A stretch of 64,000 nt of DNA from Nemertoderma westbladi (taxonomy: Eukaryota > Animalia > Xenacoelomorpha), in NCBI GenBank assembly GCA_032718475.1, contig JAUCBJ010004524.1:22894-86893 (forward strand), written 5' to 3'. Of this stretch, positions 1 through 64,000 are shown piece by piece. The notes beneath the pieces are model-generated. The model saw only the letters and a list, made by a program, of their open reading frames with translations. It was not told the DNA's origin and made no database searches. Made by a program: the position numbers and the translations under genes. Numbering within the stretch: the first letter of the stretch is position 1; every line of letters begins with the position of its first letter.

Positions 1-351
1 ACATTCTCAACATCAAACATTCACACATCCTCAAAGGATGCGAAAAGAGTTAGTTTACACCAACAATTTTTGAATTTCGTCAAAGATTTCCCGAGTTATA
101 AGCATAAACGAAAGTGCGCAAACATGATGGTCCACAATTTTATTTTTAAAATTTCTATAACATTGCAATTTTTTAATAACGCTTGTAAGGAATTTGATGG
201 TATTTCAATTTTTATATTAAACGCAATATCCTGAATCTCACTAGCATACTTTAGAGTCTCCAATGCCAATACCTTTTCTAGAATAAATTGAATTTAATTA
301 ATTACAATTATCGTAATTTCTTCTTACTCGTTGTCTATAAATTGATTAAAT

Positions 352-1162
352 TCCATGTCCTGGAATATAGTATCGTTATTCAGGTACCCCCCCCCCCCTA
401 ATTTTTCTACAAATCGTAATGAGATTGCATGAAATTTGAAACAGAGATAGTTTCACCTCCCGACCACTGACTGGGTGAGCTAGAATTTTTATTTTTGCTT
501 TCATTCTTTAGCTACAAGCGTTTAAAAAAATTGTCTCCGTCGATATTGCACCAGTTACACCGCAGTTATACTTCAAACATTTAGTGATTTGTTGGTACTA
601 GTAGAAAGCTGGCTGTGCAAGGATTCCAAATATGTAAACATATTTGAATTTGGTTTTGAAAAATAAGTAAATATATTTGAATTTGGTTGGGAAATAGCTC
701 CGAGATGGCACTAGTAAAGCAAAATGGTCCCGTCCCTACTTCGCCCTGTCTACACCCCCTGCCATTTTTCCTGATACAGGGCATTCGAATTTTTCATGTA
801 TTAATTGCTTCCGCTGCAGGCCATTTATTCTATTTAATAAATACACAATTTTTCTAGAACGTTTTGTTTATCTAATAAGTAGCATGGCAACAATGCAATG
901 CCTACATTATAATACTATTATATGGATATTCATACATAATCAAAATCTTCTAGAACATTGTGTATTTATTAAATAGAATAAATGGCCTGCAGGGGAAGCA
1001 AATATATTCAAAATTAGAATGCCCCTATCTGAGCTATTTCCCAACCAAATTCAAATGTTTTTACATATTTGGAATTCTTGCAAGGTCAGCTTTCCACTAG
1101 TACCAACAAATCACTAAATATTTGAAGAATAACTGCGGTGTAACTGGTGCAATATCGACGGG
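352..1162. mobile_element. Palindromic (foldback/MITE-like) non-autonomous DNA transposon, right end truncated
   Basis: Starts CCATGTCC-GGAATATAGT..poly-C like the elements at 1210 and 31218. 537-~850 is the reverse complement of ~940-1162 (e.g. CGTCGATATTGCACCAGTTACACCGCAGTTAT / ATAACTGCGGTGTAACTGGTGCAATATCGACG). No coding capacity. Confidence 0.7.
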
Positions 1163-1209
1163 GAGACCTTTTATAAAACATATATCATTGTAGTATTACA
1201 ATAATATAA

Positions 1210-1514
1210 ACCATGTCCCGTAATATAGTGTCATTTTCTGATGACACGGACCACCCCCCCCCCCCCCCCCCCAGATTTTTCTACAAATCTTTAACACATT
1301 GCTTGAAATTTGAAACACCACTAGTTCCACTCACCGTCGATGACCCCATGAAGCCGGAATTTTCCATTTTGTCTTGTAAATTTTTTTTATAAGCGTTTTA
1401 AAAAAGTGTCTTTTGCGAAATAGCAACCTCAGTATCGTGGCCATTCTTCGCATTAGTCGTAATTCATTTTCATATCATTAGAAAGCTTGCGTTGCAAGGA
1501 TTCGAAATATGTAA
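1210..1514 (+). mobile_element. Left arm of the foldback MITE family also found at 31218-32115
   Basis: ACCATGTCCCGTAATATAGTGTCATTTTCTGATGACACGGACC-polyC... is closely similar to 31218-31520 and is cut off by the microsatellite at 1515. Confidence 0.8.
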
Positions 1515-4275
1515 TGACTGACTGGCTGACTGGCTGACTGGCTGACTGGCTGACTGGCTGACTGGCTGACTGGCTGACTGGCTGACTGGCTGACTGGCTG
1601 ACTGGCTGACTGGCTGACTGGCTGACTGGCTGACTGGCTGACTGGCTGACTGGCTGACTGGCTGACTGGCTGACTGGCTGACTGGCTGACTGGCTGACTG
1701 GCTGACTGGCTGACTGGCTGACTGGCTGACTGGCTGACTGGCTGACTGGCTGACTGGCTGACTGGCTGACTGGCTGACTGGCTGACTGGCTGACTGGCTG
1801 ACTGGCTGACTGGCTGACTGGCTGACTGGCTGACTGGCTGACTGGCTGACTGGCTGACTGGCTGACTGGCTGACTGGCTGACTGGCTGACTGGCTGACTG
1901 GCTGACTGGCTGACTGGCTGACTGGCTGACTGGCTGACTGGCTGACTGGCTGACTGGCTGACTGGCTGACTGGCTGACTGGCTGACTGGCTGACTGGCTG
2001 ACTGGCTGACTGGCTGACTGGCTGACTGGCTGACTGGCTGACTGGCTGACTGGCTGACTGGCTGACTGGCTGACTGGCTGACTGGCTGACTGGCTGACTG
2101 GCTGACTGGCTGACTGGCTGACTGGCTGACTGGCTGACTGGCTGACTGGCTGACTGGCTGACTGGCTGACTGGCTGACTGGCTGACTGGCTGACTGGCTG
2201 ACTGGCTGACTGGCTGACTGGCTGACTGGCTGACTGGCTGACTGGCTGACTGGCTGACTGGCTGACTGGCTGACTGGCTGACTGGCTGACTGGCTGACTG
2301 GCTGACTGGCTGACTGGCTGACTGGCTGACTGGCTGACTGGCTGACTGGCTGACTGGCTGACTGGCTGACTGGCTGACTGGCTGACTGGCTGACTGGCTG
2401 ACTGGCTGACTGGCTGACTGGCTGACTGGCTGACTGGCTGACTGGCTGACTGGCTGACTGGCTGACTGGCTGACTGGCTGACTGGCTGACTGGCTGACTG
2501 GCTGACTGGCTGACTGGCTGACTGGCTGACTGGCTGACTGGCTGACTGGCTGACTGGCTGACTGGCTGACTGGCTGACTGGCTGACTGGCTGACTGGCTG
2601 ACTGGCTGACTGGCTGACTGGCTGACTGGCTGACTGGCTGACTGGCTGACTGGCTGACTGGCTGACTGGCTGACTGGCTGACTGGCTGACTGGCTGACTG
2701 GCTGACTGGCTGACTGGCTGACTGGCTGACTGGCTGACTGGCTGACTGGCTGACTGGCTGACTGGCTGACTGGCTGACTGGCTGACTGGCTGACTGGCTG
2801 ACTGGCTGACTGGCTGACTGGCTGACTGACTGACTGACTGACTGACTGACTGACTGACTGGCTGACTGACTGACTGACTGACTGACTGACTGACTGACTG
2901 ACTGACTGACTGACTGACTGACTGACTGACTGACTGACTGACTGACTGACTGACTGACTGACTGACTGACTGACTGACTGACTGACTGACTGACTGACTG
3001 ACTGACTGACTGACTGACTGACTGACTGACTGACTGACTGACTGACTGACTGACTGACTGACTGACTGACTGACTGACTGACTGACTGACTGACTGACTG
3101 ACTGACTGACTGACTGACTGACTGACTGACTGACTGACTGACTGACTGACTGACTGACTGACTGACTGACTGACTGACTGACTGACTGACTGACTGACTG
3201 ACTGACTGACTGACTGACTGACTGACTGACTGACTGACTGACTGACTGACTGACTGACTGACTGACTGACTGACTGACTGACTGACTGACTGACTGACTG
3301 ACTGACTGACTGACTGACTGACTGACTGACTGACTGACTGACTGACTGACTGACTGACTGACTGACTGACTGACTGACTGACTGACTGACTGACTGACTG
3401 ACTGACTGACTGACTGACTGACTGACTGACTGACTGACTGACTGACTGACTGACTGACTGACTGACTGACTGACTGACTGACTGACTGACTGACTGACTG
3501 ACTGACTGACTGACTGACTGACTGACTGACTGACTGACTGACTGACTGACTGACTGACTGACTGACTGACTGACTGACTGACTGACTGACTGACTGACTG
3601 ACTGACTGACTGACTGACTGACTGACTGACTGACTGACTGACTGACTGACTGACTGACTGACTGACTGACTGACTGACTGACTGACTGACTGACTGACTG
3701 ACTGACTGACTGACTGACTGACTGACTGACTGACTGACTGACTGACTGACTGACTGACTGACTGACTGACTGACTGACTGACTGACTGACTGACTGACTG
3801 ACTGACTGACTGACTGACTGACTGACTGACTGACTGACTGACTGACTGACTGACTGACTGACTGACTGACTGACTGACTGACTGACTGACTGACTGACTG
3901 ACTGACTGACTGACTGACTGACTGACTGACTGACTGACTGACTGACTGACTGACTGACTGACTGACTGACTGACTGACTGACTGACTGACTGACTGACTG
4001 ACTGACTGACTGACTGACTGACTGACTGACTGACTGACTGACTGACTGACTGACTGACTGACTGACTGACTGACTGACTGACTGACTGACTGACTGACTG
4101 ACTGACTGACTGACTGACTGACTGACTGACTGACTGACTGACTGACTGACTGACTGACTGACTGACTGACTGACTGACTGACTGACTGACTGACTGACTG
4201 ACTGACTGACTGACTGACTGACTGACTGACTGACTGACTGACTGACTGACTGACTGACTGACTGACTGACTGACT
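1515..4275. repeat. Compound microsatellite: (TGACTGGC)n from 1515 to ~2824, then (TGAC)n to 4275
   Basis: Directly visible, essentially perfect array of ~2.76 kb. Confidence 0.99.
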
Positions 4276-4459
4276 CTAACGATTTTAATGAAATTTTCAC
4301 AGCGGCTGGCTGGCCGGATTCTAAGGTCCCTGGAATGATCGGCTACTCCATTCATAGCCTCTGGGCTCGTAAATTAGACATTAAACGAAAAAAACGCCAT
4401 AGGCGCAATGATAAAAACACCAGCTGGCGCTCATGAAAAATGAATAGCGATGGCCTAGT
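4276..4459 (+). mobile_element. Possible 3' part of a non-autonomous Helitron-like element hosting the microsatellite
   Basis: (TGAC)n followed by ...AATGAAATTTTCACAG... and ending GCGATGGCCTAG|T. A CTAG terminus with an internal tetranucleotide repeat is typical of short invertebrate Helitrons. No clean 3' hairpin was seen. Confidence 0.35.
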
Positions 4460-4609
4460 AAATGTTGACTGGTTTCGGAATTCCAAAACGAGGTCTTCAC
4501 TATTTGCAAGTCGATTTTGTTCAAGAATTGAGCAACTAATAATAGATCGAATTTATTAATAATTATTGTATGAAATATGATTGTATATTTACATAATTAT
4601 GATTTCTAT

Positions 4610-4760
4610 ATTATATCACGAAAAGTTCCCAATATTTTAAAAACTGTTATCAATATTAGGATGGCAATATAATTTTAGGAAAAGTTGTAAAGTTTCGGAT
4701 GCCCAGCTGCGTTTGATTCAGAGTTATAAAAAAAAACCACGTGAGGTCATATTGACCTCC
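4610..4760 (-). mobile_element. Fragment of the left end of the TTAA element family at 11629
   Basis: CCCAGCTGCGTTTG..AAAAAACCACG..GGTCATATTGACC is the reverse complement of 11649-11711. Confidence 0.65.
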
Positions 4761-5334
4761 TTGATTATTGGTGAAAATCAGAAATGTCCAAAATTATTTT
4801 GTGGGATTTTGATATATTTATGAGCAATATGAGCATGCTGGGTTACTACTGGTAGTCAAGATATTGTAATTGATTTGCGCCAGATTGGCACAAATTGTAT
4901 GTATTACATCAGCTTACAGCTTGGTATGTCTGAAGTTTACTATAACAGTAATAATGCCAACACTATATTACCCCTACTGTGTCTTCTGTTTCGCTTGTGT
5001 TTTCAGATTTCATCCATGACGAATATTCACAGCAAGGATTTTTTTTAGGGATCATATTCCGATATATTTACTATTGAGCGAACCCGAACCAGAAAGGGTC
5101 AGTGAACTTTGTCACAATACATTTCAATGATATCAACTAAATTTTTATAAATTTTTTTGAATGTAATTAATAAAATATAATAATAAATATATAATAAAAT
5201 AATAATATTAATTAAGGAATTAAATTACTTTAGTAAACGTTTAATAGTCAAAATAATAGTGTACAAAGAGTAGTAGACATGACCATTTTTTGAATATCAA
5301 TGTGATAATACGGTTGTGTATGGGATGAACAACG

Positions 5335-5515
5335 TCTTGGTTAAAGTTAACAACGGCTTGATTAGTGTTAACTAATGTTAGGTTGGGATTAACAATGGTT
5401 TGGTTAGGGTTAACATCGGCTTGATTAGTGTTAACAAATGTTAGGTTGGGATTAACAATGGTTTGGTTAGGGTTAACATCGGCTTGATTAGTGTTAACAA
5501 ATGTTAGGTGGGAGT
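5335..5515. repeat. Minisatellite, ~63-bp unit, ~3 copies
   Basis: TGGTTAGGGTTAACATCGGCTTGATTAGTGTTAAC recurs at 5401 and 5464, with a diverged copy upstream. Confidence 0.85.
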
Positions 5516-5554
5516 AACGTTTACTTAATTAAACGTAACAAGTACTGTAATAGT

Positions 5555-7137
5555 TACCAAGTTTCAGTCTAAACGGGTTGTAAATAGCAAAGCTGGAGAA
5601 GATGTTTACTTTCAGACATTTCGCCCTTTAGCGGTAGACTGTGGCACTTTAGACATCTCTACGACTCCGTAACGATACAACCTATCCTGTAGTAGATACC
5701 TACCAAGTTTCAGCTCAAAAGAATTAAAAACAACCAAATGAGATCAGGTTTTCACTATCAGACATTTCGCCCTCTAGCGTTAGACTGGTTAACTGTAGAT
5801 GACTCTGCCACTGCATAAAGATACAGCCTATGCCGAAGTAGATGCCTACCAAGTTTCAGTTTAAACCAATTGTAAATAACAAAGCTGGAGGAGATTTTCA
5901 CTTTAAGACAATTAGCCCTCTAGCGGCAGACGGGAACTGTAAACGAAACTAATACCTATATGATAGCAAGTTTCAGCTCAAAAATAATTAAAAACACCCA
6001 AATGAGATCACGTTTTCACTATCAGACAATTCGCCATCTAGCGCGGACGGGTGAACTGTAACCGACTCTGCGTCTCAGTAATGATACAGCCTATGCTGAA
6101 GTAGATGCCTACCAAGTTTCAGTCTAAACGGATTGTAAATAACAAAGTTGGAGAAGATGTTCACTTTCAGACATTTCGCCCTTTAGCGGCAGAAGGGGGA
6201 ACTGTAGACGAATCTGCGACTTTGTAAAGATACAGCCTATGCTGAAGTAAATGCCTACCAAGTTTCAGCTCAAAAGAATTAAAAGCAACCAAATGATATT
6301 TTATATATAAATTATTGTAGGAAGATATACAGTATCACTTGAATATGTAAGAAACCGCCGTGGGATAAGGGATCCGGTTTAGTGTATATATATTTGTAAG
6401 CATAAAATAATAAATAAATAAAATGTTATTTTAAATAAACCTAGATCGACCTCAGAAAAATTCATATATTATTATTATTATATTATTTTATTTAAAATAA
6501 TATTTTATTTATTTATTATTTATTTATTATTCATTATTTTATGCTTACAAATATATATTTTATATATATATAATATATATTTACAAGCCTACACACCATT
6601 ATAAACATTAATTAATTAATTATTAACTTAACTTAACAAAACGTCATATGATTGAGTGTTCTCTCAAACAAAAGGACTGATGCTGTTTTACTTTTCAGAT
6701 ATCTACATACAACGTACAACATCATATAAGGCTCAGGTTGTAGTAGACACCTGCCAAATATCACTTCCAAAGGATTACAAATTGTAAAAATATGGAAGAA
6801 GGTTAAACTGTAGAACTGCAGGTGGTTACCATCCTCGTAAATACAACCTATAGTTTAGTTAGTTTAGTATGTACTGCATTGCATTACGCCCCCTAGTGGC
6901 AGACAGAGCTGTTGCAGATTGGTCAGAGTTCTCCACAAACAGGCAGTCTATGGTGTATTAGACCTCTGCCAAGTATCAGCAAAAAAGCATTAGGAACAAC
7001 GACATGGGATAAGGTTTTCACTTTCGGATTTCTCTCCCCCTAGCGGCAGACTGGGGAATTCCAGATTGGTCAGCGTCCTCTGCAAACACACAGCCTATGG
7101 TGTAGTAGACCTCTGCCACGCATCAGCTATAAGGCAT
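5555..7137. repeat. Diverged ~146-bp tandem repeat (continues at 10629-10790), interrupted by an AT-rich insert at ~6300-6690
   Basis: Recurring CCAAGTTTCAG...TTTCACT.TCAGACA.TTCGCCCTCTAGCGG.AGAC, with the motif at 5622, 5768, 5914, 6032, 6177, 6887 and 7034. Confidence 0.85.
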
Positions 7138-7150
7138 ATATAAGGCTATA

Positions 7151-8131
7151 TTGCTGCACTTAGTAGCGCCAAATGGAGATATCTTTCTATTCGACCTAGG
7201 GACCTATGGAAAGAAGAGCGGGCCGAAGTTGAACCGGTTGCCAAACGCAGTGCAGGAGGTAGTAAGACAGAAGACTATGGTCAAGGTGGGATCGGCGATA
7301 CACGACGACGCAGACAGAATTATTGGACCAGACACCCCCAATCTTCCGGACAGGCAGGTAGTCTACATGGCTATGACGAAACCAGAAGGATTGGGATTGG
7401 TGGACAACACGGGACATTGCGGATCCGTGGCGATGGGCCAACTGATGGGACTCGTCTGCCACAAGCCGATGGACTGGAACAAGTTCCGGGAGGAATACGG
7501 AGCGGAACTTGCGAACTCACTCAAGTGGGGAGCGAGACCAGGGAAGGAGGAGCTATATCACTTCCAGAAGGGAGCGATGAAGATATATCAGAAGATATAT
7601 ATCCTACAAGAGGACTGGATAATTATAGGTTTACTAAACCTATTCATTGCGGTGACTATCGGGAGGGAGCCGATGGCGTTTCTACTATCGGGATCACCTC
7701 TGAATCACAGGAGAGCCTTTAAGGTGGCCCTAGAAGGTCTTGTAGACCACCCGGGGCTGAAGGGCGAGTCGGTATATTACAATACCCGACACCTGGTGGA
7801 CAGAGAGGTAGATACACTGTACATGCAATGGAAGAAACAGGAGGCGGATAGGGTTGAGGAGAGGAGACTAGAGGAGGTCGCCAGGAGAGAGAGAAGGGAG
7901 GCAGCGGGCAGAGAGGCAGATATAAGTGGAAAGGAGTATGAGTTCGAAGCCCAGGATTTGGACGAGCTGAGGTGGGGATCGGAGACCTTGGGTGAGTTAC
8001 GGTTGGGGGACGAACTGGGTTGGATGGAAGAGACACCGACACAGTCTACATCGGGGCTACAAAGAATGCCCATGCCTGCAGGCTCTGAGGGCAACATCGG
8101 AAGGAAAAGACCGAGGGAGTTAGAAGGGTAG
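7151..8131 (+). pseudogene. N-terminally truncated DEDDy 3'-5' exonuclease-like domain (RNase D/WRN/EXD2-type) followed by an acidic coiled region
   Basis: LHLVAPNGDIFLFDL...LPNAVQEVV...KVGSAIHDDADRI resembles the LQLA..LFQL..LP..L..LL...KVGVGI..D..KL (ExoII) segment. QKIYILQED resembles ExoIII (Q..YA..D). The ExoI DxE motif is absent because of the truncation. Confidence 0.6.
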
Positions 8132-8190
8132 AAGGTCATCGCGGATACCAGGGTGGAAAGGGACACAGTGGATTATCTGGGATCCCGGGT

Positions 8191-9130
8191 TTGGATCCAC
8201 TCCCAGCAGGGGAAGAGGAGGAGGACGAGTTCGGGGTGATGCTGCTGATAGAGAGGATTGCGCCCACGGCAGGGGAAGAAGAGGAGGATGAGTTCGGGGC
8301 GATACCACCGATAGCAAGGATTGGCCACTCGGACATGGACTGTGTGTACGGGAGAGTGGTGACGGCCAGTGGGGCGAGAGCCTTCTGGGACAAACCCGGT
8401 AAGCGGTCCTGGGAGCACAGGGAGCCGACAATGGACTTCGCGGCAAGTACGATCCGACTGGGAGAGCAACCGGGGATGGCACCACGGGTAGTGTTTGGAT
8501 AAACGATGCCGAGGGTGGAAGAGGACATCGAAATGGGTAGGGAAGACAATGTCCAGATGTTTACCTACCAGCGGGTCCACAGACCCAGGAGGCCACATGG
8601 AGCCAAGGATGACTTGGGGTGAGAGACAATGATACACAGTTGCGATTACTGTGGGAGATTAACCCATCAGCAAAAGAAATGTCTATACCGTTACCAAAAG
8701 TGGATGGCGTGTCTTTACTGCCGCGAGTCTACACACAGGATGGGCGCGCGCCCATGGTTGCACAACAGGTATTCGAAGTGCAAGTTTAGAGGGCACTTTG
8801 AGCGCCAGTGCGACTGGATGGATGATGAGGAGAAATTCCGCATTTTCGAGGAATGGGCTGACGTCGGAGTCATGAAACGACAAAGGATGAAGGCCCAGGA
8901 GTTCCGGTGGGGCTTCTTCAACATTAATATAGAAGCCCACCAGCAGATCACCAAGAGGAGACTACCATTCACGTATCAGGAGGTAGCGACAGTGGCATCA
9001 TAAGGAGGGGTCATCAACACCCAAAGATATCTGGACAGATGGTCAACAGAAAATAGGATCGAATTCAGGGACTTTCTGGTGGAACACATGCCGCGTGCGA
9101 TGAAGATGATCTTGTGCGACGCTACCAGAG
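8191..9130 (+). pseudogene. Degraded continuation of the accessory ORF: acidic repeats, then CCHC zinc knuckles and a conserved C-terminal domain
   Basis: CDYCGRLTHQQKKC (Cx2Cx4Hx4C), CLYCRESTH..., SKCKFRGHFERQC; stops at 8500 and 9001; homologous to 51800-52275(-). Confidence 0.7.
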
Positions 9131-9991
9131 GGAGACAGAAGGGACACTCAGTGGGACCAACTGCGAAGCGATATTGTGAGTTAAAGAGCCAACAACGTGG
9201 CTTGGTAAGACGGTGTCAGCTAGGATGAGTAGCCTCAAGGGTAAACAGGAAGGCAGGAAGCGACCCAGACAGGACGACGATAGGGGCAAGGAACTTAGAT
9301 GGTTCCCGGAGGATGCGGGAGGAGCGATGTAGAACTCTAGGACAGGTGATATCAATGTGCCTGGAAGGCACCACATGGACAGACTAGTACAAACAACTCC
9401 TAAGTGCAATTTAACTAAGTGCAATACATTTATATATACAATAAATATATAATCAATATATACGTATCATAGTCAGATATAACATTTTCCAATTAGCTAC
9501 TGGGACTGGGGACTAATTGACTGAAACAAGAGGACAGAACAATGATGGATCTTACTGACATGATGTACACATGCGTGAGACGCGATAAGAGTGTGAGGAG
9601 AGTGACACCGAAAACGGGTTGAGTATGGGAGGAGGTGTTAGTGATGGGGAAGTAAAAGGGTGCGAGATTCAAGTGTGGGGAGCGAGCATGGAGGGGGATG
9701 AGTCCTAAGGGACTAGCGAAAGAGGAAAGGACAACAAAGTCCGAGAGATAAAATTGTGTGAGGAGTGCGGGCAATCGTCTAAAATAGAGACACCAGATAC
9801 CTTGGTACAGCTTAGCTCACAGCTGTCCCAAGGATGGGTAATGAAAGCAGACCCATGGAGGGCCGGCCTGGAAAGCTGACCCCGAGAAGAAAATTCCACC
9901 CACATCCAATATTAGATTGGATTCCAGCAGAATTGAAGAGCACTGAAGGTTGATGCTATCTTCTCACCCGGATGATAGCATGGGGGGGGAG

Positions 9992-10628
9992 TGTAAGCGG
10001 ATTCAATTCCTTGCACTACCCAGCAGAAAATGGGGCGAAGTGGCATTTTACCAATTATAATTGGGAAGGTAACAATACCAATAATAATGTCACCTAACAA
10101 CCAATTTAGGCGATACACATCGCCAGCCACAAAGAAAGTTGAGAGGTCATAAACCTTCTCAGAGGGACAAAGGGGCTAGCAAGGCTAGCATATGGGGATA
10201 GTGGCAACAGGGAGTGGCATGATGGTAATTAATCGGATTAGCCAATGATGGGAGGGGAAAACAGGTGATTGGAACGCATCTACTGGCCAGGCCACTCAAT
10301 ACAGTAGCTGTGATTAATGTGTGTTAATAATATATAACAGTTGTACTTGTGGATTATGATTCAGTTGGTAATCTGTAGAGTTGTGAGACCGGAACGGTTT
10401 TCAACCGTCATCATTACCGTGCTATTATATTCTGACTGTGCTATTATTATGTTCTGTGATTAAAACAACTAAGACTAAAACTGAATTATTCCAATGGCCT
10501 CAGGCCTATTATATTATATCCAGACACCACAGCCTTTCAGCAGCATAAGGACGCGGCGACACGTATAATACCAAACACACACACACCGGTCAGGTTCCAA
10601 ACTGCCAACTCCGTTGGATCCCGTCACA
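9992..10628 (+). repeat. Putative 3' LTR (637 bp)
   Basis: TG...CA ends with an imperfect terminal inverted repeat (TGTAAGCGGATTCAA vs reverse complement TGTGACGGGATCCAA), preceded by a PPT. Length is similar to the LTRs at 50543 and 57487. No partner LTR in the window. Confidence 0.6.
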
Positions 10629-11149
10629 TAGACCTCTGCCACGTATCAGCTAAAAAGCATTAATAATAACGAAATGGGAAAAGGTTTTCAGTGTCTGACA
10701 TTCTGTTTCTAGCGGTAGACTGGAGAACTGCAGATTGATCAGTGTCCTCCCAAACACAAAGTCTATGGTCAGGAACATATCTGCAAAGTATAATTTAGAA
10801 CAGATTGAGTCTGTTGGTGCAACCGCTGTTATAGAGTTTCCTGCTGGTTGACAAATTTGGCTGAAAATGGTTATGGAATAATAGCCCAATTTGACCACAA
10901 ATACGCATTCACGCATAAATGATGTATAAAATTAGCCTCGATATAACGACGTTTCACATCACCCCATGTGCTCGGGGCAGTCTGCACCATGTAGATGCGC
11001 ATGAAAAGTAGCAAAATAGTCGAGACCCAACGTCTAGAGTGACAGAATGAACTGCTAGGCCTACTGCACTACCAGTACCAGATTCACGAAATTTGCTTTC
11101 ACGCAAACAAACACTTATAAGACTCGAGATAGCGACAGTGCACGTGTTC

Positions 11150-11280
11150 GTGACGAGAGCTTTCGTTCGATGTTTCGCGAGCTCTGATAGGTGCTTGTGT
11201 GTAGAAATGTATAGCTTGGACAGACAAACAAACAAACAGACAGACACATGATATTTATTTATATATATATATATATAGAT
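11150..11280 (-). mobile_element. Possible 5' end of a non-autonomous Helitron (TC-TATATATA...TGTCTGTCTGTTTGT)
   Basis: Minus strand reads ATCTATATATATA..TGTGTCTGTCTGTTTGTTTGTTTGTC. A similar end is seen at 45826-45876. Confidence 0.35.
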
Positions 11281-11551
11281 TAGATATTATTAGATTTAGT
11301 TTATTTATTTAGATTATATAGATTAGCTTTTATTTCAATTTTTCTTCGCCCACATGTTAGAGGGGTCTCAAATTGTAGATAATTAATTAGTTGTTTTAAA
11401 TTGTGGGTGTGGAATCAGTCTAATTGAGGGTAGCTAATGTTTTACCACTGTTTACCAATAATATGAACAATGCTAAAAAGTTGGGGGTTTCTCTGATGTT
11501 TTTGGTTCAAATTTTTTCCCACATGTTTCATGGTTCTTCAAATTTTCTATA

Positions 11552-14459
11552 GTGGCTGGTTGCGAGAAAAGGGACCTGGGGAAAAAATGTTCATTCTGAG
11601 AAAAACGTGTTTATAGTTTGGCTCTTAACCCTATTAAACCCGGGGGGGGGTCAATATGACCCCCCCCCCCCGTGGTTTTTTTATTATAATTCTGATACAA
11701 ACGCAGTTGGGAATCTGAAATTCTATCACTTTTCCTAAAAATCTATTGTCTTCCTAGTAGTGAAAACCGTTTTCAAAAATATTGGGTACTTTTCGAGTTA
11801 TAGCACCATTTTTTAACCCTACTTTTGGCACTTTTTTTGAGACGTTTTTTGAAAATTACATTTCATTAAATATGAATTGTAACATCTCTATTTTTGATTT
11901 ACACCGGTTTTTTGGTGTTAGAAATTTGATGGAATTCATATAAATTGATTTAGAAATTTCAAACTTGTTTTTTTCGGTGGGTGCCAAATTTTGGTGCCAG
12001 CACCAAATTTTGAATTATGTCAATTTTGTAAATTGATTGTTTGAAACTTGTTTTTTACGCAATTGGGGTTTTTTGGGGTTCTGGATTCGATGAAATATAT
12101 ACGAGTTGCACCAAGCGTATCAAACTTGTATTTTTTGGTGCTGTGTGCAAATTTTGGTGCTAGCACGAAATTTTGAAAATTAATTCGATAGATAAAATTG
12201 CTTGTGACAATTTATTTCTTGTGTTTTAGAGGTTTATGGCTGTTCTGAATTCAATGGAATAAATAATTATCGAACTAGACATCTCAAACTTGTATTTTTC
12301 GGATGTGGGTGCAAAATGTGGTGCTAGCACCAAATTTTGAAAACCATCAAATATATCAATTGATTGTGTCACCTTGTTTCTTGCGTTATACGGGTTTGTG
12401 ATGGTTCTGAATTCAATGGAATCAGTAAAAATTTCATAATAGTTCTCAAACTGGTATTTTTCGCCAGTGGGTGAAAATTGTTGTGCCAGCACCAAATTTT
12501 GGAAAATATGCAAATTTATCAGTAGATAGTATCACCTTGTTTCTTGCGTTATACGGGTTTATGAGGGTCCTGAATCCGATGGAATCCATAAAAACAGCAC
12601 TGGACATCGCAAACTTGTACTTTTTGGTGATGGGTACGAAATTTGGTGCTAGCACCAAAATTTGCCAAATTACGCCGAAAAATGCAAGTATCAATGATCT
12701 GGCATATTAGAAATGTATTCCATTAGAATCATCGCCCTCGAAAACCTGAAAATGTGAATTTATAGCATCGTATAAGTGAATTAAAAATTTTGTGTTCTAC
12801 CTGAAAAGTGCTGGTTACTTGTTTTTTTCATTTTTTTCCTACGCAGAGAGGACTAAACGGCCATTTATAGTAATCATATCATTTTTAAATATTTTCCAAT
12901 GTATTTTGCACCCCAGAAAACCTGTATTGAAAAATAATTAGCCGAAAATGTAACTTTCAAATTTTGTGAAAATTGTGAACTACTTGTAATTTTGGTGCTG
13001 CAATATAACCACCCCAGTACATTTTTTCGAAAATTTTTTTTTTCGGTCGGATCCAGACAAGTGATACCTACGTACAAACAAAAAATCAGACGTTTTCGTA
13101 AATATTTGTAGATTTTAGAGGGGGGGGTCAATATGACCCCCTCCCGGTATTTGTACAGCATTTTATAGCCCGGTACTAATAGGGTTAAAATCGACTGTTT
13201 TCATTGGTTTATTGGTCTTTATTGGGGTGTTTGCATTGGTTTATTGGTCGTTATTGGGGTGTTTGCATTGGTTTATTGGTCGTTATTGGGTTTTATGAGA
13301 GCGAAATTCAAACTGTATTATTTTAATAATAGTACTAAGTACTGTACACACTTGTTTTTTAGATTATCGTAGAATATCTGTAGCCTATTTGGTTAGTTAT
13401 TGTACAAACAAGTTAATACACTAATAATTTAGAATTTATTATGGAAACTGAAGCAGAGTGGCCGAACCTATTAAATAATAGGGTTTTCTAGGTCGCTGAT
13501 CACGAAAAACTTGTTAAAAATATTTTTTGGAAAAGCAACCATCATTTTTTGTGCTATTTTGGTCCCCCAGTATGAAAAGTACAAGTAAAAAAGTGTCAAA
13601 ATAAAAACATTTGTGTTTGGTTTGATAATTCTGAACGCACGTGTTTTCGAGGGCGCTGATTACGATGAAACTAGTTTTAAATATTTCTGGTAATGCAAAC
13701 CCAATTTTGGTGCTATTCTAGTGCCCCAGAACGAAAATTACAAGTAGTACAAACTTATAAACTGTCAAAATATGCCTTTGGTTTGGTAATTCAGAAGCTA
13801 TACTGGTTTTCAAGGTAGCTGATCACGATACAACACGTTACAAATCATTCGTGGTAACGCAACTGTCAATTTTGGTGCTTGTCTGGTGGGACGAAAATTA
13901 CAAGTAGCAAACATTTCAAATTGAAAAAAGCGAATTTGGTTGGATAATACGATATTTTTGAGTGTCATATTCGTGATCAGTGTCCCAGAAAACCCATAAT
14001 GTCTAAAATTTAGGTTGATGTGGTAATGATTTTTGGTTATCAAACTTTTGCTACTTGTATTTTTCGTGCCGCACATTGACACATATCGAAAAAATTATTT
14101 TAATTCGTGATCAGCTTTCAAAAAAACCATATGTTCATAAAATCAATTTAATTTTGTGGTCATTTTTCATTATCATATTTGCACTACGATTTTTTTCGTG
14201 CCCCAAAGGACACGAAATAAACGGCCAAATACCTGAGATGGGTGCCAGAAAGGGACAACATCATAAAATTACCATTGGTTGCGAGAAAAGGGAACTGCGT
14301 TTTTTATTTTTTGTTTAAACACTCATAACTTTTTAACGAAAAACGATATGAAAAAGCTAGTTCGATATTCGGAAAGCCCAGAAAATTCCGCATCTAATAG
14401 GCCTAAAAACACAAAATCGACCATGTGGTCCCGAGGTCCCTTTTCTCGCAACCAGCCAC
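11552..14459. mobile_element. Non-autonomous DNA transposon with 26-bp TIRs (superfamily unassigned), host of the nested TTAA element
   Basis: GTGGCTGGTTGCGAGAAAAGGGACCT at 11552 and its exact reverse complement ending at 14459; internal partial copy at 14277; internal direct/inverted GCTGATCACGA repeats. Confidence 0.8.
11629..13184. mobile_element. piggyBac-like non-autonomous element (TTAA target) with internal ~162-bp tandem repeats
   Basis: TTAA|CCCTATTA ... TAATAGGG|TTAA; subterminal palindromes GGGGGTCAATATGACCCCC at both ends; AAACTTGT..TTTT..GGTGC.AGCACCAAA units at ~11961, 12122, 12286, 12448 and 12611. Confidence 0.8.
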
Positions 14460-14883
14460 CTTGTGTTGATTTTAATATGTAGCTAGAGCTTAAGGTAGCA
14501 AGTTATTTTTAAAGTGATAAAAAATAATTTTTCTTAAAATGCTCCACTTACTTCTAGAATGCGGTACATTCTGCATTTACGCACTTAAATTGCTAAGCAA
14601 TCTTCTAGTTAAATTAAATTGATCTAGGATTCCTAGTAAGAAAGCTAGGTATACTCTAGAACAATTAATTTAAGGAAACATTTCACAACTATATACATTT
14701 CAGTAATACACTAAACTAAAACAAACTACATAAATAGCCTGGATGGAAATATCAATTCTGAGCGGCAATGCTGCCCTCGTCATTGGAAATGCCACCCAAT
14801 TGGAAATGCCACCCACACCAACCATCGGGTTATTCGGTAACGGATGGTATGCCTATCCCGTGTAGACTGCAAAGTAGCCCTAA

Positions 14884-15260
14884 TGGCCTGTTTACACGTG
14901 GCCACTTTTAGACCAACTTTCTCGGCAACTAGAAACTTTTTTTGGAGCAACTTAATTTAATCGCTGTTTACACGTGGCAACTTTACCAGCAACTTGGCCG
15001 GCAACTTTTACAGCAATTTGGCTAGTTTGACTGTAAAATAGTGGGTAATTTTATCTACTAGCTAATTTTTGATAATTTGATTTGATTATCCCGCTTTATT
15101 TAATTCGCCAACCCAAATTCCTTCAAGTTGCTGTAAAAGTTGAGCAACTTTTACGGCAACTTTTTTACGTGTTTACACGGAGCAACTTGATCGGCAACCT
15201 GGGTTGCTCTACAAGTTGCCGAGAAAGTTGTTCTAAAAGTTGCAACGTGTAAACAGGCCT
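14884..15260. mobile_element. PIF/Harbinger-like MITE
   Basis: Long TIRs GGCCTGTTTACACGT.GC.ACTTTTAGA.CAACTTTCTCGGCAACT and reverse complement; TAA/TTA flanks; internal GCAACTT repeats. Confidence 0.75.
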
Positions 15261-18200
15261 TTATAATGCAATTACGTTTAGATTGATTTCATCAGCTCTA
15301 ATCTGTATATTAATTAGTGCAGTGCATTTATTTAGTTAACGTTTCTAATAAATAAACTACAACAAATAGCTACCATACAATGCACTACCGGTAGCTACCT
15401 ACATTTACTACACAAAACAAAAACAACGCAAGCTAACAGATTTGAAGAATCATTAATCATATGCAAAAAAATAGAATCAAAAGCATCATCAATAGAAATA
15501 GCAAAATCAAGCATTATACAAGCATTTATAAAACTGTACGTATATGCTTGTTGTATTTTTCAAATAGCGGTCTTCTAATTTATTATAGACTTTGAAACTT
15601 ATATTTGTTCCATTAGGTAAATTTTGTATAATTATGGTGCATTGAAATCACTTCGTTTCTCTCAAGTGCAGTATCCCTTCAAGTTGGTCTAAATATGTCA
15701 TGTTAGTTTCATGTCAGTAGGATACTGGACTTGAGAGAAACGAAATTGCGACAACTATGGAGAATCAGGAAGCCTGGAATCTCATTTCCACTGTCCGAGC
15801 TCGCTCGACCTAGTAGTAGTATAGTAGAAATCACTTGCCATAATCTATCTATGTGTTGCACGAATCGGTTGGTTTCGTTTCGTTTCATTTTTTAGATGTG
15901 CAGACTGACTAATTACTCTTACTATAACTCTTCATGTTCATTGTGTATTTTCCATCTTTTTCCTGAACTTTTAATTATGTACGCAAACAGACATAAACAA
16001 GCACTACAAAAATACCCCTGTATATATTCCTAGAACCCCTTCATAATTGTGATGAAATTTGAAAAAGCTAACAATGATGAAAGCTGAGATAAAGTTATTG
16101 AAGTTATATTTAAGTTAGTCAGTCAGTACATATGGACTTAGTTTGAAATTATGTAATTCATTTGCAATTTTAACATTAATATCTAAAAATAAACCTGTAT
16201 GATACTTTATAATTTGCCCAATGTCAGCGAAATAATTGACGAATTTCATTTACATCGATACACAATGTTTGATTGCGTGAGTGTTTAATTGAAGTCATGT
16301 ACTTTTAATAGTCACATAACTTATATTATTATCTGTCTTGACGTACAGTTCCAATGTTCACCAATTATTATGCTGTGTTAAAGCCAACAGTTTCATTGAG
16401 ACCTTCCAAAATCTATTCTGTCAGTAAGTCTCTGCCTCATTTTGACATTTCAGAAAACATAACTTGATTAAAGACATAAGAGTCTAGCAATCTGGTGTGG
16501 TGGTGGTAATGGGACAAGTGTGCTTGCCTGTAAACTGAGCCCGCCTCTTTATATATATTTATTTAAGTAGGTTATCTGTGCCCGCATGACATGTGTGGTT
16601 GAAAGACTTGTGTGTTCTGGAGAAGTATGTCGGTTCAGCTGCCAGACATGTGCGCAAGAAACAGAAATATATATGTCTACTGCAATTTTCTAGTTTGGTT
16701 ATACTCTATGAATAATTGGTTCTCGTGTATGGTTTACAAAATGTAGTTCCATCAGTGTTATCCATGCCAATAGGTAATGTAATTTCAGTAAATATTACAT
16801 ATCACATGGCAATGAATTCCCACACTAATGAACAATTTACTTTCACACATATAAATTATAAAATAAAGTTGACTTTATACTATCACATCTTATCTCCATT
16901 TCTTTAATTTTATTTATATCATTATATTATTCTATTATTATTATATTATTATTCGGTTATATCCAAGTCGGGTCCAATAAGACCGTGACTAAATTGGTTG
17001 TAGAAACCATGACAGTTATAATGACCAGTTTTTTATATACTGTATATATGTATATATATATATATATCGATATTGTTATAATTTTAAATACATAAATTAA
17101 TAAAATCTCGCATATAACTTATAATCATATGAATAATAATGGTTGATTCAGTTCACCATATCATTATAGAGTCAATATAGCATAAAAAACAAAAGGAACA
17201 ACACCCGAACCACATTTTTTGGATTCTATACTACCTTGTTAATGGCCTGAAAAGTCGATGAAAATTTCATCTACGGTTTGTATAATTCTATACATTCATA
17301 ACAATTTTCTATATAAACGGGCTGGCGTTAGGGCAACAGAATTAGCAGCGAGCGTATTCAGTGGAAATGGGGAGCATTACGAGATTTGACCAAGCGCAGA
17401 TTACCGGAATTTAATTATTTCTGTTCCATTCTTAAAGTTTCCTGAGGTGGGGCCTTAGGTGGTTGAAATATATCGTGACATTTTTGTATATACTTAACAA
17501 ATTAATAGCTTAAGCTTAATAAACTAAAATTATTAACTTATTATAATATGAAAAACACAATTAAAATATTTGCACATATAAAAGTGTGCTATGGCATGAA
17601 GCCATTCGTTTAACCTTATATCACGCTGTATCAAACACAAATGAGAGAACAATATTTCGAACGGCAGGTAAACCGATTCTGATTCTTTTTCCCTATAAAA
17701 CGTATTTTCTATTTTACGTTCTTATACTGTTTTTAGTACGATCCAAATTGTATTATAGTGTAAAAGTGGGAAAATTCTTAAACTTTGGATATGATTTCTG
17801 AGTTAATTATTATATGTAAAATTTTCAAAACAAAACAAGAAACTTTCATAATTTCAACAAATTTGACAAAGGCGTACAGATAGCCTGATAATGCCGATTC
17901 CATTCGAACTAAAAAACTGAGTGCATGTGCAATGCCTTCCTATTACTCCGCATATGTAAGTTTCTTAAAATACATTACAGTGATGGTGAAAGGATAAAGG
18001 TTAGTGCACTCCTGGAGCCTCGAAGCTGTCTGAAACAAATGGGATATAACCTAATCCATACCAAACCATCACCACAGTCACACTCTCTGTATTGGGTTAA
18101 TACCTCTGGGAACATCCTGAGCTGACGAAAGAGGGTTGGTGATTTGAAACAGGCTAACCGTTCAATAGTATATAGGCCAAAGGCCAGTCAACAATAATGT

Positions 18201-18683
18201 AAGGAAGTTAATAATTTCGTTGACAGTGTGCAGTGAGTGATTGATTTCAGTTTAGGCATATGCATTATGCACACTACAGGGAGTACTTCAATTTCAAAGA
18301 ATCTCACACACTTAATACTTCATAAATCAACCAAATCTACAATAACACACAAATCGCATTACCAAACAGGAAGTATTACCTGCTCTGTAATATTTACTGT
18401 AAATTTTCTATGAGTTTAGTAAACATTTAGATGTCAAATAATCTCCCTCACTCACATCCCTTCTTGAAATCGTTAATTAAACAATAAATACAATAATACT
18501 AAAGAAATGCATTTCAAAGACGTGTCTAAGAGAATGACTTCAGAAAATTGTTCACCATAATGATTTTAAATGACGGCAAAAATAACTCATTAAATTAACC
18601 AGTAAAACGAATCATGTAATTCAATTGTAAAATAGGAAAACCCTAGACCCCTCCTGTGTGGCTCCCCTCATTTCATTGATAAG

Positions 18684-18858
18684 CCCAAACCCACAGCGTC
18701 TTCAAACCCCAAACCCACAGCGTCTTCAAACCCCAAACCCACAGCGTCTTCAAACCCCAAACCCACAGCGTCTTCAAACCCCAAACCCACAGCGTCTTCA
18801 AACCCCAAACCCACAGCGTCTTCAAACCCCAAACCCACAGCGTCTTCAAACCCCAAAC
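18684..18858. repeat. 24-bp minisatellite, ~7 copies
   Basis: CCCAAACCCACAGCGTCTTCAAAC perfect repeats. Confidence 0.97.
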
Positions 18859-18917
18859 CACTTCGCCATTTGAAACGTGAACCCCGAATACAATGCCCAC
18901 TCGCTCTGACTATTGCG

Positions 18918-19467
18918 AACATTATCCTAGCCCTCACCCAGCCCATAACATTATCCTAGCCCTCACCCAGCCCATAACATTATCCTAGCCCTCACCCAGC
19001 CCATAACATTATCCTAGCCCTCACCCAGCCCATAACATTATCCTAGCCCTCACCCAGCCCATAACATTATCCTAGCCCTCACCCAGCCCATAACATTATC
19101 CTAGCCCTCACCCAGCCCATAACATTATCCTAGCCCTCACCCAGCCCATAACATTATCCTAGCCCTCACCCAGCCCATAACATTATCCTAGCCCTCACCC
19201 AGCCCATAACATTATCCTAGCCCTCACCCAGCCCATAACATTATCCTAGCCCTCACCCAGCCCATAACATTATCCTAGCCCTCACCCAGCCCATAACATT
19301 ATCCTAGCCCTCACCCAGCCCATAACATTATCCTAGCCCTCACCCAGCCCATAACATTATCCTAGCCCTCACCCAGCCCATAACATTATCCTAGCCCTCA
19401 CCCAGCCCATAACATTATCCTAGCCCTCACCCAGCCCATAACATTATCCTAGCCCTCACCCAGCCCA
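18918..19467. repeat. 29-bp minisatellite, ~19 copies
   Basis: AACATTATCCTAGCCCTCACCCAGCCCAT perfect repeats. Confidence 0.97.
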
Positions 19468-21115
19468 AAACATCTCCGTAACCCTTTCCCCACTTTCCTG
19501 CAAGTTTTTCATGGTTTTCATAAAGCGACTTGCTTCCCTTCCACATATGCCATCGACAGAGTAAACCATGGGAGTGAAGGTGGCTCTCCTCTCCGCACAA
19601 GCGCGCTGGTACTTGCGGGATTTGGCAGCTAATGCTTCTGCTAGCACTGAAGAAATTCTGCGTCCACGGTATGACTGGCCGTCCAGGTTCTTAACCTTGA
19701 AATCAAACAACGCCTCAGTCTGTGGCCACCACACGCCCCTTACTCTCAGGTCAGCCCGAAGACCTGGGTCACCACTCCCTACATCTGCCTAGCGAATCAT
19801 TATTAATATTCAATTACAATAGTTGCACACATATGCTGCAGTTCCAATAAATTGAATTTTTTGAACGAAAATTTATGAAAAAATTGTGCATCCCGTCAAA
19901 TTTTTCCGTACTTAGAAAAAAAGTGCTTGTTTTTTTAATATTTACTTAAGTATATTTATTTTTTGGGTAAAATTAAACGTCAATAAATTCTTATTGCTCC
20001 ACAATGATTTACTAAATTCTAATGAATACACTTTCATTACTGTCCAATGTTAATGTTCAATAAATAGTATATTTGAAGAAGAATAACGGAATATTGGATA
20101 ATTGGATAATTGGTCTACTAGACTGCAGTTACATTGCTTAAAATAATTTAATAGTTTGCTGTTTAGTTAATAATAAACTAAAGTACAACACAAGTGACAT
20201 TTTTCCAATATTTAATTAATGTGAGACACTTTAGGTTTATTACGTCAGCCAACCCTGGGTGCTTGTAACCAACCATCTGGTTCCTAGAATGCTGTCAATA
20301 ATTGTCACAACCAATGTGAATAACTATAGATCGCAGTCCAAAAAGTAATCGGCTCTACATATCCCCACAAGTCTCAGCATGGCAGAATACTAAATTCATG
20401 ATTTGATTCTTGTCCGGATATTTTGAGTGTTGCCCCCATATGTTTGACTGTTCAGAAACTTGACAGAATTACTTTTACGACTGCGATCTTCTGATATTCT
20501 CATTGTTTGTGGCTTTTTTTGATAATGGCCTACCGTTTTTTGACTGCGCATGAGTGATATCACCATTTTTAAGAATTGTCACAAATTCCACTTATCCAGA
20601 GGGGGCACATATGTTTGGGGAATTTGAGGAAGCTGCCATAGGGTCATGGTGTTATTCAGGGAATTTTACAGTGCAGGCAAAAATATTGTTAAACGTTGCA
20701 TGCTGACCGACGCGACAGTCACCTGAGGGGAAAAGCATCAGCTGATCGGATAAATCATAAAAGGAGAAAGAAATGGGAATTAAATGATGTACATAACTAC
20801 TGGGATGCAGCGAAGCAAACTAGCGCCAAACGCGTTTCTTCTTGCTGAGGACTGGCCTGTGAGAGCGTATACAAAACATTATCAACTTTTACAAACATTC
20901 TCAACTTTTACAACAATGCTGTAATGGGTACCGTGCAATTACTTTCAGCTGACTGTCGTAAGCTGATTCTGATTGCTTGCTATATGCTTGCTTGCTATAT
21001 ATATGCTTTCTAGATTTGTACAGATTCGGCTTGCATACCTAGCTACTGGTAAGTTTTTTTACTTAACGTGTTTGAATAATAACATTTATGTGGCATCAAT
21101 AATACCACCGTGCGT

Positions 21116-21245
21116 GATATAAGCCCAGCCAGATATAGGCCCAGCCAGATATAGGCCCAGCCAGATATAGGCCCAGCCAGATATAGGCCCAGCCAGATAT
21201 AGGCCCAGCCAGATATAGGCCCAGCCAGATATAGGCCCAGCCAGC
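21116..21245. repeat. 16-bp minisatellite, ~8 copies
   Basis: GCCCAGCCAGATATAG repeats. Confidence 0.95.
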
Positions 21246-24200
21246 TGTCTACTTTAAGAATTTTGTGATAAATTAAATAAAAATTAATTGTAGATCTCAA
21301 CCAGCACCGCCCTGCATACAAAACTATTGAGTATCAGCTGTGCTGGCCCACGGCAAAGGTGAATTGTGGATTTACATTACTGATAACGAACCGTTCTGCA
21401 TAGCCGTGAACTGTTCTGCATCGCTTGGTTCATTGTGCAGTGGCAATTAGTTTGTAATGGCTTCACTTATTGCGTGGATCACATTTCATTGCCGTAAATG
21501 AGTGTACTGAGTTATAATTAATTTAATTTAATATTAGAAAACAAAAACATAAACAATAAAATAAATAAAACAAATACAATTATTTTGTATATGGTTAAAT
21601 ATAATTATTATTATAAATAATAAAAATTAGAAATATAATAATTATTATTGAAAAATAATTATTATTGAAAAATAATTATGTTTATTGAAATATAATAATT
21701 AGTATTTAAATATAATTATTTTTATAGAAATATAATAATTAGTATTAAAATATAATTGTTATTATGGAAATATATTAATTATTATTATTAAATTATAATT
21801 ATTGTATAAAGGAGCATATTTAGATTGGAAATGTTTTATACTGTGAAACAATACTGTAAAATACTGTATGTCCCTGGATCGTAATTAAATGTAACTTCCA
21901 GTCTGCCAGTACTCCTAAAGCAGTACCGGAATACAGTTAGTAGTTTCAGTAGTTTCCATACCAAGTTAGAAAAGAAAGAATCACAAGAGAGCGAATGTAT
22001 TAGGCCTACTTTTCTCACTAGGTTTGGCAAATTTAAGTTACTGAAATGATACCAAGTATATTAATTGCAATTTCTATATTCGAAAATATATGCATTGTAA
22101 TTTCTAATTTGATGTTATAGTTGTGCCTATTGCCGCATTATTTTTATTGGTGTTTAATTTTTCATAAACTATTTTTCATTTTCGCGATCAACTTTAAATA
22201 ACTAAAAAATTTAAAAAAAAATAAATTAAAAAACTAATAGTTATAGAATAGGTAATAGTCACGGTAATCACAAACAAGCCATTAAAAGTTTCTCATAAAA
22301 ATAGTATAATAATATCATATTTTGAAGGACAAACAACAGTATTTCAAATTATATAACTCCTTTCTAAACAATACAAACCCATTATTGGTTGATTCAGATT
22401 CAATTCTAACCAACCAGGACAGCGGAACCCACTTGTATTACTGGTTGACAGCTTCCCTTACTTCAAAGGCTCACTCAATCTTCCCGTGGAAAATAAATAT
22501 TTGGTGCATTATAGTGGTAACATGTTGACAAAATATCCACGGGCATTGATTGCCATGACAAGACTATGAAGATGGGAAACTAATGCACCACATTTAATGA
22601 ACTCTGCTACACCCATAGCTTGTGTTATTTATTGTACATAATTATTCAGAATGCACAGCCAGCTTTGAAAATATTTAGGCATCGGTTTCAACTAAATCAC
22701 ATTGTTAAATTTTGATGGTAACTTTTCTGTTATTTTTCCTCAAAACTGTGTGATCCTCCAACGGGACTATTAATGATTTAAGTCGGGTACGTTAAAAGGG
22801 CAATAGGGGAGTTGATAATGTAATTTTGAGATTTAAAATGAGGTATTATGGAGCGGCTTAGCGAAAGAAATTGTTACAAAAGTGACAAACAAAGAATGAA
22901 CAGTTTTTGCGAGTACCTCTTGGTATATTCACTATTGGTGGGAATTTACCCAAATTTGGAGCAAGCAAACTTACGTAAGGCCACACTGACTATCAACTAA
23001 CTGAACTTTGCAATTATAAAGAGTTTTATCATTTGGCTTTTACTATAAAGGAATTTTCGAAAGGAGTTTCGCAAATTATCTACTCACCTAGAGAATGTAA
23101 CCCAACCCATCACATTTCTAATCCTCAAAAATTTGTTATAAAACATGTGATACTATTTACAAATTGTATGCCACTTCTAGTTACCAAAATTAAATATAGC
23201 AATTAGTGAACATTAAAGTTCAAAAAATTTAACATTAAACTGAATGTTCAAAATAATTGAGCATTAAAAAAGTTAAAATTGTACTCAACAAATTTATTGG
23301 TTTGTATTATGCCAATTTCTTTAGTACCCATAGTGCCATAGTTACTCACAAAAAACTTTTGGCACTACTGCCACTTTTGTAAATTTAATTTAATTCCCGG
23401 ATAACTTCCCAGGTAATTAATTACCTTCTCGAAAGGACAATAATACCCGAGCTTTTACCTTCCCGAGTAACTTCCCGAAGTCTTATCTTCCGGGTCTTGC
23501 GCATCTCTCAAGGAATTACTTAACCGGTTCTAAATATAAAGGAAATTTAATTTCATATAAAAATAAGGTCACTTGCTAAAACTCCAGATTCCAATTAGAT
23601 TGTTGTGGAAATAGGACGGCTTCTAATGTTATTTGTATGAATTTGCAACGCGCTTCGATTCATTTATATCTCATTATTCATATCCTGTCCGAAAAATTGA
23701 CGTTGCTATGTCACCGAGTATATCCACTCAACAAATTATTGCACATAAATAATATATTAGTAAACCCGAAAATGTTAATAAGTGAATAAGCTAAGCTGAC
23801 AGGCATAGTGTGCACATAATGCAAGATAATTAGTGACAAATGATAAATAGAGTATGAAAAGATAATATCGAAAATATAATCTGTTAAAAAATTAATTTTA
23901 TAATTATACAAGAGTTAATGAAGGAAGCAAATGCCCAGGGGAAGTAAAGACTCTGGGGAACAAGTAAGAAGTTACGACATGTTTTCTGGAAGTAGAGTTC
24001 GAGCTAAGTAAGGTTAGAGAGCAGACCATTGTATGCGTCACTAACTCCTCTTATATAAAGCTTCCAATGTTTATGAATAGTTTATGTGCACCCCGGCACA
24101 GTTTGTAGTTCTAGTAAATCGATAATTCGATAAATTATTTTGGTAGCTACAAACTTAAACTTAACCCGCGATAAATCTACGCCAAGGTTTTAATCGCCTT

Positions 24201-25261
24201 CAGAATTAGAAACAATGGCCCATAGAAAATTTTCACCAAAGAAAAATCCTTGCCTCATAAATAATTACGACCTTATGTTGATATTGTTTGGGAAGGTTTC
24301 ACCCAACTGCAAACACAATATCATGAAGCATCAATACTTATTTTGGCGGAGGTTGCTCGTGGGAAGAGGTACGACGCAGCCCAAATTCACTTTATAAATT
24401 TATAAATAATTGAAAGTTAATTAAGACATTATGTAGATGATTATGAAACTGTAACCATATAAACAGCCGTTTTTGACTTTAATTGATAAATCAGTGGGCG
24501 AAGATTTCTTTCGGGTGAAGCTTGGACACAACCCAAACTGGGGAAGATTGCCTCCTGGAGAATGGGCGAATGTAAATATATCGAATCTACAAGGCGAACC
24601 AACGCTGTGTCTATTAATTAAACCAACAATTCGTTTCTTATTCGTTTCCCAACACCCCATTGTAGATTTGGTTGTGTAAAACAAAACCTATCGGAGTGTA
24701 CCGAAATGGGAAAGAAATGAGGAAAAATACCGGATATGAAACTGTCCAATTAGTTACATGTGTATTTTGCTGAGATTAATTTTTTCTGCAAAAATCTTTC
24801 CGGATTAGCTATCATAGGCGTATGATATGGTATTTAAATTAAGAATCCAATCCATGTTCGTATAAAACAAGTATACTTGGATTACCGGCCAGCAGATTAA
24901 ACATTTAGTGAGGTAACAAAGCAAAAAATATATTCTATATTATATAATGCAGAGGTAAAGTGTTCCACATTGTCGGTACTGCGACTCAAATAATAATCTC
25001 CATAAGATGTCCCAAGGTTATAGTGTAGCATGAAGTATGTAATGAAAGAAAGGAAATGGGTGTTGATGCTAACCTTTCCACCGCACGTCCAATTATTTTA
25101 TATGTATATTTAATCTTTAATTGGCATTGACCATGAAGGACATGGTTTCAAATTCAAGTTCAAGACTAGAGTAAGGATTGATTAGATGATCAGAGATGCT
25201 AAATAAGGATATATACGTACGTACATAGTTCGATAAAATCCTAGCCGAGATTGCAGAGTCA

Positions 25262-25680
25262 CTGTTTAGTGTCGACGCCACCTGCACCTCCTACGTTCGT
25301 TCAAACCGCTCTGTGGAGATCCTTCTCTCACAGAAAGAACGCGAGAAGAAGGCCCACTACCAGGAGCCCTGTGAGTCGAGGCGGATGAACTTCACCCCCC
25401 TCGTGTGCACCACCGACGGAGTCTGGGGCGCCGAGGGCGAGAAATTCATCCGCCACCTCGCGGACGCACTGGTGGTGAGGAGGGCGGGGATGAGGCAGCG
25501 GGTATTGGGAGCAGTCCTGGGGGCTGTGAGAAGGCGACTGCAGTTCGCCTTATTAAGGGCAAACTCTCTGTGCCTCCGCGGTGGAAGGAGGCCCTGGAGG
25601 GGTCTGGGGTTTGGGGACGGGGCGGGAGTCAGGGATTTGGACAGGGAGATGTACCCCTCTCCCTAACTCCCCTTTAATGT
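25262..25680 (+). mobile_element. 3' fragment of a second CRE-clade non-LTR element
   Basis: EREKKAHYQEPCESRRMNFTPLVCTTDGVWGAEG...RRRLQFALLRANSLCLRGGR; a GC-rich island in AT-rich DNA. Confidence 0.8.
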
Positions 25681-25944
25681 TAATTATAAAGAAATTATCC
25701 ATTAATATCATTCAAGTGTAACATTTCAGTGGCCTTTATTAGTGTTTATTCAGTGTGCCATTCATTTATTAATAGTGTTTCATAGTTGAATTAATAAAAG
25801 CGCTATATAGATTATTTGGTAATATAGTGTTTAGTTTGAAATACACTTGTAAGTATTTACTATAATAAATTAATTTATTCATAAACCCGATATAATGTAA
25901 TTTAATTAAATAATTAGTTGAACTTAAACAAAACGTTAAGTAAG

Positions 25945-27555
25945 ACCAAATCGTGCCAATCATGCCAGTGGAGTAGATGGTGTTCCCCTGAGGTCTTTAA
26001 AATACCTGAGTGTTTAAAGCTCATCTATCCCATCATAGTAGACATGTACCGTACAACAAGAGTCCCACAAGAAATGAAAACAAATAAGTTTGTGCCAGTT
26101 CCCAAGAAGGGCAACCTAGCACTCTATAGTTCTTTTCGAGGAATCTCATTGATCTCGATTGCTGCAAAGCGATACAATAGAATTATATTAAATCGCATCG
26201 GGGATCCCATTGAGAGACTGCTCCGTAGAAATCAGAATGGGTTCCGTAAAGGTCGTGGGACCATGGATCCCATTTTGGCACTTAGAAGAATAATTGAAGA
26301 GTTATCAAAAAAGAAAGACAGGCATCTGGCTGTTATCTTTGTTGACTTCTTCAAGGCCTTTGATTCAGTCTCTCGCTCACGTATGTTCAGCATACTTTCA
26401 TTATATGGGATTCCTATATGGTATTGCAGCAATCAGATCAGTATACGATGGTTCGACAACAATTGTGTCTACTGTTGACGGTGACACAGAACCATTTGAA
26501 GTGTTATAGGGCGTCCTCCAGGGAGACACACTTGCACCATTCTTGTTCATAATTGTTGTTGACTATGTTCTACGCATGTCCTTAGATCATCATAATGATG
26601 ATGGGGTGATGATAACTCCACCTACTGGCTCCAGAAGTCGAGGAAATGATAACTCCACCTACTGGCTCCAGAAGTCGAGGAAATCCTGCCAAGTACCTAA
26701 CTGATCTAGACTTTGCTGATGACTTAGGAGTACTCTCAAAATCATTAGAGGGAGCCCAACGGCTCCTCAGCTCATTAGAACATGCTGCTTCTAGTGTTGG
26801 TCTTTTTATTAACTCCAGAAAGACCAAAATTTTGACAGTTAACTTTGAAAGTCCTCAGCAAGTCTCTGATCGGATGAGCATAAGCTCAAAAGATGGTATG
26901 CTTGAGCATGTGGATGACTTCTGTTACCTGGGATCATGGATTCGGAAGTCAGGTGAGGACCTTCGAATACGTAAGGGAAAGGCATGGGCAGCCTTGAATA
27001 GGCTTTCCAGGATTTGGAAGTCACCGAGAATTAATCGGAAACTTAAGGTCCGGTTATTTAGAGCAGCAGTAGTTCCAGTACTCCTCTATGGGAGTCCATG
27101 CTGGGCTCTAACTGCTGAGGACACCAAATCTCTGTACGGCACATTCACAAGAATGCTACGCCGGGTTCATTGTGTCAAGTTCAATGCACACATCTCCAAC
27201 CAGACACTATATAACATTGGAGGTGTCTCATTGGTTCCCCCAAGCTTGACACTAGAACAAAATCGCCTCCGCTTTGCAGGATATTGCTTTCGCCGTGAGG
27301 TCCAGCCAGTGCATAATCTTGTACTTTGGCAGCCTCATGGAGTGAATAAGCATGGTAGACAGCCCATGACTTTCTTGAGACGCATCTTAAAGGACACTGG
27401 CCTTGAAGATGCGGATGATCTAGCAAATGTCATGGGTGATAGGGAGTTGTGGCGGTGCAATTTTTTCGATAAGCAGGCACAGCATTCTTAATAATGCAGC
27501 TGCAATGCAGCATGCCGATCCTAGTAGTACCACCATGTATCCTGCCAAGTTAAAG
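25945..27555 (+). mobile_element. 5'-truncated RTE-like LINE, reverse transcriptase pseudogene
   Basis: PVPKKG, FRGISL, QNGFRKGR, FVDFFKAFDSV, GVLQGDTLAPFLF, DLDFADD, FCYLGS, LLYG..W, RLRFAG motifs; frameshifts, a stop, and a 37-bp tandem duplication at 26609-26683. Confidence 0.9.
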
Positions 27556-28873
27556 CCAATTAAAGTTATCGGTGAACGAGAGTGAGACACGAAGAAATTG
27601 GAGGCAAACCCGAAGGAACTTCGCAGTTAGTGAATGTTCAATTCAGATGTCGGCAATGGCCTTTCAATCTATGTAGGTTTATATTGTGAATTCTATAGGC
27701 AATGATTTTTTGTGTCCGTTTTCATTTCTTTTCGTCATCTTGTAGAAATTTGCTTTTTTGTTACTATACAAAAATTACATCTTTTTTTACATTACGAAAA
27801 TTTGAATGATGATTTTTTGTCCGTATAAAAAGGTTTTGATGTTTAAAGGCTTTCTTCAATCTGTGAGACAGACAGAAACAGACAGTGAAAATCACCATGC
27901 ATGTGGAAAAACATTTCGTAATTTCTGGACTCCCTCAGCGAATGGAGCAGCTTACAGAGATTCTTATATACCTATTGATGGAAATTAGTAGGTTAGAGAG
28001 TTGGTTTTTTTTAACCAGAAAGGTAAACGAATTGCGAATCTCGTTACGAATTGAGAGAAAGAGCTGGTCACAGAAGCCGGATATTCTATACAAAATAATA
28101 AATGATTGCGATTCCAATGCATGAAAAGGAGCAGAGGACAAAGGAATTTATCCAAAATAAATGGGGCATCATGATATGCCATTAGTAAGTAATAGTATTA
28201 CAGCTTATCTGGAGCTGTCCATGATTAAATAGGCCTAGGTGCCAATATTCAAAACATCACTCACACACTCCTCGGTTATCTGTGTCAGAGATGCGTATAG
28301 TATAACATATGAGTAAAGCTTTTCACTACAGTAAACAGGCCTACATTTCAATCAATTATTATAGTATTATAGTTAATTGTTTTACTTGTCAGGCAGACAG
28401 TGAGAACAAATTACCGATGTAAAGTTGTAAAAAATAACTCCATGTATGTACCGTGACTACTGAAACATCTTAAGTTTGTAAGAATTGTGAATCTCAAATG
28501 CTAACTTAATGAATACGAAAGCTTTCATGTGTGTGTAATAGCATATAGCATTAGATCGGATTAATTCGAGATGAGACTGGGCGACATGTACTTATGAATT
28601 ATTTATACACCTCCTCGCACAACAACTTCAAATTATTCCTACATTTCTTACAACATATCCATCCCGGCGTCTGTTTGTCTGCATTTCATATATCCGAATG
28701 ATTACAGACTGTAAATGTATTGTTGTGCGTTATTGTAGCACAATCAGAGAAATGAATGTGTTACTTTGGGATAGAAAATAAATTATCTTTATGTTGCAAT
28801 TTATGTTACAGCTTTTGTGCGGATTCCTTAATTTACAAATAGATCAAACAAATCAAACTAATCTGTTTTTTAA

Positions 28874-30947
28874 CCCTATTACCACTGGTGGGGGGGGGGG
28901 GGGGGGATCGGCCCATTCCTAGTTTTTAGTTGCTGTAACTATGCAACCACATTACGTACCGGCCCAATTTTTATTGAGATTTAGCCAAATTTAATGCCGC
29001 ATCTTTTGCAAAAAACGACGTTGCAATTGGATTTCTACTTTTCGATGTGGGTGCCACCTCAAAATTTGGTCTCCAGCACCAACTTTTTTGAAATTTTCGA
29101 ATTTTACAAAGTCATTCGTGATTTAGTAATTATTTATGTTTGGGCTATTTTTATTTATTTTTATTGGTTTGGATCACTCTAATGCTCTATACAAGTATGT
29201 AAGTGTAGTGGTACGTCATTTTTGGAGCAACAAAATTAGGGCGTGGCACTCTAAAATTTCAAAACTACTTTATTCGTAAAATTTACTAACGTTTTGATTT
29301 CGAAGCATTTTTATTGGTTTTCTGGAGCACTGAATCGATTGAAAGTAATATAGAAGCCTGAAGACTTGTGGTTCGCCATTTTTGGTGCACCAAAATTAGG
29401 GCATGGCACTTCCAATTTTGAAAAATACGACATTCGGAAAATACACTAAAGTTTTGATTTCAAAGCATTTTTATAGGTTTTCTGGAGCGCTGAATCGATT
29501 GAAAGTAATATAGAAGCCTGAAGACTTAGTGGTTAGCAATTTTTGGTGCACCAAAATTAGGGCGTGGCACTTCAAATTTTGAAAAATACGAGATTCGGAA
29601 AATACACTAAAGTTTTGATTTGCAAAGCATTTTTATAGGTTTTTCTGGAGCGCTGGATCGATTGAAAGTAATATAGAAGCCTGAAGACTTAGTTGTTCGC
29701 CATTTTTGGTGCACCAAAATTAGGGCATGGCACTTCCAATTTTGAAAAATACGACATTCGGAAAATACACTAAAGTTTTGATTTCAAAGCATTTTTATAG
29801 GTTTTCTGGAGCGCTGAATCGATTGAAAGTAATATAGAAGCCTGAAGACTTAGTGGTTCGCCATTTTTGGTGCACCAAAATTAGGGCATGGCACTTCCAA
29901 TTTTGAAAAATACGACATTCGGAAAATACACTAAAGTTTTGATTTGCAAAGCATTTTTATAGGTTTTTCTGGAGCGCTGGATCGATTGAAAGTAATATAG
30001 AAGCCTGAAGACTTAGTGGTTCGCCATTTTTGGTGCACCAAAATTAGGGCATGGCACTTCCAATTTTGAAAAATACGACATTCGGAAAATACACTAAAGT
30101 TTTGATTTCAAAGCATTTTTATAGGTTTTCTGGAACGCTGAATCGATTGAAAGTAATATAGAAGCCTCAAATCCTTGGTGTACGTAATTTTCGGTGCACC
30201 AAAATTAGGGCGTTGTACTTCAAATTTTCAAAATTACTTTATTCGGAAAAACACGAAAGTTTTGATTTCAAAAAATGGCTAACCTCTAAGTCTTCAGGCT
30301 TCTATATTACTTTCAATCGATTCAGCGGTCTAGAAAACCTATATAAATGCGCTAAAATTTCAATTTTGGTTTATTTTCCGAATCTCGTATTTTTCAAAAT
30401 TTGAAGTGCCATGCCCTAATTTTGGTGCACCTCAAATGGCGAACCACTAAGTCTTCAGGTTTCTATATTACTTTCAATCGATTCAGCGGGCCAGAAAACC
30501 TAGAAAGATGCGTTGAAATAAAAAATTAGGGGCATTTTCTGAATATTTAATTTGTCAAAATTTGAAGTGCCACGCCCACTTCTTAAATGCACGAAAAATA
30601 GCATCCACTTCAATTTTTGGAAATGGAATATAATCACATTCGATTCAGCATCTTGAAAAACCTACTAAATCTAGACAACACTGCCACACTATTAGTTTTT
30701 AGAAAACGAAAAATTTTGTAATTTTGTCCTGGGACTACTTTTATTTTTTTCATCAAAATTATGATTCCCTGCTTATGAAATTTTAACTTTTTAAGGTTTG
30801 GTAATGTTCATCTATAGTTGTTTCACCAACAGCCCAAATTCTGTAGGATTTCATTGAACGATTACAAAAATATAGTGGGTGGGCCGAATCGCCCCCGCCC
30901 CCAGTGCCAGTGGTGCTAATGGTCAAAACACCCCAGTGGTAATAGGG
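28874..30947. mobile_element. piggyBac-like non-autonomous element (TTAA target) with an internal ~160-bp tandem array
   Basis: TTAA|CCCTATTACCACTGG ... CCAGTGGTAATAGGG|TTAA; about 6 direct units (GAAAGTAATATAGAAGCCTGAAGACTT...) at 29240-30270, then inverted units at 30280-30600. Confidence 0.88.
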
Positions 30948-31217
30948 TTAATGGACAAGTTGTAACCAGAGCTGTAATGCTATCCAACATTATCACGTCG
31001 CCACATGTTCAGAATCTACCATAATACATATTGTACTTTAAAATAAGTACTACTGTATATGTATTGTCCTATATGGACTGATCTGACCTTTAAGAAATAT
31101 ATACTTGTTCTTGAATCCAATTGACTGTAATGACAATTTATTATGTCATTATTATTAATTGTGTGCTTAATTGTATGTAATTAAGTGCTATTAATTGTTA
31201 TTATAATAATGTTATAC

Positions 31218-32115
31218 ACCATGACCCGTAATATAGTGTCATTTCTGATGACACGGACCCCCCCCCCCCCCCCCCCAGATTTTTCTACAAATCTTTATCA
31301 TATTGCTGGAAATTTGCTTGAAACACAACTAGTTCCACTCACCGTCGTTGACCCCACGAAGCCGGAATTTTCAAATTTGCCTTTAAATTTCTTTAAAAAG
31401 CGTTTTAAAAAAGTGTCTTGCAAAATCGCACCATCCCGTATCATTGCCATTCTTCACATTAGTCGTAATTTTTTCATATCAATAGAAAGCTTGCGTTGCT
31501 GGGATTCGAAATGTGTAACAATATCTGAATTTTGTTGAGAAACAGCGGAGAAATAGGCGTTCAAATATTGTAAGAATTATTGTTCGCTGCAGGCCATTTA
31601 TTCTATTTAATAAATACCCATCTGGAACAATTTGTTTAAGTATGAATAGCTATGCAATAGATATAGTGGATAGGATTACCGCTGTTGCCAACCAACTCTT
31701 AAAATAAATAACACGTTCTAGAATTTTGTGTATTTATTAAATAGAATAAATGGCCTGCGGCGAATGATCGTTCTTGCAATCTTTGAAATCCTATATCTCA
31801 GCTGTTTCTCAAAGGAATTCAGATATTGTTACATATTTAGAATCCTTGCAACGCGAGCTTTTTAATGATATGTAAAAGTTACGACAAATGCGAAGAATGG
31901 CCACGACACAGAGGGTGCGATTTCGCAAAGGACACTTTTTTAAAACGCTTATTAAAAAAATTTAAAGGCTAAATTTGAAAATTCCGGCTTCATGGGGTCA
32001 ACGACGGTGAGTGGAACTAGTTGTGTTTTAAATTTCAAGCAATATGATAATGATTTGTATAACAATCTGGGGGGGGGGGGGGTCCGTGTCATCAGAAAAT
32101 GGCACTATATTACGG
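31218..32115. mobile_element. Foldback MITE with ~400-bp inverted arms
   Basis: CCGTAATATAGTG.CATTT.CTGATGACACGGACC-polyC at 31226 and the reverse complement ending at 32115; the arms match inward to ~31620/31725. Confidence 0.88.
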
Positions 32116-32297
32116 TTATTCTAACATCTAACTTTAATAAAGCCCAAGGAAGGCCTCTAGGAGAGGCAGAAAGCTAGCTCTCTGCGATAATTCCCTTTCT
32201 TTTTGTTACTTGTCGGTGGGTGTAGACCATTAACCACATTTGTTGTATTAAATTATAATATTTATTTTATATATATATATTATATTATTTAAACCAT

Positions 32298-33400
32298 ATT
32301 ACTACTACTTCTAGGTCGAGCGAACTCTGACAGTGGAAATGAGATCCTTCCAGGCTTCCCGATTCTCCAGAGTTGTCCATGTTTCTCGCAAGTTCAGTAT
32401 GCATTTCAAGCTGGTCTGTATATGTTATAGCCAGTCGCCCATGGGTACGCTTTCCATGTGTTGGTTGCCAGAAAAGTAGATCTGGTATGACCTCGTCTTT
32501 ACTTCGCCAGCAGTGCCCAATGAATCTTAATCTGCGTTCACGGAGGGTGGTTGATACAGGTGGTATTGTACCATAAAGCTCGGCGTTTGTCATGTGTTGT
32601 CTCCAGCTGATGTTTAGGGCTGCCCTTAGTAGTCTTGTGTAGCAACCATCAATTTGATGTTCATGTGATTTCGTCATTGTCCAGGTCTCTAATAAAGGTA
32701 CACTAAAATAGATCTATAAAATCTATAAAAATACACTTTCCACTGTGGCTCGAAAGAACTTAGTCTTCAGGTGCCTGGAGAGATCTGATTTCCTAATGGT
32801 ATCTATTTTTGATAGAGCTACCCATGCCTTTGCTTTCCTAACTTCTATGTCTTTTTTGCTATTCTCTATCATTAACTCATGAATTTGGTTTTTGGTAGAA
32901 TTTATATGTAATCCAACCTCATTAGCAGTCATCTCCACTTTATTCAGCAGAAGCTGTGCATCTGCTAGCATATTAGAGAACAGTGCGATGTCATCCGCAA
33001 AGTCGGTGTCTGTGACTGTAGTTGCCGGATATCTATTACTTATCCGTTCTTGTTTGTCTGTGTCTGTATTCTACAATTACAATTAGTAATGGCACCAATG
33101 GTCACCTTGCAGTACGCCAGCCATTATTGAGAAGAACTCAGTTTCACCATCTGGTGAGAGTACATGAGCTTCCGTGTCACAATATAATAATCCAATGACA
33201 TCCACAATTACCTCTGGTATTCCATAAGCTCTTGGGATTTCCAGCATTTTATCTCTATGGATTGAATCGAATGCTTTCTTGAAGTCCACAAATGTCATCA
33301 GGCCAGCAGGGAGATTCTTTGACTTAATTCCTTCAATCAGTCTCCATAATGAAAGTATAGCTATTACTGATCTATGTGGTCGAAATCTGTTTTGGCTCTT
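32298..33400 (-). mobile_element. RTE-like LINE fragment (RT pseudogene)
   Basis: FVDFKKAFDSIHR, GVLQGD, TDFADD, KAKAW.AL, FFRATVESV, RERRLRFIGHCWR; short (AGT)n tail. Confidence 0.88.
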
Positions 33401-33404
33401 ATAC

Positions 33405-33830
33405 AGACCAGGCGGAAACCAGACGGCATGTCCCTAGCCCCCTGGTCATCAGGTAAACCATTGGTGTGGGATTACACATGCAGGGACACCCTTGCACCAT
33501 CACACCTCCACAACACATCAGTTTGGGCTGGTGCCGCTACAGCCTTAGCCGAAACCACTAAGGGCAACAAATATGCAGATCTCCAACACAACTATATCTT
33601 CGCCACCATAGCCACTAAAACCCTCGGGACCATAGGAGAGGAGGGAACAGCCATTTTAAACGAGATTGGACGTAGGATTGCTCGAGCCACAGGCGAACCA
33701 ACAGCTCAACCTCTTTCTTGTTCCAGAGGCTATCAATAGCAACCATCCGGGGCAACGCGACAGCCGTGCTCGGAACTCTACCCAGACAGGCCAACCTAGA
33801 CGAGATATTACAAATGTAGGAGAAGGGAGG
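33405..33830 (+). mobile_element. 3' fragment of a CRE-like non-LTR element (RLE domain, PDG..PW..GK.L.WD type)
   Basis: KPDGMSLAPWSSGKPLVWDYTCRDTLAPSH...K..KY..L...; after a frameshift, FQRLSIATIRGNATAVLGTL. Confidence 0.75.
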
Positions 33831-34418
33831 GGCGACCCATAACTTTTAGAGATTGGTGACTATATAATCAACTGAAGGTAATAAATGGTGCGTACTATTT
33901 TATTAAGTTTAGTCATTAAAGGTTTTAGTATACTATGGTCTATATACGGTAAGCTATGGAAATACATTTAGTGCTGTTGTATCTAATCAGGTAATTAATA
34001 ATTGTTAACATGTAGATATTTCACTATATAATCTATAGTAATCAATAATAAATAGAACAGGTTACAGTTTTATTACAGTAGTTACTAGTGTGAAATAAGT
34101 GTGAGAGCTGAGCGCTCTAATTTCTACATTTACCAATATGTCACTGAACATTTTGGATAAATAAAATAAAATAATGTGTTTCTCTGGAAACACAAATGGT
34201 GCCCGTCTAACTGTGAATGCAACCGTTAGTATAATTTACATTACAGAAACAAAACCTGTTATCATGGATGCACAAAAATAGTGACATTCTGGTAAATATT
34301 AAATGTATTTTGAACATAGTGTACTCTATTAACTGTCTACTGTCTAAGGCCTTGCAAGCGTTCAGCCTTCATAATTTATGGAGGCTGGATTATAACCGGT
34401 AGCATACTGCTGTACTGT

Positions 34419-35747
34419 GTGTGTGCAGGCATGGGGAAAAATAGTGACATTCTGGTAAATATTAAATGTATTTTCAACATAGCGTTCTCTATTGCTACTG
34501 ATTGCCATGCAATTTTTAAACTCTTATCTGCTCGACGCAGGGATTTTGAACTAGCTGAGATTATGGAGGACATCAAACAACATGTCATTCTTCGCCATGT
34601 AGACTCACGATGGCTAACAACTGGTCCAGTAGCCACCCGACTCCTGAAACAGCTTCCAGCACTAATTAATTATTTCAAGTTCTGCAAAAACAGCAAAGAT
34701 CAATCCCTGAAGAAGTTCTCTCAGTCTGCAAGATTCATTAGAATTGATACCACACTATCCAATCCATTGACGCAACCATGTCTAGACACCATTGTGTATC
34801 TCTGTGGACTGTTCAAATACTTCCTTCTGACGTTTCAGAAAGCGACTCCACAGGTGCACTACATCTATACAGAGAGCAATGATCTGTACCACAGGATTTT
34901 GTCTGTGTTCTGCCTGTCAGATAAACTTCAGTCCTCGGAGAGGTTACCACTTACAGGAAAGAAACTCCTCGATGTTGATTTCAATTTGTCATCTAACTGG
35001 AGTACTGGTCTGCAACTTGGATGCGCCCTCGAACATTCTGATCTAACTCAACCTCTGATCAAGCAGTTGCGAACTGGTCTTATAGCAATGGCGCAGTATA
35101 TTCATGGCCACTTACCTATATCAAACATTCTATTCCGTTCTCTCCAAGTTATCCATCCCATAATTGGTAGTCGAAGAGTTACAGTGGCAAAGAAATGGCT
35201 CAAGTATCTCACTGTGCGCTTTATAAGAGTTTGTGGGGGTTCAATGGCAGATGCAGACACAATTAACCATGGGTATAGTTTATTCTGTCTTCAAGACCTG
35301 TTGGAATATGAAATCAATCTCGCAAATGAAGACATTAGTATGTTTTGGACGGAGTTCATGCAGAAAACATACCCGATTGGTGGTGAAAAAAACCAGTACC
35401 TGGCACGATTCATGTTGAATATGGCAACTTTCACCCATGGCAATGATGGACCGGAGAGGGGATTTAATACAAACAGCCTCATTGTCAACAAACAACGTTT
35501 GAATCTAAAGAAAAGTACCATTATAGGCACTCGCCATTGCAAAGAAGCCATAACAATCGCGGGTGGTGCCCACAATATATCATATACCTCAGAAATGCTA
35601 TCTGCTGCATGCAAAGCATATGCAACATATAACCTAGATCTGCAGGAAGACAGGGCTGCGCAGCAAATGAGAGATCTTGAATCGACCAGGAAGCGCAAGA
35701 TAGCCGAGGAGGAGGAAAGCCAACTCAAACGTCCTGCAGACATTTAG
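34419..35747 (+). pseudogene. C-terminal part of a hAT-like transposase
   Basis: ILRHVDSRWLT (hAT 'TRW' motif) and HGNDGPERGFN (dimerisation-domain S/N...ER.FS motif with catalytic E); the coiled-coil tail continues to ~36020 after a frameshift. Confidence 0.75.
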
Positions 35748-36928
35748 CTCGACATAAAACGACTGGAGACACGATTAACTGCTGTAGTTGGGCATATAGC
35801 AGCTGCCCAATGCATTTATGATTCTGCAGCTGTGAAGCTAACTGATGCTATCAGCCAGGGTGATCTGACTCAGGCAGGAATCGCTAATACTGAGATAAAA
35901 CACTCAATGGAAACTATTAGATCCCAGCAATCATTGGCAGATAATCTGAAACTTCAGCTTGCTGCAGATATTTACAAGGTTATAACAGAGAATGACGAGC
36001 ATATGCCGATTATATTTTGATTATATATTTTTTTGACAAAAATCACAAGTTTTGGAGAGAACTTTAACATATTGATTTCTGAGACAGAAGCTGTCTCTGT
36101 CTCAGTAAATATGTATATTAAAGTTCTCTCCACAGCTACAATTTTAGCGTGTGATTTATTATGATTGACGCAAAACCCACTTTGGTGAATCAACAATGAT
36201 GATTTTCAATTTAGGGAAAGGAACAGGTTGCAGTGGCAGTCTATTCTAACCAAAACAATAATTGAATGTCTATAACACGGTTACAGTTTCGTTTTTGCTT
36301 GTAATCAGCTGTTATTTACATCCATTTCCCCTGGATATGGTTGTATTTTTATTGCATCTTAAAGCATTTTTGTTATATATATAAATGTAGCCACGACCGG
36401 AAATCCATACCAAAGTTTTATATCACTTTCAAACTAAAGTTCTATTTTCAAGCGTTTGGTTAACCTCTATCAATGACCATCAATCGGCGGAGCTCGACCA
36501 TCTCTGATAACTAGGCAAAAAAGGTGAAAATATCAGTATAATTATATTAATATATTAACTATAATTAATATTAATTATATTACCATTGCCGTTGTTCTCT
36601 TTCCTCTGTGTTTATATTTTTTAACTTTCTTTGATATCTTCCTGTCATTTAAAACAGTGACGTTTCTTAATGGGATTCTTCATAGTATATATAGTAAGGT
36701 TAATGAAATAGAATCAAGAAAGCACTAAAGACATAATGTTTACTATTATTTTTGTAAAGATAATATCTATTCAGTTTTTCAATTTTTTTGAACCGTATCC
36801 GATCCTTCTTTTTTCCTTTTTTTTATGAACTTCATCCTATCCTTTTTTTCATTTTTTTTTTTGAAAATATGAAATCCTTTTATCCTTTTTTTTTCTTGAT
36901 TTTTTTTGGCTGGAAGGGCAGAAAACTG
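34490..36928 (+). mobile_element. 5'-truncated hAT-superfamily transposon; putative right end at 36928
   Basis: Contains the transposase fragment; ends ...GGGCAGAAAACTG (CAG- on the minus strand) after ATCCTTTTT subterminal repeats. Confidence 0.6.
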
Positions 36929-37689
36929 TAAAGAACTTTGCAACAAGTATGTATGTAGTTTTATTCCAAAATTTTAACATTACGAAACGATTGTATATAC
37001 ATTATAAGTGATAGAAACTGCACAAATTATATTAGTTGCTGTATAAATAAATGTAAAAGTGACATCAATTATGTTATAAAAAAGATGGCTTATATTTATA
37101 GTGGCGTTTGGAGCCATGTTAATAATATAGCTACTGGTTATTAATAGCTATACCACTACCGGTAGGTAATGCAGTAGGCCTATCTGGCTGTCTGGCAAAT
37201 TTCCACCTATTGTTTAGGTGGAATCCAATGACGGCGTTAAGTAATGTCCCCTTAGTGGACATTACTTAACGCCATCATGGGTTACCACGTAAACAATAAC
37301 TCCAAATACAATACTAAATGTACAGGCCAATACAATGCTGTAATGTCCTCTAAAGTTGTAAAGTGCTAAATAACAACTCGCTGTTAATACTAACGGCGTT
37401 GAGTAATGTTACAATTTTGGAATAAAATATTTAATTAAATGAAACTAAATGTAATTTAATATCGCCTATATTTGAAAAAGAAAAAGAGAATTATCGAGAG
37501 CTCATAAAATATGAAAACATTTTTTAAGTGATTGAACGTCAGTTGAGTTTTATTTAATCCATTCTTCTTTATTGCATACAACTGGTTCTCACACCCTACA
37601 GTTATATTATTGATTTTTAATTAATATTCTAATAATATATAAAAGTTGCTTAAATTTTGTGATCGATCGGTAAGGTTAAGATCTTTGTT

Positions 37690-38170
37690 ATTTAATATTT
37701 TCCGGATATATATTATTAGGTATCTTACACGGCGCCTTTGAATCGAATATATTTTAAGTGTTACAAGATGTTAACAATATTAGACCATACCTATCATTTA
37801 TTCGTCTGGTATAAGAACTCTGAATTTGTTCCAGTTTCTGTATGTCGGATAAGGCAGTTGGATTCCACAACCCGCAGCAATACTCTAGTTTAGGGTCGTA
37901 TTAAGCTAGTGAAAAGTGTCATTAATGGCAACTTGTTTCTTGTGGTAATAGTACGGAGCACCCATCCCCATAACTGAAATGCCGATTTTGAAATGGTTGC
38001 TTTGTTGAAAAAAAAACTCCATTTAATGCTTATGCCAAGGTACTTGACATAATCTGCGGTATGGAAGCAACTTGATTGGTTGGTTTTTAGCTGTAGTAAG
38101 ATGGGCAGGGGCTTGGTGAAGCATATTTCTTGCTGAAAATTTGGATGCGTTCAAACGTCCATGTAACTGA
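37690..38170 (-). mobile_element. Degraded CR1-clade LINE fragment (C-terminal of RT)
   Basis: Manual minus-strand translation across frameshifts: VKYLGI; TLFTSLIRP/LEYCCGLWNP...DIQKLEQIQSSYTRRI; LKIYSIQRRRVRYLI. Confidence 0.75.
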
Positions 38171-39699
38171 CGTCAGTGAAGTTTAATTATCGTAGAAAAT
38201 TTGCAAATTTCCCATGTACATCATCTACAGAATACAGTGTACACATTCTTTCTTGTTTGCAGCATCCAACAAACACTTTTCCATTATTTTGCAGAAGTCG
38301 GACGTCTCATTGGTCAAATTGTCTCTGAGTGATTGACTTGTGGAGGCAATCGCTTCATAAAATATAACAAGAATCATCTTCTTTTCACACATAACCTCTA
38401 TGGGAGTTTTAGAATAAATAACAAAACAAACATGCGGCCTCCTGCGGTAGTTATTTTTCTTTGTGTAATCTCATATTGTGTTTTTTTTTCAGACATCTTC
38501 TCTACTTTGTGGTTGGCAGTCTATATCTAGCAAATCTTTCTTTATGAACTAATTTCGGGAGACCTGTGATTTTCGCTGATTCTCGATTTCAATCAAGCGC
38601 TCCACTCTTTTTTTCCAATTACAAAAACCTGGTGCCAGAGAGTGAAACACAAATATCAAATTATCTCGAGGATGCTTGAAGTAAGTACGGACTCTGCAGA
38701 AAGCACATAATATGTATAATAATATTTTTTTGCTTTTGATACCAGCCAGAGTCAAGGCTGGGATTCTAACCATTCCGATTGAAAGTAGGGAGAATAAGGA
38801 GGGTTGAACCCAAATTAAATTATATTGATTTATTGTGTTCCACATCGTAGCTTCATGCTGAATTGCACAAATAACTAAAACAATATATTCCACATTGGGA
38901 TAAATATTAAAGTGCTAAAATCATGTATTATATGAGAAATAAGTTTTTTCCCGAGCCGAGTTTTCTGGTTCACGCCTCCTACCAGATATATGTGAGGCGT
39001 GAATCAGGGGGGTTTGGAGGGTTGAACCGCCCATAGAAGCAATGTTATCAAATGAAAATATGTCAATGAAAATTAGTCCCTCTGTCAGTTTGTCTATGTT
39101 TTTTCAGTGTTTGCGAATAGTCAAACAAACACATTTTTTGAACATATCACTAAAGTTTGATTTATTTTCTCACGAATTTTTAATTCTATGTGAAATGTTT
39201 CACAAAAATGTCCATTGCCACACAACCTCTCAGAATTTTTTGAAATTATGAAAACATTTTGTAAGAAAAACTTTCAAATTTTGAGTGAAGATATTTATTG
39301 ACTAAAAATATAAATTTATAAATTATTTATTATAATTAATTTATATAATTAATTATTATAAATTATTTATAAATTATTATAAATTAAATCTATAAATTTA
39401 TAGACTAATTGACTTTAAAAAAATAGCCAAATAATTAGTGTCACAAACATTAAAATCACGATCCGGTGCTTATGCGTACATAATATAAAAAACTAATTGG
39501 TTAACTTTATTCTAAAGGTAAAAAATGATCCTAGTGAGATATTTTCAAGTCTATAACTCAAATGGCAGCTGAGAAACATGTACCGAAAGAAATTCTAAAA
39601 ACTCATTTTGAGAAAAATCCAGATAAAATTTGAACTTTCTCGCGCAAATACTGTCTGTTATTATGAAATAATGTCTGTCAATATATACCTAGCAAAAAG

Positions 39700-40274
39700 A
39701 AAGCACAAAACCATACTAAGATTTTTGCTATGGGGTTTTCCTGGTCGCTGATTTCATTTCTGTGATCAGTTTAATGAAATCTTATTTGTCTGTATGTCTG
39801 TCTGTCGGTCTTTCTGACTATCCGACAATCTGTCCGTCAAATATAAGAAAAGTGCACACAATCTAGTTAAAAGTATAACTAGAGTGGTTTTCGCGGTTGC
39901 AGAATTCATTTCGAGAGTCAGTTTTAACATTTGAAGACTTTCAAATTGTCTGTTTGGCAGTCAGTCTGTCGGTTATATTTTGACAGATAGACTGACAGGC
40001 ATACAGACAGAAACGACGAGGTCAAATTTAAATATTGACATAAGAAATGAAGTCACCGACCACGAAAACCCATAGGGAATTTTTTAGACGGATAGTTTGC
40101 TTTTTATTGATGGACAGACATACTGACGGACAAACCGACTGTCAATCAGACAGACAGACTTATCTCGAGAAATAAGACAGATCTTGCTAAACGTTTTTCA
40201 AATTTGGAATCTTGATAAAAATTTGCTCTAGCTGAAACAGAAAAAAAAACAGGATGCCTGTACTACTCCGCTTA
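39700..40274. mobile_element. Non-autonomous element fragment with internal inverted repeats and (TGTC)/(GACA) tracts
   Basis: CTATGGGGTTTTCCTGGTCGCTGATTTCATTTC (39729) is inverted at 40044-40075; similar to the motifs at 13480-14120; ends near TTAA. Confidence 0.45.
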
Positions 40275-41325
40275 ATACATTAATAATTTGTGTCTACTTG
40301 CGTTTGCTTGTAATTTATATTAGTATATTATAAAAAATATTTAAATTATAAATATTAATTTTTATTGTTTCATTTATGAATGAAACAATCAAAATTTGAT
40401 TACACCCTAACAATATGAATACAATACCACCATATTATAATATTATAAAGTAATATGATACTAATAGATTGAAGTGAACACATGAAGAAACATTAATATG
40501 AATTGATATTATATTATTTATTATAATTATCGAGCAAGTTGAGTAAAAATCCTACCGGTAGGTATCCAAGGAAGGACCAAAGTATGTAAAAAACCAAAAA
40601 GCAACTGGACCTAGATGGTGGCATGCAATTAGTGATCAGCTGACGGCAGTAAGTTGACCGGTAGGTTTCGCCTCATAAAGGAAGATATTCTCGGGAGGCC
40701 AAGCCAAGAAATAACATTTAGAGTGTAGTCCAGTAACTATCCACAGGGAAGCAGCACCGCAAACTAGCGTCAATCACGTTTATGCTTGTTGATAATGGCA
40801 CGGCGCGTGCGAATATAATACATTTCAAGCTTTTGCAGAACAGGCAACAATGGGTGCAATTACTTTGAAATGTTTAAATAGCTCACGCCAGTCAGTGTAT
40901 TGGGCTCGCCACAGTGTGTCATGATGTGGTTGTGTACAGGCTTGCCTTATTCACTACCATCTTTAGCAGTCCCATCCTGGTGCTATCTTATGCGTCAAAA
41001 AGTGTTGAATAGTGTAGATAGCATAGATAGTGTCCAACATATTCCCCCTTATCAAGAGGGACAAGAGAATGAATACACAACGTTAGATGCAAGAATATTT
41101 GGGGCGGGTGTTTGAGAGATTGGAGCGACTGGCGTGTGTGCACGACGTTGGTATGAGACCACGCAACCATCGCACAAATAGATCGGTTGCCCGACCGCGG
41201 TACTCAAACCTACCGATAATGGACCTGGAAACGTCAGCAGTTGCAAGATCCAATGGGTCATTGACCTCGGGGGAACAACCGCTGATATCCCGTCCTCAAG
41301 ACTACTGCTTGCACGCCACCTAGCG

Positions 41326-41694
41326 GCTCGCACGCCCACTATGTCAGCTCGCTTTGGATCATCGCAGCTCGCACGCCCACTATGTGAGCTCGCTTTGGAT
41401 CATCGCAGCTCGCTCGCCCACTATGTGAGCTCGCTTTGGATCATCGCAGCTCGCTCGCCCACTATGTGAGCTCGCTTTGGATCATCACAGCTCGCTCGCC
41501 CACTATGTGAGCTAGCTTTGGATCATCGCAGCTCGCACGCCCACTATGTCAGCTCGCTTTGGATCATCGCAGCTCGCTCGCCCACTATGTGAGCTCGCTT
41601 TGGATCATCACAGCTCGCTCGCCCACTATGTGAGCTAGCTTTGGATCATCGCAGCTCGCACGCCCACTATGTGAGCTCGCTTTGGATCATCGCA
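41326..41694. repeat. 41-bp minisatellite, ~9 copies
   Basis: GCTCGC(A/T)CGCCCACTATGTGAGCTCGCTTTGGATCATCGCA repeats. Confidence 0.96.
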
Positions 41695-41699
41695 TCATT

Positions 41700-41910
41700 A
41701 TATTCTTGTGAATGTGCAATCCAAAATTTTGGTATCCTCAGCAGTTAGAGCCTAGCATTATTGACTCCCATATAAGAGTACTGGTACTACTGCTGCCCTA
41801 AATAATCGAACCTTGAGGTTCCGTTTTATTCTATGGGACTTCCAAATCCTGGACAGACTACTAAATGCTGCCCATGCCTTCCCCTTACGTATCCGAAGGT
41901 CTTCACCCTC
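41700..41910 (-). mobile_element. Short RTE-like fragment, same family as 25945-27555
   Basis: GEDLRIRKGKAWAA..LSRIWKS...LKVRLFRAAVVPVLLYGS is nearly identical at protein level to 26950-27095. Confidence 0.88.
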
Positions 41911-42323
41911 ATAAAGTATTGTATTATAACTATGTACTTGGGTGCGATATCTATATCTTTTAATAACTGGTCGAGACAATAGTCACTCAAAACGAACAGA
42001 GACGGTACAGTGGAATATATATATCTTGATATCATAGTCATATAATGTAAACATCGCTGGTTGATAGGGGGCCTATGGAGATCCTATTGGACTTAGCAAC
42101 GGTTGTCATGATAACTATGATTCGAAACCAATTTGAATAAACTTGATATACTGGGGGTAGACTCACAGTAGTCCTAAAATGCTAAAATTTGTGTTAGATT
42201 GGCAATCATCGATTGAGACCAATTTGGTGTAAATACTCGAGATATTGAGTGTGTATAACAGCGGTCGCTAGGGTCTCAGTCACTGTCGACATTGAAACAC
42301 GTTTTATTCAAATTGCTCAAGGC

Positions 42324-45300
42324 TGAGAGAGCGACACCTTCCCTAATATCGATTAGTATGGTATTGTGTGAGAGAGCGACACCCTCCCTAATATCGATTA
42401 GTATGGTATTGTGTGAGAGAGCGACACCCTCCCTAATATCGATTAGTATGGTATTGTGTGAGAGAGCGACACCCTCCCTAATATCGATTAGTATGGTATT
42501 GTGTGAGAGAGCGACACCCTCCCTAATATTGATTAGTATGGTATTGTGTGAGAGAGCGACACCCTCCCTAATATCGATTAGTATGGTATTGTGTGAGAGA
42601 GCGACACCCTCCCTAATATCGATTAGTATGGTATTGTGTGAGAGAGCGTCACCCTCCCAAATATCGATTAGTATGGTATTGTGTGAGAGAGTGACACCCT
42701 CCCTAATATCGATTAGTATGGTATTGTGTGAGAGAGCGACACCCTCCCTAATATCGATTAGTATGGTATTGTGGTACTGAGAAACCGACACCTTCCCTAA
42801 TATCGATTAGTATGGTATTGTGTGAGAGAGCGACACCCTCCCTAATATCGATTAGTATGGTATTGTGTGAGAGAGCGACACCCTCCCTAATATCGATTAT
42901 TATGGTATTGTGTGAGAGAGCGACACCCTCCCTAATATCGATTAGTATGGTATTGTGTGAGAGAGCGACACCCTCCCAAATATCGATTAGTATGGTATTG
43001 TATGAGAGAGCGACACCCTCCCAAATATCGATTAGTATGGTATTGTGTGAGAGAGCGACACCCTCCCTAATATCGATTATTATGGTATTGTGTGAGAGAG
43101 CGACACCCTCCCTAATATCGATTAGTATGGTATTGTGTGAGAGAGCGACACCCTCCCAAATATCGATTAGTATGGTATTGTATGAGAGAGCGACACCCTC
43201 CAAAATATCGATTAGTATGGTATTGTGTGAGAGAGCGACACCCTCCCTAATATCGATTAATATGGTATTGTGTGAGAGAGCGACACCCTCCCTAATATCG
43301 ATTAGTATGGTATTGTGGTACTGAGAAACCGACACCCTCCCTAATATCGATTAGTATGGTATTGTGTGAGAGAGCGACACCCTCCCTAATATCGATTAGT
43401 ATGGTATTGTGTGAGAGAGCGAAACCATCCCTAATATCGATTAGTATGGTATTGTGTGAGAGAGCGACACCCTCCCTAATATCGATTAGTATGGTATTGT
43501 GTGAGAGAGCGACACCCTCCCTAATATCGATTAGTATGGTATTGTGTGAGAGAGCGAAACCATCCCTAATATCGATTAGTATGGTATTGTGTGAGAGAGC
43601 GACACCCTCCCTAATATCGATTAGTATGGTATTGTGTGAGAGAGCGACACCCTCCCTAATATCGATTAGTATGGTATTGTGTGAGAGACCGACACCCTCC
43701 CTAATATCGATTAGTATGGTATTGTGTGAGAGAGCGACACCCTCCCTAATATCGATTAGTATGGTATTGTGTGAGAGAGTGACACCCTCCCTAATATCGA
43801 TTAGTATGGTATTGTGTGAGAGTGCGACACCCTCCCTAATATCGATTAGTATGGTATTGTGTGAGAGAGCAACACCCTCCCTAATATCGATTATTATGGT
43901 ATTGTGTGAGAGAGCGACACCCTTCCTAATATCGATTAGTATGGTATTGTGGTACTGAGAAACCGACACCCTCCCTAATATCGATTAGTATGGTATTGTG
44001 TGAGAGAGCGACACCCTCCCTAATATCGATTAGTATGGTATTGTGTGAGAGAGCGACACCCTCCCTAATATTGATTAGTATGGTATTGTGTGAGAGAGCG
44101 ACACCCTCCCTAATATCGATTAGTATGGTATTGTGTGAGAGAGCGACACACTCCCTAATATCGATTAGTATGGTATTGTGTGAGAGAGCGAAACCATCCC
44201 TAATATCGATTAGTATGGTATTGTGTGAGAGAGCGACACCCTCCCTAATATCGATTAGTATGGTATTGTGTGAGAGTGCGACACCCTCCCTAATATCGAT
44301 TAGTATGGTATTGTGTGAGAGAGCGACACCCTCCCTAATATCGATTAGTATGGTATTGTGTGAGAGAGCGAAACCATCCCTAATATCGATTAGTATGGTA
44401 TTGTGTGAGAGAGCGACACCCTCCCTAATATCGATTAGTATGGTATTGTGTGAGAGAGCGACACCCTCCCTAATATCGATTAGTATGGTATTGTGTGAGA
44501 GAGCGACACCCTCCTAAATATCGATTAGTATGGTATTGTGTGAGAGAGCGACACCCTCCCAAATATCGATTAGTATGGTATTGTGTGAGAGAGCAACACC
44601 CTCCCTAATATCGATTAATATGGTATTGTGTGAGAGAGCGACACCCTCCCAAATATCGATTAGTATGGTATTGTGTGAGAGAGCGACACCCTCCCAAATA
44701 TCGATTAGTATGTCCGACTTTTTAATCAATAGTACCAATTTTTTCATTTTTATATGTCAATATAATAAAGCAAAATGCCAACAAATATATACTACACGAT
44801 ACATTTAGCATTTACGGGGGAAATTCAAACTATTTTTAATATTATTAATTAATCCTGTCCGTCGCAGCAGTCTGTCAGTGGTAACTGAACTACCCAACTG
44901 AACTACCCAGCAACCCCGCAGTCCGTATCCGCGTTCGCCAGCCGTATGGAGGTGTCCAATATCGATTAGTATGGTATTGTGTGAGAGAGCAACACCCTCC
45001 CTAATATCGATTAGTATGGTATTGTGTGAGAGAGCGACACCCTCCCTAATATCGATTAGTATGGTATTGTGTGAGAGAGCGACACCCTCCCAAATATCGA
45101 TTAGTATGGTATTGTGGTACTGAGAAACCGACACCCTCCCTAATATCGATTAGTATGGTATTGTGTGAGAGACCGACACCCTCCCTATTATCGATTAGTA
45201 TGGTATTGTGGTACTGAGAGAGCGACACCCTCCCTAATATCGATTAGTAAGGTATTGTGTGAGAGAGCGACACCCTCCCTAATATCGATTAGTATGGTAT

Positions 45301-45526
45301 TGCGTGAGAGAGCGACACCCTCCCTAATATCGATTAGTATGGTATTGTGTGAGAGAGCGACACCCTCCCTAATATCGATTAGTATGGTATTGTGTGAGAG
45401 AGCGACACCCTCCCTAATATCGATTAATATGGTATTGTGTGAGAGAGCGACACCCTCCCTAATATCGATTAGTATGGTATTGTGTGAGAGAGCGACACCC
45501 TCCCTAATATCGATTAGTAAGGTATT
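42324..45526. repeat. 45-bp satellite, roughly 65 copies, interrupted at 44713-44956
   Basis: TGAGAGAGCGACACCCTCCCTAATATCGATTAGTATGGTATTGTG units; occasional longer variants containing GGTACTGAGAAACC. Confidence 0.98.
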
Positions 45527-46639
45527 ATATTGTGGTTATGAAACTGATGAGACATTTTATGGGTATAAAATTGCACGGTTCATCACTCTGCTGCAGGTCA
45601 CAAATTGTAACATTTGTAGTTTCCTGCACCGTTACACCGTTACCTGCACCATTACAGTCTCAAAGTGGGGCTTACGGAATATATTATAGCAATTTATCAA
45701 CAAGTCGGTCAGATGTATAGATAGAGTTAAATTTCTGGAAAATATAGTGTTGCAACGTCCGGAGTGATGCTGGTTCCGAAACACTAAAAAACTTCAATGA
45801 CAGTTGTGACGTGTTGATTTCGTTAGCTATACAAACAGACAGACAGACAAACTGAGGATTTTTATATACATAGGATACCTGGTTTGAGATTGAGGATTGT
45901 CCAGGATTTGATATTAAATTGCGGGTTTTAGGTTTTTAAGGGTATATGTCAGTCAATATTTGACCAGATATTTTTGTTTAACAAAGTATAATATGGAGAG
46001 AATCTGTAGTTCAACATGACCAGAATATTTTATATGGTAATCAACCATCATAAAGAAAGACAGACATCTGGCTGTTTTCTTTGTTGTATTGTTAATGATA
46101 ACTTTCTTAACCATGTGTCCCACTATAATATATGTAATTGTCCAATATTATCCAAGTATAATTTAAGATTTCTAAATAAAAATATAATTTAAGCTATTAT
46201 GTCGGACATTCAGTAATCATAATATTAACTTAAGGATGCATGAAATAAATCAATTATCCAGGACCACGGCACGACCATCTACTATTCAGTAGAACTGGTT
46301 TGTCTCCTATCTGCACTAGAACATATATATTGAGTATATTGCGCAACTTGAAAGAGTGTCTCCATGTAATATACCAAATACCGCTTACAGTCCCTCAACA
46401 TTCATATCATGATGGAGACAGATATTGTTGCGAATGAAGTGAATGGACGAGGTCGGGTTTGGCTGGCAGGGTGAGGAAGTCTATAGACCAACCCGATTGC
46501 ATTCCAACATAGAAGAGAATGATGGCTATATTGGCATATGCCCTACCATTACCTACGAGTCTCACTATTTGATCCACTGACAGAAGACCCGCTGACAGCG
46601 CGACAGATGATGGACGAACATAGTAGATCATATTAACAT

Positions 46640-46900
46640 AAATATGTCGGCCCAAACCACTAGGATGCATAGCGAACCAAACTCTGCAACGTGCAAGATT
46701 TCGCGATTAGCCACTTAAGTGCACAATTACTGATTGTCTTTACTTTTCTGACTAGATTTTAAACCAACATAGGATGCTGCCTGTTCTAGACTGCTGAGAA
46801 GACTTTGGGATCCATTGAATGATTCTCGCATTAAACACAGATTTTCAAACAAATCACCAGAATAAATTTGACACAGACACGTGTTACGTTATCAATGAAA
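46640..46900 (-). mobile_element. Highly degraded RTE-like fragment
   Basis: Minus strand gives LLSSLEQAASYVGLK, matching LLSSLEHAASSVGL at ~26765-26806. Confidence 0.55.
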
Positions 46901-47450
46901 GCCGAAAATGAGATACTGGCCAATTGTCCATGTAGCGGTTTGTTCATATGTCTACAAAGTATATGGATTTATGGGTAGTTACAGTACTAGGCCTACTTAA
47001 AATTTATTATGTTTAACTTAATTAGGCCTAGTTACATTAATACTCAAATTTAAAAATAATTTTATTAGTCTATATTTTCTATGGACTTCATTATTCACTG
47101 AACATAAAAGTGAAACATAATAGCTTCTTAATGTTGCAATATTGAAATACATAGATCTTACATAAATTGGATGCTAAGAAATTATTATCTCCGCCGGGCG
47201 GCTCTAACTTTGTATAAACCAAATCTATTATACAGTATGATATAGGTGGGGTTCGCATTTGGCCATACAATATAGGCCTACTACTGTATTATTGAGAGTA
47301 ACAATGTGTTGGCAAGCTGTGTTTTTCGAGGTGTTTGTTATTATAGACATCGAAAAACACAGCTTGCCAACACATTGTTACTATGAATAATAAGAAACCA
47401 GGGGCTAATAAAATGGCAGTTAGCTTTGAAATTAATACTCCATATCTCAA

Positions 47451-47513
47451 GAACCTGTGGCCTAGTGGTTGTTGTCTCGGCTTCCACCTCGAGGTCCCAG
47501 GTTCGAATCCGAC
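47451..47513 (+). promoter_or_regulatory. tRNA-derived Pol III internal promoter (SINE head)
   Basis: A box TGGCCTAGTGG (47458-47468) and B box GGTTCGAATCC (47500-47510) at tRNA-like spacing; acceptor stem not intact. Confidence 0.8.
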
Positions 47514-47556
47514 ACCACGCTGAAGAGACCCAGTAAGGTCGAAACGCGTACGTGGT
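47514..47556 (+). ncRNA. Minimal type I hammerhead ribozyme (Penelope/retrozyme-type)
   Basis: Stem I ACCACG/CGTGGT; core CTGAAGA; stem II GACC-CAGTAA-GGTC; GAAA; palindromic stem III ACGCGT; cleavage triplet GTA (47548-47550). Confidence 0.85.
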
Positions 47557-50542
47557 TTGGAGAGATATGAGATATTAATTTCAATAAAAATTACGCGATA
47601 CCTAAATTTGTACACTACCCGGTTAAAAAGTAATTCCCACAATTGCGCCAATAAAAGAGTTACTTTCGGTAAAATAAACTTATCATTCGAGGTTAAGACA
47701 CTCCAGTATTAGTTTTAGCTAGATTGCACTGCAGAGTACTGTAGGCCTTCAAACTGATAATGCCCTTTATACGCGGAAACCATTTTTACTCACCATAACA
47801 CATGTAATGGTTCTGGTTTCTTCTGTAGCCCCACTTCTGAATGATTATAGAGACATTGCTCGATACTGTACTACTGTGGGGCGAGCGACGAAAGTAAGTG
47901 AGCTTAGCATACAGGTACCACTAACTCAATCGGTGTTTCTGTTGATCTGTTGTTCTGTCGATCTGTCGTTCTGTTGTTCTGTCATTCTGTCGTGTCCAAA
48001 TTTAAACGTTAATAACTCAGCCAAAAGTTAATGAAATTTAACCAAACTTGGTACACATGTCAAACTTGGTACACATGTAGTCTGGCCAAAGTTTAGAAAT
48101 TTTCCAAGTTGAATTTGCGTGGGGTCTTCGTGCAGCATCTGTGTAACTGTCTAAAAGTTATAATAAATTAATCTACCCAAAATTATTAGGCTTGGCATCA
48201 GCTGGTTGCTAGGAGACTACAGGATTACAGTACGGTACCGGTACTGTTAACTGTTACAGTGGTACAGAGTTACAGGTACCGTCTTCAGGTCGTTGGTCGT
48301 TGGCAAGGCCATCTGAACAACTTTTGCATCTAAACAGCTTCCGACAGTCCGATGTATCCGGACCCAAGCAGCCAAGTGGCATTAAGATGCGATTAACTGA
48401 GGAATAAATACTACGGAATTGCTTGCTTGTCAGTAAGATTCTATTTACTACACTGGGAATATGGCGGTCGGTTGGATCGTAATGTGGGCCACTGCCAAGT
48501 TCCTCATGCCTCACTCATGCCACCCACCTTGGAGTGCAGTGGGAAGAGTCCGACTTACGTCAACGACTGGACGAATCAATGAGGATTGCGATTTGGGTTT
48601 AGCGGCGGCCCTGACAGCCGGATCCTGGGATCGCCTGGTGGAAATTGTTGAAAGTCGGGCAGACGAGTATCGTACCGGATTACGTTCTCTGTCACGCAAA
48701 AGTGTGAGGCTAATTCGTTGTCGAATTGGGTCGGAAGCTGCGGGAATTCTACTGTTCTACGGGAATAAACCGCAGCTGTCCAGTGACTACGGACAGATAC
48801 TGGGATGAGCAGGTATTTCGATCAAGTTTCTCGTATTCTCAATTTTCTTGAATTCTCGATATTTCCTATAAACCACATGGCTTCGCATATTGAACGTGTG
48901 ATTGGAAATAAGTTTGTTCTACCCTTCCGCCCCTTGGGTGGTAGATGTCACAGTTATGTATTGGTTGGTAGGAAGGGGGGGGGGGGGGGGGGGTGCAGAT
49001 TAAAAGGGCTGAACACGTACTGTCCCCCTTTCTTTGATTGATTGTCAGTATGGTTAAATTTCTCAAATACTGATTTTGTTATACAGTCGCTCAGTTTTAA
49101 TTTTTATCTCATAACTGGGCCTCGTCCTGCGCGAAGGCCCCACGAACGTGTTTGTTCAACATACCTTCAGCAATCAAAGTATGGAATTTGTGTGTCGGAG
49201 ATGTTTTGCGAACACAAGTCAAGTCTAGTCCATAAGAAGATCAGTCTAGTAGATTGGACACAGATAAATATTTTCTTCAATATAATTTCAAACGCGACAA
49301 CATCATTAAGAACATGAAAGTAACACATAATAGACAAAATGAATGAATACCTGAAAAAGGGATATGATGTTAATTTGAAAATGAGATGCCAGTTTTGTGG
49401 CCTCTGGGGCCATTTTGATTGCTTAAAATGGTCGTCGCTTTTCAGCAACAATCGCATTTCGGAAGAAAAATGCGCATATAAGCAAAAAGATGCGATTCGG
49501 CCAAAAAAAAGTGCTTTTTGGTAAAAATTGGGTGTGAACGCTACGCTGACAACCGACAGCCGACAACCACTGCCAACAACAGCAAAAATGAAAATGTAAC
49601 CTGAGTTCGTGACTCTTTTTGCCACGAACGTGAGCAACCTACCATTTTTTTAATCGGTAACATAGATTTAGTTACCATATAAGGCCCCATCATTCTGTGG
49701 TCTGACGTCTGTTTGGGATAGGTGGTAACAGAGTTGATTGGTACGATTATTTTAGGTCATTGGAGTATATAGATAGGGTCTGGCTAATGTTCTGTCCAGC
49801 TCAAGAGGTGTCGGAGATTAGCAGCATTCTTTGACACCGAAACGTAACATATATTTTACAAATTAATTATTTTTGCCCCAGTTCAACCCATTTTGCGGCG
49901 AGAAAAATGTCATATATTTTCTTATAGAATATAGGCTTAGATTTCGTGTAGTTTATTATCGGTATCATTTAATGTATGGGAGATAGGTTTAGGGTGAGGG
50001 TTGCTATACATACCTGTATATTGAGCATGTTTATTATATTTCTTTTTGTTTGTTGTTTTTTGTTTGTTTCAATTGTGTATTCTAATAGCCCTACGCTGAG
50101 TACTATTTTGGAATTAATGTCCTGATTCTATATTTTTTGTAGTTTGTGTTGTGGTGTATAAGAGTAAGACTCTTGTGTTTACCTTTTAGTTAATATATAT
50201 ATAACAAGCCTCCGTTCGTCTGTATGTTGTTATCTTTTATAATAAGATTCTGGGGGGGGGGGGATAAATAACAAGATGGTATGCCAGTACACACACCTAC
50301 TGACCGTATTTTATTTCTTTTATTTATATTTAATTATATTATGTTCTGGGTTACCTTTAAATATCTTCCCGATAATGAATGGCAAAAGCCAAGCAATACA
50401 ACCTCTAGTCCTATTTACTGTTGTGGTAAGAGATTAAATAATAATATGTAAGTTCAAAATATAATTTATAGAGACATAAATGTTATATATATTAATCTTA
50501 GAAAATATTAAATCCAACACGATCGGTGTTGGTAACAATAAA

Positions 50543-51174
50543 TGTTATGGTAACGGAGTTGTGTGCTCGCATGCCGTACCATAAACTTTAGATTGCGTGA
50601 CTGTCGTAGTTGCCCTGGCTCGGTATAAACCATTCGTACAATTGAAAGAGTTAGTCTGTAGACAAGAGAAGTAGAAAGAGATTTTCTGTAGACTATAGTA
50701 TGTTTATTGATCGTTAAATGTTATCGATACTTGACTGAATATATTAGTATGACTGCATGATTATCTGTACTATTAGGTATTACACTTCTGCACTGCATGC
50801 GGTTGCGATAGGCCTACTAATTAGTTCGCTATCGATCTAAACTGTCTGCACAACTAGTTAATTACTGGGCTACAAATAAGTTGTATACCCATAACCAACA
50901 TTGGTTTATTGCCTGCACATTTAGTAGGCTGTGATTGGACCTCTCATATATCTTGTATATTCCTACCTACATATTGCACAATGGAAGTTTCCCGTGTAAG
51001 TTAGCGAGGCTACTTCCCCATACTTGTGTAATAGGTTTGGTGCCAACCAAACCTATTATTGCTTTCTTGTATTGATGTATCTTTCTTCTACTTTGTATTG
51101 ACTTCCCTCCTGTTGACTGCTTTCCTATATTGCTTAAAAACATTTGGCTGCATTTGGGTGCTACTGTCGTAACA
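50543..51174 (-). repeat. 3' LTR (632 bp)
   Basis: TGTTATGGTAAC...GTAACA; diverged direct repeat of 57487-58125. Confidence 0.9.
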
Positions 51175-51779
51175 CCCGTTTGAGAATTATGGTTGGGGTG
51201 GGTTAACTTTTAGGTCCCAGACTGCCAGTCTGTGCCTTTTATTGGATCCTTTGATCTCTCTCATTATGATACCTGCATCAGACAGTATCACAAGGTTATG
51301 TAGAGCCTACTCGCATCCTCCTCTATCTCATAATTTTGTGGTGCTTTCATATTTTGCCCAACTCTTTTTACTTCACCTTTCTCACTCTCCCCCCATCCAC
51401 ATATTCTCTACCCTCATTAGCTACCCCCATTCACTTGATAATCCTTTTCACACGCCTAATTACATTTATAAGATTGGTGCACCAATACCATAAATATTAA
51501 TTTGGTCGTATATTGCGTCTCCTCAGTTGCTAATTGTGAAAACAAATGGATCCAACTTTATTATTATTTAATTACCAATTACTAATATTAGACTCTACTT
51601 AAGTGCTAAAATAATCAACTGTCTATTCCTATTATCCTTCTAGTCCAATATCCTCTTACGGCCATCTTCAACCACTGTATTCCTTTCCCCACTGCAATCC
51701 GTCCTTCACTCGCTCGTGCAAACCTGTCCTCCCTGGCTTTTCTTTCCTCTCTTCTAGGTCATATGCCCTGCAAATACAA

Positions 51780-52300
51780 TTGGCTGACGGTCCCTCCTTC
51801 CTTATGTCCTCCGCATGAGCATGAGCTCATCCTTATCCTTGTCATAGTCTCCCTCATCTCCCTCGGCAGATGCTCCCTGAGAAACTTTTGTAGTTCCCAC
51901 CTGTTTTCCTGACTCCATCCATTCAGAATTCTTTGCAGGTGAAGAACCTTCCCATCTTTGGGCACCGCCATCAGCTCCCAATAACTGAACGGTTCCTTGC
52001 GTATATTGCCGATAGGATTTCCCTGCTGAGGTTAAAGAAACCCATTTGCATGTCTTTAACTTTAATCTCTCGCATGACATTCCACCATTGTCCGCATGTG
52101 TTTCGAATACCCGCAACATCGTTTGTGCATCTGCAGAACCACAGTCTGACTCCATGTGTCCTCAGAAGAGGCAGATGCTGCACCGATTATGTAGGGTAGG
52201 TATTATCCAAATCAAAACCCACTATTGTTACAGTAGAGGCACTTCATCCCCATCGTGTACTGATGCAGGCAATCCTTATGTTTGTGGGTTTTCCTACCAC
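51780..52300 (-). pseudogene. Accessory ORF remnant: zinc knuckles plus conserved C-terminal domain
   Basis: DCLHQYTMGMKCLYC..PTLHNRCSICLF*GHMESDC..RVFETHADNG..MGFFNL..LQRILNGWSQENRWELQKFLREHLPREM aligns with 8680-9110. Confidence 0.75.
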
Positions 52301-52317
52301 AATTTATCATAATTTAC

Positions 52318-52830
52318 ACCATTGAATTGAATTGAATTTATTTACTTCCTCAAAATTTATATAAAAAACAACAAACTAAACAATACCACAGAATCTGCTG
52401 GGTACTTTGGGTGGGCCGCTGCTATAGCAGAGCTAGTGTTGCCATACCTGTATGTACCATACTTCATAATATAAATATCTATCTAACTCCCTAACTCTCT
52501 TAGCATATGTATCATACTTTACACCATACATATATATCTAACTCCCTAACTTTCTAGCATATGTATCGTACTTTACACCATACATATCTACAGTATATAA
52601 CTCTCTAACTTTCTACACTTATATATCATATTTTACGCAACATACATTTATCTAACTAAACTAACATTAATTATCATACATAACATACATTATTTGTTCA
52701 TGTACTTTGCTACTTACCTACTTTGCTTCTACATACTGTGGTTTATACAATATTTTCTAACTAAAACTAACACATTCTTTCGTTATATATTAGTTAACTT
52801 ATTGTATTAAATTTCTTTCTTTATTTAAGT
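52318..52830 (-). mobile_element. Probable LINE 3' UTR inserted in the BEL element
   Basis: Minus strand ends AATAAA(TTCAA)3; AT-rich with ~3 internal ~58-bp duplications; truncates the accessory ORF. Confidence 0.5.
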
Positions 52831-52899
52831 TGTATTTATTTTATTTTATGAGGCATTACATATACCCCCCTAGTCCAATATGTATATTGGATGAAACAT

Positions 52900-55860
52900 C
52901 TCATGTCGAATCATCCACTAAACAACAGTTGGTTATCAGCCTTGTATATGTCTTCCTCTTCTTCTCACCGATTTTTCCACCAATTTGGAATTCCACACCA
53001 CCGGTGACATCTTCGATGATGACCGACCTATGATCTTCGATCATCAGTGACTGTCACTACTTTTGCCAATCTCCAGTCACTGCTTGCAATATTAATAACT
53101 GTGACCATAATTAGGTCCCCTTTCTTAATGTCCTTCTTTTCCTCTCGCCACTTTTATCTTCCATGGAGCTTTCTCCATCTTTCCCAGAATTTCATCACCA
53201 TAGCTTTTAGTGCTTTCCACGTCCATTTTGAGAGGTAGTCATCCTTATCGTCTATATCTATTAGCACATGTGCAGGTCTTTCGTGTAATATATGTGCTGG
53301 TGTTATCACTTCCAACGATTCCGGATCATCGTTTAGCTGGCATAGTGGTCTACTATTTATTATTCCTTTACACTTCGCTAGTGCAGTCCTTAAGATGTCC
53401 TCTGTTATGACATAGTCCGCTATTAGCACCTTCATCGCTTGCTTCATACTCCCTACAAGCCTCTCTATGAATCCTATGGTATGTGGCACATATGGTGTCT
53501 GCATAGAACACTTTATCTCATGTTTTCGTACTGAAGAATCTACGTGTTTTTGGTTATATTCTTCCGCTGCTTCCCTTAATTCCCTTTCAGTTCCCACGAA
53601 GTTCATTCCAATATCCAAGCATAATTTCCTGACTACTACTCCTCTTCTGGTTGTGAAACGTTCGAGCGCATTTATGAATGCATTTGTACTCGCATCCACG
53701 GGTGGCTCTATTGCGATCGCCCTAATGTTGTTATAAATGAATATTATTCCATACCGCTTTTCAGTGAGATGGTGGATGTTTATCATTATTGGCCCAAAAT
53801 ATATGTATAGGGAGGCTCGTAACTTATGAGTCTATCTACTGGTAATGCCAACATATGCTGATGTTATCTAACTTTCTTAATTTCATGGCATATTATGCAT
53901 TTCTTGACTAGATGTTTTATTCTTCTCCCTTATTTGTGATATCCAGTTCTTTCTTCTGAGCTCGTTTATCATTGCGTCCATTCCCCCATGAAGGATTGTT
54001 TTATGACTATGCCAGATGATTTGTTCTGTTATAATAGATTCGTTCGCTATTATAACTTGTTTCTTTGTGATCAGTATTGATATAGAGTTGATTAATCGCG
54101 AGTTCATCGCTAGCAATCCATACTAATTTATCTCACGATACATCAGTTTGATTTTGCGTTCCGTTCCATAGGGTTTTTTGTTCTGTATTCGCTCTATCTC
54201 TTTACTATAGTATTTTTCTGCTCATAAGCTAATATCGCCGTTTCTGCTGTATTGAAGTCTATGCTGGGTTTTATCCCTGCTGCTTAGCTTTACTCTTTAA
54301 GTATTCCCCAAATGCTCAATAATACGCTACAAACTTCCTGGTCGTATACCAGCTAAAGTTATACCCTATCAGTTTGTCTGTGTGATTTGTATTCCCCTCT
54401 AACTTCATTGGTTGTATTTCATTCAACATGGAGGTATATATGTCACCTCTTTCGACGTTTGCTTCTCTACCATCCTCTTCCGCTTCCCGGACTTTCTCTA
54501 CATATTTCCCTTTGACATTCTCTGGCCATAGATTCTAATCATCTAGGAACTTAGGCCCGTGCTGCCATAAGTTTTATTTTTCCTCAAAAATCGTTGCTTT
54601 ACTCCTCTTGACAATAGATCTGCCGGATTGTCTTCCATCAGACAATGTTTCCAATTGATAATATTCATTATCGCTCGTATCTCATCCACCCTATTTGCAA
54701 CGAATATTGGTTCTCTCGTTTCCTCATTTGTCAGCCATCCTATCACTACCATCGAGTCTGTCCAATAGAAAATTTCCTTGACAGTCGGCATGGCATTTGC
54801 GACAATGCCACCACTCTTGCTCCTACATGTGCCACCATTATTTCTAACTTTAGCACTCCTAATGAGTTTGTTGGTATCGATCTTGCCTTACTGAAGATTA
54901 ACCATATATATCTTATATATATATATATCTCGTTGTACGATATCCAATGACGCTCTGTATGCCTCGAGCGATGCATCTCCAAATATATGCAATTCTAGAT
55001 TATCCATATTACCATCCAGGAAATAAGATCGTGATATAGTGATCTTCCTTCCCCATCTCATATATACTGTTTATCCAAGTTCTCCACTCCATCTGTATTT
55101 CCTTTGGTAACTGCTCGTCCCATCCGCCTTTCAATCGGTACACTTTCTTTAGGATTTGTTTACCTATCCCTAACAGTCGCGATACGAATCCTAAAGGATC
55201 GTATATGTGTGCAATATACGATACGTAACCTCTCTGTGTGTGTATGTCATCCCCATCATATGTGAATTGATACTCTAATATGTTGGTTTCTCTGTTCCAT
55301 GTTATTCCTAGAGCTCTCTGTTCCGCTTGGTACCTTTTATCAGCCACTAGCTCCTCTGTACTGTTTAACAGTACTATCTTTGCCTTTTCTTTAGTCTGCT
55401 CTCCTGCGGTGATTCTATCCATCGCTTCCATAAATTCAGTCGAATTCGTTTTAAACTTTGTTAAGTTAAATCCTGACCCCTTTAATATCTCGCGAACTTT
55501 GCGTGCTAACTCAATGATTTCCCTTTCAGTATTTCCTGATCCCATTCCATCATCGACATAGAATCCCTTCTGAATCATCTCTATCGCCTTCAAGCTATAT
55601 ATGCCCTCTTTACCCTTCATGGTATCTGGTATCGCCGTTGTAGTTGTGTATGAGGAACACTTGGAACCCATGTTGTGGACTATCATCTTATAGCTTGGTA
55701 TTACAGCTGGTTCTATGTCCCCATTATACCACAGGAACCTCTTACTATCTCTATCTTCCTTCGTAACTAACACTTGATTGAACATACCTCTAATGTCACA
55801 AATAAATGTGAATGTTCCATACCTAAAACTTATTAGTACCTCTACACCGATTAGTACCTC
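52900..55860 (-). pseudogene. BEL/Pao pol remnant: RT, RNase H, integrase
   Basis: CDIRGMFNQV..RFLW, FYVDD, GFNLTKF.TNS, ALGITWN, IYDPLGF, LHIFGDAS..AY, WTDS.V..W, FVANRV, DNPADLLSRG, H...LHGG, RFTTRRG, NFVG, ERLV, INSRPL, ITPAH, FWERW; many frameshifts. Confidence 0.93.
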
Positions 55861-55868
55861 TAGTACCT

Positions 55869-56800
55869 CCAAATAAAATTATTCAAACACCAAAATAAAT
55901 TTTTCAAAACCAAAAAAAATTATTCAACACCAAAACCAATTATTCAATACCAAAATAAATAAATGCTCCCCAAAACCAATTATTAGCACTAAAATAAATG
56001 ACAAAACCCCCAAAATAATTACAAATTTTCCTAAAACAAATACATTTTCCCCCAAAACAAATACAATTTAGCCCAAAACAAATACATTTTCCCCCAAAAC
56101 AAATACAATTTAGCCCAAAATAAATTCATTTTCCCCCAAAACAAATACATTTTCCCGCAAAACAAATACATTTTAACCCAAAATAAATACATTTTTCCCT
56201 AAAATAAATACATTTTCCCCCAAAACAAATACATTTTATTTTCGCCCAAAATAAATACATTTTCCCCCAAAACAAATACATTTTTGCCCAAAATAAATAT
56301 ATAATCCCCCAAAATAAATACTATACTATACCACACACATGCAATAGGCCTAGCAATAAAATAAATAAGGCCTAAAATTTTAGTACTGCCGTAATACTGA
56401 AACCTAATAACATAATAAAGTAATAGGCCATAGGCAATAATAGATAGGCAACAGGCCTATAGGTACGAATACTGAAACTGAAGTAGGCCTACTGTAATAC
56501 TGTCAGTACATCGGTGCGAAAACTAATAACAGAATACTTGTTCTGAAGGCAATAGCCTATCGGTACGAATAGTGTAACTGAAGACTGATGCATGCGCCCA
56601 TGTGAAGAATACCAGGATTTAATATAAAATATTTGGTGCTGGAATAATTTTTTTTGGTTGACAAGTAATTATTTTTGGGGAATGAATAATTGTTTTTGGG
56701 GAATCAATAATTGTTTTTGGGGGTAGAATAATTGTTTTGGGTAAACAATAATTGTTTTTGGGGGTAGAATAATTGTTTTTGGGGGATGAATAATTGTACC
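55869..56800. mobile_element. Foldback-like insertion with ~21-bp tandem subrepeats in inverted arms
   Basis: Left arm (CCCCAAAACAAATACATTTT)n and CCAAAA..AATTATT; right arm (AATAATTGTTTTTGGGG)n; AGGCCTA/TACTG-rich spacer. Confidence 0.7.
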
Positions 56801-57360
56801 AAAATCTAAAATACCACTACACAATAGTCTGTTCAGGTCACTGGCCATAATAAAGGCTTCGTGATTAGAGAGTTCAGGGTTACCGAATATAGTTGAGTGT
56901 TCTAAATAGTTATTTACCTTGGTAATCCTACTCATCAAGTCAGCATCGACTCTAACTGAGTTCTTTGATTCGGTGAATTGCCTTCTCATGGCCCTATAAT
57001 TCCTGGACATTCTGTTGATCCTAGCTGTATCTTTTCCCGTTCTCGTCTGTTGGGTGTGATGAATAGGCTCAGGGTTTTCAATGTCTCCCAGCGCAGTCAC
57101 ACCCCACTCCCTGGTTGCGGCTCTGCCCCATGGTGCACCAGCTGCTGTGTCTCACCACGCGTCCATCCTGACTCGCTTGTTCTGCCCGTCTCTATCCTCG
57201 GGTTCCCAATGTCCATCACAGGGTGGGGGCTTCAGTCCTGGTCCGACCCCGGCTCGATCACCATGACCTCGTCCTCCGGGGGTCCCTCCGTAAGCCCTAT
57301 ACTGGCTGCCAGGTCCCCTTCCCCTCGCTCTCTGATTGACCTCCTCTCGCTCATCACTCT
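56801..57360 (-). pseudogene. Probable 5' part of the BEL gag ORF
   Basis: Coding-like minus-strand ORF between the 5' LTR and the deletion breakpoint; assigned by position only. Confidence 0.45.
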
Positions 57361-57486
57361 ACTGGTACCGTAGGCCTACAACTAGCAGTAGTGCCTACCG
57401 ATCTTTGAGTCTCTACTTTCCATCCACTCTCTCTCTCACTCCCATTCTCATTGCTGTCCTAAGTTGTACTGCTGTAATTTTAGTAC

Positions 57487-58125
57487 TGTTACAGTAACCA
57501 AGTTCTGTGCTCGTGTGCTGAACTGTAAACTTTAGATTGCGCGACTATTGTACTCGCCCCGGCTCGGTATAAACCATTCCTACAATTGAAAGAGTTAAAT
57601 GTATTGTCTTTAGACTATAGTATGTATATTTTGTTCGTTGGATGTTATGGATACTTGACTGAGTATATTAGTATGACTGCATGATTAACTGTACTATTAG
57701 GTATTACACTTCTGTGCTGCGTGTGGTTGCGGTACTAATTAGTTCGCTATCTATCTAAACTGTCTGCACAACTAGTTAAATATTGGGCTACAAATAAGTT
57801 ATATACCCATAACCTACATTGGATTATTGCCTGCACATTTACTAGGCTGTGATTGGACCAGCGTTGTAATCAGCTGATTAATAATGTGCAGCTGTCAACG
57901 TGGCCCTTTCTCTGGTTACATGGTATCTCATATTCCTACCTACATATTGCACAATGAAAGTTTCCCATGTAAGATAGTGGGGCTACTTCCCCCTCCTGCT
58001 TGTGTAATAGGTTTGGTACTGACCAAACCTATTATTGCTTTCTTTGGTTGCCAACTTTGTATTGGCTTCCCTATATTCCTATATTGCTTAAAAACCGTCA
58101 GTAGCATTTGGGCGCTACCGCAACA
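57487..58125 (-). repeat. 5' LTR (639 bp)
   Basis: TGTTACAGTAAC...GCAACA; followed by the TSD ATAAA. Confidence 0.9.
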
Positions 58126-58628
58126 ATAAACTCTTTTTTATACCAAGATAATAATATAAACTACATCTCAACTCAATTAACCCATCACCAGATGTTTTAC
58201 AATACATCAATTAACCAAAGGTCAATAAACTAAACAGTAATAGTATATCGTATACCTATCTAATATCCCAACTCAATAAGCCCATCACCTAATGTTTATA
58301 ATACATTAACCGAAGGTCACCACTAATCTTTCGAGCGAAAATAATCATTCTTGAGAATTACAGTTTATATTGTAATAATGATATTCTGGCACCCATGTAA
58401 GGTTATGAGTTCATTAACCTCGACTGGTATTACATCACATTTACCTTGCAGGAATTTCGCGAAAGCAGTTTCTTTCAAAGATAACTAAAGAAAAACGTAC
58501 GATGCTCTAGAATCTATTTGATGGAGGAAGCGGTCCCTTATCACCCCTAATCCCGGTCATCAACCAATCCGCGACAGACCCCGGCCCTGCCCTGGTACAC
58601 CACACTTACATCAGACATAATTGAAATA

Positions 58629-59754
58629 GTGCGCAATACAATCCGTAACAAGATGGGTGGTATAAAATGCAAACTGTCGATTGTCAATAAGAATATCGAC
58701 GAGCTTGGAGTGCTCCGAATGAAAGTCACGACTCTAAATACTTATGTTGTGACACTGAAGAGAGACTACTACCACATGAAACTTGAATTAGAGGACTGCA
58801 AAGACACGATCCCGAAACAGCAATGTCAATTGGAAACATTCAATGCTGGTGCCAAATATTTATCGTCCGGGTGCCGATATCGATACAGCACAATTGTAAA
58901 TGGACAATGAGACGGGTCGTTCTATACCAGCAGGATTTAACTGGACACAACAAGGTGCGTCTGTGGGCGGTAATGGGATCAGTTGCGGTCAGGCAAACCC
59001 CTGGGGATGGGGGCCAGTACAGTCACCATTATTACAACCACATCAATACCAACCAATGATCACCCAACAACCCAGTCTGTCTGGCCAACAACCGATTCAA
59101 CTCCAAGGCCAACCATGACCAGATTGGGTACAGGCACTCCTGGACGGTCAAAATTGCGTGGAGAATAAGTTAGATATCATAAATCAACGCCTAGACCAGC
59201 ACGACACAAAGATTAATAAACTGGAGAAAGAAAACATGGACCTGCAAACAGATTTACTCCGCGTTCGCAATGTAGTAGGGGATCACCAACGTTTCTTCCA
59301 GAGGATAGACTCTCGAGAAAGGAGCTGCAACGCAATCATTCGGGGGCTAGAAGAAGATGATGTCAGCGATAACGAAAAGATAAAGAAGATTCTTCACGTC
59401 GCAGTTGTTAATGAAGAACCAACCGAGATGTTTCGATTAGGAAAAGAAGACGACGCTTAACGAGTGGGCCCGCGTGGTGTACTACTAAAGATGAAGTCTT
59501 CTACAGCTATAACTCAGTTACTCACGAGCGAAAAGAAAATTCAGGAATTACCTGAACTATCAAAAGTTTTTATCAAAAAGGACGCACCTCCTCATATTCG
59601 TCGGGAGAGAAAACGGTTGTTTGATGCCTGCGAAGCAGAGAAAGCAAAACCCCAGAATGTCGGTGTGAAAATCTATATAGATTTTAAGAAATGGAAGTTA
59701 TATAGAGGTGAGGAAGTTATTGATGAATTCCATCACAATAGTTCGGGTTTTTGA
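58629..59754 (+). pseudogene. LINE ORF1 (coiled coil + RRM/CTD-like), disrupted
   Basis: Heptad-rich segments, DSRERSCNAIIRGLEE, FRLGK, PRGVLLK, VFIKKD; stop at 59458 and frameshifts. Confidence 0.75.
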
Positions 59755-62700
59755 TAGGAGACCAGATCAACAGTATTAGCACAAATTTTACACTACGTAT
59801 TTTATCGTGGAACATAAAAGGTATTAATGATAAATTAAATAATAATATTGTTAAACAATTTTTAAGTAACTATGATATAATTTCTATCAACGAGGTTAAA
59901 ACTATTGTCAAATTGGTACCGGGGTGGAATATAATTCCTTCAGCGAACGCTTTGCATGAAGCTCACTGAGGGGGAGTTTTAGTATTAATAAAACCATGGA
60001 TATCGAGATATATTATCCGTAGAGATGAAATAATTGACCAGGTGTGGATTAGTTTAAAATTCGCTCCTGATATTCTAATCGGAGGTTGCTATATTCCGCC
60101 GAGCGATTCTAAATACTTTAATTAGTCCTGTTTTGGTGAGATACAGTGGCGGGCAATTGAAGATTCAGCTAAAGTAATAGTAATTGGTGATTTAAATTCC
60201 AGAATAGGAAACATCCCGGACGCAAAGGTTAACAGTAATGGTGGAATGCTAAAACAACTAATTTAAGATTGCGATATGACAATTCTAAACCACTGGGATA
60301 GAGGGGACAAGCAATTTGGAGGGGGCTTATCCTTCAGGAGAGGGAATAGGTGGGTGAGTGAGCTCGACTATGGTATTATTTCAAACTCAATTATTTCATA
60401 TGTGACAGAGTTCGAAACGATCCAGCGTTTGGATTTCCCTCGAACCATGCGCCGATCTCGCTGACATTGTGTATTCCTTACCGAGAGCCATTGGATAATC
60501 TTGAGAAAGTAGCCAACGAATTGGGACAACCGAATATACAATACATATACCATCCAACCTATAGAAGAAGAATCCAATCTAGTAAAATAGATAAAAATCA
60601 AGTACAGGAACTATTACAATCGAATATTCTAAACATTGACATTAACAACAACAGTATCGATTCAGCTTGTTCTAAAATAACGGATAAGCTATACAGCACC
60701 GCCGAAACATCTATGGTGAGGAACGGAAACAATACCTTGCAGGGGAGTGACAATGTTCATGGGAGGTGGAACAGGTTAGCACAGAGTGGAGACTATCAAT
60801 CTCTATGGGCCGCTATAGACTGGAAAGGAATGTTGAAACCTGACACAATATCATCCGAGACAGATGTTGATGCACAGCCTGATGCCTACGAAATGAAGAA
60901 TCACTTTGAGACACTTTTATATAATAATAATTTAATTGACGGTGGTAGATTACATCCAATAAACAATAATATAAATAGCATTACAGTCCCAATACTAGAT
61001 GATCCCATAACATTAAGGGAAGTATCAGAAGCGATCGATGCGCTAAAGTCGGACAAGGCTGGGGGGCCAGATGGAATTCCACCTTTAGTTTATAAGATGA
61101 TGCCATTATCGTGGTTAATCACTCTAGTATGGTTCTTTAACTGGATCTTCAATAGTGGTGTATACCCGGTCGCATGGGCTATATCGAGATTAGTTATACT
61201 ATTTAAACGAGGCGACACACGCAAATGTGGTAATTACCGCGGCATAAGCGTGGCTGATACCTTTCAGAAGATATATGACTCGATATTGGCCGCACGATTA
61301 TTCCGATGGTTTAAACCAGAAAGTGAGCAAGCAGGGGGACAACCAGGAAGAGTATGTCTCGAGCAAATATTATCGCTAAGATTGTTAATAGACTCTACAA
61401 AGAAGAGCAAAGGAAAGCTATATCTGTTCTTTATGGATCTAGAGAAGGCCTATGACACTATAAATCGACAGAAATTGATAGATATGTTAATCGAATGTGG
61501 ATGCGGCAAGGCAATGTGCAGAGCGATAATTGCTATGTATAGATCTACCGTAACGTATAACGTATATAATAACTCTACCAAAATTATCAGCAACATAGGT
61601 TTGAAACAAGGACAACCAAGTTCGATATTTCTGTTTTTGTTTTACTTTGATAGATTTGTAAAGTGGCTGAAAAGATGCAAACCAGTCTCAAACCTTCTGC
61701 GAAATTTACATTGTCTGTTATTGATGGACGATTGTGGAATAATGGCCACGTCTAGGAAAGAACTAATACAGAAGGTAGTGATATTGATAGAATTTTGCAA
61801 TGAATATGGGTTGAAAATAAATTTAGCCAAGACGAAATTTCTCGTTGTTAACGGGAATTCGGATGATAAACAACCTTTAACCGTTGCCAATCGTACATTT
61901 AAATACACATCTGCATACACATATCTGGGAACTGTGTTTACAGATGAAGGAACTCTAAAGAATGACATTCAAGAGCATCTCAAATCTAAACAAATTCATG
62001 TATTGAAGTTTGCAATGTTTTTAAAAAAATAATGAGTCAGCTCCATTTTGGGTTAAGAAAATGGTGTTTGAAGCGGCTGCAGCCGCTGCAGTTTTCTACG
62101 GTTGTGAGGCATGGATCGGTAAATTTACACAAGCCGAGAGCGTTTATAATTACATGGTAAAACGGCTGTTGTGTGTGAGAACTTCAACATGTAACGACAC
62201 AGTATATATTGAATCCGGGATTCCAACCGCGGCAGCCTATATTCGATGCAGACAATTACATTTCATTAAATCAATATTAAAACGCCCACATCGTACAGAT
62301 CCAGTTCACATATGTATGGATATCGCAAAGGATATCGGCGCGAGTGGTTCAAAATACATAACGGAACTCCTGAAAAATTCTAACAATATAAAACGAGATA
62401 ATACAGAGATGTTACGTAAAAGGATTATGGATAGTAGCAGCAGTAAACGGGTTACATACAAGCAACTGAACACGACATTACAAACACATGATATTTATAC
62501 CACTCGATCGTCGAAAATCCCGGAGCATATGCGAATCGCATGGTCGCGTTTTCGCTTGTCGTCTCATAACTTACGAATAGAAAGAGATCGTTGGACACGA
62601 CTACCTAGAGAACAAAGGGTCTGTAGTTGCGATGGGCTGTCGGTGCAGGACGAAGAGCATATACTAAGTAGCTGCGAGCATACAAAGGAAATTATAGGCT

Positions 62701-62792
62701 TCTACAATGTTTCATCTATGTTAGACTTTAACGGCCTACCGAGTTACGAAGCCGCAGAGCTGGCTTATAAGATCAGCAAAGTGTTCCCGTAA
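59751..62792 (+). pseudogene. LINE ORF2: AP endonuclease, reverse transcriptase, CCHC-like C-terminus; disrupted
   Basis: ILSWNIKG, INE, CYIPP, GDLNSRIG, SELDY; KAGGPDGIP, NYRGIS, DLEKAYD, GLKQG, LLMDD, YTYLG; a few stops and frameshifts (e.g. ~62025). Confidence 0.9.
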
Positions 62793-63525
62793 TAGTTATA
62801 TATAGTCTATAACCAACGACTGACAGTATTTAATGTACGACAGTGGTTTATTGACTTGCAGTACTTAATTAACCGTAATTACATAACATTGTATGTATAT
62901 TAACTATTTAATTATCTGACCATATTTAATACTTCAGAATTTGACTTTATAGTGGCAATTTATTAGTAACCAAATACCTTATATTTGTTTGACATAATGG
63001 TTAACCGTAATTACATAATATTGTATATTGAATGTTGATTATTTGACCATATATTAATACAACCTAATTTGGCTTTATATTGACTATTTATTAGTGACCG
63101 AATGACCGATATTTTGTTTATATTAACCTTATATTTATTTGACATACTGTTTATAACAATTAGGACTTACCCAGTGTTTATTTGACCATATATAATTTAC
63201 TTACTTATTGATCAATTGTATTTATGTAGACCTATTAATAATATAATAATGTAGTGCTGACGGTAATGTTGATCTGGTCAATAATAATAATAATAATAAT
63301 ATCCAAAGCTGGGGCCTGAATTCAATGCAGTGTATAATAAACAGGATGGCCACCATCGCGTCCAAGAACAGAGCAACAAACTGTTTAAAGCACTTTGGGA
63401 TAGAAAGATAAACCTACCAATGAAGATACGAATATTTATCTCGACTGGAAAACAAGATGCATCAAAAGAGGCGATGTTGTGCTATACAAGGCTCCAAAAC
63501 TGGATTTTTAATGAGGCCGTGTTAA

Positions 63526-64000
63526 CCCTATTACCACTGGGGGGGGGGGGGGGGGGGGGGATCGGCCCCTTCATAGTTTTTAGTTGCCTTAACTATGCAA
63601 CCACATTACGTACCGGCCCAATTTTTATTGAGAATTAGCCAAATTTAATGCCGCATCTTTTGCAAAAAACGACGTTGCAATTGGATTTCTGCTTTTGATG
63701 TGGGTGCCACCTCAAAATTTTGTCTCCAGCACCAAATTTTTGAAATTTTCGAATTTTACAAAGTCATTCGTGATTTAGTAATTATTTATGTTTGGGCTAT
63801 TTTAATTTATTTTTTTGGTTTGGATCACTCTAATGCTCTATAACAAGTATGTAAGTGTAGTGGTACGTCATTTTTGGAGCACTAAAATTAGGGCGTGGCA
63901 CTTTAAATTTCAAAATTACTTTATTCGGAAAATTTACTAAAGTTTTGATTTCGAAGCATTTTTATTAGTTTTCTGGAGCGCTGAATCAATTGAAAGTAAT
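63526..64000. mobile_element. Second copy (left part) of the TTAA element family at 28874
   Basis: TTAA|CCCTATTACCACTGG-polyG; highly similar to 28874-29350; runs off the window. Confidence 0.9.

Follow-up and report, generated by a model that had tools for sequence, protein, structure and literature searches.

DEDDy-like exonuclease genes carried by LTR retrotransposons are of a kind already known. In bdelloid rotifers, such genes form a third open reading frame (ORF3) in the LTR retrotransposons Juno1/2 and Vesta2/5, and they are common to Athena/Terminons (Rodriguez, Kenefick and Arkhipova 2017, PMC5408684). In the available part of that paper, these enzymatic third genes are reported without function or selection evidence for the exonuclease type. 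A related architecture occurs in the RNase D of Trypanosoma brucei (TbRND), whose C-terminal zinc fingers bind RNA and raise cleavage, according to the portion of the source available (PMC7797062). For BEL/Pao elements (Belpaoviridae), the genes described in the accessible text of PMC8742986 and PMC3118150 are gag, pol and sometimes env, and the main texts of PMC3118150 and PMC9094657 contain the terms "exonuclease" and "RNase D" 0 times. The literature searched, outside which lie most subscription papers, supplements and repeat databases, gave no description of BEL/Pao elements with an exonuclease. An RNase D domain has reportedly been noted in nematode BEL elements.

The LTR elements and their copies

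Positions 7140-10628 of the window (the whole 64-kb stretch of Nemertoderma westbladi DNA that was analysed) are what is left of the 3' end of an LTR element, referred to as element 1, whose host site is a ~147-bp satellite. The retrotransposon has many copies, of which element 1 is a truncated and decaying one. On the plus strand, its broken gene is followed by a 3' spacer (9229..9991), which ends in a polypurine tract (PPT; G-run 9983-9991), and by a 637-bp 3' LTR (9992..10628; TGT...ACA), which adjoins satellite DNA at 10629. A PPT and a 637-bp LTR-like unit had been recognized at this place in an earlier, sequence-only reading, and both were recovered here. The same reading had put the gene at the env position, which was not confirmed, nor was a paired LTR for this copy. 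The truncation of element 1 lies at about 7140-7148, with no pol upstream and its own 5' LTR deleted.

The copy status of the element was examined in three DNA runs from two samples and two studies. The region 6700-11000 yielded 5921, 3945 and 4197 contig records, the contigs being a few hundred bases long and their depth not equivalent to copy number, and 30 of 30 bins were covered in each run, which shows that element 1 is repeated in the genome. A 381-bp stretch gave 641 and 507 contig records, with tens of contigs at each site, as in a dispersed multi-copy family. Among the records on 6700-11000, a satellite contig meets the window exactly at 10629.

A second, older relative (element 2) lies at 58125-50543 on the minus strand, with paired LTRs and a 5-bp TSD. 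Its 5' LTR (57487..58125, 639 bp) is preceded by the TSD and has no PBS behind it, while its 3' LTR (50543..51174, 632 bp) is followed by the same 5 bp; the PPT region was apparently deleted. Both LTRs read TGTT...AACA and share 87.7% identity (508 of 579 columns). No tRNA gene was found in the 64-kb window. The LTRs of the two elements are weakly alike: the observed score was reached by 9/300 and 8/300 shuffles, in global alignment by 1/100 and 0/100, and under strict local scoring by 87/200 and 97/200. Between its LTRs, element 2 carries the gene and the 3' spacer of element 1. The spacer is colinear in the two elements as far as 9913, and the two elements aligned in tblastx with 56%, 37% and 48% identity. 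The part retained in element 2 (51800..52324, minus strand) comprises the knuckles and the C-terminal domain without the exonuclease part (tblastx sum E 1.9e-31).

The broken gene, its exonuclease-like domain and its zinc knuckles

As described in the sequence-only reading, the gene of element 1 is a degraded long ORF. It has 332 open codons, one frame change and four stops. Frame one is open at 7133-8128, with a stop at 8129 and the following one at 8237, and frame two runs open from 8089 until it meets stops at 8500, 8620, 9001 and 9226; the frame change therefore lies somewhere in 8089-8236. The gene, on the plus strand, contains (i) an exonuclease-like domain with its N-terminus cut (7133..7650; its first ~4 codons come from the satellite or the junction), (ii) a helical extension and an acidic low-complexity linker (7651..8622), which holds the frame change and the stops at 8129, 8500 and 8620, (iii) three CCHC-spaced zinc knuckles (8641..8811), and (iv) a C-terminal domain of no known family (8812..9228), with a stop at 9001 and its end at 9226. 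The exonuclease and the knuckles, which lie in different frames in element 1, probably belong to one protein. A host exon was ruled out, because the gene is intronless, bounded by PPT and LTR, and multi-copy, and gag was ruled out because the gene is followed by a PPT instead of pol.

The linker, correctly described before as acidic, is G/E-rich and has a 55-bp internal duplication (8206-8260 and 8269-8323). The earlier count of about three CCHC knuckles holds for knuckle-spaced motifs (8641, 8710 and 8770) and not for complete ones: CX2CX4HX4C at 8641 is the only complete knuckle that the window has in any of its six frames, and the other two are each one ligand short. All three are homologous in element 2, where the third has all four ligands. 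They matched Pfam zf-CCHC_4 at E 5.6e-4, below the curated cut-off. The C-terminal domain gave no match in Pfam and shares 37-48% amino-acid identity with element 2. An HRDC domain was also considered and was not seen by the Pfam search.

Region 7133-7650 very probably has a DEDDy fold and is likely, judging by its sequence, to be an exonuclease of the WRN/EXD2 type. Language-model (atlas) and profile matches concur. In the atlas, 26/30 and 29/30 matches fell in PF01612, at 0.92 and 0.94, a score of 0.9 being attained by shuffled proteins in 4-10 of 100 cases; the recognition value of 2153 is below the strong-score level and the shared-feature counts of 154-169 are under 170. Alignment by hhalign with six bacterial WRN-like proteins, a family picked after the atlas lead, gave an in-register match of 47 columns with E 0.0014 and a probability of 17%, and a second hhalign comparison with the exonuclease family gave E 0.0077. 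With a small WRN-like profile, the ORF ranked 1 of 1068 window segments and beat all 332 scored of 500 shuffles. It ranked second with a 126-sequence profile (E 1.1; 1/150 shuffles scored higher) and was not found by an RNase D profile. A blastp match to E. coli RNase D (E 0.003) lies just before ExoIII. The motif count after forced alignment was equalled by 59/150 shuffles and was uninformative.

Two segments resembling catalytic motifs could be placed. The ExoII-like I-H-D-D-A-D (7298..7315) has its Asp codons at 7304-7309, aligned to the invariant DD of the bacterial WRN-like proteins, and belongs to a KVG..I.DD stretch spanning 7274-7309. The ExoIII-like Y-I-L-Q-E-D-W (7598..7618) reads YxxxE then D-W, not YxxxD, with Tyr and Trp in register and Glu aligned to the catalytic Asp found in YAALDAW. 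Among the 40 of 46 variable sites listed, neither the ExoII Asp codons nor 7598-7600 and 7610-7618 vary between copies. In the register of the hhalign alignment, ExoI is expected ~7-9 residues upstream of the cut, outside the window. Catalysis is putative, given the position of ExoI and the Glu for Asp in ExoIII.

Other searches with the exonuclease part returned no recognizable relative. There was no match in Pfam and NCBIfam at E 10, among PDB sequences, in near and longer-length homologue searches, or in viral, metagenome and prokaryote contigs. Two matches among 1.84 billion representatives were both repeat proteins, unrelated by Pfam, and tblastn against plasmids and phages gave chance-level rows only. 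No Juno, Vesta or Athena ORF3 sequence was among the results of the homologue searches, and the knuckle ORF and the BEL RT had no relatives in viral contigs. Fold searches with both AlphaFold models (pLDDT 36 and 54) returned no exonuclease; both models are poor, and the empty searches are not evidence against a DEDDy fold. In the guided model, which leans on its alignment, the N-terminal part has the order strand-strand-helix-strand-helix. The DEDDy identity proposed before is partly confirmed, with ExoII- and ExoIII-like segments and agreement of atlas and profiles, and had no match to a curated family or structure.

The exonuclease-like frame is under purifying selection, as shown by an excess of third-position differences. 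Third codon positions accounted for 28 of the 40 listed variable sites (P 2.4e-6); 46 sites were variable, and the P value is still 1.2e-4 with the remaining 6 all taken as non-third. For sites polymorphic between copies the ratio was 25/31 (P 8.6e-8), and for window-private sites 3/9. No indel reached a 30% share among the sites listed, and the copies differ from each other by 10-20%. Clear purifying selection in a many-copy family argues that the cargo helps the element and makes this family, with its added, putative RNA-binding module, a better test case than the low-copy rotifer families. Together with the LTR-bounded relative, the third-position excess supports the central proposal of the sequence-only reading, an LTR-element family ending in a conserved exonuclease-like and zinc-knuckle gene.

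The carrier and the BEL pol inside element 2

The sole BEL pol in the window is a degraded remnant in element 2 (52880..55878, minus strand), cut at its 5' end and comprising RT, the RNase H region and integrase, with Pfam matches to Peptidase_A17 (E 2.5e-11), RVT_1 (E 1.6e-4) and rve_3 (E 3e-4). The BEL-type RT-RH-IN order was found for this piece only. We somewhat favour the view that the pol is a nested insertion which split the gene, rather than the pol of the carrier itself. An autonomous gag-pol partner is absent from the window. Directly after integrase, at 52325..52870 (minus strand, 28% GC), there is a PPT-like G-run and an AT-rich, LTR-shaped piece of 537 bp (TGTAA..., AATAAA, ...TTCA), similar to the standard BEL end as given in the accessible text of PMC8742986; the piece has no partner copy within the 64-kb window. 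Homology to element 1 restarts mid-gene exactly at the end of the BEL piece. At the other side, a GC-rich stretch behind the 5' LTR (56800..57470, minus strand) is a homologue of the element 1 linker (8088-8616) or the 5' end of a gag, and a search of it for BEL gag domains was empty. Its likeness to the linker was reached by 0/300 block shuffles and 0/600 Markov nulls, the top 3 of 625 tiles in a tile scan all fell within the linker, and the two expected coding frames were the best among 9 frame pairs. GC content is 0.56-0.61 in this stretch versus 0.34-0.42 in pol.

Against nesting stands the possibility, to which we give somewhat less weight, that the exonuclease-knuckle gene is the third ORF of a carrier which truly belongs to BEL/Pao, that element 2 is one such element with internal deletions, and that the G-run after integrase is a relic of an ancestral end. 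The BEL pol has the same orientation as element 2 and sits where it would be expected, between its 5' LTR and the knuckle gene, inside paired LTRs and TSD, and a frame at 57151-56798 runs without a stop through 56936, where the junction would lie. With strict scoring, the linker homology that speaks for nesting is weak (67/300 shuffles reach it; nhmmer E 33 and 42), with a score of 117-121 versus 99-102 for reversed controls. Since the pol with its own PPT-like end may be nested, the assignment of the carrier to BEL/Pao made in the earlier reading is not established. If the carrier is BEL, exonuclease capture would be extended to a family described with gag, pol and env alone in the accessible parts of the literature examined.

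Proposed function and comparison with known systems

Our preferred reading, held with modest confidence, is that the last gene of this many-copy LTR element, kept under selection, encodes a WRN/EXD2-type exonuclease with three knuckles, which binds RNA and trims its 3' end for the element. By analogy with trypanosome RNase D, in which zinc fingers deliver the RNA to the nuclease, the exonuclease-knuckle protein would be translated from a subgenomic message of its own, with knuckles that would tether RNA and a nuclease that would trim 3' ends. The putative substrate may, tentatively, be RNA contained in the RNP of the element itself or silencing small RNAs directed against the element; in the latter case, the protein would be a counter-silencing enzyme.

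Some doubt about catalysis comes from the Glu in the catalytic Asp column of ExoIII, apparently present in most copies, and from ExoI, which is not visible. Both would fit a derived DEDDy domain whose catalysis is weak or absent, serving as an RNA-binding scaffold or decoy, a role ascribed to EXD1 and Maelstrom in piRNA pathways; these two are called inactive DEDD derivatives in the available text of PMC5408684. This is conceivable but rather unlikely: no listed site of variation falls on the paired Asp of ExoII, on the Tyr of ExoIII or on the acidic pair at the last site, and bdelloid ORF3s, as described in the same text, also carry one Asp to Glu change (DEED) with the other residues intact. 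The nearest profile, which is WRN/EXD2 and not RNase D, could also indicate an enzyme that works on DNA, as exonucleases of the WRN type do, and that proofreads or trims cDNA ends during reverse transcription. The 10-20% divergence of the copies shows no sign of high fidelity, a comparison confounded by age. Nucleocapsid CCHC knuckles bind single-stranded RNA. The three knuckles here suggest the same, as the available text on an RNase D does (PMC7797062), and we regard action on DNA as improbable. Chance resemblance to exonucleases in a conserved retroelement gene is slightly less probable still; the curated-family, PDB and fold searches were all empty and shuffled proteins occasionally attain a high atlas score, but atlas, hhalign, the small HMM and blastp converge on one family, with ExoII and ExoIII in the right order.

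The most far-reaching reading, and the one that we consider least likely, is that a BEL/Pao lineage in a non-rotifer animal captured a WRN/Mut-7-type exonuclease independently of the rotifer elements, fused it to three RNA-binding knuckles and maintains it by strong selection, its nuclease being active and trimming or destroying host silencing small RNAs. If true, the retrotransposon would encode an enzyme that suppresses piRNA defence.

Likeness to BEL/Pao elements consists in the pol remnant at 55878-52880 and in the LTRs of both elements, whose size and TG...CA ends fit. The domain resembles the WRN/EXD2/Mut-7 group of PF01612 in the core L-x-L...FLF...P..V..VV....KVG..I.DD and the end Q..Y...[D/E].W, in this order, as judged with bacterial single-domain members that match WRN, EXD2 and Mut-7 structures. 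It differs from PF01612 members in its ~15-23% identity, an insertion of ~30 residues that the alignment places between ExoII and ExoIII, the YxxxE motif, and ExoI outside the window. With TbRND, compared by architecture only, the predicted protein shares the layout of a DEDD exonuclease domain followed by C-terminal zinc fingers; in the available description (PMC7797062), TbRND is cellular, of the RNase D type and has four fingers, whereas the protein here is mobile, of the WRN type and has a long acidic linker. The bdelloid ORF3s are similar in being DEDDy-like genes at the 3' end of LTR elements, in the place of env, with one Asp to Glu substitution (PMC5408684, available text), which here is apparently at ExoIII. 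In the bdelloid elements, as far as that text describes them, knuckles are found in gag or pol, with a Cys-His-Cys motif alone in some ORF3s, and variation was tested for the env and GDSL ORFs only, being mostly neutral. In contrast, the exonuclease part of the gene described here is followed by three CCHC knuckles and then by a C-terminal domain of no named family, and the many divergent copies of the gene show clear purifying selection.

The terminal gene of element 1 and its copies

Element 1 (7140-10628, + strand), the truncated 3' end of an LTR element, was shown to carry the terminal gene of an LTR family, kept by selection. The degraded long ORF described in the sequence-only reading was recovered by frame analysis as a first open frame at 7133-8128 and a second one that opens at 8089 and contains stops at 8500, 8620, 9001 and 9226, all on the + strand. 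The polypurine tract (PPT) and LTR were likewise found: a G-run ends at 9991 and is directly followed on the same strand by a 637-bp 3' LTR running from TGT to ACA. Compared with neighbouring bins, summed contig depth was 10-50x as high just before the PPT, at 9868-10011, where position 9973 has 79-91 contigs. A pair of longer contigs ends at 10002, just past the PPT. The stretch before the PPT seems to be common to many families bearing other LTRs.

All 30 bins of element 1 were covered in three DNA runs, by thousands of contig records; the runs represent two samples, and one run is possibly from the window's own source. Nearly all placed contigs differ from the window at the stops at 8500 and 8620, as well as at 8749 and 8771, within the second and third zinc knuckles, and these breaks are therefore private decay of the element 1 copy. 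At 7270-7650, where 641 and 507 contig records were placed, 46 places differ in 30% or more of depth, a share attained by no indel. Third codon positions made up 28 of the 40 variable sites listed (P 2.4e-6, calculated from positions only, and still 1.2e-4 assuming all 6 remaining sites to be non-third). Among the same 40 of 46 sites, they accounted for 25/31 of those polymorphic among copies (P 8.6e-8) and 3/9 of the window-private ones. Purifying selection acted in the exonuclease-like frame as the family diverged, and the decay of the element 1 copy that followed was neutral.

Satellite units of ~147 bp occur on both flanks (6959-7101 matches 10629-10769, and 7106-7143 matches 10629-10666), so element 1 lies within a satellite unit and has lost its 5' part along with some satellite. 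Contigs from other copies, placed on the window from the DNA runs, diverge at 7148 and continue with different sequence. The region 7000-10000 (47-55% GC, purine-rich on the + strand) is unlike the remaining window, which is eukaryotic, repeat-rich DNA containing satellites and LINE remnants, at ~30-45% GC. Other repeats include a perfect 2.8-kb microsatellite whose unit changes from 8 bp to 4 bp (1515-4275), a 161-bp satellite that inverts at 30272 into a long palindrome (29206-30577), and a 45-bp tandem array of ~71 copies with open frames on both strands (42324-45526). A LINE remnant at 58551-62792 has a long RT frame (RVT_1, E 4e-28) with coiled-coil ORF1-like pieces upstream. The 475-codon open frame at 34320-35747 is transposase-like, presumably hAT-like, with no Pfam match at E 0.01.

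Identity of the exonuclease-like part

The exonuclease-like part very probably has the DEDDy fold named in the sequence-only reading. In the atlas, a protein language-model search, the DEDDy family PF01612 accounted for 26/30 and 29/30 matches at 0.92-0.94, a result of low recognition value by the atlas's own warning. The comparison set consisted of bacterial single-domain PF01612 proteins matching WRN, EXD2 and Mut-7 structures. With six of these, hhalign gave an in-register alignment of 47 columns that runs from the L-x-L strand up to the ExoII DD (E 0.0014, probability 17%). An HMM of the six placed the ORF at rank 1 among 1068 window segments (E 0.45), and none of the 332 scored shuffles reached its score. 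With a 126-sequence profile the signal dropped to rank 2 (E 1.1; hhalign E 0.0077), and 1/150 shuffles scored higher. E. coli RNase D matches 43 residues directly before ExoIII (E 0.003), an RNase D profile did not match the ORF, and MAFFT placed Y-I-L-Q-E-D-W under Y-A-A-L-D-A-W.

Against these results, and in favour of a chance resemblance, stand several empty searches. The exonuclease-like part had no match in curated family libraries, where a profile hit to the exonuclease family had been looked for, or in PDB sequences, and no homologue among protein representatives or viral, metagenome and prokaryote contigs. Its structure models were poor and fold searches matched no exonuclease. When the alignment was forced, shuffles had as many of the invariant residues as the ORF. 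ExoI lies beyond the cut of element 1, and ExoIII has Glu in place of Asp. The domain might be a weak or dead RNA-binding scaffold, or might act on DNA ends or in proofreading. The ExoII DD is present, and neither its codons nor that of the ExoIII Glu are among the 40 variable sites listed (of 46). By the profiles tested, the domain is likely a putative nuclease of WRN/EXD2 type, not RNase D type.

Element 2 and the origin of the BEL pol inside it

Element 2 (58125-50543, - strand), an older relative, was delimited by sequence comparison to a 5' LTR of 639 bp (58125-57487) and a 3' LTR of 632 bp (51174-50543), identical in 508/579 columns (K2P 0.135), with an identical 5 bp at both flanks. Between them lie a BEL pol and a region homologous to the knuckles and the C-terminal domain of element 1 (identities of 56%, 37% and 48%, sum E 1.9e-31). 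The two elements are colinear at the DNA level from 8627/52324 to 9913/51185 (0/100 block shuffles; spacer alone 3/200). This homologue inside an LTR pair proves that the knuckle gene of the exonuclease-knuckle family travels between LTRs.

At first sight it makes the carrier a member of BEL/Pao, a family described as metazoan (PMC8742986); the presence of such a pol points to an animal host. The pol between the LTRs of element 2 agrees with this assignment, being at the right place and in the right orientation, and a BEL carrier is the simpler reading. We regard a pol belonging to element 2 itself as possible, and hold it only tentatively; a BEL pol nested in the gene of element 2 is the reading we moderately favour. 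The integrase directly precedes its own G-run, which leads into TGTAA and then 537 bp of AT-rich sequence with AATAAA...TTCA at its end, a stretch that resembles a plain BEL end, and knuckle homology begins mid-gene, exactly where this piece ends. Behind the 5' LTR, 57470-56936 aligns with the acidic G/E-rich linker of element 1 (8088-8616; 0/300 block shuffles), and the alignment ends next to where knuckle homology resumes. The top 3 of 625 tiles all fell in the linker, the match was reached by 0/600 Markov nulls, the expected coding pair was the best of 9 frame pairs (1/300 and 3/300), and the GC content of 0.56-0.61 fits the linker and not the BEL pol. However, the match is low-complexity and is not significant under strict scoring (67/300) or in nhmmer (E 33 and 42), and reversed controls score 99-102 vs 117-121 for the match.

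No PBS was found behind the 5' LTR (57470-57487), and the linker-like match begins at the equivalent of 8088, the point at which element 1 enters its second open frame. The ORFs may therefore be two separate ones, or element 2 may be a derivative that is non-autonomous. A foldback-like AT-rich insert at 55870-56797, whose inverted arms contain 20-21-bp tandem units, cuts the 5' end of the BEL pol.

Possible function and relation to known systems

The gene product would be one protein comprising the exonuclease-like domain, linker, knuckles and C-terminal domain, and would be translated from a subgenomic message; according to PMC5408684, spliced messages are the typical route of ORF3 expression. 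The zinc fingers of TbRND bind RNA and raise cleavage (PMC7797062). By analogy, the knuckles may tether RNA while the nuclease trims 3' ends. The substrate could be RNA in the element's own RNP, or silencing small RNAs.

An RNase D-like domain reportedly occurs in nematode Cer elements. In bdelloids, Juno and Vesta elements have RNase D-like DEDDy ORF3s, acquired at least twice and of undemonstrated activity, as described in PMC5408684 and repeated in PMC5718144. For BEL/Pao, the genes given are gag, pol and env only (PMC8742986), the main texts of PMC3118150, PMC9094657, PMC13524379 and PMC8556966 do not contain the word 'exonuclease', and our literature search found no exonuclease case. Element 1 is a real feature, and its kind is already known. 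Compared with the known RNase D-like DEDDy ORF3s, it appears to be of WRN/EXD2 type by the profiles tested and has a triple knuckle, and its family is also set apart by its many copies and demonstrable selection.
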